Position numbers and translations under genes: made by a program. Of a DNA stretch of 64,000 nucleotides, positions 1 to 64,000 are shown one piece after another. Under the pieces are notes generated by a model. That model saw only the letters and a list, made by a program, of their open reading frames with translations, searched no databases and was not told the origin of the DNA. The DNA is from Candidatus Krumholzibacteriota bacterium (GTDB lineage Bacteria; Krumholzibacteriota; Krumholzibacteriia; JAJRXK01). The stretch is taken from positions 32,001 to 96,000 of the forward strand of contig CAVXTH010000007.1 of assembly GCA_963764625.1 (NCBI GenBank), given 5' to 3'. Every line of letters begins with the position of its first letter. The stretch's first letter is position 1.

Positions 1-393
1 GAGATCGAGGGCTTGCTGCATCGTCGCGGCCTTGGCCGTCGGTGTGGGGTTCGAAGGAGCGCCGGGGACTCCGGCCAACCAGAGCAAGCTCAGGCATGCC
101 GCGGCGGCCCAACCGACCCAGGGACCCAGGCGGAAACGGGCAACTCTCGCCGATTCCGAGCGCCGTTTGTGGGCGGCCGTCTCCCGGAGATCGGCCAATT
201 CCATCGTATTGACCGGGAGCACCGTGCTAGCGACTCCCAGGTTCAGCTCGTTTTGGTCCTTGAGCGAGAGGGCCAGGCGGTGCCAGAGTTCCGGATCCCG
301 CCGGGCTTTCTCCTCGAGTTCGTCCCAAGCGGCCGGTTCGGCGCAGCCGCTCAGTACGCGATGAAAAAGGGTGGCTTCGTGTCTCATCTTCAT
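1..393 (-). CDS. Probable anti-sigma factor (N-terminal domain plus TM helix), runs off the window edge
   Basis: Read manually, not in the ORF track: MKMRHEATLFHRVLSGCAEPAAWDELEEKARRDPELWHRLA...PWVGWAAAACLSLLWLAG. Its ATG overlaps the sigma factor stop (ATGA) and follows AAGGAG. Confidence 0.7.
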   Translation of the reverse strand, partial: MKMRHEATLFHRVLSGCAEPAAWDELEEKARRDPELWHRLALSLKDQNELNLGVASTVLPVNTMELADLRETAAHKRRSESARVARFRLGPWVGWAAAACLSLLWLAGVPGAPSNPTPTAKAATMQQALDL

Positions 394-983
394 TCTCCTT
401 GCCGTGCCATCGCGGCCGAGGCGGCGGGAACGGGGGCGGACAGCTTCTTCCGCAAAAGGCGGCGCGCCCGGACCAAGCGGGTTTCCACTGTGGTCTCGGG
501 CAACTGCAGGCTCTGGGCGATCTTCCTCTGGCTCATGCCCTCCAGAACGCGTAGGAGCAGGGGCTCTTGGTACTCGGTGGGCAGCTCGCGGGCTGCGGCC
601 AGCGCCTTCTGGGCGGCCAGGCCGGCTTCGAGGGCGGCGATGCTGCGCTCGGCGGAGTCGTCGGCGATGGTGTGATGATGGGTTTCGAGGCGGCTGAGGA
701 TCCGGCGTCTCAGGCCCGCTTTTCGTCCCGCCGTACGGGCAGTATTGAGCGCCACCTGCCGTAACCACGGCCGCAGCTTCGCCGGATCCTCCAGACTCTG
801 AATTCCCGCCACCACCTTCAACGCGACCTCCTGCAACAAATCTTCGAGTTCGCCCTCGCGGGGCATGTGCGCCAGAAGAACCACCGCGAGCCAGCGCCGG
901 TGCTCTCTCCACAGCCGATCTAGGGCCGCGGCATCTCCAGCCTGGATTTGCTGGAGGAGCTGGACTTCGGAATTTTGTTCCAT
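390..983 (-). CDS. ECF (sigma-70 group 4) RNA polymerase sigma factor
   Basis: Region 2 (EDLLQEV...WLRQVALNTA) and region 4 (LPTEYQEPLLLRVLEGMSQRKIAQSLQLPETTVETRLVRARRLL) in 197 aa. Confidence 0.92.
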   Translation of the reverse strand: MEQNSEVQLLQQIQAGDAAALDRLWREHRRWLAVVLLAHMPREGELEDLLQEVALKVVAGIQSLEDPAKLRPWLRQVALNTARTAGRKAGLRRRILSRLETHHHTIADDSAERSIAALEAGLAAQKALAAARELPTEYQEPLLLRVLEGMSQRKIAQSLQLPETTVETRLVRARRLLRKKLSAPVPAASAAMARQGE

Positions 984-1181
984 CTATCCACTAGGACGCG
1001 TGAGGAAAAAGGTTCCGTCCAAAAAAATCCGACCTCGACCCAGGAAGTCGCACCGGGCCGGCCGCGACGGTTTCTTGTCCGGCCCCTACTCAGTTCCTAC
1101 TGTGGGGCGAATCCCACGACCGAGATCCAGGAGCGCTCCCCTCGCGACGGACTCCAGTCCCCCAACCCCCAAGAGTGAGCC

Positions 1182-2321
1182 ATGGACTACGATTTCAACG
1201 AACGCGAAACGATGATCCGCGACCTGACCCGTAAGATCGCGAAAGAGAAGGTCTTACCCGTGCGGGCCGAGTTGGACGAAAAGAGCGAGTTTCCAACCGA
1301 GGCCATGGCGGCCATGGCTCAGGCCGATCTCTTCCGGGTGTTCATTCCCGAGGCCTACGAGGGAATCGGCGGGGGATGCATGGAGATCTGCATCGTGGCC
1401 GAAGAGCTGAGCCGGGTCTGCGCCGGGGTGGCCACCACCTATTCCGCCAATGCGTTGGCGGCCCAGCCCATCGTCATTTCGGGCAACGAGGAGCAGAAGC
1501 GCAAGTATCTGTCGCGGATCGCGAGCGGGAAGAGTTTCGCGGCTTTCGCCCTCACCGAGCCCGGGGCAGGAAGCGATGCCGGCGCAATCCAGACCACGGC
1601 CAAGGAGACCGACACCGGCTACGTGCTCAACGGGACCAAGCAGTTCATCACCAACGGGGAAGTCGCCGAGATCTACACCGTGCTGGCCAGCACCGATCCC
1701 TCGCGCGGAGCCCGCGGTCTTAGCGCCTTCATCGTCGAAAAGGGAACGCCTGGTTTTTCCTTCGGTAAGGAGGAAAACAAGATGGGAATCCGCGCGTCGA
1801 AGACCACTGAGCTCATCTTCCAGGACTGCGAAATCCCCAAGGAAAACCTTCTGGGGCGCAAGGGCGCCGGCTTTCTGACCGCGATGAAGACCTTCGACCA
1901 TACCCGCCCCGGGGTGGGAGCCCAGGCGGTGGGGATCGCCCAGGGCGCCCTGGACGAGGCCATCCACTACGCCAAAGAGCGCGAGCAGTTCGGCAAACCC
2001 ATCACCGCCTTCCAGGGAATCCAGTTCATGATCGCGGACATGGCCACCCAGATCGAGGCGGCGCGTGCGCTGGTCTACGCCACCGCCCGCATGATCGACC
2101 GTGGGGTGAAGAACACCGCGCGTGAATCGGCCATGGCCAAGCTCTTTGCCAGCGACATGGCGATGAAAGTGACCACCGATGCGGTGCAGGTCGTCGGGGG
2201 CTACGGCTACATGCGCGACTACCCCATGGAGAAGTTCATGCGGGACGCCAAGATCACCCAGATCTACGAAGGTACGAACCAGATTCAACGCCTCGTGGTG
2301 GCCAACGCGGAACTGAAGTAG
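1182..2321 (+). CDS. Acyl-CoA dehydrogenase (short/branched-chain, butyryl-CoA type)
   Basis: FALTEPGAGSD, NGTKQFITNG, REQFGKPI, QIYEGTNQIQR. Confidence 0.96.
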   Translation: MDYDFNERETMIRDLTRKIAKEKVLPVRAELDEKSEFPTEAMAAMAQADLFRVFIPEAYEGIGGGCMEICIVAEELSRVCAGVATTYSANALAAQPIVISGNEEQKRKYLSRIASGKSFAAFALTEPGAGSDAGAIQTTAKETDTGYVLNGTKQFITNGEVAEIYTVLASTDPSRGARGLSAFIVEKGTPGFSFGKEENKMGIRASKTTELIFQDCEIPKENLLGRKGAGFLTAMKTFDHTRPGVGAQAVGIAQGALDEAIHYAKEREQFGKPITAFQGIQFMIADMATQIEAARALVYATARMIDRGVKNTARESAMAKLFASDMAMKVTTDAVQVVGGYGYMRDYPMEKFMRDAKITQIYEGTNQIQRLVVANAELK

Positions 2322-2376
2322 CTCGTCACCGATACCCTAAGAGACGCGTGGCTCGCCGAGTTGGTGGGCTACGCTC

Positions 2377-3468
2377 TCAACCCAACCAGCCCTTCCTCTT
2401 GAAATACAGAAGCAGGACCACTGCGACCGCGATCATCAGACCGAGCGCGAACGGGTAGCCGAAATACCAATTGAGTTCTGGCAGATTCCAGGGTGATTTC
2501 TCGGTATTGAAGTTCATGCCATAGACACCGGCGATAAACGAGAGTGGAATGAACAGGGTCGCGATGATGGTGAGTACCTTCATGACCTCGTTCATGCGAT
2601 TGCTCACGATGGAAAGATAGAGGTCCATGAGTCCGGAGCTGACGTCGCGATAGGATTCGACGATGTCCATGAGCCGCAGAGCGTGATCGTAACAGTCCCT
2701 GAGATACACTTGCGTCGATTCATCGATCAGGCCGCTTTCATCGCGGGACAGTGAACCCACCAGTTCGCGTAATGGCCAGATGTATCGTCTGAGAGTGGCC
2801 AGATCGCGCTTGACTTCATGCAGTTTCGCGATCGTCGCCTGGTTCTGGTGCTCGAGCACATCGGCCTCGAGTTCTTCGAGCAGATCACCGTAGTGCTCGA
2901 GCAAGGGAAAGTATGCGTCCACGATCGCGTCTAACATGGCATAGGCCAGATAACTGGATGAGCCGCCGCGGATTCTCTGGCGTCCTTCCCTAATGCGCAC
3001 GCGGACCGGTTCCAGGCAATCGCCTTTCTGCTCCTGGAATGTGAGCACGAACCCCGGGCCCAACAGAAGACTGAACTGCTCGGTCTCCAGGGAGTCGTTC
3101 GATCGTAGCATGCGAAGTACGATCAACCGGTGATCTCCGTAGTCATCCACTTTGGGGCGTTGATTCACGTGCACGATGTCTTCGACGGCCAAGAGGTGCA
3201 TGTCGAAGGCGTCAGCGACCCTTTGGATCACCGTTTCATCGCCCAGACCGTCCACGTTGACCCAGGTCACGGCGTGCTCGTGCACCCGCCCACGCAAGGA
3301 CGCGAGATCGGTCACGTCCTCCTCGATGAGATTCTGCTCGTCGTAGGCCACCAGCCGGACCGCGCTGGCGGCAGCGTCGGGGTCCGGGAAGATCGTTCCG
3401 GGCGAGGCACCGACCGGGGCACGGCGCTTGGCTAGGTTCCTGTGCTTCTTGGAGTTGCGTTTCATCAC
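2377..3468 (-). CDS. corA: Magnesium/cobalt transporter CorA
   Basis: YGMNF signature, two C-terminal TM helices, QRPKVD, YLRDCYDH. Confidence 0.95.
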   Translation of the reverse strand: MMKRNSKKHRNLAKRRAPVGASPGTIFPDPDAAASAVRLVAYDEQNLIEEDVTDLASLRGRVHEHAVTWVNVDGLGDETVIQRVADAFDMHLLAVEDIVHVNQRPKVDDYGDHRLIVLRMLRSNDSLETEQFSLLLGPGFVLTFQEQKGDCLEPVRVRIREGRQRIRGGSSSYLAYAMLDAIVDAYFPLLEHYGDLLEELEADVLEHQNQATIAKLHEVKRDLATLRRYIWPLRELVGSLSRDESGLIDESTQVYLRDCYDHALRLMDIVESYRDVSSGLMDLYLSIVSNRMNEVMKVLTIIATLFIPLSFIAGVYGMNFNTEKSPWNLPELNWYFGYPFALGLMIAVAVVLLLYFKRKGWLG

Positions 3469-3882
3469 AGAATCCTCGCGTGGGTAGGTCGAGATTGCCC
3501 TGAATCACCCCGTCTGGGCCCGAGCGCGGAGCGGAGGGAATCATAGCAGAACCACCTCATGAGGAAAGCTCGGGCTGAAATGAGAAAGATCAGCGCTCGA
3601 GGGGGAGGATCCGACGAATTCTCGTCTTTGTAGGAGAGTCCATTGCTCCTTCGGCGCTGGTCCCACCCCGCCGATCGAGTTGGGCTCCCGGGGATGGGGG
3701 GACCACGTGAGGAAAGGGAGCCTCCTCTACGGGGCCGCCCCTCCCCCTCGTTTTCTTCCTCCGCATGGCTCTCCACCCGAGTCGCTAGACGGTTCGACGA
3801 GCCAAGGGGTATCGTCAACGCGTCTGGACTTCACTGTTCACTGACTGATTGATATCTCGATCCTCGCACTGAGGGGTTTCCC

Positions 3883-5214
3883 ATGAATTCCCTGTTTCAC
3901 CAGCGGCAGATTCGGCGCTTTGTCGAACTGCTGGTCCTTACCCTCTGCCTTCCCTGCGTTTTCACCAGCTCATCCCGCGCCGCGGTTTCTCCTGATCAAG
4001 CGGAGCACTTGATCATCTGTCCCGCGGCCTTCGTGCCCCAATTCGAGGTCTTGGCGAATCACCGCACTTTCGTGGCCGACTTGCCCAGCTGTGTGGTGAC
4101 TCTCGAAGATGTCCTGACTAGCGCGCCCGCTGGACGCGATGACGCCGAGACTCTCCGCAACTACCTGATCCAGCAGTATGCACTGGGCCATCTTCGCTAC
4201 GTTCTCTTGGGCGGCGATAGTGGTGTCATGCCGGTGCGCTTTGCGAGGAGCGCCTTCAATCCCTATGGAGGTTATACGGACTTAGAAACGGACCTTTATT
4301 TCGCTTGCCTGGACGGCGATTGGGACGCTGATGGCGATTCTATTTTCGGCGAAGGATATACTACCTACGATGATCCGGGCGACGACGTGGACCTGAGTCC
4401 AGAACTCGCCGTGGGCCGTGCACCCGTCAACTCCATTGCTCAGGCAGAGCGCTTTGTTCAGGGCGTTATTTCGTATGACACCCTGAATCCTGCCCCTCAT
4501 CTCGCATCGGCTGCGATGCTCGCGGAGGTCCTCTTCCCGAGCGATTGGGACGGTACAGAATCGATCAATCTCGATGGAGCAACCTATGCGGAGGACTACG
4601 TGATGGCCTTGGCCACCCATCCCTCTGCACCCATGATCACGCGGATCTACGAAAATTGGAGTGATTATCCTGGATCACAGCCACTGACAACGGCCGCGGC
4701 GCTCTCTACCCTCGACTCGGGAACCTTTGGTCTTCTGTGCTTCTTGGGGGAGGGTAGTCTCACCAGTCTTCCCGCCGGCAATGGCACGTTCTCCATCACT
4801 CAAATCGATGCTTTGACAAACGCACCGCGCTTTTACTTCGCCATCTCTGCGTCAAACAACTCCGCTTCCTTCTTCGACGATTGTGCCTTAGAACATCTGA
4901 TTCTCGCTGCGGACGGTGGATGTGCTGGGGCAATTGGGTTTACCGAACTGGTGCTCGGTACTGAATTCTCCCAGTACACCAAGGAGTTTCTCCAGCAGGT
5001 TGCTGCAGGTACCGGAATTCTCGTGGGAGATGCCATGCGCTCAGTCCTGCAGCACCATGCCCCCAGCTTGCCCTATGAAACTCTCTGGCGGTGGAACAAC
5101 TTGACTTGGTGCCTTTTAGGAGACCCCGCCACTCCCTTTCGGACGGAGTTGTTGCCGATCCCTGCGAAGGCGACGAGTCTGGGCGGTTTGAAGGCGCGGT
5201 TCAGGCGGCGCTAG
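3883..5214 (+). CDS. Secreted peptidase C25 (gingipain-fold) family protein, probably catalytically inactive
   Basis: Signal peptide; YVLLGGD, TDLYFACLDG, LAVGRAPV, LLGDPA. The expected GHG and catalytic Cys positions read GEG and SASNN. Confidence 0.8.
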   Translation: MNSLFHQRQIRRFVELLVLTLCLPCVFTSSSRAAVSPDQAEHLIICPAAFVPQFEVLANHRTFVADLPSCVVTLEDVLTSAPAGRDDAETLRNYLIQQYALGHLRYVLLGGDSGVMPVRFARSAFNPYGGYTDLETDLYFACLDGDWDADGDSIFGEGYTTYDDPGDDVDLSPELAVGRAPVNSIAQAERFVQGVISYDTLNPAPHLASAAMLAEVLFPSDWDGTESINLDGATYAEDYVMALATHPSAPMITRIYENWSDYPGSQPLTTAAALSTLDSGTFGLLCFLGEGSLTSLPAGNGTFSITQIDALTNAPRFYFAISASNNSASFFDDCALEHLILAADGGCAGAIGFTELVLGTEFSQYTKEFLQQVAAGTGILVGDAMRSVLQHHAPSLPYETLWRWNNLTWCLLGDPATPFRTELLPIPAKATSLGGLKARFRRR

Positions 5215-5357
5215 CAAATTCCCCATTTCTTGCGCGGAGAGCTTCGCGCCGAAATGCCTGGCGGATGCAAGTACGGCCAGTGGGGTTCCCTCTTCGCTCG
5301 CGTGCGCCGTATTCTTCCACATGAGGCTCCTCTGACTCTCTCGATGGGAGGCACGTC

Positions 5358-5812
5358 GTGCTTTGCCGGCGATGAGTCGAGCTGGTCGTTCTTGGATTCT
5401 TGCTCCTCGCGAGCCACTGGTTCCTATCCTCCGCCAACGCCGACTGCGGACTGATGGGGGCGTTTCCGACCAATTGCGACACCAAGCTGGAGCTTCCGGC
5501 GGGGGAGACATCCCACAGGGACAGCCGACGGGCCTTCGCACTCGGTTGCTGGGAACTGCTCCCAATCCCTTCAACCCACGCACCCAGATCCGCTTCGAGC
5601 TCGAGCATGCGGCGGACGTACGGCTTCAGATTTTCGACGGGGCGGGACGCCTGGTACGCAGCTGGAGTTGGTTCCAGATGGAGGCCGGACTTCACGCGGT
5701 ACCGTGGGATGCCCGTGATGAGCACGGGAATGCGGTTGCGAGCGGGGTGTACCACCTGCGGCTTCTGACCGGTGGAAAGGCGATAGCCCATCCGATGGCG
5801 CTTCTGCTTTGA
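5358..5812 (+). pseudogene. Internally deleted paralog of the 5966-7511 gene (signal peptide joined to FlgD Ig domain)
   Basis: GTG at 5358 after GGAGG; TGA at 5373; 4-nt deletion near 5502 relative to the paralog; APNPFNPRTQIRFEL...VASGVYHLRL. Confidence 0.7.
5431..5780 (+). repeat. Diverged direct repeat, copy 1 (copy 2 at 7126-7479)
   Basis: Both copies encode ANADCGLMGAFPTNCDTKLE...GVYHLRLLT; many differences are synonymous third-position changes. Confidence 0.9.
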
Positions 5813-5965
5813 AGCTCGGCGCGGTTGCCGCGAAGACGATTCTCTCGAGCTGTCTACCCGGGTAGAACGCGGGCGCGGGCGTTTTAGCGCCAGGGTTGCC
5901 CCTTTGGCTCCTTTTGAGGTACGCTTGCCGGTGGCTCCTCTCACTCGCGAGATTGGAGGCGCGCC

Positions 5966-7511
5966 GTGTTCCCCCGACGCTGCATTGGGCTGTCCCTTCT
6001 CCTGAGCATTCTGATCGTTGCGTTCCCTCGCCTTAACTTCGCCGCGACGCTTCTCGTCCCGAAGACTTTTCGCTCGATGAGGCGCTCGCCAGCGCCGCCC
6101 CGGGCGATACCGTCTCGGTGGCAGGTGGAGCGATCGATCGGGGGTGGTCACCCTGCCTCCGGGGATCGTTCTTCTCTCGCGCGAATCCCAGGGCAATACT
6201 CTGATCCAGCTGCTTGCCTGGAATCTGAGCCTGGCCCTCGAGGTAAGGGGATTTCACTTCGCTCTTTTTCCTGTGCGGATCTTCACATCCAACTGGCACG
6301 GCGTCATCGTGGACAACTCCGAAGTATCGTTCGTCGACTGTCAGTTCATTGGTCCTGGAGTCGTGGGTGGTACTCTCGACGGTTCGGAGTACCCCGGAGT
6401 TGGTGATAGATCGTTTTCCGCTCCAGATCGTCAATGGTTCCACGGTGAGTTTGAATTCCTGTACGTTCCGCATGAATTAATCAATTTCATGTCCTTCCGA
6501 ATGATCCCAGCGCGATCAGTTCCCAGGATTCTTCGCTGGAGATCCTGAATTGCCTATTCGAGGAACAGGATTTCGCGATCGATTCGAATGGTCCCTTGAC
6601 CATCACCGACAGCACCTTTCGCCACTGCAACTGGGCTTTCCTTCGTTCCAGCTGGCCCGCTCTGGATGTTGGGAAACCTCTTCGTGGATTGTGGTCCGTA
6701 CTACTGGGTCGATCGTTACTATTCGACCTCGACCAAGGACCCCTATCCCTACTGCCGGCAGACCAGGAGCATCGTTCTCAGCGGCTCGGTTCATCTCTAT
6801 CGCAACACTTTCGTAGACAATCCAATCCACTTTGGCTTCGATTACTATTGCGATCTGCCCGAGCCCGATCTGCGCCTTCCCCTCGTCACGATCGATTCTT
6901 CTGCCCAGGGCTGGATCCAGCGCAACCTCTTCATCGGTCTCACCGGTCCCGCGGTCGAGGCGCCCGCATCGATCGAGGTGTCGTGCAACGACGCCTGGGA
7001 CGGTTTGGGGCAGTATTGGGTCGGCGGAATCGGCGACGTGACCGGCATCAACGGGAACATCTCCGAGGCGCCGATCTTCTGCGATCGACGCAATGGTGAC
7101 TACACTCTCAGCGTGCAATCTCCGGCCGCCAACGCCGACTGTGGTCTCATGGGTGCTTTTCCCACCAACTGTGATACGAAGTTGGAGATTCCGGCGGACG
7201 GAGGAGACCTTCCGAAGGGGCAGCCGGCGAGCCTGCGGACCCGTTTGCTCGGAGCCGCGCCCAATCCCTTCAACCCGCGTACCGAGATCCGCTTCGAGCT
7301 GGAGCACTCGGGAGACGTGCAGCTGGAGATCTTCGACGTCGCCGGCCGTCTGGTGCGCAGCTGGAGTTGGTCCCAGATGGAAGCCGGGCCTCACGCGGTA
7401 CCGTGGGATGCCCGCGATGCGCACGGGAATGCGGTTGCGAGCGGGGTGTACCACCTGCGGCTCCTGACCGCCGGAAAGGTGATGACTTCGCGCGCGGCGC
7501 TTCTGCGCTGA
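5966..7511 (+). pseudogene. Secreted right-handed beta-helix protein with C-terminal FlgD Ig domain, several frameshifts
   Basis: Signal peptide, then ATLLVP-(shift)-EDFSLDEALASAAPGDTVSV, typical of beta-helix N-termini. Fragments lie at 6144, 6596 and 6666. The C-terminus has NISEAPIFCD...DYTLSVQSPA and PNPFNP. Confidence 0.65.
7126..7479 (+). repeat. Diverged direct repeat, copy 2 (copy 1 at 5431-5780)
   Basis: Aligns with 5431-5780. Confidence 0.9.
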
Positions 7512-7567
7512 GTGAGGTCGTCTGCTGTCGCAGGGAAGCGCGAGCGGTATCGGGAGTGGCCCCGTCC

Positions 7568-9296
7568 TCAGGGCTGCTGGGCCTTCTGGACGGCGGCACG
7601 CAAGAGCGGCGCCCAGCCATCGTCGGGACCGAGCTGCTCGTAGCGCTGCAGTAGCCTCTCCGCGGTTTCCACTTCGTGCAGGGCGAGCGCCACTTGGATC
7701 TCGTCATAGAGCGCACGGAGATAGTGTGGCGAGGAGCTTTCCACTCTCTTCAACAGCGCTTCGGATCGTCGCAGGTGAGCAGTTCGTTCCGCTTCACTCT
7801 GCGCCTTCAAGGAACGCTGATACTCCACGATCGCCAGACCGATGAGGGCTTCGCCGTTGAGGGGATCGTGCTGGAGCGACTCCCGATAGTTCTGCTCGGC
7901 CAGATCCAGTTTCCCTCGCGCCAATTTGAGATGCGCCAGGGCATTGCTCGTTCCGACTGGATCGACTCCGCGGCTGCGTTGCAGGATGAGGGTTTCCTCG
8001 GCCGCCAGCATCTGCGCCTCGCTGGCGCCACTCGTCGCTGCCGCGGCGATTCCCGGGGGCCTCCCGGGAGAAATCCTGCGCCAGGCGAAGGGGCGCGGCC
8101 ACTCCGCTCGGGTACTGAAGATGGAGCTCCTCGGGAGCCACCGGCTGGGTGGTCTCGCCGAGAATCGGATCGGGGAGCTTCGAGCGCAGAAGGGGGGAAA
8201 CGGCGATGAACAGGACCGCCGCGGTCGCCAGGAGAACTTCAAGGGTTCGAGGCCGGGGCCAGCGCGGGAAGTTGACGACTGCCGAGGAGCTTCTCCGTTG
8301 GGCTCGCGCCAAGAGAGCAGCGTAGTACGCCGGGATGTCCTCCTCGTGGAGGTGTCCCCACTGCTTGGGATCCAAGGGGGCATCCAGGAGAGCGACGACT
8401 TCGGCCAAGGCACGACGGGCGTTCGCGTCGCGGCTCAGCAACTCCATGCGACGTGCGGTCGTCGTCTCGTCCAGCTCTCCCAGCACGAACCCGAGGATCT
8501 CCTCGGAATCACGCCACCCATCGCCGGAGGGACCCCCGGGCTCAAAGTGGCCGTCATCGATCGAACGGGAACGAGCGCCGGGTCCTCCAAAATGCCTTTG
8601 GAGGACCATGCGACCCCGCTCGATCACTTTCTCCACGCCGCCCCGGCTCAATTCGAAGCTGGCGATCGAGGCAATGCGCGCGGCAGAGAGCTGTTCCATG
8701 AACGCCAGGTTGCAGATGGCGATGTCCCGTTCACACGTGGAATGTTCACTCCAGTTCTTACGCAGAATCGGAGTGATCTGCTCTTTGATCTGCTGTACGT
8801 GAGTCCAGTTGTCGGGAGTCATCGCGCCGTCTTCGACCTGCGCGAGAACGAATTCGAGCCTATCTCCATCCAGCTGTGCGATTCTGGGACGCTTGATCCT
8901 GCTTTTCGCGTTGAGTCTGTCCCGCACCGTGTTTACGGCGGTCTGCCGCAAATACATGTGAAATTCGCCTTCACTGCGATTCGGGTGCTCGCGGAGGTGC
9001 TTTCGATCGTCGCGCAAGAGTTTGACCCAGCTTTCTTGGCCGACATCCTCGACGTCTTCAAGGGTGTACTTGCCGGGCGCGAGAAGGTGGAAGGTCCCTC
9101 GCGCGGCCTTTCGTACCACCGGATGGAAGCGGCGGATGAGCTCGTTCCATGCCCCCTGGTCCTTCGACTCGACGCAACGCGCGTACAGAGTTGAAAAGGG
9201 GGTGTCCTTGCCGCAGTCCACGCTGGCTCCCACGAGAAGACGATTGTGTTCATTCCCGGAAGAAGCCAGTTTGCTGGCAGACTCAGGGGCCGTCAA
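7568..9296 (-). CDS. ECF sigma factor fused to anti-sigma-like domain, TM helix and extracytoplasmic TPR domain; one frameshift near 8040
   Basis: ORF 7794-9296 has sigma2 (AWNELIRRF, EDVEDVGQESWVKL, YLRQTAVNTVRD), sigma4 (LAFMEQLSAARIA...VEKVIERGRMVL), an ASD-like segment (EEILGFVLGELD) and a TM helix (LEVLLATAAVLFIAVSPLL). The overlapping frame ending at 7568 has TPRs (LAHLKLARGKLDLAEQNYRESLQHDPLNGEALIGLA). The start codon is uncertain. Confidence 0.75.
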
Positions 9297-9398
9297 GACG
9301 GGCCCTGGTCATTGCCTCTACACTCAAGACGAGAATACGTGGATAATTCCTAGTGAGTTTTCGGTTTTATCCAGATCCCGCGATCAACGCATGAGGAC

Positions 9399-12300
9399 AT
9401 GGCCATTCATTCCAACCCGAGAGCCGCCTGGCCGTCTCCAAGGCCTCTTTCCCTCGCTCTGCTTTGCGGGGCCTTGGTCCTTTTCTTGGCCTGCGCGGCT
9501 CACCCCGAAGAGACAGATCTTCCCGGGCCCTATACTCCGCTGCTGCCCCCCGAGTCCTTGGCGCAGGCCTCTGGGGCTTCGGGGAGTCAGGAGGAATCCG
9601 AGGGGATCCTCGACGCCCTGACGGCCCGGACCGCGACGCAGCCGCAGAGCTTTTCCAACTGGACTCACACGGTGATTTTGCAGCTCTCGTTGCAGCGGCC
9701 GCTGGGAGCGTTGCGGACTCTGGAGCGCGCGCGAAGCCTTGAGTGGTCCCCGGAGCAGAGCGCCCAACTGGACTTTCTAAAGGCGGCGGCCGAGGTGGCC
9801 GTCGAGCCTCTGGAGGATGACGCACTCATCGGAGAGGAACATCTGGATCGCGCCCAAACGATCTTTCGACGCCTGCACTCACGCCCGGACATGGAGTTGC
9901 CCGCCTCGTTCGGTCTGGCGTGGATCTCGTGCGAGATGGGTCATCCCTCGGCGGCGCGAGAACTCCTCGAATCGAAGACCGACTTTCCCCCGCGGGCGGC
10001 GCAGCGTTTGTGGGAGGCCATGGTGCGTGCCTGCGGCTCCACCATGGACAGTTGGTTGCCCCACTTCGAACGAGCCCGCGCGGAGAACGATCGCGCGAAG
10101 CTCTCGGCCGCCGCCCGTCTGGCGCCCGGTCCCTACCTTCTCTATCTGCAGCAAGCGTTGGATGCCCCCATCGAAGAGGGCCTCTCCCTGGGCCGGGGTG
10201 GGCGCGCCGTGGATTTCTCCGCCGTCGATTCCCTCTTGAAGAGAGTGGAGCCTCCTTTTCCCGGCGCGTACTCGGGAGTTCGTGCCCGCATGCAGACCAT
10301 CCGAGGTCTCGATGGGCACGAGGGGTTGAGAGCTCTTTCGCTGGTGAGAGCGCTCCATCGCTTCGATGCCACCTTTGCCGACAAAGAGCTTGTGTGGCAA
10401 CGGCGCTGTGAGCTGGCGGTGCAGCTCTCCGAAGGCAGGGCCGATTCGTGTGAGGCCATGGGACTATGGTATCTGGCGGGACGCTGGCATTGGGGGCGTG
10501 GATTCGCCCAGGCGCAGCTCGGTCGACCCCTGGAGCAGGTTAAGGAATACGAAGCCGCGCTCGAGGCGGCCAAGAGACTCACTGACGCCGCATATCTTTC
10601 CAAAACGGCGTTCAATCTCTTCATGGTATGCGACGAAACCGCCAAGCAAGCGCAGCGCCTGGAGCTTCTTCCCATGCTGGTGAAGCTCGCGGAACAGAAG
10701 GGCGTCTCGGTTGCGGAGGTGGAAGTGGCCGAAGGAAGGGCGTACGAGGATCTCGGTGATCTCGAAAAGGCGTGGCGGATTACGACGAACGCGTATCGAG
10801 AGAGCCGTCGTCACGGAGCTCCTTACACTCAGATCACGGCGCTTTCGAATCTGGCGGGGCTGGCTCTTCGGCGGAATGAAAATGAAACGGCCTCGCGCTA
10901 CGCGCGTGCGATCCTCGCGCGGACTCGACCGGAAGATCTCCCGCCGCGTCTGCCCTCGTATGGAGAAGGTATTCTCGCGATGCGCACCTGGGCCATGCTG
11001 GATCTCGGCAAGGCTCTGCCCCCGAATGACCCGGAGCGCTTGAAGTGGTACGAGAGCGCCGAAAGCTCGGCTCGCGGACAGGAACAGTACGCGCAGCTGC
11101 TCCACATCCGATTGGCCAGGGCCGAAGAGTATCTGGACGAAAACGACCTGTTCGCCGCCACCAAGACGCTTGCTTCCGCGCGTGCGCTCGCCTTGCGCCA
11201 CGACTACGAGTACGGACTCTGGAGGGTCGACGCGCTCCAGGCTCGCTGCGAGAAATTGGCGGGAGACTACCAGGCAGCCGCGCGTAGCTACGATGCCGCT
11301 CTGCGGGGTTTGGAGGGGATCAGCGAACACATCAACAATGCGGAGCACCGGGCCGGGTTCCTCTTACCCGCCTCGAGGGTCTTTCAGGACGCGATTACGC
11401 TCTTGCGCGGGCCCCTGCACGATCCGTCCACGGCGTATGCCGTCGACGAGCGAGCGCGGGCACGAGCTCTCCTTCAGAGAGTCAGCGGGAAGGTCTCGGG
11501 TTCGCAGCTTCGCAGCGCCGCCGAAGTTTGCTCCAGTTTGCGGGACGATCAGGTGCTACTCCAATACCGCGTTCATGAGGATGGAATCGATCTCTGGATT
11601 CTGACTTCCACCGGGATTCGCCTCGAGGAGATCGCGCAAAAGGAGAGCGAGCTTCAAGAGAACATCCAGCGTTGGCGGACCGAAATCGGGCGAGGCTTCA
11701 CCAGTAGCTTGGGAGCGAAGCTAGGTTCGCTTCTGTTGACCCCGGCCGCCGGTGAGTTGGCGGTCAGCGATCAGGTCGTCGTCGTCACGGACGAACCGCT
11801 GAGCCGCGTACCCTTCGCGTTGCTGCGACTCGATGGCGAGTACCTCCTCCAGCGCCACGCCGTTTCGTGTGAACTGAGCGGAAGTATCCGCTGCGCCCTG
11901 ATGGAAAGAAAACCGCTCGGCCCGAAAGAGGGTGTCCTGGCGGTAGGCTACGGTGGTGGTACGGCCGCGCAGACACTGCACCTGCGGGAGCTTCCTTTCG
12001 TGGAATCCGAGGCAAGCCTGGTGGCGGGGTTGGCGTCCAGTAGCCGGCTGCTCCTGGGCGAACACGCCACCGCCGACAGTGTGGCCGCGTTGTTGCCCGA
12101 GGCGGGCATACTTCATCTCGCGGCGCATGCCGGACTCGATGCGTTTGGTGAACCGTTTTTGCTGCTGGCGCCCCGAAAGGATGGGGATGGACTCGTTCAT
12201 GGAGAGCAGCTCTCCGCTTGGCCTCTAAACAAGGTGTCGTTGGTGACTCTAGCCGGTTGCGAGACAGCGCGACTCGGCTCATCCGAAGTACAGGGTGATC

Positions 12301-12530
12301 TCTCCTCTCTGGGCGTTTCCGTTTTTGCAGGGGGAAGTCGGGATCTAATCGCGTCTTTATGGAGTGTGGGGGACGACTCGACCATGAGACTCATGGCCTT
12401 GTTCTATCGAGAACTGTTCGAATCTCGTCGTTCTCCGGTTCAAGCACTCCGACACGCTCAGTTGGAATTGGCAGGCTCGGACGGGGCTTTGGAGCGTGAG
12501 TGGGGCGCGTTTTGTTTCTTCGGCCCTTGA
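9399..12530 (+). CDS. TPR-CHAT (caspase HetF-associated with TPRs) protease with predicted lipoprotein signal
   Basis: Hydrophobic N-terminus ending LFLA-C; TPR-like helices; CHAT motifs LSRVPFALL, LPFVESEA, ILHLAAHA (His), LVTLAGCET (Cys), IASLWSVGD, ALRHAQL, WGAF. Confidence 0.92.
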   Translation: MAIHSNPRAAWPSPRPLSLALLCGALVLFLACAAHPEETDLPGPYTPLLPPESLAQASGASGSQEESEGILDALTARTATQPQSFSNWTHTVILQLSLQRPLGALRTLERARSLEWSPEQSAQLDFLKAAAEVAVEPLEDDALIGEEHLDRAQTIFRRLHSRPDMELPASFGLAWISCEMGHPSAARELLESKTDFPPRAAQRLWEAMVRACGSTMDSWLPHFERARAENDRAKLSAAARLAPGPYLLYLQQALDAPIEEGLSLGRGGRAVDFSAVDSLLKRVEPPFPGAYSGVRARMQTIRGLDGHEGLRALSLVRALHRFDATFADKELVWQRRCELAVQLSEGRADSCEAMGLWYLAGRWHWGRGFAQAQLGRPLEQVKEYEAALEAAKRLTDAAYLSKTAFNLFMVCDETAKQAQRLELLPMLVKLAEQKGVSVAEVEVAEGRAYEDLGDLEKAWRITTNAYRESRRHGAPYTQITALSNLAGLALRRNENETASRYARAILARTRPEDLPPRLPSYGEGILAMRTWAMLDLGKALPPNDPERLKWYESAESSARGQEQYAQLLHIRLARAEEYLDENDLFAATKTLASARALALRHDYEYGLWRVDALQARCEKLAGDYQAAARSYDAALRGLEGISEHINNAEHRAGFLLPASRVFQDAITLLRGPLHDPSTAYAVDERARARALLQRVSGKVSGSQLRSAAEVCSSLRDDQVLLQYRVHEDGIDLWILTSTGIRLEEIAQKESELQENIQRWRTEIGRGFTSSLGAKLGSLLLTPAAGELAVSDQVVVVTDEPLSRVPFALLRLDGEYLLQRHAVSCELSGSIRCALMERKPLGPKEGVLAVGYGGGTAAQTLHLRELPFVESEASLVAGLASSSRLLLGEHATADSVAALLPEAGILHLAAHAGLDAFGEPFLLLAPRKDGDGLVHGEQLSAWPLNKVSLVTLAGCETARLGSSEVQGDLSSLGVSVFAGGSRDLIASLWSVGDDSTMRLMALFYRELFESRRSPVQALRHAQLELAGSDGALEREWGAFCFFGP

Positions 12531-12553
12531 CCCCTCGTTTCAGGAGGCGCGCG

Positions 12554-13219
12554 ATGAGCCACTTCAAGGCCTGCAATCTAGAAAAGGACAATGCGGCACT
12601 TCCCGGATCCATGGAAAATTCCTGTCTTTCGGTGCGCACCGGCAAGATGTCCTTCATTCAGTTCGGTTTCCGTCAAGATCCAGGTGCGAAGGTAACAGGC
12701 AAGTTTCAATCGGATAAAGTGGTCCTCCTGGTGCTCAACGACCACCGTAATGTCCAGTACCAGATCGAGAACGGGAACGAGGTCCTCGATCTGAGCTCAC
12801 AGCAGCTGAAGGATCACGTCTGCATCCTGTGGCCAAAAGGCAAGACGGTGCCCGTCGAGCTCTCACCCGAATACCTCTTTGGACACCGTTCGCCGGACAC
12901 CAGGGGACAGGGCGAACGGATCTGGCCCCGCGAGTCCTACACGGACGATCAGGGGATCCGCAGAGACTGGGATTCGGCCCTGGTCTTCCGGGACCCTTCG
13001 AACCAGTACGCCTACGAGTATCGAACCGGCGCCGACGGGTGCACCGACGATTACCGCTTCGCCCTCGAGTCGGAGGAGATCGTCGCGTGGCTCTGGAAAA
13101 AGGATGAGAGCGCGCCGAAGCTCCTGCTTCCGGAGGGACAGACCGTGACCCGCGCCCTGCAGGCCGAGAGCGGTGGCGCCCAGGGAGAAGGAGGCGCTTT
13201 GCCTTACCCTCCGGGCTAG
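12554..13219 (+). CDS. Hypothetical beta-rich protein with Gly/Pro C-terminal tail
   Basis: ATG at 12554 after AGGAGG; 221 aa; lies tightly between the CHAT and S8 genes; ends GGAQGEGGALPYPPG. Confidence 0.75.
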   Translation: MSHFKACNLEKDNAALPGSMENSCLSVRTGKMSFIQFGFRQDPGAKVTGKFQSDKVVLLVLNDHRNVQYQIENGNEVLDLSSQQLKDHVCILWPKGKTVPVELSPEYLFGHRSPDTRGQGERIWPRESYTDDQGIRRDWDSALVFRDPSNQYAYEYRTGADGCTDDYRFALESEEIVAWLWKKDESAPKLLLPEGQTVTRALQAESGGAQGEGGALPYPPG

Positions 13220-13228
13220 AGCGAGGCC

Positions 13229-14659
13229 ATGCCGTCGCCCGCGAGCGAGGGGAAAGCGGCGCTGCTGGTTCAGGGGTACTGGCGCACCGGGTCTTCGGCG
13301 CCGCCCGCTTCCCGCGCGAAGTTGCTTCGAGAATGCTCAGGTATTTCCACGGACTTGAGCGAGAGGATTCAGGCCTCGCTGCCCTCGGCCTCGGTAGAGG
13401 GTAGCCTGGCCCTTGCGCCGCTCTTGTACGTCCGATGTGACGCCGCAAAAACGGCGGGCTTCGTCGAGGAACTTCGTGGCTGGAAGCAAGTCGAGCGCGT
13501 CGAGGAAGTCCTCCCCGAACCAAAGAACGCGAGGCCGGCTCTTGTTCCGCTTGCTCCACGTCTTTTGAACTCGGAGTTGATCGTCGGCTTCGCGGATATC
13601 GGCACACCCGACCTCCGCTCTCCGCTCCTTCGTTCTCTGCTCCCGCGCTTCGATGGAGCCCCCTCTTTCGATTTCCACGGGGAGGGCTTGCGAGGCGGTC
13701 ATCCCACGGCGGTTCTTGCCTGCTTCCTTGAGGCCCTCCAAACGGACGACTTTCCTCGCTGTGTTTTCGAGAGTCTCAGTCTTGACGCGGGACCCTTCGC
13801 CTGGCTCGCGGCTCTGGACCGACTGCTCTGCCGCGGAGCGGCCGTCGTCAACTTGAGCTACGGTCGTCTTCCCCTCGAACGAGAAATGGGGTGGGGTGGC
13901 CTCGCGTGGGGCACCGAGCTCTTGTGCCGAAGCAGTGGTGCCGTCGTCGTTGCCGCCGCGGGACGGCTCGATACCGAATTGCGCCTGGGGCAGCATCTCT
14001 ATTTGCCCGCTTCCGCTCCGCACGTGCTGGTCGCCGACGAGAGGGGGCGCACGGGCGCGGGCCGTGCGAGGGGCGAGGGGGAGAAAGTCCTTCTTGCCTC
14101 CCGAGCCAATCCTACCGGAGGACGGCCCGGATCCTCCTACTCCACGCCGCGCATCGTCGCACGGGTGGTAGATGCCCTTCGCGTGCTTGGCGAGCCCGCG
14201 CGCGATTACGAGTCGCTCGTGGCCCTTCTGCTCGCCTCGGCGCGCCCCCATGCTTCGGACTCTCTCAGTCCCGGCTCTCCCGATCGAAAACGCCTGCGGC
14301 GAATCGTGGCGACCGGGAGTCTCATCACCGGCACCTCAAGCCGGAGCCTGGAGCTTCCTCGTTCGGTGGGGATTCCCCTCCGCCTTGCGATCGCCTGGCG
14401 GGATTCCGGACAACAGGCGCGACTCATCGCTCCCTCGTGCCGACGCCTCTACCGGCTCCGCCGGGCCGCGCAGTGGATGGTCATGGACTTTCTCCCCGGC
14501 GATTCCCGGCTCCACGTGCTCCGAGTCGGCGGCCGGTGGACGGCGGCCTGGTTGCCTCTGACGAAGGGTGATCTCTCGTGCTTGCGAAGCGCCAAGCCGC
14601 GTTCTGGCGAGCGATCTCTACCGCTTGGGGCGGCGCTCCCGCGCCCAGCAGCATTCTGA
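13229..14659 (+). CDS. Divergent S8 (subtilisin-like) serine protease
   Basis: Triad-like motifs VGFADIG (Asp), GHPTAV (His) and GSSYSTP (Ser); also VVNLSYG, VVVAAAG, LVALLLASA and LRLAIAW. Confidence 0.75.
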   Translation: MPSPASEGKAALLVQGYWRTGSSAPPASRAKLLRECSGISTDLSERIQASLPSASVEGSLALAPLLYVRCDAAKTAGFVEELRGWKQVERVEEVLPEPKNARPALVPLAPRLLNSELIVGFADIGTPDLRSPLLRSLLPRFDGAPSFDFHGEGLRGGHPTAVLACFLEALQTDDFPRCVFESLSLDAGPFAWLAALDRLLCRGAAVVNLSYGRLPLEREMGWGGLAWGTELLCRSSGAVVVAAAGRLDTELRLGQHLYLPASAPHVLVADERGRTGAGRARGEGEKVLLASRANPTGGRPGSSYSTPRIVARVVDALRVLGEPARDYESLVALLLASARPHASDSLSPGSPDRKRLRRIVATGSLITGTSSRSLELPRSVGIPLRLAIAWRDSGQQARLIAPSCRRLYRLRRAAQWMVMDFLPGDSRLHVLRVGGRWTAAWLPLTKGDLSCLRSAKPRSGERSLPLGAALPRPAAF

Positions 14660-14717
14660 GCTTTTCTCCTCCGTCGAAGCGGGCCATATTCACCTGAGTC
14701 TCAATCAGGGAGTGATC

Positions 14718-15740
14718 ATGGTGCGCAAGCCGGTTGTTCTGGTGACGGGGGCCAACGGCGAGATCGGCCACGGTCTCATCGAGAGAATCGCCCGTGAGGG
14801 GGATAAGGACGTGCTCGCGGTCGATCTCCTACCTCTCGACGAAGAGCTACGCACCTTCTGTCATGACGCGTTCGTGGGCAGCATTCTCGATACCCACCTG
14901 ACCGAGCGTATCGTCAGCCAGTACGAAGTGGTGGAGATCTACCATCTGGCCGCCCTGCTTTCCACCCGAGCAGAATTCACTCCGGAAACGGCGCACCAGG
15001 TGAACGTCGAGGGTACTCTGGGGCTTCTGCAGCTGGCGCTCGAGCAATCGAGCTGGCGTGGGGAAGCGGTGAAATTTCTCTTTCCCAGTTCGATCGCGGT
15101 CTACGGCCTGCCGGACTTGAAGACCAAAGTACGTGCGGGACGCGTGAAGGAACACGAGTGGATCGCGCCCACCACCATGTACGGATGCAACAAGCTCTAC
15201 TGCGAGGCGTTGGGCCGTTACTTCTCGCGCTACTACCGCCAGCTTGCCTCAGAGCCGGATCAACGCACCGTCGACTTCCGCAGCATCCGTTTTCCCGGCC
15301 TCATCTCCGCGGTCACCCTGCCCAGCGGAGGAACCAGCGACTTCGCGCCCGAGATGCTTCACGCCGCCGCCAAGGGCGAGTCCTACGCATGTTTCGTTCG
15401 GGAGGATACCACCATCCCCTTCATGGCCATGCCCGACGCGGTGGACGCAATCCTGGCGCTGACCGAGGCCCCGCGGGAAAGCCTGCGCCATTCGGTGTAC
15501 AACATCTCCTCCTTCGCGGTCAGCGCCGGAGAACTGGCGCAGAAGGTGCGCGAGTACTACGCCAACGCGAATATCTCCTTCGTGCCCGACTTGAAACGGC
15601 AGGGCATCGTGGACACCTGGCCGATGGATACGAACGACGAGGCGGCGCGCCAGGATTGGGGATTCGACCCCCACTTCGGTTTCGATCAATCGTTCACCGA
15701 ATATCTCGTGCCCGCGATGCGCGAACTCTACGCTCGTTGA
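14718..15740 (+). CDS. NAD-dependent epimerase/dehydratase family, probable L-threonine 3-dehydrogenase (SDR type)
   Basis: VTGANGEIG, YHLAALLS, PTTMYGCNK, RFPGLIS, GGTSDFAPEM; ATG at 14718. Confidence 0.85.
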   Translation: MVRKPVVLVTGANGEIGHGLIERIAREGDKDVLAVDLLPLDEELRTFCHDAFVGSILDTHLTERIVSQYEVVEIYHLAALLSTRAEFTPETAHQVNVEGTLGLLQLALEQSSWRGEAVKFLFPSSIAVYGLPDLKTKVRAGRVKEHEWIAPTTMYGCNKLYCEALGRYFSRYYRQLASEPDQRTVDFRSIRFPGLISAVTLPSGGTSDFAPEMLHAAAKGESYACFVREDTTIPFMAMPDAVDAILALTEAPRESLRHSVYNISSFAVSAGELAQKVREYYANANISFVPDLKRQGIVDTWPMDTNDEAARQDWGFDPHFGFDQSFTEYLVPAMRELYAR

Positions 15741-15854
15741 GCGCCTGCTCTGGCCCAAACTTGCGCCTGTTCTCGAGCTCTCCCGCTACCTACTTTGGAG
15801 CGCGGTAACGCGTTCTCAACGCGCGTATAGATAGCTTGGCGCAGGAGGATAGTG

Positions 15855-17333
15855 ATGAGTGTCTCGGTCTTCGAGAAACTGGAACCCGCTCTCATTTGGA
15901 AACACTTCGAAGCTTTGACCAGCATCCGGCGCCCCTCCGGAGAAGAGGAGCAGGCCCAGGATTACGTGAGAAGCTGGGCCAAGGAGCGCGGGTTCCCGCT
16001 GCTGGAAGATGCGACCGGCAACCTGGTCGTCCAGGTGCCCGCTACAGAGGGGAAGGAGAAGGCCCCCGTGGTCATCCTCCAGGGGCATCTCGACATGGTC
16101 TGCGAACGCAATTCGGACAGTCCCTACGATTCCTTTGCGGGCCGATTGCATCTCCTGCGCAAGGACGACTGGATCACGGCCGACGGCACCACCCTCGGCG
16201 CGGACAACGGTATCGGGGTGTGCGCGGGGATGGCGGTGGCGGACGACCCTGCGCTGGAGCACGGTCCGCTAGAACTTCTCTATACCATCGACGAAGAGAC
16301 GGGCATGACCGGCGCGCGCGGACTCTCCACCGACATGCTGCGCGGAAAAGCAATGCTGAATCTCGACTCAGAGGATGATGACCTCATATTCGTGGGATGT
16401 TCGGGCGGAAAAGATACGCAATACCGGATGCCCATCACTCGGGAATCGGTGCCCGACGGTCACGTGGCCCGTGCGCTGCGGATCAGCGGACTCAAGGGCG
16501 GTCACTCGGGTCTGGACATCAACCACAACCGTATGAATGCGATCCAGGCTCTGGTTCGAGTACTGGACGAGGCGCGCCGCGAAGCGCCCTTCGAGCTGCT
16601 TCAGCTGGAGGGGGGCAAGATGCGCAACGCAATTCCACGCGAGGCGCAGGCCCTGATCTCTCTCGATCCCGTGCGCGAAGATGCGCTTCAGGCCGTGGTG
16701 AAAACCGCTACCGAGGAGTTGCGCGAGCAATATCGCGGCTTCGATGACGGTTTCACCCTGCAGTTCGAGGCGGTCGATGAGGGGGACCAACGCCTGAAAG
16801 CCGGTGTTTTCACCGCGGACGTGACGGATCGTCTCCTCGCGTTTCTGCGGGCGCTTCCCAGCGGAGTGGTGGCGATGAGCCAGGACATCGAGGGGCTGGT
16901 CGAGACCTCGACTAATTTGGGTGTGCTCAAGACCGGCTCCGATGCGGTCGAGGTCGTGTCGTGCTCGCGCTCCTCGGTGGCCGAAGCCCTGAAGATGGTG
17001 CTCGGACAACTCTCCTCGATCGCCCATCTCGCCCAAGTAGAAGCGGAAGAGGTCGGTGGGTATCCGGGTTGGAAGCCCAAGCTGGATTCGATGGCGCTGA
17101 AGGCGGCGAAGGAGAGCTACCAGCGGCTGTTCGGGGAGGAGCCCCATGTGACCGCCATCCACGCGGGACTGGAGTGTGGGCTCATCGGAGAACACCTGCC
17201 CGGGATCGACATGGTCTCTTTCGGTCCCTCGATCCGAGGGGCGCACTCACCCGACGAGCGGGTGAGCATCGCCTCGGTGCAGAAGTTCTACCGGCTCTTG
17301 GGCGAGGTGCTGAGGAGCTTGGCGCAGCTCTGA
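15855..17333 (+). CDS. pepD: Aminoacyl-histidine dipeptidase (peptidase M20C)
   Basis: LQGHLDMVCE, TTLGADNGIG, DEETGMTGA, GGHSG, IHAGLECG, GAHSPDE. Confidence 0.93.
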   Translation: MSVSVFEKLEPALIWKHFEALTSIRRPSGEEEQAQDYVRSWAKERGFPLLEDATGNLVVQVPATEGKEKAPVVILQGHLDMVCERNSDSPYDSFAGRLHLLRKDDWITADGTTLGADNGIGVCAGMAVADDPALEHGPLELLYTIDEETGMTGARGLSTDMLRGKAMLNLDSEDDDLIFVGCSGGKDTQYRMPITRESVPDGHVARALRISGLKGGHSGLDINHNRMNAIQALVRVLDEARREAPFELLQLEGGKMRNAIPREAQALISLDPVREDALQAVVKTATEELREQYRGFDDGFTLQFEAVDEGDQRLKAGVFTADVTDRLLAFLRALPSGVVAMSQDIEGLVETSTNLGVLKTGSDAVEVVSCSRSSVAEALKMVLGQLSSIAHLAQVEAEEVGGYPGWKPKLDSMALKAAKESYQRLFGEEPHVTAIHAGLECGLIGEHLPGIDMVSFGPSIRGAHSPDERVSIASVQKFYRLLGEVLRSLAQL

Positions 17334-17409
17334 GGCGCCAGTTCCAAGTCCCGTCGCTGCGACGAAAGAGACGAGGGGTCCCGGTTTGGGTGCACGATCC
17401 GCTGGTCGT

Positions 17410-17443
17410 TTGACATTGGTGGGTTTTAAGCATATGTTCATAA
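17410..17443 (+). promoter_or_regulatory. Sigma70-type promoter with overlapping palindromic operator
   Basis: TTGACA(17410)-N17-TATGTT(17433); imperfect dyad TTTTAAGCATATGTTCATAA (17424-17443) centred on CATATG. Confidence 0.65.
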
Positions 17444-17464
17444 CTACTTGAGCCGGAGGAGACC

Positions 17465-17887
17465 ATGCCCCGCCCACCAGTCCCCCGACGGATCTCACGC
17501 GGTCTGAGTACTTTGGTCTTCAAGCCGCGCGGGGTACCCACGAGTGGGCTCAGCACTCTCGAACTCACCCTCGATGGACTCGAAGCGCTGCGACTTGCCG
17601 ATCAAGAGGGTCTCTATCAGGAAGAGGCCGCGCGGCGCATGGGGGTTTCCCGGGCGACCTTCGCGCGAATCGTTGCCGAGGCCCGGCGAACGGTGGCCAA
17701 GGCGCTGCTCGAGAGAAAGGCTCTGGTGGTGAGAGGGGGAACGGTTGAGCGGGAGGAACGTCAAACGTGGCCGTGTCCGGTCCACGGACACCGGCATCGC
17801 CAGGGGCGGGGATGCCGCTGCCAAAAATCGAGGCCAAGAGGAGGAGAGCATGGAAACGCAAAAACGGACGATCGCGATCGCGAGTAG
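17465..17887 (+). CDS. DUF134 (UPF0251) HTH domain protein
   Basis: MPRPPVPRRI, FKPRG, LEALRLADQEGLYQEEAARRMGVSRATF. Confidence 0.9.
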   Translation: MPRPPVPRRISRGLSTLVFKPRGVPTSGLSTLELTLDGLEALRLADQEGLYQEEAARRMGVSRATFARIVAEARRTVAKALLERKALVVRGGTVEREERQTWPCPVHGHRHRQGRGCRCQKSRPRGGEHGNAKTDDRDRE

Positions 17888-18236
17888 CGGCACGCTCGGA
17901 TTGAAGGGGAGTGTCAGTCAACACTTCGGCCACTGCCGGAGTTGGGTGCTCGTGACGATCGAGGGGGAGGAGATCCTCGACGTTCGCACCGTGGCCAATC
18001 CCTTCGAGCATGAGCACAGTTGTTCGGCGGTGGCCGGGTTCATCTCCGAACAGGGAGCAAACGTGGTCCTGGCCGGGGGCCTCGGACGCAACGCCCACGG
18101 CCATCTTCTGAGCCTCGGGATCGAGGCGGTTTCCGGCTTCAGCGGGGGGGTCGACCAAGCCCTGCGCGCCTGGATGAGCGGGGCGAAGCCAGGACCGGCG
18201 CTCTGTGATCACAACCTGTCCCGGCACGACCACTAG
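17850..18236 (+). CDS. NifB/NifX-family (dinitrogenase FeMo-cofactor domain) protein
   Basis: IAIAS...VSQHFGHC, VVLAGGLG; ATG at 17850 after GAGGAG. Confidence 0.88.
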   Translation: METQKRTIAIASSGTLGLKGSVSQHFGHCRSWVLVTIEGEEILDVRTVANPFEHEHSCSAVAGFISEQGANVVLAGGLGRNAHGHLLSLGIEAVSGFSGGVDQALRAWMSGAKPGPALCDHNLSRHDH

Positions 18237-18264
18237 AGCAGCGCGAACTGGCCGAGGCGTACTC

Positions 18265-18753
18265 TCAGATGCGCTGAAAGCTCCACGAAAGCGGTTCGTC
18301 GTTCTCGTAGGGCATGTAGCCGTGAAAACAGCGCGGATCGTCGTCGAAAACCAGAGCTAAAAAGTAGCGATCGCCTTTCCACATGGGCAGGCGATCGAGT
18401 TCGTCCAGAGCGTGCCAAGCCAGGGTGCCCTCGGCGTTCTCCCGGAAGGGGCTCCCCTCGAACTCCTCGATGAGAAAGACGAAGCCTAACCAATCCTCAC
18501 CCTTGGGTCCGAACCCGGTCCAGTTGACGGTGCCCCGCAGACGCATGGTCTTCACCCGTAGCCCGGTTTCCTCCAGAATCTCCCGGCGCATGCAGCTGAC
18601 CACGTCTTCGGTGGCGAGCATCTTCCCACCCACACCGTTGTACTTTCCCAGTTGGTCGTCATCCGGGCGGAAGGAGCGGTGGACCAGAAGTGTTTTCGTG
18701 CGATCGGGAGAGAGAATGTAGCCCAGACTGCCGACGATGGGCGTATAGTGCAT
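18265..18753 (-). CDS. NUDIX hydrolase (8-oxo-dGTP diphosphatase-like)
   Basis: Nudix box GGKMLATEDVVSCMRREILEETG; EGTLAW; LPMWKGDRYF. Confidence 0.9.
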   Translation of the reverse strand: MHYTPIVGSLGYILSPDRTKTLLVHRSFRPDDDQLGKYNGVGGKMLATEDVVSCMRREILEETGLRVKTMRLRGTVNWTGFGPKGEDWLGFVFLIEEFEGSPFRENAEGTLAWHALDELDRLPMWKGDRYFLALVFDDDPRCFHGYMPYENDEPLSWSFQRI

Positions 18754-18870
18754 GGAGTTCCTTCCCAGAGCGAGCGCGATGCAACCATTCGTTGGATTCG
18801 TGCGTCTTGCCATAGTAACCTGTACCCGCTTCTGTGATCATCGTTTTTCCGCGCCGGCTCGAGAGGGCGC

Positions 18871-20040
18871 GTGGACCCACTGGAGGATTTCGTGTCCAAG
18901 CGTAACGCCCGGTGCGCTCTCGCCGCACTCGTCCTGTCCGTCAGTCTCTCTCTGTTCAGTGCCTGCGGCCACCACGGCTCCCAGAATCACGGCGACTCGA
19001 GCTCTTCCGATGCTTCGGCGGATTCGACCGTCCAGACCGCGAAAGGCGACTCGAGCTCGAAGAAAGACGAGGCCATTCCGGTCGAGATCGCTGTGCTGCA
19101 GACGGGCCCCATGGAAGCGGTGATCAAGTCCTCGACGAACATCGAAGCCGAGAGCCACATCGAGGTGGTGTCGGAAGCGGCCCGACGGGTGCGACAGCTC
19201 TTGGCCGAAGAGGGCGATCACGTGAAGAAGGGTCAAGTGCTCTTACGCCTTCAGGACGAGGATCAACGGAGCAACGTGGACAAGGCCAAGGCGCAACTCG
19301 AGCACTCACGCGACGAGCTTTCACGCCAGCAGGAGCTGCAGAAGAAAGGGTTAAACACCGAGCAAGCCCTCAAGGACGCGCGCTACACTTTCGAGCAGAA
19401 CCGTCTGGCCCATGAAGACGCGATGCGAGAGTTGAGCTACACCGAGCTGCGCGCTCCGATCGAGGGAACGGTCACCAAGCGTCTGGTCAGTCTCGGGGAC
19501 AACGTCACCGTCGGGCAGCCGCTATTCGAAATCATCGACTTCGAATCGATGGTCGCCCGCGTCTACATTCCCGAGAACGATCTACCCCAGCTGGCAATTG
19601 GCCAAACCGTGCGCGTTCATGTGCCGGCCGCCCGCGAGCAAGCCTATCAGGGTGTCGTTTCGCGGATCGCACCGGTGGTGGACGCGCGCAGCGGTACGGT
19701 GAAAGTGACGGTGGCGTTGGGGAAGCAGCCGGGATTGCGCCCCGGCCTCTTCGTCGACCTCGAGTTGATCACCGCGGTGGATCAAGACGCCTTGAGGTTG
19801 CCCAAGCGCGCACTCGTGTATGACAACGATCAGATCTACGCCTATCGCCTCGTGGCCGACCGGAAGGTCGAGAGGCTCCCCGTCGTCCCCGGCCTCACCG
19901 GACAGGACTACCTGCAGCCGCTCACGAATTTCGCCGAGGGGGATACCATCGTTGTGACCGGCCAGGCGGCCCTGAAGGACGGAACCACGGTGCGAGTCGT
20001 CAACTTCGATGCTCTCACCGCGGAGGCCACGCGGCAGTGA
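18871..20040 (+). CDS. RND efflux periplasmic adaptor (MFP), lipoprotein
   Basis: LFSAC lipobox, EEGDHVKKGQVL, LRAPIEG, IAPVVDARSGT, LRPGLF. Confidence 0.92.
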   Translation: MDPLEDFVSKRNARCALAALVLSVSLSLFSACGHHGSQNHGDSSSSDASADSTVQTAKGDSSSKKDEAIPVEIAVLQTGPMEAVIKSSTNIEAESHIEVVSEAARRVRQLLAEEGDHVKKGQVLLRLQDEDQRSNVDKAKAQLEHSRDELSRQQELQKKGLNTEQALKDARYTFEQNRLAHEDAMRELSYTELRAPIEGTVTKRLVSLGDNVTVGQPLFEIIDFESMVARVYIPENDLPQLAIGQTVRVHVPAAREQAYQGVVSRIAPVVDARSGTVKVTVALGKQPGLRPGLFVDLELITAVDQDALRLPKRALVYDNDQIYAYRLVADRKVERLPVVPGLTGQDYLQPLTNFAEGDTIVVTGQAALKDGTTVRVVNFDALTAEATRQ

Positions 20041-23000
20041 ATTCTGAGAGAGTGCGTTCCTTCGTAACCGACCGACCGGTCGCGGTTTTGATGCTCTTCA
20101 TCGCGGCGGTCGTGTTCGGTGGGTTTTCCTACGGTCGTCTCGCTCTCACCCTGATGCCCGAGCTGAGCTACCCGACTCTCACGGTGAGAACCGAATATCC
20201 TGGCGCTGCCCCGGAGGAAGTGGAAAACGACATCTCTCGTCCGGTGGAAGAAGCCCTGGGCGTCATCGGAGGATTGCGCAAGATCAGCAGCGTGAGCCGC
20301 TCGGAAGTGAGCGACGTGGTGCTCGAGTTCTCCTGGGACACGGACATCAACGACGCCACCCAGTCGGTTTTGGAACGGCTCGATCTTGTGTTTCTACCCG
20401 ATGAAGCGAAGCGCCCGCTGATTCTCCATTTCGACCCCTCGCTCGATCCGGTGATGGAGCTGAGTCTCTCCGGCAAGGGCCAGCGCTTCGAGGGAGAGGA
20501 AGGTCTGCGCAGGTTGCGCCGCCTGGCCGACCTGTACGTCAAGCGCCAGTTGGAGCCCATCAAGGGGGTCGCGGCGGTTCGGGTGAAGGGAGGGCTGCAG
20601 GAGGAGATCAACGTCCTGCTCGACGAGGGCCAGCTGCGCCGCACCGGCATCTCCATTCAGCAAGTCATCGACCGTCTGGCGCAGGAGAACATCAATGTCG
20701 CGGGTGGGACCATTCAAGAGGGCCGCACCGAGTACCTCGTCCGCACTCTGAACGAGTACGAGAACCTGGGTCAAATCGAAGACACGATCGTGGCCAGCGT
20801 CGATGGCCGTGACGTGCGAGTGAAAGATCTGGGCAAGGTCGAGTTCTCCCACAAGGAACGCCAGATCGTCACGCACACCGACGGCAGCGAGAGCGTTCAG
20901 ATCGAAATCTACAAGGAGGCTGATGCCAACATCGTGGCGCTGGCCAAGAGTGTGAAATTCCTTTTGGGTTCTACCGATCCCGAATCGGGTTCGCCCAGCG
21001 GTTTGGCGGGGCAGATCTATCAAAACGAAGGGGCAGTGCTCAAGGTCGTCGCCGATCGTTCGGTTTTCATCGAGAGTTCGATCAAGGAGCTGCGCAGTAC
21101 CGCGATTCTCGGCGGGCTGTTGGCGATCTTCGTGCTCTACCTCTTCCTGCGAGAATTCCGAAGCACCGCCATCATCGCCGTCAGCATCCCGATTTCGCTC
21201 TTGGTGACTTTCGCGCCGATGCACCTCTTCGGGGTGTCGCTCAACATCATGTCCCTGGGAGGTCTTGCCCTGGGGATAGGTATGTTGGTGGACTCGTCCA
21301 TCGTGGTTCTGGAGTCCATCCATCGTTGCCGGCAGGAAGGGGACGAGTTCGTTCCCGCCGCGGTTCGGGGAACGCAAGAGGTGCGCTCGGCCGTCTGGGC
21401 TTCCACTCTCACCTCCATCGCCGTGTTTTTTCCCATGGTCTTCGTGGAAGGGGTGGCGGGTCAGGCCTTCGGCGACCTCGGGCTGGCGGTGGTGGCTTCT
21501 CTCTTGGCTTCTGCCGCGGTCGCTCTCTACCTCATTCCCATGCTGGCCAGCCGCGGTGGGGTGAGAGTGGAGGAACTCTCCACCCGAGAGTTGCATCTGA
21601 CCCGATTCCACGGCTTCGCGAAGTTCAAGAGCGCGTACCGGGACCGGTCGATTCGGGCCAGAATCCTCCTGATGGCCACGGTGCTCCCGAGCCTCTACTT
21701 CCTGCTGCGTCTAGTGGTTGGATTCTTTCTGGAGCTCGTCGGCAAGTTCATTCTCCTCCTCTTCTTGCTGGTGGTGGGTGTCTTTCGGCGTCTGCTCTGG
21801 CCGCTCGGCGCCCGCGTGCTCCATCTGCTTCTCCTTCCCTTCCTGAAGCTGACGAACGCCAGCCTGGGCTGGCTCCACCGCGCCTATCCACGCGCGCTGC
21901 GTTGGACTCTGGCGAATCCGGGCGTGACCATCGTGTTCATCCTCGCGGCGCTGGGAACCACAATCTGGGTGGGAGGATCTCTCGACAGCGAACTGCTTCC
22001 CCAAGTTCATCAGGGTGAGTTCACGGTGGAGGTCACGCTTCCGGTGGGCACACCCCTGAAGGAAACGCAGGCGCGATTGCAACCGGTAGAGCAGGCCATC
22101 CTGGCTCACAAGAAGGGGATCCAATCGGTCATCGTGACCTACGGCTACGACCCCGCCCAGTCGGAGGACTCGGACGAGGGTGAGCATACCGCAAAGTTCA
22201 AGATCCTCCTCGCCAAGGGTTCGCGCGGCGCAAAGGCGGAGGAGAGGATCATCAGGAGCCTTCGGGCGCGCCTGGCGGATCTGCCCGACATCAGCTCGCA
22301 GACCACGCGTCCCGTCATCTTTTCCTCCAAGACTCCCATCGAGGTCGAAATCTACGGCGACGATCTCGTCGAGCTGAGGCGTATGTCCGAGCGCGTTCGC
22401 ACCGTGATGGAATCGATGAGTTCGCTGGCCGACGTGGAAGCCACTCTCCAGACCGGAGCTCCGGAGATCCAGGTCGTTTACGACCGCGATCGTCTCTCGC
22501 GCTACGGACTGAACATCATGAAAGTGGCGCAGATGGTGCGCGACAAGGTGCAGGGACACGAGGCCACCCGATTCAATCTCCTCGACCGTCGCGTGCCCAT
22601 CCTGGTGCGCCTCAATGAGAACGAACGGGAGACTGTGGATGACGTCGAGGGCCTGGTCGTCAATCCGGAAGGCGAGCGTCCCATCACTCTGGGATCGGTG
22701 GCCAAGGTGGAAGTGGGAGAGGGCCCGAGCGAAGTGCGCCGGGTCGACGGGCGCCGGGTTGCCTTGGTTCGCGCCAATCTGAACCAAGGCTCCCTGAGCG
22801 AGGCGGTGGGTTCGATCCAGCGTGAGCTTCATCGCCAGGTCGATTGGCCGGCCGGAATGGGCTTCTACATCAGCGGACAGAGCGAAGAATGGGAGCGCAG
22901 CAAGGGCAGCCTTTATCTCGCCCTCGGTCTCTCGATCTTTCTCGTCTACGTGATCATGGCCATCCAGTTCGAATCGCTGCTGCATCCGCTCGTGGTCATG

Positions 23001-23462
23001 TTCAGCATTCCCCTGGCTTTTCTCGGCACGGTGGTCGTGCTGAAGCTTCTGGGCTTCGCGCTCTCGGTGGTAGTGTTCTTGGGGATGATCATGCTGGCCG
23101 GAATCGTGGTGAACAACGCCATCGTCCTGGTGGACTACGTGAACCAACTGCGACGGCGCGGTATGGAGATGAAGGAAGCCATCGTCCAGGCGGGCAGTGT
23201 ACGCCTGCGTCCCATCCTCATGACGACGGCCACCACGGTTCTCGGACTCTTGCCGATGGCGGTGGGGCTGGGTGACGGCTCGGAAATTCGAACTCCCATG
23301 GCGGTGTCCGTCATCAGCGGTCTGCTCTCGTCGACCATACTCACGCTGCTCGTCATCCCGAGCCTCTACCTCATGCTCGATTCCCTCGTTTCCCGCATTC
23401 GCAAACGCGTCACCGGAAGCCCCGCCCTCGGTCCGGCCGAGAGCACGGGGGGCGAATCATGA
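20037..23462 (+). CDS. RND efflux permease (AcrB/AcrD/AcrF family) 1
   Basis: YPGAAPEEVE, GMLVDSSIVVLE, GIVVNNAIVLVD, RLRPILMTT. Confidence 0.95.
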   Translation: MNSERVRSFVTDRPVAVLMLFIAAVVFGGFSYGRLALTLMPELSYPTLTVRTEYPGAAPEEVENDISRPVEEALGVIGGLRKISSVSRSEVSDVVLEFSWDTDINDATQSVLERLDLVFLPDEAKRPLILHFDPSLDPVMELSLSGKGQRFEGEEGLRRLRRLADLYVKRQLEPIKGVAAVRVKGGLQEEINVLLDEGQLRRTGISIQQVIDRLAQENINVAGGTIQEGRTEYLVRTLNEYENLGQIEDTIVASVDGRDVRVKDLGKVEFSHKERQIVTHTDGSESVQIEIYKEADANIVALAKSVKFLLGSTDPESGSPSGLAGQIYQNEGAVLKVVADRSVFIESSIKELRSTAILGGLLAIFVLYLFLREFRSTAIIAVSIPISLLVTFAPMHLFGVSLNIMSLGGLALGIGMLVDSSIVVLESIHRCRQEGDEFVPAAVRGTQEVRSAVWASTLTSIAVFFPMVFVEGVAGQAFGDLGLAVVASLLASAAVALYLIPMLASRGGVRVEELSTRELHLTRFHGFAKFKSAYRDRSIRARILLMATVLPSLYFLLRLVVGFFLELVGKFILLLFLLVVGVFRRLLWPLGARVLHLLLLPFLKLTNASLGWLHRAYPRALRWTLANPGVTIVFILAALGTTIWVGGSLDSELLPQVHQGEFTVEVTLPVGTPLKETQARLQPVEQAILAHKKGIQSVIVTYGYDPAQSEDSDEGEHTAKFKILLAKGSRGAKAEERIIRSLRARLADLPDISSQTTRPVIFSSKTPIEVEIYGDDLVELRRMSERVRTVMESMSSLADVEATLQTGAPEIQVVYDRDRLSRYGLNIMKVAQMVRDKVQGHEATRFNLLDRRVPILVRLNENERETVDDVEGLVVNPEGERPITLGSVAKVEVGEGPSEVRRVDGRRVALVRANLNQGSLSEAVGSIQRELHRQVDWPAGMGFYISGQSEEWERSKGSLYLALGLSIFLVYVIMAIQFESLLHPLVVMFSIPLAFLGTVVVLKLLGFALSVVVFLGMIMLAGIVVNNAIVLVDYVNQLRRRGMEMKEAIVQAGSVRLRPILMTTATTVLGLLPMAVGLGDGSEIRTPMAVSVISGLLSSTILTLLVIPSLYLMLDSLVSRIRKRVTGSPALGPAESTGGES

Positions 23463-26400
23463 CGCCAAGGCCGAGCGACAAAGAACCGTCCCTGCCGCGT
23501 TTCTCGCTGCGGCGTCCCATCACGGTGCTCGTCCTTCTGGCGGCGGTGATCGTGGTGGGTCTGGTGGCGGCGCTGGGGATTCCCGTCGAACTCATTCCTA
23601 AGGGCTTCACCAATCCATCCCTGACCGTCTTCGTGCCGTGGCGTGATTCACCGCCGCGCGAGGTGCTCGAGAAGGTCACGCAGCCACTCGAGGACGAAAT
23701 GGGAACGGTTCGTGGGCTCGAGAGTGTGTCCTCTGCGTCCTCGGTGGGCCGGTCGCGGGTCTTTCTGCGCTTCAAGCAGAGCACCGACATGGATCTCGCC
23801 TATCGCGAGGTGAGGGACCGGGTCGAACGCGCCCGCAGGACGTTTCCCGACGATGCCGACAAGGTGTACATCTTCAAACATGACACCTCGGGCATTCCCG
23901 TCTACGTGGTGGGAGTGGCCGTCGATCCCGACGTGAGTGATGCCTACAATCTCATTCAGAAGCAAATCGTGCTGCCGCTGGAGAGAACGGATGGGGTGGC
24001 CAAGGTCGAAGTACAGGGACTCGAGGAGAAGGAGATTCTCATCGAGCTCGATCGGAATCGCACCGAAGCGGCCGGCCTCAACATCTACCAGATGGCCCAG
24101 GAGTTGGGCAGCGACTCCTTCACCATGGCCAGCGGGAAAGTCTACGAGGGGGGTAAGAAACTCCTGCTTCGCTCAGTGGCTCGCTACCGGAACATCGATG
24201 AATTGAGGAATCGTCCCGTAGCCCCCGGGATCCGCCTCAAAGACGTCGCCACCGTCAAGTACGAGGAGCCCGAAAAGCAATATCGGGTCCGCGCCATGAG
24301 CCGCCCTGCCTACGCGCTGGTCGTGTTCAAGGAAGGCGAGGCGAACGCCCGCGCGGTCTGCCGGCGCCTGGACAAAGTCTACGAGGAACTGGAAGCCGAC
24401 CCACGTCTTTCGAGCGTCGAGTTTCTGGAGATCTTCGATCAGGGGGACGTGATTCAGGAGAGCCTCAGGACACTGCTGCAAAGCGGTGCGATCGGCGGCC
24501 TCATCGCGGGGCTCGTGCTCTTCTTTTTCTTACGGAGATTCCGGGTGACGATGGTGGTGAATCTCGCCATCCCTCTGAGTCTCCTCGTGGCGCTTACCGT
24601 CATGTTCTTCGCCGGCCAATCGATCAACATCATTTCGATGCTCGCCCTGATGGTGAGCGTGGGCCTACTTGGTGGACAATTCCGTCGTGGTGGCCGAAAA
24701 CATCGACCGAATGCACAAGACGGGGCTCACTCGTCACGATGCAGCGATCTGGGGTGCGGGTGAAATCGGTATCGCCATCACCATGTCCACCCTGACCACA
24801 GTGATCGTCTTCTTGCCGGTCGCGCTCGTGCAGGGACCGGGTCAGTTCTTCCTTCTGCGGATGGCGATTCCCATTTGCGTGGCTCTGCTGGCATCTCTCC
24901 TGGTGGCCCTGGTCTGCATTCCCTTGGGCGTGTACCTGACCCTCCCCAAGAGAAGCTCCGGGGCGACGAACAAAGACGGGATCGTGCGCCGTTGGTTGCT
25001 GCGTGCCTACGAACACAGCTTCGGACCCATGAACCGCTTCTATAATAAGATGTTGGCCCGCGCATTGGTGATGCGTCTGGATCTGGTGCTCGCACTCATG
25101 CTGGTCTTCGCCGCCACGGTGGGAATCATGAAGGCACGCCATCTGCGATTCGTGGATGTTCAGGACAACGAGCGCAGCGGCTTCAATATCGATGTCGACA
25201 TGCCCGATACCTACACGCTGGATGAGACGGGCCAGTGGTTCCTTGCTGCCGAGAAGATCATCGAGGATCACCAAGACGAGCTGGGGCTCGAGGGATGGTT
25301 TCTCTGGCATAGCAAGACGCAGGGTGAGTTGGAGGGGTGGTTCACCACGCCGCGAAGTTCGAAGCTCTCCCCGAACGAAGTGACGGCGCGCGTCATGAAG
25401 CTGCTGCCCCAGAGACCGGGGATGGAGCTTCGTTCGGGGGAGGACTCCCCGGTCGAGGACGCCAAGGGCCAGTCCACCTTTCAAGTGACTCTCAACGGTG
25501 AGAGCGTCGACATTCTCGATCACGTATCCGATCAACTGTCGGGGGTCTTCCTGCAAGTGCCCGGGGTTCTGGCCATGCGCAAGTCCGACGACAAACCCCC
25601 GAACGAACTGGGACTGGTCATCGATCGGGAGCGGGTTCAGCGCTACGGAGTGAATCCGGCGGTGGTGGCGGGAATGGTGGGATACGCGCTGCGCGGTCAG
25701 AGCCTGCCCAAGTATCGGGATGAGGGCAGAGAGGTTCCGGTGCGAGTGCGCTACCAGAAGAAAGACCGGGACAACCTGGAGGCGCTGGAGAGTTTCATGG
25801 TGCCCACTAACGACGGGGGAGGGTTACCCCTCTCGGCCGTGACCAGGGTGGAGCAACTCCAGAGTCCAAGCACGATCTGGCGACGGGACAAGCGGATTTC
25901 CCGTACCATCACTCTCGACCTCGTTGAAGGGGAAGCGAAGTCGACGCGCGAGGACTTGAGCGCGATCATGAAAAATCTGGACCTGCCAGAAGGGGTTTCG
26001 TTCTCCGATTCGACTCCGCAGAAGAAACTCGACGAAGACCTGAAGGGACTCATCTTCGCCCTGATGATCTCGGTGGTGTTCATCTACCTGCTGATGGGTC
26101 TGCTCTTCGAGAGCTTCATCCTACCGCTCTCGATCATTTTCACCATTCCCTTGGCCAGCCTCGGGGTCATCTGGATTCATCTTCTGGCCAGAATGGACAT
26201 CGATTTCTTGGGAGCGGTGGGGGTGGTGCTTCTGGTCGGAGTGGTGGTGAACAACGGAATCGTCCTCATCGACTACGTCAATCGTCTCCGCGCTCAGGGA
26301 CACGAGCGTCGTGAGGCGATCCTCTTGGCAGCGGACCGCCGATTCCGTCCCATCATGATGACGGCGATCACCACCATCGGAGGCATGGTTCCGTTGGCTC

Positions 26401-26597
26401 TCAGCGGTCGAATGGAGTCGGGGATTTCCTACACGAGCTTCTCGCTGACTCTGATCGGGGGGATGACCACCGCGACGCTGTTGACGCTGCTCGTGGTGCC
26501 GGTCTTCTACACTTTCTTCGACGACCTGCGCGCTGCCTTCGAAGCGGCACTGCGACGCGTACTCCGCGTGCGCCGTACCGCCACGAAAGCGATATGA
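23459..26597 (+). CDS. RND efflux permease 2, with +1 frameshift near 24669
   Basis: Removing one T from CTACTTGGTG restores VGLLVDNSVVVAE; also VVVNNGIVLID and RFRPIMMT. Confidence 0.9.
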
Positions 26598-26627
26598 ACC
26601 CAATCCAGGAATCGATCCGAAGCCGGG

Positions 26628-27215
26628 TCAGGGGTTCCCGTATCCCGACTTGATCACGCCCCAGGAGGGCTGCGTCGTTTCCACCCCGGCGCAGTCGGTG
26701 TCATTGTAGTCGTAGAAACCATCGCCGTCGTTGTCCAACCCCTTGCGATCACCGTTGTAATCCTCGCCGCCGTTGTTCTTGCCGATGGCGCACGGCTGGG
26801 TGAGGTTCACATCGGTGCGGGAGTAGTAGGCGGGCAAGGTGGTCTCCGGCGGAGGCGTCCCGTCCCCGGAGTGGCAGCTGCTGCAGACCGTGATGCCGTG
26901 GTCCGTGGCGTGGGCCAGTCTCAGTCCCTCGCCCATGTGACACCCGTTGCAGCCGTGGTTGGCGTCTGCAGCGCTGGCATCCGTGTGGGGACTGCCGAAA
27001 CCGGTATAGTGACAGAGATTACAATTGTTCGTCATCTGACTGCCGCCGACGTGGAGGTCGTGCAGTGCTCCTCGGCTTTGGAAGCTGAGGTGGCAGTTCA
27101 CGCAACCGCCGCTGCCGGTGTCGGCGTAGGTTTCGTACGCGAACGCCGAGAGCGGAGTCAAGACTAAGGCGATGACCCCCAAGATCACAGCGCCGGCCAG
27201 GATCCTTTGGTTCAT
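26628..27215 (-). CDS. Secreted tetraheme c-type cytochrome with Asp-rich motif and C-terminal SWGxIK motif
   Basis: ATG at 27215 after GAGGAGG; signal peptide; CVNCH, CNLCH, CNGCH, CSSCH; GLDNDGDGFYDYNDTDC; ends QPSWGVIKSGYGNP. Confidence 0.85.
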   Translation of the reverse strand: MNQRILAGAVILGVIALVLTPLSAFAYETYADTGSGGCVNCHLSFQSRGALHDLHVGGSQMTNNCNLCHYTGFGSPHTDASAADANHGCNGCHMGEGLRLAHATDHGITVCSSCHSGDGTPPPETTLPAYYSRTDVNLTQPCAIGKNNGGEDYNGDRKGLDNDGDGFYDYNDTDCAGVETTQPSWGVIKSGYGNP

Positions 27216-27261
27216 GGAATCCTCCTCGATTGGGTTCAGGGTCCAAAGGAAAGTAAGACCG

Positions 27262-28590
27262 CTAAATCCTAACAGAGGGGGTGGGGGTGTGGGAAGCGGA
27301 GCCTCCGGCGGCGCGGATCGCCAGGAAACGCGCCAAAACCACCCCGAGGACGGCGCCAAGGCCCAAGGAGAGGGCATCGGTCAGATCCGCGGTGCGCGCG
27401 GGTAAAAAAAGTTGTGCCGCCTCCAGCACCAGGCCGACCAAAAAGAACTCCAGACCCACCCGGCGCGGCGAACGCCGCGGCCATAGACCGAAGCTCAACA
27501 GCCCCAAAGGCACCCCCATGCCAAGCTCGCGCAGGAAGTCCGCCAGCGCCCCGAGTCCCAGGCGCTCGAAGTAGGGGAAAAAGGGAAGCCAGCGGCGCCA
27601 TTCCCAATGCGCGGCGTGGGGGAGAGACCACGCGAAGGGAGCGAGCCGTTCGATGAGGACCACGAAGAGCCACACCGAAAGGCCGGCCGCCGCCGCGCTT
27701 CTCTCGTTGGGCCCGCGCTCCATCCACAGAGCGCCGAGCAGCGCTCCCGCGAAGGCCAAGACGACCACCGTCAGGTCGGTTCCTCGTCCCACTACCGCCA
27801 ATTGACCGAGCTCGACGCAGAGCGCGGTCAGCGTTGCCCCGGACACTGCCACCAGCACTCGTCCCAAGGCCGCCTTCGGGTGGCTCTCGCGACGGCAGGC
27901 CCAGGCCAAGAACCCGCCCAGAAGGGAGAACCGGGCCACGTCCGCTAACCAGGCCAGAGGATCAGAAGCCACTGGCGCCCCGAGGAAGGTGCTGCCGAAA
28001 GGAATCAATCGCGCCCCTTTGAGCGCTCGCTTGAGATCGTCGACGTCGAGGCTGAAGTTGAAGGGAAGCGCGCCGGCCAGGATCCACACGAGCACCAGCG
28101 CGCCGGCCAGGAGCCGGTAGGGATGCAATGCCGCCTCTTTCTCGTACCGCGGTAGCGCGTACTTTTTGCCCCAGGCGTCCCAAATCCCTCCCGAGACCGC
28201 ACCCAGGCCCGCGCCCAGAGTGTTGGTGAGTACATCGCTCGCCGCGGTCGTGCGCAGGGGTGAGAAGAGCTGAAGCGTTTCCACCCCGAGGCTCAAGGCC
28301 AGTCCGTACCCCACGGAGTAGAGAAGCGAGGCAAGAGGAGTCCGACGCCGCCCGCGGATGGTCAGGAAGGCCAAGAAGCCCAAGGGGACGAAGAGAAGGA
28401 CATTGCTGAAGAGATCGGTGCGGCTCAGATGGTGCGCCGCCGAAAGGCCGAAAACCTGCAGCTGAGCGTGAGCCCAGCCCTGGGCGGCGGTTGCCGCGTC
28501 GAAGCGAAAGTCGAAGGGAATGGTCGTTCCATAGATGATGAAGAGAGCCCAGAGAACGAGCAGGATCGTGACCAGTCGCAGGCGGTGCAT
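27262..28590 (-). CDS. VanZ-family multi-pass membrane protein (repeated VanZ units)
   Basis: DLFSNVLLFVPLG, VETLQLFSPLRT...SDVLTNTLG, EAAQLFLPARTADLTD. Confidence 0.85.
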   Translation of the reverse strand: MHRLRLVTILLVLWALFIIYGTTIPFDFRFDAATAAQGWAHAQLQVFGLSAAHHLSRTDLFSNVLLFVPLGFLAFLTIRGRRRTPLASLLYSVGYGLALSLGVETLQLFSPLRTTAASDVLTNTLGAGLGAVSGGIWDAWGKKYALPRYEKEAALHPYRLLAGALVLVWILAGALPFNFSLDVDDLKRALKGARLIPFGSTFLGAPVASDPLAWLADVARFSLLGGFLAWACRRESHPKAALGRVLVAVSGATLTALCVELGQLAVVGRGTDLTVVVLAFAGALLGALWMERGPNERSAAAAGLSVWLFVVLIERLAPFAWSLPHAAHWEWRRWLPFFPYFERLGLGALADFLRELGMGVPLGLLSFGLWPRRSPRRVGLEFFLVGLVLEAAQLFLPARTADLTDALSLGLGAVLGVVLARFLAIRAAGGSASHTPTPSVRI

Positions 28591-28634
28591 CTTTTACTCC
28601 AGGCGTTGCCGGTTCCGTTCGTGAACGAGGTCTC

Positions 28635-30329
28635 TCAGGCCGGGGCAGGTTCCTCGAGGAAATAATTGAAATCCTCCGAGTCCTCCGCATGCAGAATCTC
28701 GTAAGCGTGGGCTGGGCTCTTCGCTCTGTAGAGCTGACGCTGCACGTTCAGATCGGAGCCGATGGCTCGGGCCATCGCGGCAATCACTTCCAGATGCCGC
28801 TCTCTCCGGTTCTGCGGAGTGGCCAAGAGGAGTACGCAGTGGATCGGTTCGCCGTCGGGCGCAGAGAACGCGAGCCCCTCGCGACTGATCCCCATGACCC
28901 CAACGATCTCCGGACCCTCCTCTAGAACACCGTGGGGAATGGCCAGACCATGCCCCACGCAGGTCGAGATCTCCTTCTCCCGTTCGAGCACGCTCGCAAG
29001 AAAGCGTTCTCGATTCAGGCCCACATGCGTGGTCGCCGCCAGATGGTCGACGAGACTGTCGATCGCCTCCTCGTAGGTGGACGCGCTCAGATTCACCACG
29101 ATGTGTTCTTCGTGCAAGAAGTCGATGAGGCGTGCGCGATCCTTCCCGACCTCGCCGGAACGAATCAGAGCAATCCGGGTCAAGATGGGACCGACAATTT
29201 CGTTGAGGGTGACCGAGGTGAGACCGACCGCGAGGAAGAGTTGGCTGATTTCGCGAAAACTGGGATCTTCCTGCACGATCAGCACCAGGCCCACCGCGAC
29301 CCCGGCTTGCGGCACCAGAGCCAGACCGAGGTTCGACCGGACTTTCCTCGGCGCACCCGCCAGCCGCATGGCCAGGCGTCCGGCGAGGAGCTTTCCCGCC
29401 ATCCGTACCACCACCACGATCAGCACCAGCAGCGCACTGGCTCTGAGGTAGCCGAAATCGAGCTCCATTCCGGCCACGGTGAAGAAGATGGCGAAGATCG
29501 CGCTCTCGAAGTTCACGAAGACGTTGTGGCCGATTTCATCCTTGTCGGGTGTGAAGTTGGCCAGGGCCATCCCCAAGAACAGGCAGGCCAGAAGCGATGA
29601 GAAACCCAGGAAATCAGCCAGACCCGCGGTGAGGAGGATGGCCGCCATCGACGCGGTGGCGAGTTGATCGCTTCGCACCAGTTTACGAGTGGCCAGAACC
29701 AGAATGGCGCCGATGCCAAAGCCAAGCCCCGCGCTGGACGCCAGCTCCAGGAGCGGCGCCATCAGAATCTCGTGAAGATGCGGCGACACGGCGGAGCCCA
29801 GGCTCACGTGGGCCGCGGTGTGGGCCATCTCGAAGAGTGCGATGCACGCGATGTTGTTGAGGGCTACCGCCGCCATGAGGGTCTTCACGAACACCCCCCG
29901 CGCGCGCGCCTCTTTCACGATGGCGACGATGGTGGCGGGAGCGGTGGAGACGGCCATGGCCGCGAGCAAGAAGGCGAAGCTCCAGGAGACGTCCGCCACG
30001 AAATAGACGGCAGTGAAGACGAGGAGCGGGGTGAGCGTCGACTCGAAGAGCAGCAACCAGAGCAATCGTCGGCGCGCATTGCGCAGGCGCTTGACGTTGA
30101 GATGATTTCCCACCGCGACGGCGATGAGTCCCAGGGCGAAGTTGGTAATGGGATGAAGCGAGTGGATGGCATCGATACTGGCCAGATCCAGAACGCTGGG
30201 ACCGATCGCCACGCCGGCGAGGATCTGTCCCGTCACGGCGGGCAGCCGCACGCGCCGGGCCAGCTGCCCGGAGAGCACACCCGCCACCAGGATGACGGCG
30301 AGCGTCAGAAGGGGAAAGGCATCCAGCAT
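28635..30329 (-). CDS. Cation:proton antiporter (CPA2-like) fused to PTS EIIA (Ntr/Fru-type) domain
   Basis: LPAVTGQILAGVAIGP, STAPAT, LVPQAGVAVGL; C-terminal LEREKEISTCVGHGLAIPHG. Confidence 0.9.
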   Translation of the reverse strand: MLDAFPLLTLAVILVAGVLSGQLARRVRLPAVTGQILAGVAIGPSVLDLASIDAIHSLHPITNFALGLIAVAVGNHLNVKRLRNARRRLLWLLLFESTLTPLLVFTAVYFVADVSWSFAFLLAAMAVSTAPATIVAIVKEARARGVFVKTLMAAVALNNIACIALFEMAHTAAHVSLGSAVSPHLHEILMAPLLELASSAGLGFGIGAILVLATRKLVRSDQLATASMAAILLTAGLADFLGFSSLLACLFLGMALANFTPDKDEIGHNVFVNFESAIFAIFFTVAGMELDFGYLRASALLVLIVVVVRMAGKLLAGRLAMRLAGAPRKVRSNLGLALVPQAGVAVGLVLIVQEDPSFREISQLFLAVGLTSVTLNEIVGPILTRIALIRSGEVGKDRARLIDFLHEEHIVVNLSASTYEEAIDSLVDHLAATTHVGLNRERFLASVLEREKEISTCVGHGLAIPHGVLEEGPEIVGVMGISREGLAFSAPDGEPIHCVLLLATPQNRRERHLEVIAAMARAIGSDLNVQRQLYRAKSPAHAYEILHAEDSEDFNYFLEEPAPA

Positions 30330-30347
30330 CTTCGTTTCCCGGGCGCG

Positions 30348-31358
30348 CTACCAGCGCATGAGGACGGAACCCCAAGTGAATCCACTGCCGAAGGCGGAGC
30401 AAGCCACGAGCATGCCCTTCTTCAACACGCCGGCTTTTACCGCCTCGTCCATTCCGATGGGCAATGTGGCCGCGGTGGTGTTGCCATACTTCTGAATCGT
30501 GTTGAACACGCGCCTCGGCTCCGCATCGAGCGCCTGCGCAACCGCCTCGTTGATCCGAAGATTCGCCTGGTGGAAGAGGAAGAGATCGACCTCGTCCGCC
30601 GTCAAGTGATTGGCCTTCAGCGCTTCCCGAATGGAGTCAGGCATGAGTTTGACCGCGCTGATGTACACCCGGCGGCCGTCCATCTTGGGGAAATGCTCCC
30701 CTCGCTCCAGAGTCTCCGCATCGATCCACTGCGCTCCGTTGCCCATTCCCGGCGCCTTGGTCCACAACATGTCCGCATAACGTCCGTCGGCGTGGAGATG
30801 CGAACTCAGGATGTGCGAGTCCTTCGTGGGGTCCTTTACTTCGCAACTCTCCATCACGACCGCACCCGCGCCGTCACCGAAGAGCACGCCCAGGTCGCGA
30901 CCGCGGGGAGTCTTGTCCAGACCCTTGGAATGCAGTTCCGCTCCCACCACCAGGACACGATGGTACATGCCCGAGCGAATGAACTGGTCGGCCACGGACA
31001 TTCCGTAGATGAATCCCGTGCACTGTTGACGGATGTCCAGGGCTGCTACTCCCGGAAGCTCCAACTTGGCCTGCAGGAAGCAGGCGGTGCCGGGAAAGTT
31101 ATGATCGGGACTCAGAGTGGCGAGGATGATGAGCTCGAGGGTGGACTTGTCGATCCCCGCGCTTTCGACCGCGCGATTGGCTGCTTCCAAAGCGAGATCG
31201 GAAGTCGAACTCGACGCGTCCGCCCAAAATCTCTGTTCGATCCCCGTGCGCTGTCGAACCCACTCGTCACTCGTGTTCATCATTTCGCTGAGTTCGTCGT
31301 TGGTGACGACTCGGGGCGGGGCGTAGGAGCCGACACCGATGATGCGAGAACGATGCAT
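30348..31358 (-). CDS. fabH: 3-oxoacyl-ACP synthase III
   Basis: TSDEWVRQRTGI, QQCTGF, FGDGAGA, HQANLRI, YGNTTAA, GSGFTWG. Confidence 0.95.
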   Translation of the reverse strand: MHRSRIIGVGSYAPPRVVTNDELSEMMNTSDEWVRQRTGIEQRFWADASSSTSDLALEAANRAVESAGIDKSTLELIILATLSPDHNFPGTACFLQAKLELPGVAALDIRQQCTGFIYGMSVADQFIRSGMYHRVLVVGAELHSKGLDKTPRGRDLGVLFGDGAGAVVMESCEVKDPTKDSHILSSHLHADGRYADMLWTKAPGMGNGAQWIDAETLERGEHFPKMDGRRVYISAVKLMPDSIREALKANHLTADEVDLFLFHQANLRINEAVAQALDAEPRRVFNTIQKYGNTTAATLPIGMDEAVKAGVLKKGMLVACSAFGSGFTWGSVLMRW

Positions 31359-31454
31359 GACAGCCTCTCCTTCTCGAGAGCCGAGTGGTTCGACCGAAGA
31401 CGATTTCATCCCATTTGGACGGAGCTGGCAAGGTCGAAGCCGAGACGCGTGGGA

Positions 31455-32657
31455 TCAGGAACCCTTCCGCTGGCTCTCCACCACCCTGACATGCCGACTC
31501 TCGGGTTCGACGGAAAGACTCACTTGCCCGTCCAGCATGCGAAGGAGATGACGGCCCGCGAGTTCATACCGCCAACCCTTCATGAGGGGGAGATCGTTCA
31601 CCGTGTCGTCATCTCCCCTCAGCCGCTCGATGAATCGCACCAGGTCCTTCTTGGTGGCGACATAGCTCGTGGCGATGCTCACCTTGCGGGTGATCTTGCG
31701 GAGAAACACCGAGAGTAGATCAGCCGTGAGCTGGATGTCTTGATCATCCTCGCGGATCGCGGGCAGCTTGGGCCACTCCGCCTTCGGCACTTCAGTCCCT
31801 TTGCGCACTGCCTCGATGATTTCCTCCCCGCTGCGGCTGATCTCGCGGCTGTGCAGGCGGCGCAGGAGGTGCAGGTCTTCCACCAATTTCGGTTGACGGC
31901 GCGAGAGGTCGATCAAGACGTCGTCGGCGACCACACGGTTTCTCGGCACGTTGCGATGGGCGGCGCTCCGCTCGCGCCAGTCGGCGAGTTCCCGAAGCAC
32001 CGCGAGTCCCCTGCCATCCAGGGAGCGGTGACGGGAGACTCGCAACCAGAGCCGGCGAAGATCGAGTTCGTATTCCCCGATCTCCTCGTAGTGCGCCAGC
32101 TCCTCGGCCAGCCAGCCCAGCCGGCCTATCTTCTGCAATCGAGTCGAGAGTTCGTCACGCAGCGCGTGGAGGTAGACGACATCGTTCAGGGCGTACTGGA
32201 TCTGAGCCTCGCGGAGGGGACGCTTGCCCCAGTCAGTGACCCGCTCCTGCTTCTTCACTCCCACGTCCAACACGCGCCGGAGCAGGTCGGCGTACCCCGG
32301 CTGCTCACCCATCCCGAGCAGAGCCGCGGCGACCTGGGTATCGAAGAGGTTGTGGGGGAGAGTGTGGGTCTTGTCGTAGAAGATCTCCAGATCCTGGCTC
32401 GCGGCGTGGAGGATGACCTCGATCGTGGGGTCGGCGACCAGCTTCCAGAGCGGGGTCAAGTCCTCCAGGAGGAGGGGGTCGATCAGCACCGCCTCCTGGC
32501 GCGTGGCGACCTGCACTAGCTGGAGAATGGGCTTGTAGGTCCTCTCCCGCTCGAATTCGGTGTCCAGCGCGATGCTCTTTTCTTTCCTGGCGCGCTGACA
32601 GAAAGATTTTAGATCGCTGGAGGTGCTGAAGATTTCGATCTCGTTGACCAATGCCAC
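31455..32657 (-). CDS. rnd: Ribonuclease D (3'-5' exonuclease plus HRDC)
   Basis: ALDTEFERERTY, HAASQDLE, FDTQVAA, TDWGKRPL, YALNDV, WRERSA; start codon uncertain. Confidence 0.92.
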   Translation of the reverse strand: MALVNEIEIFSTSSDLKSFCQRARKEKSIALDTEFERERTYKPILQLVQVATRQEAVLIDPLLLEDLTPLWKLVADPTIEVILHAASQDLEIFYDKTHTLPHNLFDTQVAAALLGMGEQPGYADLLRRVLDVGVKKQERVTDWGKRPLREAQIQYALNDVVYLHALRDELSTRLQKIGRLGWLAEELAHYEEIGEYELDLRRLWLRVSRHRSLDGRGLAVLRELADWRERSAAHRNVPRNRVVADDVLIDLSRRQPKLVEDLHLLRRLHSREISRSGEEIIEAVRKGTEVPKAEWPKLPAIREDDQDIQLTADLLSVFLRKITRKVSIATSYVATKKDLVRFIERLRGDDDTVNDLPLMKGWRYELAGRHLLRMLDGQVSLSVEPESRHVRVVESQRKGS

Positions 32658-32820
32658 AATTCCCGGTCTAGAACTGGAATGAGTTGCCAATTTACACAGA
32701 AGAAGCCCATTGGGCGAGGAATTCGGCAAAGTTCCCGCGGGTTTGCAAGCCAGGTTGGATTATCTATCGTAGCTCTGTCTTCAAGCCGAGATCCCCACCT
32801 CCTGCAGGAGAAGTACATTC

Positions 32821-33990
32821 ATGGGAAAGCTCCAGAGGATCGCCATTCTCACCGGCGGCGGTGACGTGCCGGGTCTCAATGCGGCCATCAAGTCGGTCGC
32901 GAAGCGCTGCCACGGCGATGGAGTCGAGCTGATCGGGATCCGGCGTGGCTGGCAGGGAATGGTCGATCTCGAGCCCGACAATACGGATCGGGACAAGGAC
33001 TTGCTGATCCAGCTCGGCCCGGAAGTCGTTCGCACGATCGATCGCAGCGGAGGAACGATGCTGCACAGCTCGCGCACGAATCCGGCTTCCATGAGCGAAA
33101 AGGTGCTGCCCAAGAGCTTCGACAAATCGACCCACCAGCCCGGCCCGACGGGCAAGTGGGACCTGAGTGACCGAGTCCTGAAGACCCTGGAGCGAATCGG
33201 TATCGATGCCGTCATCGTCATCGGCGGGGACGACACGCTCAGCTACGCCGCGCATCTCGATTCCCTGGGTTGGCCGACGGTCGGGATCCCCAAGACCATG
33301 GACAACGACGTGAGCGGAACCGAATACTGTATCGGCTTCTCCACCGCCGTGACGCGGAGCGTGGACATGATCACGCAACTCCGCACTCCCGCGGGCAGCC
33401 ACGAGCGGATCGCGGTCATCGAGCTCTTCGGCCGCAACTCGGGTCAGACCGCGCTTCGAATCGGGTACCTCTCCGGAGCGGATCGCACCCTCATCTGTGA
33501 AGTGCCTTTCGACGTGGAGAAGGTATGCCGTTTCGCCGAGCAGGATCAGGACAGCAATCCCAGCCACTATTCGATCATCGTGATCAGCGAGGGCGCCTAT
33601 CCCCTGGGCGGTGAAGTGCTCGAAACCGGCGAACCCGACGCCTACGGCCATCGCAAGCTCGGAGGAGTCGGAATCTGGTTGAGCGAACAGATTCGCCACC
33701 GCACCGGGCGCGAGACCCTTGCGCAGCGTTTGGGCTATCTGATGCGCGCGGGCAGCCCCGACTCTCTCGATCGCATCGTCGCCATGAACTTCGGGAATCT
33801 CGCCTACGAGCTACTGCGCAAAGAGCGCCACGGAAACATGACCGCTCTCATGGGGGGGCGCTACGTGGCGACTCCTCTGGCCGCGGTGAACGCGGGAGCG
33901 CGCCGGGTGGACGTGGAGAGCTACTACGACGCCCAAACCTATCTTCCCCGAACCCTTCGAGTGGAAGACCAGCCGATGTTCTTGAGCTGA
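32821..33990 (+). CDS. 6-phosphofructokinase (PfkA family), probably PPi-dependent
   Basis: TGGGDVPGLNA, GGTMLHSSR, IGGDDT, PKTMDND, ELFGRNSG, LGYLMRAG. Confidence 0.92.
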   Translation: MGKLQRIAILTGGGDVPGLNAAIKSVAKRCHGDGVELIGIRRGWQGMVDLEPDNTDRDKDLLIQLGPEVVRTIDRSGGTMLHSSRTNPASMSEKVLPKSFDKSTHQPGPTGKWDLSDRVLKTLERIGIDAVIVIGGDDTLSYAAHLDSLGWPTVGIPKTMDNDVSGTEYCIGFSTAVTRSVDMITQLRTPAGSHERIAVIELFGRNSGQTALRIGYLSGADRTLICEVPFDVEKVCRFAEQDQDSNPSHYSIIVISEGAYPLGGEVLETGEPDAYGHRKLGGVGIWLSEQIRHRTGRETLAQRLGYLMRAGSPDSLDRIVAMNFGNLAYELLRKERHGNMTALMGGRYVATPLAAVNAGARRVDVESYYDAQTYLPRTLRVEDQPMFLS

Positions 33991-34031
33991 ATCATGCGGG
34001 AACTCCGGCCAAGAATTTCAAGAGGACGGAA

Positions 34032-34868
34032 ATGAGCGAATTCGAACTGCAGGGCGATTTTGAACGTGAAGTGGTGCAAGAGAGCGCGAAGCAACCGGTG
34101 CTCGTGGACTTCTGGGCGTCATGGTGTGGACCCTGCCGCACTCTGGGCCCCATTCTGCAGAAACTCGCGGGCGAGGCGCAGGGCCGCTTCAAACTGGTGA
34201 AAATCGATACACAGGCCCACCCCGAGCTTGCCCAGCGCTTTGGTATCCAGAGCATTCCCGCGGTGAAACTCTTCGTCGACGGCACGGTGGTGGCGGAATT
34301 CTTGGGAGCATTGCCCGAGGCACAGGTCCGCGCCTGGCTCAAGCAACAGATCCCCTCCGAAACGGACCGTCTCTTTCGCGCGGCGGAGGCGATACTCGCC
34401 GCCGGGGAGAGACAGCGAGCGCGCGAAAACTTCGAAATCGTCCTTCAAGCCGATCCCCAGCACCTTGGCGCTCGCTACCGTCTGGCCGAGATCTCGCTCT
34501 TTGAGGATCCGGCCGCCGCGCTCTCGTACCTGGAGCCGATCCCCCAAAGCGGGAAGCACGCCGGGCGCGTGGAGGCACTCAGAAGACTCGCACGTCAGGC
34601 CACAATCACAAAAGAGAGTTCTTTCACCGCGGTGGAGGAACACGAGCCCAGGGCGCAATGGGTGCGGCGCTACCTCGAGGGCAACCAAGCCCTCGTCGAA
34701 CGAGACTTCGCCGGCGCGCTGAATGCGTGGATCGAGGTGCTCACCTTCGATCGAAAGCTGGACGACGACGGCGCGCGCAAGGCCTGCATTGCTCTTTTCC
34801 ACTACCTGGGTAAGGAGCATGCGCTCACGCGGGAATTCTCGTCCGCCTTCAGCTCCGCGCTGTTCTAG
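34032..34868 (+). CDS. Thioredoxin-TPR chaperedoxin (CnoX/YbbN-like)
   Basis: VDFWASWCGPC followed by TPRs; DDDGARKAC. Confidence 0.88.
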   Translation: MSEFELQGDFEREVVQESAKQPVLVDFWASWCGPCRTLGPILQKLAGEAQGRFKLVKIDTQAHPELAQRFGIQSIPAVKLFVDGTVVAEFLGALPEAQVRAWLKQQIPSETDRLFRAAEAILAAGERQRARENFEIVLQADPQHLGARYRLAEISLFEDPAAALSYLEPIPQSGKHAGRVEALRRLARQATITKESSFTAVEEHEPRAQWVRRYLEGNQALVERDFAGALNAWIEVLTFDRKLDDDGARKACIALFHYLGKEHALTREFSSAFSSALF

Positions 34869-34907
34869 CCGGGCCCGCGCGAGGGGGCCTCAGGTCTTGT
34901 GGCCTTG

Positions 34908-36311
34908 TCAACGCACCAGGATCAGCTTGCGCGCCGACGCATCCTGTCCTTTCACCCGGGCCCAGTACACTCCGCTCGCCACTGCCTCTCCCGCGCCATC
35001 GAGTCCGTCCCAGTGGTAGAGGAGACGGTCAGCTTCGCTCTGAGACGGTTGCAATCGGGTGACGAGACGGCCTTTGGCGTCCAGGATCAGAATCTCCGGG
35101 CGGCCGCTCGCTGCAGTGAGTTCTAGGTTCACCCGCGGGTTGAAGGGGTTGGGCCAGGCCCGAAGCACCGCCTTGCTCCGGGAAGGCGGAGCCCGGGTGA
35201 CCGGGTCCACCGGTGAGCCATCGCGCAACACCAGATCGAAGGGGGGCAGACCCGTCCCGATCGGCCCCGCCACCAGGGCGGTGGTGTTCGCATCGTAGAC
35301 GCGGATCCCCGGGTTCTGTGAGTTCCGATCCGCGACGTACACTCTGCCCTGCTGGGAGATTTCCAGATCACTCAAGTCGAAGCCGGATGAGGTGAGAACC
35401 GTATCGATGGGAGCGCCGGAGGACACGTCGAAGCGGACGAGCAAGGTGCGAAACGAGGCATCGCTCACGATGGCCCACCCCACAGCGCTCGAGGCCAACC
35501 GCGCCGCCTGGAGATCGCCGCCGAGTTGTGCTTCGGTGGTGATGAAGCCTTCACTCTGCCGGGTGAAGGGATTCACCGCCGCGAGCCCGCCGTCTTGTAC
35601 GAGGAACTCCCCGCTTTCGACCACGAGAAGACGATTCAATTTCCTCTCGTACCACAGATCGCCGGTTGGATTTTCGGCCGGAAGAAGGATGGAATCGATG
35701 CCCCCCGTGGAGGGATTCGCGTCCACCACCTCGTCGGTGCGCGTATCGATGACTACCAGGCAAGAACCACCCGCGGGCGGGAGACTGCTCTGGAAACGAT
35801 CCAGACGTTGCAGCGACACAAAGGCGAAATCGCCCACCGCGGCCACTTGGGACATCTCGGGAATTCCGTCCGCGTCCGCGAAGGAAGAGAGATCGACCGT
35901 GGCAAGGAGCGTCCCGTGCAGTGGCTCCACCACCCACAGCTGCGTCTCTTCGAAACGGGTGAGGTAGGCGCGTCCGGGTCGCACCACTTCCAGATCGTAG
36001 GGATTCGAATTGAGCCCGGTGGAGTACTGATCGATGACCGCGTAGCCAGCACCGGCATCCAGAACCAGCACGTTGTCGGCCAGATACCGGTTGATCACGA
36101 AGATGGTATTTCCGCTGCGGCGCGCCACGGCGTCGCCGTGAATGGTGTAAAGATCATTCGTCGTGGTCCACGGCGCGTCCAGAAGCATGGCCGAGGTGGA
36201 GCCGGTGGATTCGAAGGTGGTGGTGGTGCAGAAGAGATCCTGCGCCATGGCTTTCGCCGACACCCCCAGAGCGAGGAGGAAGGCGAGCCATCCGAGTTCA
36301 GATCTGGTCAC
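34908..36311 (-). CDS. Secreted YncE-like beta-propeller with C-terminal FlgD Ig domain; probable B12-uptake accessory protein
   Basis: Signal peptide; IFVINRY, NPYDLEV, AYLTRF, VSLQRLD; WPNPFNP...WDGLD...VASGVY; overlaps the TonB receptor gene. Confidence 0.75.
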   Translation of the reverse strand: MTRSELGWLAFLLALGVSAKAMAQDLFCTTTTFESTGSTSAMLLDAPWTTTNDLYTIHGDAVARRSGNTIFVINRYLADNVLVLDAGAGYAVIDQYSTGLNSNPYDLEVVRPGRAYLTRFEETQLWVVEPLHGTLLATVDLSSFADADGIPEMSQVAAVGDFAFVSLQRLDRFQSSLPPAGGSCLVVIDTRTDEVVDANPSTGGIDSILLPAENPTGDLWYERKLNRLLVVESGEFLVQDGGLAAVNPFTRQSEGFITTEAQLGGDLQAARLASSAVGWAIVSDASFRTLLVRFDVSSGAPIDTVLTSSGFDLSDLEISQQGRVYVADRNSQNPGIRVYDANTTALVAGPIGTGLPPFDLVLRDGSPVDPVTRAPPSRSKAVLRAWPNPFNPRVNLELTAASGRPEILILDAKGRLVTRLQPSQSEADRLLYHWDGLDGAGEAVASGVYWARVKGQDASARKLILVR

Positions 36312-38421
36312 GGCTCCCTCCGATGCCGAGAGAGAGAAGAAAGCGGCGCCCGGGGAGCGGCCAACCGTACAGATCGAAGAGCTGCTGGTTGTCGGTCAGG
36401 TTCTCCACGCGAGCGTCGAGGGTCACCCCTCCGACGTTCAGACGCATCCAGACCTCATGCAACGCTCGTTGGGGAACCTTCTCTCGTCCATTCCGGTCGA
36501 GAGTGTTGTCGCCCATGGCGGTGAACTCGTACCCGACCCGCCACATACCATGCCCCACATTTGCACGCGCGCGCAGCTGATACCCCGGTCGGCCGGGGAG
36601 GGGCTGCCCCTGAAAGGTCGCGTTGTCACTGCAATCGCGGGTGCGCAGCCAGGTGCCATTGAATCCGAGGGCGAGCGGTCCGAAGCGGCCGAGGTCGAGA
36701 TCGGCCTCGACTCCCTTGATCTCTGCCGCGCCGATGTTTTGCGCGGTGGCGGTGCGCTGGCTGTTGCGCACGAAGGTGATGAGCTGCGAGCTATCGTTGT
36801 GGAAGAGGCTGAGCATCAGGCGGCGGTTCGATCCTCGCTGCGTGAACACCAATCCCACGTCGCGGTTGGTACCGATTTCCGGTACCAGATCGGGATTTCC
36901 GATGACACTGCCCCGATTGCCGAAGCGTTCGATCAAGGTGGGGACTCGTTCGTACTCGCCGACATTCGCCTTGAGAATGAGACGCTCACTCAGCAGGTAT
37001 CGAAGGTCGAACTGATAGGTGTGGGCCCAGGTGTCGGCGACTTCTTTGGGGCCGTTGGGCAGGTCGTAGTTTCCCAGCACCGGCACTCCATGGAAGCGAT
37101 CGTGGTGGTACTCGAGTCGCGCCCCCGGACTTAGCGAAAGACGCTCGGCCAAAGCTCGGAATTCCGGTTGCACCGCGGCCGCCACCGTGAAGCGCGTCTG
37201 GGGCGCGCCGTTCTCTTTTTCCGGCCACAGTCGCTCGCTCCTAAGCTGTGCCCAGCGCGTTTCCAGGCGCCAGGCGTCGCCGCGGTGTCCGCCGAACGAG
37301 CCCAGAGCGTTGACCCCGACGCTCTGGGTGCGGTCTCGCCGCTGCTCGCGGACCAGACTCAACTCCCCCTCTTTGTCGTCGAAGCCCTGTTGATCGATTC
37401 GATGGTAGAGCTCGAGTTTTCTCAGGATTCCCCGCCTCGCGCCCGAAGAGAGGAGCGCGGCGCGGAAATGATGCGTGAACGACGAGCTGCGCGCGTGCGC
37501 CGCCTGGAGATCTCTTCCGGGGAGTCCGTACTCGCGGCCGTCGAGCAATTCACTGAATTGCAGGTTCCAGCGATCCCCCGTTCGCAACGCACTGACGATT
37601 CCCCCGCCGGCGCTGAGGTCGTTGTTGCGGCGCGCGGTCCTGAAATCGTCCCGGGGATTGTAGGGAGTGCGATTGTCGAATTCGTAAGTGAAGTCGCCGC
37701 TGCTGCTGAGATACCGCCCACGACCCAGGAGCGTCCACTTTCCCTGTGCGCGCGAGGATCCGGCTTGAAATTCGAAAGTGTGGTACGAACCGGCAGTGGT
37801 GCGCGTCCAGGGCGCTTCTTTCCGGTGCGCGCTCACCAGATGGATGGCGCCTCCCAGCCCGGCGCCACCCAAAACCAGAGGTGCGGCGCCGCGGTACACT
37901 TCGATGCGTTCCAGCGACTGCAGGGGAATGTCCGACAGGTTGACGCTGCCGGTGGAGACCTGGGAGAGGGGAACGCCGTCCAGAAAGATCGGCGCCTGCG
38001 CCGCGGTGGAGCCACGGATGCTGGCGCTGCTGTAGGATCCGAGCCCCCCCGTCTCCTTCACCGTCACCCCCACCGCGTCCGCTAACACCGAGGCCGCGCT
38101 TTGCAGTCCTCCCGCCCAACTCGAGCGCTGAATGACCGAAGCGAAACCTCCCTCGCGATCCAGGATCTCCTGACGCCGTCTTCTGCGTGCACTCACTTCC
38201 ATCGTGGGCGCGAGGTAGACCGCGGTCGAGTCATCCATCCGCAAGGGAGTGAGGATGAGGGTGGAATCGGCGAGCGCATCGGCCGGCGCGTCGTCCGCCG
38301 CGTACGCACGCGTCGACCTCGCGCCGAAGATCAGGGCCGTTGCCAAGAAGAGAATCGCCGAGAGAAACCGGGCCCGCCGAATGCGGGCGGCGTCCTCAGC
38401 CGGACGCAAGAGCGCCACCAT
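36298..38421 (-). CDS. TonB-dependent receptor, probable cobalamin transporter (BtuB-like)
   Basis: Plug motifs SIRGS, FLDGVPL, LERIEVYRG, GGAIHL; barrel motifs GNPDLVPE, VENLTD, PLPGR; lies downstream of a B12 riboswitch. Confidence 0.88.
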   Translation of the reverse strand: MVALLRPAEDAARIRRARFLSAILFLATALIFGARSTRAYAADDAPADALADSTLILTPLRMDDSTAVYLAPTMEVSARRRRRQEILDREGGFASVIQRSSWAGGLQSAASVLADAVGVTVKETGGLGSYSSASIRGSTAAQAPIFLDGVPLSQVSTGSVNLSDIPLQSLERIEVYRGAAPLVLGGAGLGGAIHLVSAHRKEAPWTRTTAGSYHTFEFQAGSSRAQGKWTLLGRGRYLSSSGDFTYEFDNRTPYNPRDDFRTARRNNDLSAGGGIVSALRTGDRWNLQFSELLDGREYGLPGRDLQAAHARSSSFTHHFRAALLSSGARRGILRKLELYHRIDQQGFDDKEGELSLVREQRRDRTQSVGVNALGSFGGHRGDAWRLETRWAQLRSERLWPEKENGAPQTRFTVAAAVQPEFRALAERLSLSPGARLEYHHDRFHGVPVLGNYDLPNGPKEVADTWAHTYQFDLRYLLSERLILKANVGEYERVPTLIERFGNRGSVIGNPDLVPEIGTNRDVGLVFTQRGSNRRLMLSLFHNDSSQLITFVRNSQRTATAQNIGAAEIKGVEADLDLGRFGPLALGFNGTWLRTRDCSDNATFQGQPLPGRPGYQLRARANVGHGMWRVGYEFTAMGDNTLDRNGREKVPQRALHEVWMRLNVGGVTLDARVENLTDNQQLFDLYGWPLPGRRFLLSLGIGGSRDQI

Positions 38422-38454
38422 TCCTCCCCCTCGAAGGTAGTCGGTGGAACGCCC

Positions 38455-38630
38455 GGGGTCGGTCTCCTGGCTTCCGGCTCGTGCCGAACGATGCGCCTTC
38501 CCGGGAATCACCCAGTGGCGTCATGCATCCTTCGTCGCCGGTCACAGTGGCGGGGCCGCGCTGGTCTTGCACCAGACTTCCACATTTGTCCCGCCGGGCG
38601 TCGATGTGAGTTCCGCGCAAGCGGAACCAA
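38455..38630 (-). ncRNA. Cobalamin (AdoCbl) riboswitch
   Basis: Minus strand reads ...AATGTGGAAGTCTGGTGCAAGACCAGCGCGGCCCCGCCACTGTGA...GCCACTGGGTGATTCCCGGGAAGGC...AAGCCAGGAGACC (B12 box). Confidence 0.93.
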
Positions 38631-38691
38631 AGACACACTAGCTCAGGGTTGCGATCGAACGCAAGCGAGAACTCGAACGCGGTTGCTGTCT

Positions 38692-40389
38692 CTACTCTCT
38701 GGCTGGATTTGGGCCCATTTGCCCGCCGTCGGTCGACTCGATCCACAGCCTCGAGGATGCATAATCGAGATAGAGATGGAAGCGAGAGAGAATTCCCGCG
38801 CCCAACACCCCGGCCACGTCGGTGCTGCCCATGACTCCTTCATTGCTGGTGCTGAAGTTCGCGGGAAGGTCGTGAAAGACGAAACTCCCGAACTCGAGCC
38901 GGCGGAGAAAACCGCGCATCGCGCGGCTGCTTCCCCCGATTCCGCGCACGCCCGTGGGTGACAGCTCTCCTCGGTCTTTCGATGCGAGCAGCTTGTGCTC
39001 CTGCACGAAGGGCGCGCTCAGGTCGAGTTCGTTGTCGCTTCCCGTATCGAGATGCACCCAGGCTTCGATGCCCTCGATCGAAACTCGCGCGGTGGGGACG
39101 TTGGCGTCCATGCGAAGCGGGATCTCCTCCGCATCGCGGGGAGGAGTAAACCCGCGGCGCGAATGAAATTGCACCCAACGATCGCCGTAATCGATTTCGA
39201 TCACGCTCTGGTTGAGGGTGTCGTAACCAAGCACTCCCGTCACCTCGTCCTGAGTGAGCAGCGAGGTGACGGAGGAAAGCTCGAGACTCACCCAACTCTG
39301 GGCGGGGAATTCCATGCGGCCGAGCGCGAGACTCTCGATCTGCACCAAAGCGGCGGGAGCACTGCCGGCCGCGCCGGTGGCTTCCAGTTCTCCCTGCGAG
39401 GAGAGACCCAGCGCCTTCAGTTGTCCGCTGTCGAGGATGCTGCTTCCCGCGCCGGTATCGAGGAGAAAGAGCCCCTCGTGGCTGCGGTTCAGAGTGCCCC
39501 GGAGAAGGATGTGGCTGCCGGGGCCGACCATGGCCAAACGGCCGCTCTCGCTACCGCCGTGGAAGAGGGGGCCGTCCCGTCGGCTGGCGGGAGATAGATA
39601 GGCTTCCTTGCCCCGTGGGGGCGCGAACTCGGCGAGCTGCAGGGTCGCGGTCAAGCTCATCTGACTTCCCGTCTCCATGCGGATCCGGTCGGGAATCCAG
39701 ATCCCCTCGACTTCACGGTAGTGCTCATAGATCGTCTTGAGCTGCATCTGCCCGTTGTCCCAGTTCGATTCGGCGAGCCGGTAGCTCACGGCGTCCAGGG
39801 TCAAGGTTTCGGGCTTGGCGCCCAGGAGTCTCAGGGAGAGGCGCGGCCGGCCGGTTTCGTCCGCCGCTTCGAGCGCGAGTTGCATGGGAACGGGGGGAGG
39901 CTCGAGGACGTACGCGCCCAGGTTGACGATCGACTCCAAGAGCGCTCCCGTTTCCTCGCTGCCTTCGGCGCCGCGCACCACGCCGTTACGGTCCATAATC
40001 CATCCGCGAGCGCCGTCGTAGCCGCTCTCGATACTCAAGGGACCCAACGCGAGGCGGCTCCACCCGTAGAGCGGAGCCTCGTTCCAACTCTCCACTGTCC
40101 CGGTCAGCCCCAGACCGGTCACCTGAGCCCGAATGTGGAGCGCGCGCGCGGGACTGCTCTGGCGCGAATACCCCATGGCGGCGGCATGCCGATCCAGGAG
40201 TTCCTGGAGGCTGAGCTTCGGGGCCGCTTCGGACCCTGGCCGAGGGGAGACTCTCTCTGTGGGAACGGGAGCGACCGTCGCCGTCGCGGAGGCGAGCGGG
40301 ATTCCGGTCAGCAACAAGGCCAAGAGTGACGCGAGAGTCCAGAACGGGTGGGGCTTGCGGTGAGGCTGGCGAATGACGCTTCCCTCCAT
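38692..40389 (-). CDS. Secreted aspartyl protease with two retropepsin-like domains
   Basis: Signal peptide; FLLDTGAG...GVLGYD and VHLDTGSD...GVLGAGIL. Confidence 0.85.
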   Translation of the reverse strand: MEGSVIRQPHRKPHPFWTLASLLALLLTGIPLASATATVAPVPTERVSPRPGSEAAPKLSLQELLDRHAAAMGYSRQSSPARALHIRAQVTGLGLTGTVESWNEAPLYGWSRLALGPLSIESGYDGARGWIMDRNGVVRGAEGSEETGALLESIVNLGAYVLEPPPVPMQLALEAADETGRPRLSLRLLGAKPETLTLDAVSYRLAESNWDNGQMQLKTIYEHYREVEGIWIPDRIRMETGSQMSLTATLQLAEFAPPRGKEAYLSPASRRDGPLFHGGSESGRLAMVGPGSHILLRGTLNRSHEGLFLLDTGAGSSILDSGQLKALGLSSQGELEATGAAGSAPAALVQIESLALGRMEFPAQSWVSLELSSVTSLLTQDEVTGVLGYDTLNQSVIEIDYGDRWVQFHSRRGFTPPRDAEEIPLRMDANVPTARVSIEGIEAWVHLDTGSDNELDLSAPFVQEHKLLASKDRGELSPTGVRGIGGSSRAMRGFLRRLEFGSFVFHDLPANFSTSNEGVMGSTDVAGVLGAGILSRFHLYLDYASSRLWIESTDGGQMGPNPARE

Positions 40390-40420
40390 CGGCGCGGAGT
40401 TGTGTGGTTCTCTCTTGGAT

Positions 40421-41185
40421 TTAGCTCAGGCGGAAGCTCTCGGCCACGAGCTTGATCGCGAACGCAATCACGCAGACGATCAAGAGCCGTCGCACCCACA
40501 CCTCGCCCCGTTCAATCTGGAGGTGCGTGCCCAGATAGCCCCCGAGCATGGTCCCGCCGCCCAGGACCAGGCCGGGGAGCCAGCGCACCTGACCGGCATG
40601 CCAGAAGATGGCGAGCGCGAAGAGCTGGAGGAAGAGAACCGTGAAGACTTTGGTCGCGTTCGCGCGCACGAGGTCGAGTCCTCCCAGGCGCGCCAGGGCC
40701 GCGATGATCAGAAAGCCCGCGCCGGCCTGGATGACTCCGGCGTAGATTCCCAGAAAGAAATAGCTCGCGCCCAAGAGAATCGGATGGCCTTCGATGCGCT
40801 CGGCAGACGCGCTCTCCCGCTTGCGTAGGATGAGATAGAGAACCAAAAGGAGGATGAGCGCCAGGATGCGCCGGAACCACACTTCGTTCAGATCGAGAGC
40901 GATGCGGGTTCCCAACCAGGCCCCCGGCAGCGAGGGAAGCAACAAGAGGAGCCCCAGGCGCAAGGGTAGCCGCCCGCGCCGGGCAAAGGTCGCCGAGGAG
41001 ACGGAATTTTGGAGCACCAGCCCCACTCGATTCGTCGCGTTTGCGACGGTGGTGGGAAGCCCCAGGAAGATGAGAGCGGGAAGCGTGATCAAAGACCCGC
41101 CCCCGGCGTTCACGTTGATGAAGCCGGCCACACCTCCCGCCAGGAGCAAGAGGACGAGACGCAGGGGCTGCAGTCCATCGAACAT
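40421..41185 (-). CDS. TSUP/TauE-SafE family sulfite exporter
   Basis: AGFINVNAGGGSLITLP, ANATNR, GIYAGVIQAGAG. Confidence 0.92.
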   Translation of the reverse strand: MFDGLQPLRLVLLLLAGGVAGFINVNAGGGSLITLPALIFLGLPTTVANATNRVGLVLQNSVSSATFARRGRLPLRLGLLLLLPSLPGAWLGTRIALDLNEVWFRRILALILLLVLYLILRKRESASAERIEGHPILLGASYFFLGIYAGVIQAGAGFLIIAALARLGGLDLVRANATKVFTVLFLQLFALAIFWHAGQVRWLPGLVLGGGTMLGGYLGTHLQIERGEVWVRRLLIVCVIAFAIKLVAESFRLS

Positions 41186-41366
41186 GCGAGCAGGCTAGAG
41201 CCGCAGGCACCGCGTGTCGAGCTTTGCCTGGGGGGCCGAACGCCCGGTGGCCGGTCCTTGCTCCGGCCAATTTTCCAGCCCTCCGCGCTGCCTTGCTCGG
41301 CGTGAAGTTGTGGTTTAAGGTGGGATGGCTCGCAAAGTACGGGTATCCCTTGAAGGGTCGTCTCCC

Positions 41367-42212
41367 ATGCAGAATGAATGCTGGAAAGTCGAGGTCCTCA
41401 GCGACGGCATCTATCTGCTCGACGGCGGTTCCATGTTCGGAGTGGTCCCGCGCGTGCTATGGGAGAAGAAACATCCGCCGGACGAAAAGAACCGCATCAT
41501 CCTGGCCTTGAATTGTCTTCTTTTGCGCAGCAAGGAGAGAATCGTCCTGGTGGACAACGGAATGGGCGATGGCTGGAGCGAAAAGGACCTGGCCATCTAT
41601 GGTTTGCAGCGACCGAACGGAGGTCTCGTCGACGACCTTGCCCGCCACGGTTTGAAGCCCGAGCAGATCACGGACGTCATTCTCACCCACCTGCATTTCG
41701 ATCACGCGGGGGGAACCATCACGCACCAAGAGGGCGAGCCCAGGCTCACTTTTCCCAATGCGATGCACTGGCTTCAGGACTCGAACTTGCGCTGGGCGGA
41801 GCAACCCACCGAACGAGATCGCGCGAGCTATCTGCGGCCGCGCTGGGAACTCTTGTTGGCCGAAGAAGGGCGCCTGAAATTGGTGGACGGCGCTCAGGAG
41901 ATCATGCCCGGAATCCGCACCATTCCGGTGAGCGGCCACACCCCCGGACAGCAACTCGTCGTCGTGAACGGCGAAAATGGGCAGGTGCTCTTCGCGGGCG
42001 ATCTCATTCCCTACGCCAGCCAACTGCGCATTCCCTGGATCATGGCCTACGATCTGAACCCCCTGCTCACTCTCAGCGAGAAGAAGGACATTCTGGCCCG
42101 CGCCGCGGCCGAAGATTGGATCCTGGTGTTCGAACACGACGCCGAGATCCCGGCCGCCAGGATCGAGTCCTCCGACCGCGGGTACGCGGTCCGCGAGCGG
42201 GTGGAGTTCTGA
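41367..42212 (+). CDS. MBL-fold metallo-hydrolase (YtnP-like)
   Basis: LDGGSMFGVVP, THLHFDHAGG, GHTPGQ, IMAYD, FEHD. Confidence 0.92.
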   Translation: MQNECWKVEVLSDGIYLLDGGSMFGVVPRVLWEKKHPPDEKNRIILALNCLLLRSKERIVLVDNGMGDGWSEKDLAIYGLQRPNGGLVDDLARHGLKPEQITDVILTHLHFDHAGGTITHQEGEPRLTFPNAMHWLQDSNLRWAEQPTERDRASYLRPRWELLLAEEGRLKLVDGAQEIMPGIRTIPVSGHTPGQQLVVVNGENGQVLFAGDLIPYASQLRIPWIMAYDLNPLLTLSEKKDILARAAAEDWILVFEHDAEIPAARIESSDRGYAVRERVEF

Positions 42213-42213
42213 G

Positions 42214-43110
42214 GTGGCCAAGAGCGAGCGTACCCGGCACGTGATGGGAGAGCCGCGCCTGGGCAAACCAGAGTGGCTCAGAGTGAAGCCCCGTGCCGGA
42301 AAGGACTATTTCGAGCTGCGGCGACTCTTCCGTGACAAGCAACTGCGCACCATTTGCAGCGAAGCGAAGTGTCCGAACACGGCGGAATGCTGGGGCCAAC
42401 GTACCGCGAGTTTTCTCATTCTCGGAGAGAGATGCACGCGTCGCTGCACCTTCTGCAACGTGGGCTATGGATGGAGCGGAGAGCTCGATCTCGATGAACC
42501 GCGCCGCCTCGCCGAGGGAGTGGCCTCGCTGGATCTGCGACACGTGGTTCTCACTTCCGTCGATCGCGACGATCTGGACGACGGCGGAGCCTCCGTCTTC
42601 GTCGAGAGCATTCGCAGACTGCGCGACCTGAGCGAGGATCTCCGAGTAGAGGTGCTCACCCCCGACTTCGCCAACAAGGAAGGCGCTCTGGGCCGTGTGC
42701 TCGACGCCGGTCCGGACGTGTTCGCGCACAATCTGGAAACCGTCGAGCGGCTCTATCCCGGAGTGCGACCGCGCTCTTCGTACGCGGGTTCGCTCGAAGT
42801 GCTCCGCACGGCGGATCGCCATTCGAAACGACCGGTGGTGAAGACGGGAATCATGGTGGGTTTGGGGGAGACCATGGACGAGATCGAGCAGCTCATGCGC
42901 GACGCCCGCGCAGCGGGAGTGGAGATCTTGACGGTGGGCCAGTATCTCCAACCGAGTCCGCGTCACCACCGAGTCGAGCGATTCTATCCTCCCGACGAAT
43001 TCCAGGAGATCGCCCGGCGCGGCCGGAGCCTCGGTCTGTCCTGGGTCGAATCGGGTCCTCTGGTGCGATCTTCCTATCATGCCGCGCAGCAACACGGAGC
43101 CCTCGCTTAG
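42214..43110 (+). CDS. lipA: Lipoyl synthase
   Basis: KPEWL, CSEAKCPNTAECW, CTRRCTFC, HNLETV, GQYLQP, VRSSYHA. Confidence 0.97.
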   Translation: MAKSERTRHVMGEPRLGKPEWLRVKPRAGKDYFELRRLFRDKQLRTICSEAKCPNTAECWGQRTASFLILGERCTRRCTFCNVGYGWSGELDLDEPRRLAEGVASLDLRHVVLTSVDRDDLDDGGASVFVESIRRLRDLSEDLRVEVLTPDFANKEGALGRVLDAGPDVFAHNLETVERLYPGVRPRSSYAGSLEVLRTADRHSKRPVVKTGIMVGLGETMDEIEQLMRDARAAGVEILTVGQYLQPSPRHHRVERFYPPDEFQEIARRGRSLGLSWVESGPLVRSSYHAAQQHGALA

Positions 43111-43117
43111 GCGCCCG

Positions 43118-44473
43118 ATGGCCCTGCCGGCGCGGCAGTGGGCCGCGGTGGCAGTCCTGGCCCTCGGCGTGCTGGCCGCGGTAGGTGGGGGCCTCTGGCA
43201 GTTCGACCGGCACGCGGGCGATTACCTCCGCGAGGCACTGGGGAACCAGCTCCAGGATCAGGCGGTGGGCGTGGCCTCGACCATCGCGGGCGACTCCTTG
43301 GCCTTCTGGGCCCTGCGAAGCGAGGACCCGAGTTGGCAGACGCCTCTCTTGAAATCACTGGGGCGCATTCGCCAGGATAACGAACTCGCCAACATCTTCA
43401 TCTGTCTTCCCGAAGGCAGAGTGGTATTGGACGTGAGCCAGAGTCTCGTCCCCGGCAGCACCAATCCTTTTCTCGCTCTGGACCCGGCCGAAATCGAGGC
43501 AGCCCGCTCGGGAATCGCGAGTCATTCGCAGCTCTATCATCCCCTCGGGGATCGTTACTTCATGACCGGTTACGCACCAATCTTCGACGCGTTGGACGAA
43601 GTGGCCGGTTTCGTGGGGGTGGACGCCAGCGTCGGGTACTTCGATGCTCTTCACGATCTGCGCCGCAGCCTTCTGCTCATCGGCGGGACGGTCGTCGCAC
43701 TGGTGGCTCTGTTGATGATTCTCTGGGTGGGTTACGCTCGACGTCTCGCGCGGGCTCGCAACCTCCTCTTGCGCCACGAGACACTCTCTGCCATGGGACG
43801 AATGGCGGCAGGAATCGCCCACGAGATTCGCAATCCGCTGGGCATCATCAAGAACACGGCTCAGTTGCTCAGGGAAGACCTACAGGAGCAAGGCGTGAAC
43901 GCGGAGATGATCGACTACATCCCCGAGGAGGTCGACCGTCTGAACGAAATCCTGACCGGCTACCTCGACTTCGCCCGTCAAGCGCCCGCTCATTTCGCCG
44001 AGTTAGACCTCACAAATCTCCTTCAACGCACGCTCCGCTTACTGCAGCAGGATTTTCGAGACATCGGCGTCGATGCGATGGATAGCCTGAGCGACTGTCG
44101 CGCCCTGATGATCGAAGGTGACAAGAGAAGACTCCAGCAGGTCTTCCTGAACCTCTTTCTCAACGCGCTGCAGGCCATGCCCCAAGGGGGGACTCTCGGG
44201 GTCGAGCTCGAGGAAAGTGCGGATTTCGTCACCGTCAAAGTCAGCGACTCCGGGGTGGGACTCGCGCAGGAGGACAGCACGCGCGTCTTCGAGCCGTTCG
44301 TCACCACGAAAGAAAAGGGAAGCGGATTGGGCTTGAGTGTGGTGAAACGGATCGTGGTGGAGGATCATGGGGGTAGCGTCGAATTGGAAGGGAGACCCGG
44401 AGGTGGTGCGGTGGCCACGGTCGTCCTGCCCCGGCGGCGCGGGGGGAAATCCAAATCGCAAAGAGGAGAGTAG
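43118..44473 (+). CDS. Membrane sensor histidine kinase (NtrB/ZraS-like)
   Basis: Two TM helices; AHEIRNPL; QVFLNLFLNA; DSGVG; PFVTTK; GSGLGL. Confidence 0.95.
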   Translation: MALPARQWAAVAVLALGVLAAVGGGLWQFDRHAGDYLREALGNQLQDQAVGVASTIAGDSLAFWALRSEDPSWQTPLLKSLGRIRQDNELANIFICLPEGRVVLDVSQSLVPGSTNPFLALDPAEIEAARSGIASHSQLYHPLGDRYFMTGYAPIFDALDEVAGFVGVDASVGYFDALHDLRRSLLLIGGTVVALVALLMILWVGYARRLARARNLLLRHETLSAMGRMAAGIAHEIRNPLGIIKNTAQLLREDLQEQGVNAEMIDYIPEEVDRLNEILTGYLDFARQAPAHFAELDLTNLLQRTLRLLQQDFRDIGVDAMDSLSDCRALMIEGDKRRLQQVFLNLFLNALQAMPQGGTLGVELEESADFVTVKVSDSGVGLAQEDSTRVFEPFVTTKEKGSGLGLSVVKRIVVEDHGGSVELEGRPGGGAVATVVLPRRRGGKSKSQRGE

Positions 44474-44474
44474 A

Positions 44475-45842
44475 GTGGCCCGGATTCTGGTGGTGGATGA
44501 CGAATCCAAAATGCAGGAGCTCCTGGCGAAAGCCCTCGCCCGGCGGGGTCACGAAGTACGCACCGCGGGCGATGGCGTGGCGGCGATCGCGCAGTTGGAG
44601 GAGTCCGAGGCCGAAGTCGTGTTCTCCGATCTTCGAATGCCCGGCCTCGACGGTGTCGAACTGCTCGCCAAAGTGCGTGAACGCTGGCCGAATACTCGAC
44701 TCGTCATCATGACCGGTCACGGTGACGACGTGCGTACCGCGGTCGAGGCCATGAAGTTGGGAGCCTACGACTACCTCACCAAACCGCTCGATCTGGAGGA
44801 GGTGGCGATCATCGCCCAGCGAGCCGCGCAGGAGCGCGAGCTCTCTCTGGAGAATGCCCGCTTGCGCGGTGTGGTTCACCGCCAGAACCAGGGCAAGGAG
44901 ATGGTGGGGGAGAGCGAGGCGATGGCGCGGGTACGCGAACTCGTACTGAAGGTCGCGCCGACCGACGCGACGGTTCTCGTTCGCGGCGAGAGTGGCACCG
45001 GGAAGGAATTGACGGCCCGGGCGATTCACCAGTACAGCAAGCGAGCCAAACGGCCCTTCTTGGCCGTCAATTGTGCCGCCATCGCGGATACCCTGCTCGA
45101 GAGCGAACTCTTCGGTTACGTGAAAGGTGCGTTCACTGGGGCGGATCAAAACAAGGCCGGTCTCTTCGAACTGGCCGACAAGGGAACGCTCTTTCTGGAC
45201 GAGATCGCCGAGGCGAATGCTTCGGTGCAGGCCAAGTTGCTCCGAGCGCTCGAGGAAAAACGCTTCCTCCCGGTGGGCGCTCACCGTGAGATCGAAGTGG
45301 ACGTCCGGATCGTCGCCGCCACCAACAAGGACCTCGAGTCTCTCATCGCGGATAACCGATTTCGCGAGGACCTCTTCTACCGCTTCAACGTGTTTCCAGT
45401 GGAAGTCCCGCCCTTGCGCAACCGCATCGAGGATCTGCCGGGTCTGGTGGGACACTTTTTGAGTGGTTTCGGCCGCGATCCGAACGAGATCAGTCCCGAA
45501 GTCTTCGCCCGTCTGCGCGCGTACCCGTGGCCGGGTAACGTGCGGGAGTTGCGGAACATCCTGGAGCGAGCGCACATCCTGGCGCAGGGGGAAGCGATCG
45601 GGCTGGGGCATGTGCTCCTGCCCGAAAGGCTCGGTGGGAGCGACCAGGAGCTGCTGGGCGCAAGACCGCTCAACCTTCGTATCGAGGACCATGAGCGGCG
45701 ACTCATCCGCCTGGCCCTGAACCGGGCGGGGGGGAACAAGACCAAGGCGGCCGAGCTTCTGGGGCTGTCACGCCGGGCCCTCTACAGCCGGATGGAGCGC
45801 CTGCAACTGCCGATCGAAGGCACCCCCGAGGAGGGCGACTAG
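44475..45842 (+). CDS. Sigma54-dependent response regulator (NtrC family)
   Basis: Receiver domain (VVDDE, DLRMP), GESGTGKE, GAFTGA, WPGNVREL, Fis-type HTH; GTG start at 44475. Confidence 0.96.
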   Translation: MARILVVDDESKMQELLAKALARRGHEVRTAGDGVAAIAQLEESEAEVVFSDLRMPGLDGVELLAKVRERWPNTRLVIMTGHGDDVRTAVEAMKLGAYDYLTKPLDLEEVAIIAQRAAQERELSLENARLRGVVHRQNQGKEMVGESEAMARVRELVLKVAPTDATVLVRGESGTGKELTARAIHQYSKRAKRPFLAVNCAAIADTLLESELFGYVKGAFTGADQNKAGLFELADKGTLFLDEIAEANASVQAKLLRALEEKRFLPVGAHREIEVDVRIVAATNKDLESLIADNRFREDLFYRFNVFPVEVPPLRNRIEDLPGLVGHFLSGFGRDPNEISPEVFARLRAYPWPGNVRELRNILERAHILAQGEAIGLGHVLLPERLGGSDQELLGARPLNLRIEDHERRLIRLALNRAGGNKTKAAELLGLSRRALYSRMERLQLPIEGTPEEGD

Positions 45843-45864
45843 GGCGCCGGCTGCAGCCGGTTGG

Positions 45865-45899
45865 CGTCCCAGCCGGGACAGAGTGTCCCTGAGGGTACA
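45865..45899. promoter_or_regulatory. Tandem dyad enhancer (putative bEBP upstream activating sequences)
   Basis: CGTCCCAGCCGGGACA (45865-45880) and TGTCCCTGAGGGTACA (45884-45899), both YGT-N10-ACA. Confidence 0.6.
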
Positions 45900-46017
45900 A
45901 GCACGACGGGGGATCGAGAGGGGTGAAGGGGAAAGAGAGGCCTTGGCTGGTCGCTCAACCCCATGTAAACAATGAAGTTCGAGTCAGCTTGCCGGTAAAG
46001 GGGTCAGGGGGGGCCGG

Positions 46018-46034
46018 TGGGAATGAGCATTGCA
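46018..46034 (+). promoter_or_regulatory. Putative sigma54 -24/-12 promoter
   Basis: TGGGAATGAGCATTGCA: GG(46020-21)-N10-GC(46032-33), with TTGCA. Confidence 0.6.
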
Positions 46035-46081
46035 GCAAACGGGGCAAACGATCCATTCTGGAGAATCCAGGAGCGCCGATC

Positions 46082-47173
46082 ATGAGAGCCATGCGTGCCT
46101 ACCCACAGCCTCGCCCCCTTCGTCCCCTCTGGGCGGGCCTCGCCTTGATCGCCCTGTGGAGCCTCGTTCTGGGCACGGCCCCCGCGCGCGCCGCGGACGA
46201 CAGAGATCTTCTGAGCGCCGAATTGGAGCGGACGGATTTGGTGCTGGAGCACGTTGAGGAGAGCGTGCGCGAGTCGAACAACCCCCGCCTCCACGAGCTC
46301 TTCAAGGAAGCGGTGGCGGTCCAGGATCTCGCGAAGAAACTCTTCGATGCCAGCCCGACCTCGATTGACGCCGTGGGCAAGCTCCGTGTTCTCGGTTTGA
46401 CGCGTCGCTCGCGAGACATGGCCCTCAGAATTCAGCGTGAAATTCGCAAGGACGTGACCTACCAGGAGCAGGCCCGCCGCCTTCTCGAACGGTCCCGCAC
46501 TCTTCTGGAGAGAATCGACGAGAATCGCGACAGCATCCGTGACCCACGGGTGCTGGCCGTACTCGACAAGGCTCGCCGACAATTGGCGACGGCGGAACAG
46601 CAGTATGCGGACGGAAATTTCCAGGCCGCTCTCCGCCTCGCGGATTCTGCCAACGCGATGCTACGGAATCTGGTGGAAGCGGCGCGAGACAAGATGAGTG
46701 TCGCGCGGGTGGAGAGTGAACTCGATCGAACCGACATCTTGCTCCAGCGAGCCAAGGATCGCCTCGAAGATAGCCGTGGCAAGACTCATCAGCTCCTCGA
46801 ACAGGCAACCACGATTCAACGCCGCGCGCGGGAAGCGGCCTCAGCGGAACGCCTGCAGCAGGCAATGAAACTCACCCGTCAGGCTCGCAAGCTGCTGCGG
46901 GAAGCGCTGGGAGACAGCGCCGATTCGGTGAGCCAGGCCGATTTCCAGCAGGCGCTCCAGCGTTTCGACGCGCGATTGGAACGTCTAAAAGACGAGAACG
47001 AAGGCGGACTGTCCGGCCCCGCGGAAGATCTGGTGAATCAGGCGTTGCAGTCGCGAGAGCGCGCGATGCAGGCCTCGAATTCGCAGGACTACGCGAGCGC
47101 GCTGGCCCGGATTCGCGTGGGGCTCGATCTTCTCAACCGAGCGGGGCGACTGCTCGGGTCGAGTTCCGGATAG
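46082..47173 (+). CDS. Exported all-helical repeat protein (about four three-helix repeats)
   Basis: Signal peptide ending ARA; repeats ELERTDLVL / LLERSRTLL / ELDRTDILL / ALQRFDARL. Confidence 0.75.
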   Translation: MRAMRAYPQPRPLRPLWAGLALIALWSLVLGTAPARAADDRDLLSAELERTDLVLEHVEESVRESNNPRLHELFKEAVAVQDLAKKLFDASPTSIDAVGKLRVLGLTRRSRDMALRIQREIRKDVTYQEQARRLLERSRTLLERIDENRDSIRDPRVLAVLDKARRQLATAEQQYADGNFQAALRLADSANAMLRNLVEAARDKMSVARVESELDRTDILLQRAKDRLEDSRGKTHQLLEQATTIQRRAREAASAERLQQAMKLTRQARKLLREALGDSADSVSQADFQQALQRFDARLERLKDENEGGLSGPAEDLVNQALQSRERAMQASNSQDYASALARIRVGLDLLNRAGRLLGSSSG

Positions 47174-47179
47174 ACCGTC

Positions 47180-48499
47180 GTGGGAAGGGGGGACTCGCTG
47201 AGCTTGATTGCTCTTGCTCTTTTGGCGGCAATGCTCACCCTTGTCGCCGCCGTTGCTCACGCCGATACTCCCAGACTTCAGAGCGAAGTCGAAGTGGGTT
47301 ACGATCGCTTCGCTCAGGTCTTCCGGATCACCGACTCGATTCTCCTCGATTCACTCAGTCCCACCGCCGTCTTGCGCAGTAGCTCGAAGGACACCACTGA
47401 CGTCTTCACCGAATTCAGGGCCCAAGGCGAACTGAGACTGCAAAGGCCCAAGGGCACGCATCGCTACGATCTTCTCCTTTTGGGCTCGTTGGGCTCCTCG
47501 CTCAACCGCGCCACTTTCGACGGCGTGTATCGCTACTGGCCCGAAAAAAGCCCCACGAGCTGGGATCTGGAAGCAAAGGTGGAGGGGAGACAGTTTCGAT
47601 CCGACTCGTCCTTCAGCCTGAACCACGACAATTTGAGATCACTGCTCAGCGCACGATGGCGGCGACGCCTGTCGAACTCCCTGCAATTCGGACTCAAGCT
47701 GACAGACGAGGATCTCCGTTACGATGGGCGCAGCGATTTCGAGTACGACCAGAACCGGTGGACCGCCAGCAGTCTCATGAGTTTGAATCGAGGGCTGGAC
47801 CTCACTCTCGACTTCGAGGCCGGAGGAGGTGCCCGCGCGGTTCCCGACAGCACCGAGATAGGCTATGAACGGGGATTTTTCAACGCGGACGCGCTGTGGA
47901 TCTTCGGGTCAGGCCATTCTCTGTCTCTCTTCTCGGCTTTCGAGCGCCGTGTCTTTCACGACCCCAGCGCGCGCTCGCCCTACTGGGATCTGGTGCTCCA
48001 GCCCCAGCTTCGCATTCTGCTCGACTCCGTCTGGCGTTTGAATCTCGACCTCGCGCAGGAACTCCTGTTGTACGACGTCGATGGTGAGGTCTACAAGGAC
48101 ACCTGGCTCGGACAAGTGGGCGTGTGCCTCTCGCGCCGCTTCGGCCAGCTCGAACTCGGGCTCGAACCGACTTGGTCCTGGGATTCGTCGCCCCGTTACG
48201 CCGACGACGAGTACCATCAACCCTCCGCGATCGTGAAGGCCGATCTCTACGGCACCGGCCGGCTCTGGTTCACCCTCAGCGAGGAGATCGGGCGCCGGTT
48301 CTACGAGGGCGCTCCGGAGGGATCCGTTCAGCTCTACACGGACTACACCTTCTTCCGTACCACGCTCATGGCGACGCTCACTGTTTCGGAGACCCTCAGC
48401 CTCAGTGCTTTCGTCAGCGATCAACCGGACAACCACGTGCGGGAAGAGGACGACAGCCGGCTCACGCTGTATAGTCTCTCCTTGAGATCCAGTTTTTGA
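47180..48499 (+). CDS. Putative outer-membrane beta-barrel protein
   Basis: Signal peptide (AHA), alternating amphipathic strands, C-terminal YSLSLRSSF. Confidence 0.7.
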   Translation: MGRGDSLSLIALALLAAMLTLVAAVAHADTPRLQSEVEVGYDRFAQVFRITDSILLDSLSPTAVLRSSSKDTTDVFTEFRAQGELRLQRPKGTHRYDLLLLGSLGSSLNRATFDGVYRYWPEKSPTSWDLEAKVEGRQFRSDSSFSLNHDNLRSLLSARWRRRLSNSLQFGLKLTDEDLRYDGRSDFEYDQNRWTASSLMSLNRGLDLTLDFEAGGGARAVPDSTEIGYERGFFNADALWIFGSGHSLSLFSAFERRVFHDPSARSPYWDLVLQPQLRILLDSVWRLNLDLAQELLLYDVDGEVYKDTWLGQVGVCLSRRFGQLELGLEPTWSWDSSPRYADDEYHQPSAIVKADLYGTGRLWFTLSEEIGRRFYEGAPEGSVQLYTDYTFFRTTLMATLTVSETLSLSAFVSDQPDNHVREEDDSRLTLYSLSLRSSF

Positions 48500-48521
48500 G
48501 CCCCTGAGCCGGGAGGGCGAG

Positions 48522-49409
48522 ATGTTGGAGCGGTCCCTGGAACTCGCCTTTCAGACGCTTCGCGAACGCGAAGACCGTCCGATTCCCTGGTGTGGTCCGT
48601 CCGAAGCTCCGTGGAGTGATCCGGAGTTCTCGCGAAACTACGCCCGCGCCGCGATTCGGGATGCCGTAACCACCGCGCAAGAGCTCGAACACATCGCGAC
48701 GGTGGCCGAGCTACCGATTCACCCGGGATCCAAGGAGGCGCGAGACATCCTCGACCTGGGCTGCGGCGACGGCCGGTTACTTCTTCCCCTCGCGCGGCTC
48801 GGACACCGAGGCTTTGGGTTCGATCTCGGACCGGCTCCGGTGAGTTCCCTGAACGATCTCGCACGTCGTCATTCGCTCGCGCTCGAGGCGATCACGGGGG
48901 ATCTTCGCGCGTGGTCACGGGGAAAGTTCTCCCTGGGTCCCAGCAGCGGCTTCGACCTGGCGCTTCTCTCCTTCGGAACTCTCGGCGCCGTCCCCAAGAT
49001 CGAGGGAGAGCAGCTGCTCTCCGCCCTCGGCCGGAGTCTGCGCAAGGGAGGAGTCGTGCATCTCGACATGGGACTCTCGGTGGGCTTCGCCGAAGAGCTG
49101 GACGGTCGACAAGAGTGGTGGACTTGCGAAGACTTCGTGCCGGGCAAGGGTCCCCAACTGGTACTCGACGATCAGATCTTCTATCCGGAAGAGAGAGTCT
49201 TCGTGCGCCGAACCTATTCCATGTTTCTCGACGGAAGTTTCCGGATCACCGAGTTGACGCAGACGAGTCAGCTCTACGAGTGTGAAGAACTGAGTACGAT
49301 GCTGCGCAAACGAGGGTTCGAAGTGGAAGAAGAAAGTGGAGACTTCCTCGGCACTCCCTATGATTCCCAGAGCAGCGAAAACCTCGTGTTGGTGGCGCGG
49401 AAAAAGTAG
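48522..49409 (+). CDS. Class I SAM-dependent methyltransferase
   Basis: ILDLGCGDGR, GDLR, FDLALL, LRKGG. Confidence 0.88.
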   Translation: MLERSLELAFQTLREREDRPIPWCGPSEAPWSDPEFSRNYARAAIRDAVTTAQELEHIATVAELPIHPGSKEARDILDLGCGDGRLLLPLARLGHRGFGFDLGPAPVSSLNDLARRHSLALEAITGDLRAWSRGKFSLGPSSGFDLALLSFGTLGAVPKIEGEQLLSALGRSLRKGGVVHLDMGLSVGFAEELDGRQEWWTCEDFVPGKGPQLVLDDQIFYPEERVFVRRTYSMFLDGSFRITELTQTSQLYECEELSTMLRKRGFEVEEESGDFLGTPYDSQSSENLVLVARKK

Positions 49410-49496
49410 ATGCGTTTCTGGCTCGTCATCTGCAGTATACTTCCAGAACGCTCTCATTTGGACGACTCTTGGTGGTATATGGTTTCTGGAGGTTCC

Positions 49497-52090
49497 ATGC
49501 GACGCCCTCTGCTCCCAATGGCGCTGGTCCTCGCTGGGTGTTTTCTCGCTGCACCTGATTGTCTTCGCGCACAGATCGTCTCCCCGCGGGATGGCGGTGA
49601 GTTGCCGGTGGCCTACCGCCAGCTCATCGCACGGAATCCGCAGGCATTTCAGATGAAACACGCGTGGATCAAGAAGACCAAAGAACTCTCGGCCGAGAGA
49701 ATCCAAGGCGCTCGCCGAAGGCTCCATGAAAGCCGCCGCGACCTACACGGTGAGCGGCAACTACAATATCCCGATCTTCACCGCTACCTTCGCCAACACT
49801 CCGGCGCAGCCGTATCCGGTGGCTGATCTGCAGGCGGAGCTCTTCGGACCCTCGCCGGGAGCATACGATCTCACGGAATTCTACGATGAGATCTCCTACG
49901 GCGACATCCACGCGACGGGCACGGTGTACGACTGGGTAGCCCTGCCCCAAGACGACACCTACTACGCGGGTGGGGTCAACGGTCTCGACCCGTCGCAGGC
50001 GAAGGTCGGAGAGATCATCAAGACCTGCCTGGACGCCTACGATTCCAGCGTGGACTTCGGCCTCTACGACAACGACGGACCCGATGGAATTCCCAACAGC
50101 GGCGATGACGACGGCTACGTCGATTTCGTCGCCTTCGTTCAGCCCGAACAGGGCGCGGAATGCGGTGGGGGGAACGACAATATCTGGTCGCATCGCTGGG
50201 TGTACCACGCCTGGAGCGCTAGCGGAAACATGCCCTACCAGACCAATGATGCCGCGGCTAACGGCGGCGTGATCCTCATCGACGATTACACCATTCAACC
50301 CGCGCTCTCCTGCGCCAGCGGCGCGCCGATGGTGGAAATCGGCGTCTTCTGCCACGAATTCGGTCATGGCTTCGGTCTGCCCGATCTCTACGACACCAAC
50401 GGTGGTACTTCGCAGGGCCTGGGTCACTGGGGTCTGATGGCGGCGGGGAACTGGAACAAACCGGATTCTCCCGCGCACATGTCGGCATGGTCCAAAGCAG
50501 AACTGGGCTGGCTCACTCCTATCCAGGTGGACTGGCAAGGAGCGACCGTGTTGATTCCGCCGGTGGAAACCGACCCGGTGGCCTATGAACTCTCCTTCGA
50601 CGAGGATCGCTGGACCGTACGAAGCGACTGTGCTCTGAACGGGAGCTCGAGCCTGACGGTGGGGCTCGGAAATGCCGATGCCGCCGCCCGGGGTTGGGTC
50701 GCGGGCCGGGGCTACGGAAATCTGTGGCGGGAAACCGTGGCGCACGATTTTCATTTCGACGGCACGGGGCCGGTTTCTCTGAGCTTCGAGTACCGCAAAG
50801 ACAGCGAGGGTGGCTACGACTACACCTACTGCGTGCTCGAAAAGGATGGGGTCGAGACGCTGCTCGGCGCCTACGACAACGTCGGGTCCGGTACGGCCAA
50901 CTTCAACCTCACTCCCGCGCTGGGAAGCGAGGCCGCCGACTACCGCATCAAATTCCGCTTCGCCTCCGATACCGGGTATTCCGACGAAGATGGAAACTAC
51001 ACGACGGCCTGCGCTCCCTTCGTAGTGGATGACATTCAGCTGAGCGGGGGAGGAGAGAGCTACTTCACCGATTTCGAGACGAATCGCGCCGGCTGGTACC
51101 AACCCAATGATGCTCTGGACAATCCGAAGTCCGAGAAGTGGCTGGTGGAAAATCGTCAAGACCTGGGCAGCGAAATCTACCTGCACGGCGCGGGACTGGC
51201 GATCTATCACGTCGACCAGGAAGTGGCCCACAGCGCCCTGGGCAACGATGGCGGAGCTTCCAATGTCACGGTGCGAGGCGTGGCGATGGAACAGTCCGAT
51301 GGAGACGAAGATCTGGAGGGTGGCTTCAACCGCGGCGACAACGGAGACACCTGGCCGGGTATCACGCAGCAGACCAACTTCGACTCGGCATCCAATCCCT
51401 CCTCCTTCGACAACTCGGGCCATCCCACCCTCATCGAGGTCTCTTCCATTGCCCACAGCGGAAGCGACATGGTGGCCACCGTCGTGGCGGGAAACCCCGC
51501 GCCTTCGTTGACTGGAGTCGATCCCGTCAGCCGCGTCGAACGCCTCAGGCAGTTTCCCCTTGGATATCCTCGGCGAGCAGAACGTGCGCTACGGCGCCAC
51601 TCTGCTCTTCACCAAGAGTGGATCGCCCGACATCCAGACGACGGTCCGCTGGACCGATTTCGACGTGGTGGATGCACAGCTGGATCTCTCCGGCGCGGAT
51701 CCCGGTCTGTACGACGTGGTGCTCCAGAACCCGGATGGGCAGAACGCGGTGTTGAGCGAGGGATTCGAGGTGTTGGCGCCCACTGCCGTCCCGGTGGCCA
51801 GTAGCTCACCGGTTGCGATGGCGTTGGCGCAGAACTATCCCAATCCCTTCAACCCGACCACCACCATCCGCTACCAGGTCGACCGCAGTGGTCCGGTGAG
51901 TCTGGTGGTCCTGGACGTGAAGGGCCGGGTGGTGAAGACGCTGGTGGCGAGTTCTCGCGGACCGGGCTGGTATTCCGTGCGCTGGAACGGAACCGACGAG
52001 CGCGGTAAACAGGTCGCGAGCGGCCTCTACTTCTACCGCATGAAAGCGGCCGATTTCGAGGCGCGGAAGAAGCTACTTCTGCTGAAGTAA
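49497..52090 (+). CDS. Secreted M6 family (immune inhibitor A-like) metalloprotease with FlgD Ig domain; frameshifts near 49703 and 51532
   Basis: Signal peptide from ATG 49497; IWSHRW; HEFGHGFGLPDLYD; WGLMAAG; SAWSKAELGW; WLVENRQ; QNYPNPFNPTT...VASGLYFYRM. Confidence 0.88.
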
Positions 52091-52122
52091 GACCCTCTCT
52101 CCTCTGAGCGCGTGGCTGCGCA

Positions 52123-52151
52123 TTGCCGCGAGGCCACGCTTCTGCTACGCT
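52123..52151 (+). promoter_or_regulatory. Putative sigma70 promoter for proS
   Basis: TTGCCG-N17-TACGCT with TG extension. Confidence 0.45.
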
Positions 52152-52169
52152 GCCGCCTCCAAGAGTTGA

Positions 52170-53639
<1,470 letters not shown>

Positions 53640-53686
53640 GCGCTATTCCCTCCTTGCGGAGGGCTCGGGAGCGGGTTGAGTTCGAA

Positions 53687-53715
53687 TTGCCTCACCCCCG
53701 GCGCACTCCTATACT
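53687..53715 (+). promoter_or_regulatory. Putative sigma70 promoter for pdxST
   Basis: TTGCCT-N17-TATACT. Confidence 0.5.
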
Positions 53716-53787
53716 ATGAACGCGCTGCGCAGCGGATCACACCGCATCGCATGGAGAGTTTGCGATACCCCCACGGGAGTTGGCGAA

Positions 53788-54681
53788 ATGAGCAAGCAAA
53801 CCGGTGAGGACCGGCTCCGCCTGAAGATCGGCTTGGCCGAGATGCTCAAGGGGGGCGTCATCATGGACGTCACCAACGTCGAGCAAGCCAAAATCGCCGA
53901 AGATGCCGGGGCGAGTGCGGTCATGGCTCTCGAAAGAATTCCCGCGGACATCCGCGCGGACGGCGGCGTCGCGCGCATGTCCAATCCACGCATGATCCAG
54001 GACATCATGGACGCAGTGAGCATTCCGGTGATGGCCAAGTGCCGAATCGGCCATTTCGCTGAGGCGCAGATCCTCCAGGCCATCGGAGTGGACTTCGTGG
54101 ACGAGAGCGAAGTCTTGACGCCGGCCGATGAGGAACATCATGTCGACAAGTTCGCGTTCGACGTACCGTTTGTTTGCGGTTGCCGGAATCTGGGTGAGGC
54201 TCTGCGCCGCCTCGGAGAGGGTGCGGCGATGATGCGTACCAAGGGCGAGGCGGGAACCGGCGACATCGTCGAGGCAGTACGTCACATGCGCGCCGTACAG
54301 TCGGGCATCCGGAGACTCCAGGTATTGAGAGACGAGGAACTCATGGCGGAGGCGAAGAACCTAGGAGCGCCTTACCACGTGCTGCTCGAAGTGCGCGAAA
54401 AGGGAAAGCTTCCGGTTCCTAATTTCGCCGCCGGCGGCATCGCGACTCCTGCGGACGCTTCTCTCATGATGCAACTGGGTGCGGAGTCGGTCTTCGTCGG
54501 CAGCGGCATCTTCAAGAGTGACGATCCCGCGGCTCGAGCCAAGGCCGTGGTGGAAGCGGTCACTTTCTTCGACGATCCGAAGAAGCTGGCGGAAATCAGC
54601 CGCGAGCTCGGCGATGCCATGCGAGGCCAGTCGGTGGAGAAACTCTCCAAGGAAGAGCTGCTCGCCGGCCGGGGCTGGTAG
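53788..54681 (+). CDS. pdxS: Pyridoxal 5'-phosphate synthase lyase subunit
   Basis: [54 protein letters not shown]. Confidence 0.98.
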
Positions 54682-55313
54682 TGGAAGAGTACGGGCGAGT
54701 CGGCGTCCTTGCTCTCCAAGGAGATTTCGCGGCTCATCTTGAAGTTCTCCACGAACTCGAGGTGTCCGCCATTACGGTGCGGCGTCCGGAAGAATTACAA
54801 GGTCTCGACGGACTGATCATTCCCGGGGGCGAAAGCACGACCCTGGTCAAGCTTCTCCATTCCAACCATCTTCTCGGCCCCATTTCCACTTTCGCTCAGC
54901 GACACAGTGTGATGGGCACTTGCGCGGGCGCGATTCTCATGGCGAGCGAACTGGAGGACTCGGGTGGCGTGAGTCCGCTCGGCCTGTTGGACATCACCGT
55001 GCGCCGCAATGGGTATGGCCGACAGATCGACTCCTTCGAAGACGAGATCACCACCACCGTCGGCATCGAGGGCATCCCCCCGGCGAGAGGGATCTTCATT
55101 CGGGCCCCCCGGATCCTGCGCGTGGGCCAGGACGTCGAGGTGATCGCCATCTACCGCCAGGAACCGGTGGCGGTGCGTTCGCGCGCCGCCGCCCCGCGCC
55201 ACCTCGCGCTCACCTTTCATCCTGAATTGAATGAAGTTACGACCTGGCACCGGCTGTGGCTGGCGGGGGTATTTCGAAAAAGAGAATTCGTATCTGAATC
55301 TCCATCTTCCTGA
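54681..55313 (+). CDS. pdxT: Pyridoxal 5'-phosphate synthase glutaminase subunit
   Basis: GVLALQGDF, IPGGESTT, GTCAGAI, RNGYGRQIDSF, FIRAP, FHPEL. Confidence 0.97.
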   Translation: MEEYGRVGVLALQGDFAAHLEVLHELEVSAITVRRPEELQGLDGLIIPGGESTTLVKLLHSNHLLGPISTFAQRHSVMGTCAGAILMASELEDSGGVSPLGLLDITVRRNGYGRQIDSFEDEITTTVGIEGIPPARGIFIRAPRILRVGQDVEVIAIYRQEPVAVRSRAAAPRHLALTFHPELNEVTTWHRLWLAGVFRKREFVSESPSS

Positions 55314-55360
55314 ACCCGGTTCAGTGCCGGATCTCTGAGCCGGACTTCCCTATGAGCACC

Positions 55361-55390
55361 TTGCCGCTGAAGCTCCGTTTCTGATACAAT
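55361..55390 (+). promoter_or_regulatory. Putative sigma70 promoter (extended -10)
   Basis: TTGCCG-N18-TACAAT with TG extension. Confidence 0.45.
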
Positions 55391-55467
55391 GACCGCGTCC
55401 CTGTGTGTCAGGCTCCCTCGTACGCTTCGCACAACCTGAAAGCCCGACAACTCCTAGGAGAACAAGA

Positions 55468-56163
55468 ATGTCCCTTCGTTATCGCGTCCTCTTCAAGTCC
55501 CTGATGGTGTTGGCGCTCGCAGCCCTTAGCACAGCGGCGTTCGCCGATCCCTGTCTCACGGTCTATCCCACCGGGGATACGGTCTACCATTATGACGTCA
55601 ATGAGTACTATGTGGTTGGGCCGGGAGATCCTCTCTACGATCCTCTCTACGATCGCGGCGGCTACTGCCTCATCGATTCCAATACCATGGACTTCGATCT
55701 GAGCATCTATCAGGCGCCGAACCTCGTGGGTTTCACGCCGAGCACCGATGGCCAAGAAGGCTACTTTTTCGAGGGCTATAGCTTCCAGCTCGTCATCGAT
55801 GGCTTCAGCAACAGCCCCACGACCTACGAGAACATCATTCTGGTGATCAACCCACTGCCATCTTCGTGTCCCCCGATGGTCACGATCGACGGCAACCCGG
55901 TCACTGGCAGCACCTACCCTCTCGGTAGCCTGGCGGTCAGCACGCCTACGACCGAGGGCCACCATTATTCGGATACGCTCGTGCTCGACGTGACCTGGGC
56001 TGCGTGCGCGGAGATGCAGTTCTGGGCCTACGACGATGAAAACTACAACGGCCAGAAGGACGGCGGCGAATGCTTCAGCGCATTCTCGCACGACACCACC
56101 GTTCCCGCGGCGCGCACTTCGATGGGTCTCATCAAGGCGCAGTACGGGGGCTCTGGGCAATAG
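55468..56163 (+). CDS. Secreted hypothetical protein with C-terminal SxGxIK motif
   Basis: AGGAG RBS; signal peptide (AFA); acidic and beta-rich; ends FSHDTTVPAARTSMGLIKAQYGGSGQ. Confidence 0.8.
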   Translation: MSLRYRVLFKSLMVLALAALSTAAFADPCLTVYPTGDTVYHYDVNEYYVVGPGDPLYDPLYDRGGYCLIDSNTMDFDLSIYQAPNLVGFTPSTDGQEGYFFEGYSFQLVIDGFSNSPTTYENIILVINPLPSSCPPMVTIDGNPVTGSTYPLGSLAVSTPTTEGHHYSDTLVLDVTWAACAEMQFWAYDDENYNGQKDGGECFSAFSHDTTVPAARTSMGLIKAQYGGSGQ

Positions 56164-57142
56164 AAGGTGCTTCGCGCTCAGCGGCTCTCATGAGTTGTTG
56201 AAACGACCGTAGGGTCGTACGGGCCGTGACGGTAATTCTGGCAAGATGCCAGGTACTGTCACGGCCCGGTTCGTTCGTGCCCGCCGCCAAGCTCAGGCTG
56301 CCGTGGTAGCCCTCCTTTGCCGCGAGCGAATCCAGAGGCGAGGAGGCCCATCCGTAAGGCCAGGCCAACCACTGCGCTCCATGTCCCAGGTGGTTCTTCA
56401 GGCTCCGGCTGGAGCGGCGCAGATCGAGGCTCACGAAGAGTTCGCCCCGTGGGAGGGGAGCACCCTCGTAGGGCACCTCGTGGAGAAACACCGGCTGCAT
56501 CTTGCCTTGATGTCCTTTGACCTTGTAATGCATGTCGTCGGAGTGGCTTTCCACTCTGAACACCCCGCTCTTCTCCAGCATGCCAAGTTGGGCCCAGCTG
56601 AGCGTGTTCACGTCCTTCCAGCTCTGTCCCACTTTGGAGGTGACCACCATGATGGTCGCCTTCATTCCATGACGCGCGAGAAAGGGGTAGGCATAGCGGA
56701 GGATGCTCGTATCTCCGTCGTCGAAGGTGATGACGATGGGCTTCGCCGGCCCGATCTCCTTCCCGGCGAGAATCTCCTCGAGTTCATCGAGATCGATGGT
56801 CGTGTAGCCATTTTGAAGGAGCCAATCCATGTGTCTCACGAAGAGCTGCGCGGGCGTGGTCCAGTATTCTCTCTCCCTGAGAGTAGGGAGGTTGAAGAGA
56901 ACCGCCCCCAGAACCCGCAAGAGGTAGACCGGCCCCGCCGGTCCGCGCAGGTAGTGGTAGCAGAGGACGGGAACTCCCCCCGCGCGAAACTTTGCCGGAT
57001 CGAGATCAATCTTGCCCGGCTCCTCGATCTCCAGGTAGTTGGCACGGGATCCTTCATCGTGATAGGTCGCGCAGTACTGGCGCCAGACGACGAGCGAGGG
57101 AACGGTCAACAGGACGAGAGCGATGATGACGAGACGTCTCAT
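56132..57142 (-). CDS. CE4 polysaccharide deacetylase (PgaB N-domain/IcaB-like)
   Basis: VPVLCYH, ITFDDG, ESHSDDMH, LAWPYG; N-terminal membrane anchor. Confidence 0.88.
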   Translation of the reverse strand: MRRLVIIALVLLTVPSLVVWRQYCATYHDEGSRANYLEIEEPGKIDLDPAKFRAGGVPVLCYHYLRGPAGPVYLLRVLGAVLFNLPTLREREYWTTPAQLFVRHMDWLLQNGYTTIDLDELEEILAGKEIGPAKPIVITFDDGDTSILRYAYPFLARHGMKATIMVVTSKVGQSWKDVNTLSWAQLGMLEKSGVFRVESHSDDMHYKVKGHQGKMQPVFLHEVPYEGAPLPRGELFVSLDLRRSSRSLKNHLGHGAQWLAWPYGWASSPLDSLAAKEGYHGSLSLAAGTNEPGRDSTWHLARITVTARTTLRSFQQLMRAAEREAPSIAQSPRTAP

Positions 57143-57148
57143 GGGAGC

Positions 57149-58732
57149 TCAGAACTTGTAGTGGAGAGCGATCGCGGCGAACTTCCGATTGTAGCCTCCC
57201 GAGGAAGACAGCTTGCTATCGCTGCTTCCGCCGGACAGTTCGAGGCGCCAGCGCTGTGAAATGCGCCATGCGAGCTCTGCGCTTCCATTGAACACCCCAT
57301 AGTCGTCGTCATCGGCCCATTCGTGACCCAAGCCTATCTCCACGGCGGCGGAGACGCGCGGATCAAAGTCCTTCTCCAGACGCGCCGACGCTCGCGCGTT
57401 GAAGAAATCACTGGGATTCCAGTAGCCGCGATCGCTGATCTTGGAGAATCGGAAGGTGGTCAACGAAGGGGTCAGGGTCAGTCGCCAGCTTCGTCCGTAG
57501 CTGAAATCCAGATGGGAGCTGAGATAACTCCGGCCATTGCCGTCGCTGTAGTCGCCGTAGCGCAGCACCGCGCTCCAAATCAGATTGGGACGCAGATGCC
57601 AATCGGCACTGGCGGCGAAGCTCGTCACCGTGATCTCCTCACTCAGCGCACGCGGCGTATCGATGAAACTGCGGTCGGTCGAGAAGTCCAGCCGCCAGCG
57701 GTAATCGGCCCACCAGGTGAACCAGGCATCCCAGCTCAAGAGGAAGAAGTCGACCTTGTCCGGCGGGCCGTTCACCACGGCCGAGTCACTGCTGAAGCTC
57801 ATGGGCGTGAGGTAGAGGTGCGCTTGCGTGGTGGGGGAGGGACGCATGGCGCCTCCCACTCTCAACCCAAGCTCGTCGATGTCAGGTTGTCCCTCTTGCC
57901 AGAAACGTCCCTGAAGGAGAGCGAGCTGGAGGTCCTGCCAACGAGGTGTCGTATTCTCGTAGCTCAGCTCGTTGCTCAAGATCTTCAATTCGTCGCTGTC
58001 CTTGATCAACCGACTGCGGGCCACCAGTTCGGGGTGTCGAGCCGCGAGGATGCGCTGGCGCAGCGCCTGGGCATCGGGATCTTCGCGCATGGGATCGAGG
58101 GCGGAAAGAGCGAGCTGGAGCTCATCTGCCCAGGCCCAGCTCTGCGCCAATCCCAGGCGGGCCTCCTTGCTCTCGGGATGGTCATCGAGGAACTTCTGGT
58201 ATTGCCGCGCCGCCTGACGGTTGCGTCCCATCCAGCTCAGGGTCTGCGCCTCTCCCAGGCGCGCCTCTTTGTTCTCGGGATGGCCGATGAGCACGCGCCG
58301 GTACTCCTGCCAGGCTTCCTGGTTTCGATCCACCCAGCTCAACGCCCGGGCATATCCGATCCGCGCGCCGACGCTTCCCGGCGCGGCCGCAAGACGCGTC
58401 TCGAACCAGGGAATCGCCTTCTGGGGTTCGTCATTCCAGTTGTACTGATGTCCCAGCTCGTCGCCGTACGACGAGGCCAAGGACGACTCCAGTTCGAAAG
58501 CCCTCAAGTAGGCACGGATCGCATTTTGGTGCTGGTCGGAGGCCGAGTACTCGCGAGCTTGTGCGAGCGCCTGGAGGGCCGAGGCGTGAGCCTGCTCGGG
58601 AGGCGCCGCGACTGGCGTCGCACTTGGCGTCGCACCGGCGACGCCCCCCGGAGCAAGCGTGCCTCCTAGCAGCCCGACCAAGAGCACGAACCACACCGCT
58701 CTTGGAGGCCAGAGAATCAATAGTCTAGACAT
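57149..58732 (-). CDS. TPR plus beta-barrel outer-membrane export protein (PgaA-like)
   Basis: Signal peptide; TPRs (ARIGYARALSW, EARLGEAQTLSW, EARLGLAQSWAW); YSDGNGR; GYWNP; C-terminal LHYKF. Confidence 0.8.
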   Translation of the reverse strand: MSRLLILWPPRAVWFVLLVGLLGGTLAPGGVAGATPSATPVAAPPEQAHASALQALAQAREYSASDQHQNAIRAYLRAFELESSLASSYGDELGHQYNWNDEPQKAIPWFETRLAAAPGSVGARIGYARALSWVDRNQEAWQEYRRVLIGHPENKEARLGEAQTLSWMGRNRQAARQYQKFLDDHPESKEARLGLAQSWAWADELQLALSALDPMREDPDAQALRQRILAARHPELVARSRLIKDSDELKILSNELSYENTTPRWQDLQLALLQGRFWQEGQPDIDELGLRVGGAMRPSPTTQAHLYLTPMSFSSDSAVVNGPPDKVDFFLLSWDAWFTWWADYRWRLDFSTDRSFIDTPRALSEEITVTSFAASADWHLRPNLIWSAVLRYGDYSDGNGRSYLSSHLDFSYGRSWRLTLTPSLTTFRFSKISDRGYWNPSDFFNARASARLEKDFDPRVSAAVEIGLGHEWADDDDYGVFNGSAELAWRISQRWRLELSGGSSDSKLSSSGGYNRKFAAIALHYKF

Positions 58733-59987
58733 CCCTCACCGGCGTCCACCGCGTTACGCCGCCTGCACCCCCTCTCCTGAAGAAGGCGCGGGGGGTGGTC
58801 CAGGTCGTCACGACCGCCAGGATCATCCAGTAGATGATCGGGTAGAGCACCGCGACCACGAAATACCGGCTGATTTTGGGATCGTAGCGGCGATCGAGAA
58901 CGACACCGGTCAGAAGTTGCAAGAGGCATACCGTTCCAATGAGCATGCCCCACCAGTTGGGTACCGGAGAGGCTCCCACCGGTGGATAGCCGACCATGTA
59001 GGAGAGAGTCCAGAGAACGACCATCCAGGTGTAGGTGTAGGCCCAGGTGATCGAGAGGGTGCTCTCGGCGAGCACCGGCCAGAGCCGGCGGTGTTTCCAT
59101 TTCAGAACCTGGCGACCGTGGCGCCGCAGAACTTGCGCCAGACCCAGGGCCCAACGGGTTCTCTGGCGCCAGAGTCCCTTTAGATTGCGCGGTACCTGCA
59201 TCCAGACAATCGCCCTTGGTTCGTAGCGCACGTCCCAATGGTGCAATTGCAATTTCCAGGTGAGGTCGATGTCCTCGGTGGCCATGTCGGGGCTGTAGAG
59301 TCCGGCATCCAGGATCGCGGCGCGGTGAAACGCCCCCACCACGCCACTCATCGTCAAGATCCTGCCCCAGATCCGTTGGGCCCGCCGCTGCAGGGAAATG
59401 ATCGAGGTGAACTCGATTGCCTCGAGTTTGGCGAGGAAGGTTCCCCGATTCTCCACCCGCGGATTCCCCGTCACTCCGCCGACCCGAGGAGATTTAAAAT
59501 GGGGCACGATGACGCGCAGCAGCTGAGGCTCGGGCGTGGCGTCGGCATCCATGACCACGAGAATCTCGCCTCGGGCCATGCGCACGGCGTCGTTCAACGC
59601 CATCGCCTTTCCTTCGTTGAACCTCTTGCGCAGCAGACGCACGCGGCGCTGTCGCACCAGGGGCATGATCTTCTCTACCGTTTCGTCGGTGCTGCAATCG
59701 TCGATGACGAGCACCTCGAAATCGGGATAGTCGATGGCGAGCATCCCCTCCACGCTGTGGAGGATGTGTTCCTGTTCGTTGAACGCCGGGACGAGGATGC
59801 TGACGGTGGGGTACGACTCGAGCTTGTAGAACTCCTCGTCGATTGTTCGCTCGCGTCTGATGAAGTATACCGCACTGGTGAAGACCCACATGAGACTCGT
59901 GAGAATGGGATACCAGGCGAAGAAGACGAGGGCCGCCAGGTAGATCCAATGACCCTGAATGGCTTCGAGAATCGGCAGGAGGTTCAC
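58725..59987 (-). CDS. pgaC: Poly-beta-1,6-GlcNAc synthase (GT2, PgaC/IcaA)
   Basis: VPAFNE, IDDCSTD, GKAMALN, MDADA, VTGNPRVENR, TMSGV, TEDIDLTWKLQ, QRTRW. Confidence 0.92.
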   Translation of the reverse strand: MNLLPILEAIQGHWIYLAALVFFAWYPILTSLMWVFTSAVYFIRRERTIDEEFYKLESYPTVSILVPAFNEQEHILHSVEGMLAIDYPDFEVLVIDDCSTDETVEKIMPLVRQRRVRLLRKRFNEGKAMALNDAVRMARGEILVVMDADATPEPQLLRVIVPHFKSPRVGGVTGNPRVENRGTFLAKLEAIEFTSIISLQRRAQRIWGRILTMSGVVGAFHRAAILDAGLYSPDMATEDIDLTWKLQLHHWDVRYEPRAIVWMQVPRNLKGLWRQRTRWALGLAQVLRRHGRQVLKWKHRRLWPVLAESTLSITWAYTYTWMVVLWTLSYMVGYPPVGASPVPNWWGMLIGTVCLLQLLTGVVLDRRYDPKISRYFVVAVLYPIIYWMILAVVTTWTTPRAFFRRGGAGGVTRWTPVRDV

Positions 59988-60373
59988 GGTCGCTCCTCCT
60001 CAGAGGGCGGAGCGATCTTGTGATAGAGCTTCACCTGGTCCTGCTCGGAGACCTCAATTTCCACGTAGTTGGACAGGAACAGCGGTTCGGATCCGAGCTC
60101 CTCGATCCGGCGGCCCAGCACGTCGTGGTTCGCATCCAGTGGAATGCGGCGTCGGTCTTTCCGCCGTCCCTTGGAGTTCTTGGCCACCTGCTGATTGTGC
60201 CGAATCCACAGGAGGGTCAGAAGACAGACGATACCCACGGAGGTGAAGAGGATCGTCAGCGCGGACACGGTCGCGGGGTTGAGCCGACGACGGCTCACGA
60301 GCCACCAGTAGTACGCAAAGAGCGCCCACGCGATCAATGCGAGCGTACCTTGACTCAAGATTCTGCGCTGCAT
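59984..60373 (-). CDS. Small two-TM membrane protein, PgaD-like
   Basis: ATG at 60373 after GGAGG; two TM helices followed by WIRHN...RRK; overlaps the pgaC start. Confidence 0.65.
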   Translation of the reverse strand: MQRRILSQGTLALIAWALFAYYWWLVSRRRLNPATVSALTILFTSVGIVCLLTLLWIRHNQQVAKNSKGRRKDRRRIPLDANHDVLGRRIEELGSEPLFLSNYVEIEVSEQDQVKLYHKIAPPSEEERP

Positions 60374-60611
60374 CGCGCAATCCCTCCACTTGGCACCTTG
60401 CCACGCTCGCCGCTTCGCCGTATCGCGAAGCGCCGTGATTCGTGGCGCATGCTTTCTCGTCCTTTCCCGCGATGGAGAAGAGTTTCTCCCGACGGGAAAG
60501 CGTCGTGTCCGGCGATGCGGACGGCCGGCCGCGGGCTTGCCTGGCATTTTTCGGCTCTCGATAGTGTTGTGCAACCCTGAGGCCAAGCGCATACGGGTGG
60601 GGCCGGGCTTC

Positions 60612-60640
60612 TTGACGGCTGCCCTTCACCCTCCTAACCT
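60612..60640 (+). promoter_or_regulatory. Putative sigma70 promoter
   Basis: TTGACG-N17-TAACCT upstream of the M16 peptidase. Confidence 0.5.
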
Positions 60641-60734
60641 CTAACGGATCTTTGATTTGGAAGACTCTGCCAGCTGGTAGATTTCCGGGGGACACAGCTG
60701 CCGCCGGAAAAGATCGGGAATTTTGGAGGACTAC

Positions 60735-64000
<3,266 letters not shown>

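Follow-up and report, generated by a model that had tools for sequence, protein, structure and literature searches.

In Myxococcus xanthus, the CHAT domain of DdvA was proposed to act as a site-1 protease ahead of RseP (PMC11506125, in the parts of the account available to us). Because no signal is known for DdvA, the idea of a CHAT protease making the first cut in a membrane anti-sigma factor has stayed hypothetical there. Proteolytic control was also proposed for the ECF54 group, and for IutY, a fused sigma factor, release through proteolysis by Prc and RseP has been shown (available portions of PMC7826278 and PMC8999054). The CHAT protease HetF cleaves after arginine (PMC9457339, in part), and separases likewise cleave after arginine (PMC11506125, in part).

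The locus described here lies in a window of 64,000 nucleotides, the whole stretch of DNA that was analyzed, from a Candidatus Krumholzibacteriota bacterium. As originally predicted, the genes for a TPR-CHAT protein, a 221-amino acid orphan protein, and an S8 protease form an operon with gaps of 23 and 9 bp, and a sigma factor gene is oriented divergently (Table 1). The divergent gap, put at about 100 bp in the original prediction, had to be revised. The alternative start codon TTG at 9296 belongs to a conserved sigma70-like promoter, as part of its TTGACG element, and the likely start, GTG at 9233, leaves 165 bp to the CHAT gene. Of 208 Krumholzibacteriota genomes, 7 carry the four genes, always in the same order and all within a single family, so that the neighborhood expected to be conserved is indeed conserved within these limits. 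The orphan, the S8 subfamily, and the sigma fusion occurred in the identical set of 7 of 208 genomes and were adjacent in every one, a co-occurrence that exceeds chance. Relatives of the unit fall in the phylum Ca. Krumholzibacteriota. Pattern scans with the sigma alignment, the reach of which is limited to close relatives, returned two metagenome contigs and, from species genomes, only the six known relatives. Elsewhere in the class, no orphan or S8 gene was seen among the scanned neighbors of at least eight further loci of the sigma/anti-sigma/CHAT type. Thus, the sigma/CHAT core does not need the orphan and S8. None of the 17 sequencing runs found for the locus is listed as an RNA data set. 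A search of the open literature, with subscription journals and bioRxiv supplements outside its scope, yielded no account of a fused sigma factor combined with CHAT and a signal-less orphan/S8 pair.

Table 1. Positions of the features in the window
Feature	Position	Strand	Basis or remark
Second copy of ECF-type promoter motif	3602..3628	+	Constant place in genus, 5/5 genomes
Conserved two-hairpin element behind second motif; candidate small RNA of regulon	3635..3755	+	Pairing in 5 sequences
Periplasmic TPR domain of fusion, 154 codons, second frame	7568..8032	-	TPR_19, E 5e-8
Frameshift dividing sigma-TM part from TPR part	8034	.	Run contigs, L081
Sigma fusion, first 399 codons: ECF sigma (~aa 1-212), GGPGARS linker, anti-sigma domain, one TM, periplasmic linker	8037..9233	-	Profiles, hydropathy
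Arg397 in periplasmic motif PLRLxQ-x4-E-x2-G-x2-R; predicted CHAT cleavage site	8043..8045	-	Conservation; cleavage inferred
Single transmembrane helix	8187..8243	-	Hydropathy
Anti-sigma domain	8250..8516 (boundaries approximate)	-	Alignment of fusions
GGPGARS linker between sigma region 4 and anti-sigma domain, cytoplasmic	8568..8588	-	Candidate cut site or structural turn
Sigma70-like promoter of sigma gene, TTGACG-N17-CAAACT	9268..9296	-	Alignment; retained in the genus's five genomes
ECF-type promoter motif toward sigma gene, TAGGAA-N14-TCGTC; candidate autoregulatory site	9326..9352	-	Here in 7/7 genomes
TPR-CHAT, predicted exported, 1043 aa; signal-like segment aa 16-34; His910, Cys954	9399..12530	+	Profile, hydropathy
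CHAT domain	11709..12524	+	PF12770
Beta-rich orphan, 221 aa, no signal peptide, no fold match; candidate precursor or S8 partner	12554..13219	+	ORF, model
Conserved C-terminal tail of orphan, GGxQxxGGALPYPPG type	13172..13216	+	Alignments
Signal-less S8 subtilase, 476 aa: prodomain-like N-terminus, catalytic domain, C-terminal beta domain	13229..14659	+	Model, profiles

We propose that the unit is a one-locus envelope signaling switch operated by regulated proteolysis, a split DdvA/DdvS-like design, and give this reading an even chance of being correct. Judged from the sequences, an exported caspase-like protease probably frees a membrane-tethered sigma factor. The anti-sigma domain and the transmembrane helix, observed in one chain with the sigma factor, would hold it inhibited at the inner membrane. 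TPR-CHAT, exported according to hydropathy, would serve as the site-1 protease and cut after an invariant arginine between the transmembrane helix and the TPR domain. RseP, an M50 protease for which the genome encodes a gene, would then cut the transmembrane helix, and the cytoplasmic stub would be trimmed at, or stall at, GGPGARS, releasing the sigma factor. The latter would read the conserved motif GGRR-N14-TCGTC before its own gene, the candidate small RNA, and a sugar-transferase gene by an exosortase locus. The orphan and S8 would form a matched cytoplasmic pair that may supply the trigger.

The domains of the fusion were assigned from profiles and alignments. The sigma part of the window matched TIGR02937 with E 2.7e-7, under the cut-off, and PF04542 was matched in the fusions of all six relatives; the sigma profile also matched SigE chains of the Mycobacterium tuberculosis type (E 2e-4). 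All six relatives have the fused sigma/anti-sigma/TM architecture. Zinc ligands of the form H-x3-C-x2-C are retained only in genomes G005 and G006 and are gone in the genus of the window; zf-HC2 was weakly matched in one of the six relatives. The GGPGARS linker was unchanged in 8 of 8 sequences though its codons vary synonymously, giving seven invariant columns in a row against a background invariance of ~15%. On the other side of the membrane, Arg397 is invariant in 6 of 6 relatives and is followed by Gly in five of them.

The orphan belongs to a family of eight proteins (E<=0.01, that of the window included) with dN/dS of 0.20-0.33. Its model (pLDDT 78.7) is mostly beta, and the sequence has no hydrophobic segment. 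Residues 211-221, with pLDDT under 50, are predicted to be unstructured, and the Pro-Pro of the tail is invariant. Foldseek retrieved nothing for the orphan from PDB or viral structures, the best VIA-align hit had Z 3.6 (rmsd 3.1, 61 residues aligned), and ESM Atlas gave no usable match for the copy of the window or that of G005. Gasdermin was absent among the structure matches listed, and Pfam gave no match. No fused orphan was seen among 8000 scored longer candidates, a weak search, and none occurred in the viral contigs and plasmids searched. On the basis of the model, the fold may be new.

The S8 assignment of the original prediction held for the fold and the catalytic triad (Asp123, His158, and Ser303 by alignment to PatA). 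It rests on this fold and on PF00082 matches in 10 of 12 aligned family members; the sequence of the window itself has no Pfam or NCBIfam match at E 0.1. The model (pLDDT 82.3) was closest in Foldseek to 3afg, ProN-Tk-SP (E 1.6e-14). The oxyanion-hole Asn, present in G005 and G006, is Arg246 in the window and either Arg or Gln throughout the genus (five genomes). G002, G005, and G006 have Glu in place of the catalytic Asp. These replacements imply that S8 activity may be low.

Orphan and S8 diverged together between G002 and G003. In this single genome pair, six of the seven bins covering the two genes had a DNA identity of 0.58-0.67, compared with 0.76-1.00 on both sides. The proteins were 61% (orphan) and 60% (S8) identical, compared with a median of 90.7% and no value <=65% among 74 orthologue pairs, and dS was 1.2 for the block versus 0.2-0.7. 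The last 12 orphan residues were nevertheless identical. Between G001 and G004, orphan and S8 showed no contrast with CHAT (59% versus 54% and 57%). The S8 tree still groups G002 with G003. A block that diverges while the tail stays fixed suggests, at the level of sequence, a precursor and its processing protease.

In the weakest step of the proposed switch, the fifth, S8 would free the Pro-Pro tail of the orphan, and the TPR region of CHAT would read the tail in the periplasm; we regard this as possible and lean against it. No export signal was found in 12 orphans and 12 S8 proteins, and no exporter gene is adjacent to the unit, which leaves the tail without a known way of getting to CHAT. 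Because CHAT carries a signal-like segment that the pair lacks, the orphan cannot simply reach it. For the earlier idea that the orphan or its processed tail activates CHAT, either would have to cross the inner membrane by some unexplained route. The tail might reach the periplasm when the membrane is damaged or a neighboring cell lyses, for example. An extended version, which we consider a long shot, is a Gram-negative damage-signal circuit: S8 would cut an unvarying Pro-Pro peptide from a polymorphic precursor that has no fold match, and the peptide would enter the periplasm only upon inner-membrane failure or sibling lysis. There it would activate CHAT and, through the self-tethered sigma factor, an envelope and exopolysaccharide response, with the variable precursor body as sensor or strain tag.

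A different role for the pair would keep the same periplasmic core and make S8 a cytoplasmic finishing protease that cuts the sigma factor from the anti-sigma domain at GGPGARS, with the orphan as adaptor or inhibitor holding its Pro-Pro tail in the S8 active site. No membrane crossing is required, since S8, orphan, and linker would all be cytoplasmic. The protein-level invariance of the linker and the joint divergence of orphan and S8 also fit, and among 40 loci read, a signal-less S8 occurred only beside a fused sigma factor. However, a protease reading an invariant linker is unlikely to be the fastest-changing gene (between the window and G003, S8 is 48% and CHAT 74% identical), and GGPGARS may instead make structural contact with sigma region 4. 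We consider this role unlikely, albeit one to be taken seriously.

The sigma-ASD-TM-TPR fusion of the original prediction is one uninterrupted frame in 6 of 6 relatives; in the window it is divided between a sigma-ASD-TM frame (ending at 7794) and a TPR frame (ending at 7568). The TPR part shares 69-71% identity with the C-terminal end of the G002 and G003 fusions, which are intact. One base at 8034 is absent in the run contigs X2 and X3, the loose end of X4 agrees by alignment with the base-less reading, and contig L081, 93.7% identical, has its single gap there. These comparisons indicate that the frameshift is probably an assembly indel. That it is real and leaves the switch broken or constitutive in this strain appears rather improbable. 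The extra base does lie outside any homopolymer, and the sole run >99% identical does not span 8034. However, frame breaks occur in 14 of 212 orthologue comparisons of this assembly (11 distinct genes, including ones with 89-94% identity to their kin) and in the reverse direction in only 1 of 75 and 5 of 126, and both halves of the fusion are still well conserved.

The intact His and Cys motifs originally ascribed to TPR-CHAT were confirmed: PF12770 matched with E 6e-41 (141 bits versus a cut-off of 24), and the dyad of His910 and Cys954 is retained in the window and six relatives. No relative of solved structure was found by phmmer. A hydrophobic N-terminal segment occurred in 7 of 7 orthologues. 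A lipoprotein was considered and rejected: the Cys behind this segment is unique to the genome of the window, so there is no conserved lipobox. That CHAT cleaves the sigma fusion in its extracytoplasmic portion, the core of the original prediction, is still the best reading, with both parts predicted to be periplasmic and the linker Arg invariant; the cut itself is deduced. The short motif xR[G/S/A] was also found 9-22 residues past the transmembrane helix in 6 of 10 separate anti-sigma factors beside other CHAT genes of the class; it was missing near the helix in the other four and was matched by one of two control anti-sigma factors. CHAT might instead be an RseB-like partner that shields the periplasmic domain while a general protease makes the first cut. 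This would be in line with DdvA, whose CHAT domain has no demonstrated cleavage and an incomplete site in the resting structure in the available parts of PMC11506125. The catalytic His and Cys, however, persist at overall identity as low as 25%, and the CHAT domain is the best-conserved portion of the protein, making a mere shield quite improbable.

The surroundings of the unit bear on its output. The flanking genes had been called unrelated, which does not hold in full: the site is constant within the genus, the neighbors are housekeeping and secreted proteins, and a second sigma-promoter motif was detected at 3602-3628. The two-hairpin element behind it has 92% of cells paired and 8 of 36 pairs changed on both sides in five sequences. 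Rfam gave no credible match for it; assignment as 6S RNA was rejected, 6S RNA being found on contig C6. A weak match in G005 lies within an apparent coding sequence and has no promoter motif. Variable secreted-protein genes follow the small-RNA candidate. A third promoter site, in G000, G002, G003, and G004, precedes a PF02397 gene (sugar transferase, exopolysaccharide) with an exosortase 4 kb upstream. The promoter pattern showed no genome-wide enrichment over control in five genomes, further matrix matches were not above control, and another ECF sigma factor could read the motif. Aiming of the motif at CHAT was dropped because the conserved copies elsewhere fit the opposite direction only. 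The consensus scan found no promoter for the CHAT operon, and the sigma70-like promoter of the sigma gene scored under its threshold.

The original prediction had also seen a candidate defense system without Cas or CRISPR in the window. The latter point was borne out: Rfam reported a cobalamin riboswitch only and no CRISPR repeat family for the whole window, and the genome has no Cas1 match. The defense reading was not. As an anti-phage system, the unit would use the orphan as a latent death effector, switched on by S8 or CHAT, and the sigma factor as the transcriptional arm. This reading could draw on the frequency of S8 or caspase-like protease plus effector pairs in defense (PMC12642450, in part), the unusual variability of orphan and S8, and a weak match of the G005 S8 to two PADLOC subtilase models, but is highly improbable given the single copy per genome at a constant chromosomal site among housekeeping genes, the empty PADLOC result for five window reading frames, the lack of a Cas1 match, the mostly beta orphan lacking a hydrophobic segment, and the envelope-type promoter targets, with no defense gene behind the conserved sites. 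The unit looks like an envelope signaling rather than a defense system.

PatA and PagA (PDB 4h6v, 3zxx, and 4h6w) are cytoplasmic precursor-peptide proteases in cyanobactin maturation. They were the top profile matches of the S8 family (E 2e-18); in contrast to them, identity is ~20%, no RiPP tailoring genes are adjacent, and the putative precursor is a folded protein of 221 residues. Type III-E Craspase (Csx29, Csx30, and CASP-sigma), in which TPR-CHAT frees an ECF sigma factor by cutting its inhibitor, had been named as a parallel. The CHAT/sigma theme is indeed shared; Craspase, however, is described in the consulted part of PMC10028731 as a cytoplasmic system with Cas7-11 and target RNA as its trigger, nothing of which is present here, and DdvA/DdvS and the ECF54 context are more alike. 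By description, ECF48, ECF52, ECF53, and IutY similarly carry sigma factor, zinc-type anti-sigma domain, and transmembrane helix in one chain; they belong to other phyla, and no CHAT or TPR sensor domain is described for them in the available portions of PMC7826278 and PMC8999054. According to the same portions, ECF54 resembles the unit in placing an ECF sigma factor beside a TPR-CHAT gene and a subtilase but is actinobacterial, lacks an anti-sigma factor, is accompanied at +1 by a carboxypeptidase-regulatory-like gene, and has GTATCAG/CTCC as its promoter. Within Ca. Krumholzibacteriota, two ECF54-like loci (L036 and L046) have the reverse topology, with a CHAT protein lacking a clear signal peptide and an S8 protease carrying one.

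The sigma/anti-sigma/CHAT/S8 theme is thus already catalogued, and the range of the unit is narrow, one family of uncultured bacteria. With its separate protease and substrate, predicted cut site, target promoter, and candidate ligand in the operon, the unit makes the CHAT hypothesis directly testable in a laboratory host. DdvS/DdvA, as far as the available account goes (PMC11506125), shares the ECF sigma factor, zinc-type anti-sigma factor, single transmembrane helix, and periplasmic TPR and TPR-CHAT with a His-Cys dyad. There, however, the sigma factor is separate and CHAT lies within the anti-sigma factor, whereas here the sigma factor is fused and CHAT is encoded by a gene of its own (7 of 7), with export predicted. 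DdvS controls a CBASS-CRISPR island, whereas the predicted targets here are envelope genes, and that account includes no S8 or tailed partner. The four-gene unit is real and conserved, yet a variant of known designs.

For the four-gene unit, the genes present, their architecture and the conserved residues and motifs were observed directly. The three forward genes, separated by 23 bp (TPR-CHAT/orphan) and 9 bp (orphan/S8), were confirmed as originally described, as were the His and Cys residues of CHAT. The divergent sigma fusion had been taken for a single gene in the window, but it was split between two different frames. The frame encoding sigma, anti-sigma domain and TM segment continued into junk up to 7794, and the TPR part occupied a separate frame ending at 7568. 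Two runs of a related strain yielded contigs lacking one base at 8034, and a contig 93.7% identical to the window differed from it by a single gap at this position, which lay outside the coverage of the run nearest to the source strain. Comparison of the source assembly with intact genes of two relatives revealed frame breaks in 14 of 212 cases (11 distinct genes); the reverse comparison yielded 1/75 and 5/126, part of the 5 being due to the source assembly's own fragments. These rates and the one-base differences at 8034 make an assembly indel the likely cause of the frameshift. GTG 9233 agreed with the start in the relatives and gave a fusion of 554 codons in total; a conserved promoter has its -35 box at TTG 9296, formerly proposed as the start.

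Features of the unit and of other parts of the window
Feature	Position	Strand	Basis or content
Further ECF sigma gene	390-983	-	Likely anti-sigma gene downstream
Promoter motif and two-hairpin element	3602-3755	+	Motif, then conserved ~120-nt element, in all five genus genomes
Variable cluster of secreted-type proteins	3883-7511	+	C25 gingipain-like peptidase and FlgD-Ig-tailed reading frames
TPR-CHAT protease	9399-12530	+	PF12770; His910, Cys954
Orphan, 221 aa	12554-13219	+	ORF
S8 protease, 476 aa	13229-14659	+	ORF
Cobalamin riboswitch	38440-38646	-	Rfam RF00174

The expected co-occurrence of the four genes was recovered in 7 of 208 phylum genomes, always in the same order and orientation. 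Profile searches found the orphan, the full-length sigma fusion (13 matches at E<=1e-8, the remaining 6 weak and partial) and the S8 subfamily (15 matches, the remaining 8 weak) in the same seven. Because the profiles included sequences from these genomes, high scores there are to be expected. The information lies in the lack of matches in the other genomes; since many genomes are incomplete, it can be read only as a failure to find the genes. All seven belong to one family and three genera, the unit occurring in 6 of 9 other family members; record titles of the relatives read Ca. Krumholzibacteriota. In the source genus, the unit lay between an acyl-CoA dehydrogenase gene and an epimerase/M20 peptidase pair; the genes flanking it in the remaining two genera encode citrate synthase and His-tRNA synthetase. 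This pattern indicates vertical inheritance at a fixed site rather than an island.

In 6/6 relatives, the fusion was an intact single frame of sigma, GGPGARS linker, anti-sigma domain, TM segment, periplasmic linker and TPR. The periplasmic linker followed the pattern PLRLxQ...G-x2-R with an invariant Arg. The anti-sigma H-x3-C-x2-C motif was retained in the two genomes from other genera and lost in the source genus. Export was judged by hydropathy and by eye. A signal-like N-terminal segment was present in 7/7 CHAT orthologues, which are therefore predicted to meet the TPR side of the fusion. No such segment was seen in 12 S8 or 12 orphan sequences, some of them fragments; both proteins are predicted to reside in the cytoplasm, the compartment of sigma. 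Exported CHAT would act as site-1 protease and cut the fusion at Arg397; RseP, suggested by an M50 protease gene, would cut second, and released sigma would then regulate its own gene. We consider this core sequence of events reasonably probable. Cleavage of PatU3 by HetF after Arg117 is described in PMC9457339. Among separate TM anti-sigmas adjoining other CHAT genes, xR[G/S/A] soon after the TM segment occurred in 6/10 and was absent in 4/10; one of two control anti-sigmas also matched. As a CHAT-linked cut motif it is suggestive only.

The S8 model (pLDDT 82) matched ProN-Tk-SP across prodomain, catalytic domain and beta domain, and the closest solved relatives by sequence profile were PatA and PagA. 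The catalytic triad was present; the oxyanion Asn was kept in G005 and G006, from the two other genera, and replaced by Arg or Gln in the source genus. The N-terminal domain was missing in G006 and in G001, the latter from the source genus. With a dN/dS of 0.24-0.43, the S8 gene is evidently maintained under selection. The orphan model was mainly beta (pLDDT 79) with the last 11 residues unstructured, and a fold search returned no structural match. Its tail was almost fixed within the genus and ended in Pro-Pro(-x) in 12/12 aligned sequences. Between the congeners G002 and G003, identity dropped sharply in exactly the orphan (61%) and S8 (60%) genes, to values lower than in any of the other 74 orthologue pairs that were sampled. 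For both genes dS was raised, and the orphan tree, not the S8 tree, was discordant; the final 12 orphan residues were identical. This single genome pair points to a matched, exchangeable orphan/S8 pair whose tail may be read by a conserved partner. Tentatively, S8 could free the orphan tail as the ligand of CHAT. S8 might instead cut the cytoplasmic linker GGPGARS, which was invariant with synonymous codon changes, and be regulated by the orphan; we regard this as slightly less probable. An effector or other role of the pair takes up the remaining probability. The suggested defence role was not substantiated, variability of this pair being its sole support.

The motif (T/G)(A/G)GG(A/G)(A/G)-N14-(T/G)CGTC, which we take to resemble ECF promoters, was directed at the sigma gene in 7/7 genomes. 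The source genome held 18 matches, four outside called genes; one of these apparently fell within a kinase gene whose 5' part had escaped gene calling, and the others, at the sigma gene, at 3602-3628 and before a sugar transferase gene, were conserved. The copy at 3602-3628 was kept in 5/5 genus genomes ahead of the two-hairpin element, which showed compensatory changes, and in three genomes genes for FlgD-tailed secreted proteins also lay downstream of this copy. The sugar-transferase site, near an exosortase gene, occurred in four. The pattern was not enriched genome-wide in the genomes scanned, and a different ECF sigma could read the conserved sites. The two-hairpin element, a candidate small RNA without Rfam family, stood alone in G001 and G004 (same genus), convergent on the sigma gene end. 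Reading frames of the variable cluster were apparently split by frame breaks, and its content differed in G002 and G003. The sugar-transferase copy (G000:C6:752332-753319, source genome) overlapped a TTGACA box and preceded genes for sugar transferase, histidine kinase and sigma54 regulator, with the exosortase gene upstream.

Further units of sigma, TM anti-sigma and exported TPR-CHAT, without orphan or S8, were found in the source genome at G000:C7 ~235400-240400, where the CHAT gene was also frameshifted, and G000:C1 ~42300-46100. At nine loci (L027, L028, L030, L035, L043-L045, L047, L048), another CHAT subfamily was followed by a conserved exported protein of 150-190 aa without Pfam match and mostly by a very large gene (M10 peptidase/beta-propeller protein in L027 and L028); none of the neighbours scanned was a sigma gene. 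Two loci of the same phylum, L036 and L046, showed an ECF54-like layout opposite to that of the four-gene unit: sigma, a soluble anti-sigma-like protein, CHAT without clear signal peptide and an S8 lipoprotein-like protease.

The descriptions available from PMC12642450 and PMC8195603 did not include the arrangement of this unit. The membership tests made placed it in none of DdvS/DdvA, ECF54 and ECF48/52/53. Its likeness to Craspase, as described in PMC10028731, is limited to logic. As far as the cited accounts describe them, its working principle is that of DdvS/DdvA with a different distribution of parts (PMC11506125), its neighbouring genes are of the ECF54 kind, and its fusion is laid out as in ECF48/52/53 (PMC7826278; PMC8999054). 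The unit is a variant on already known designs.
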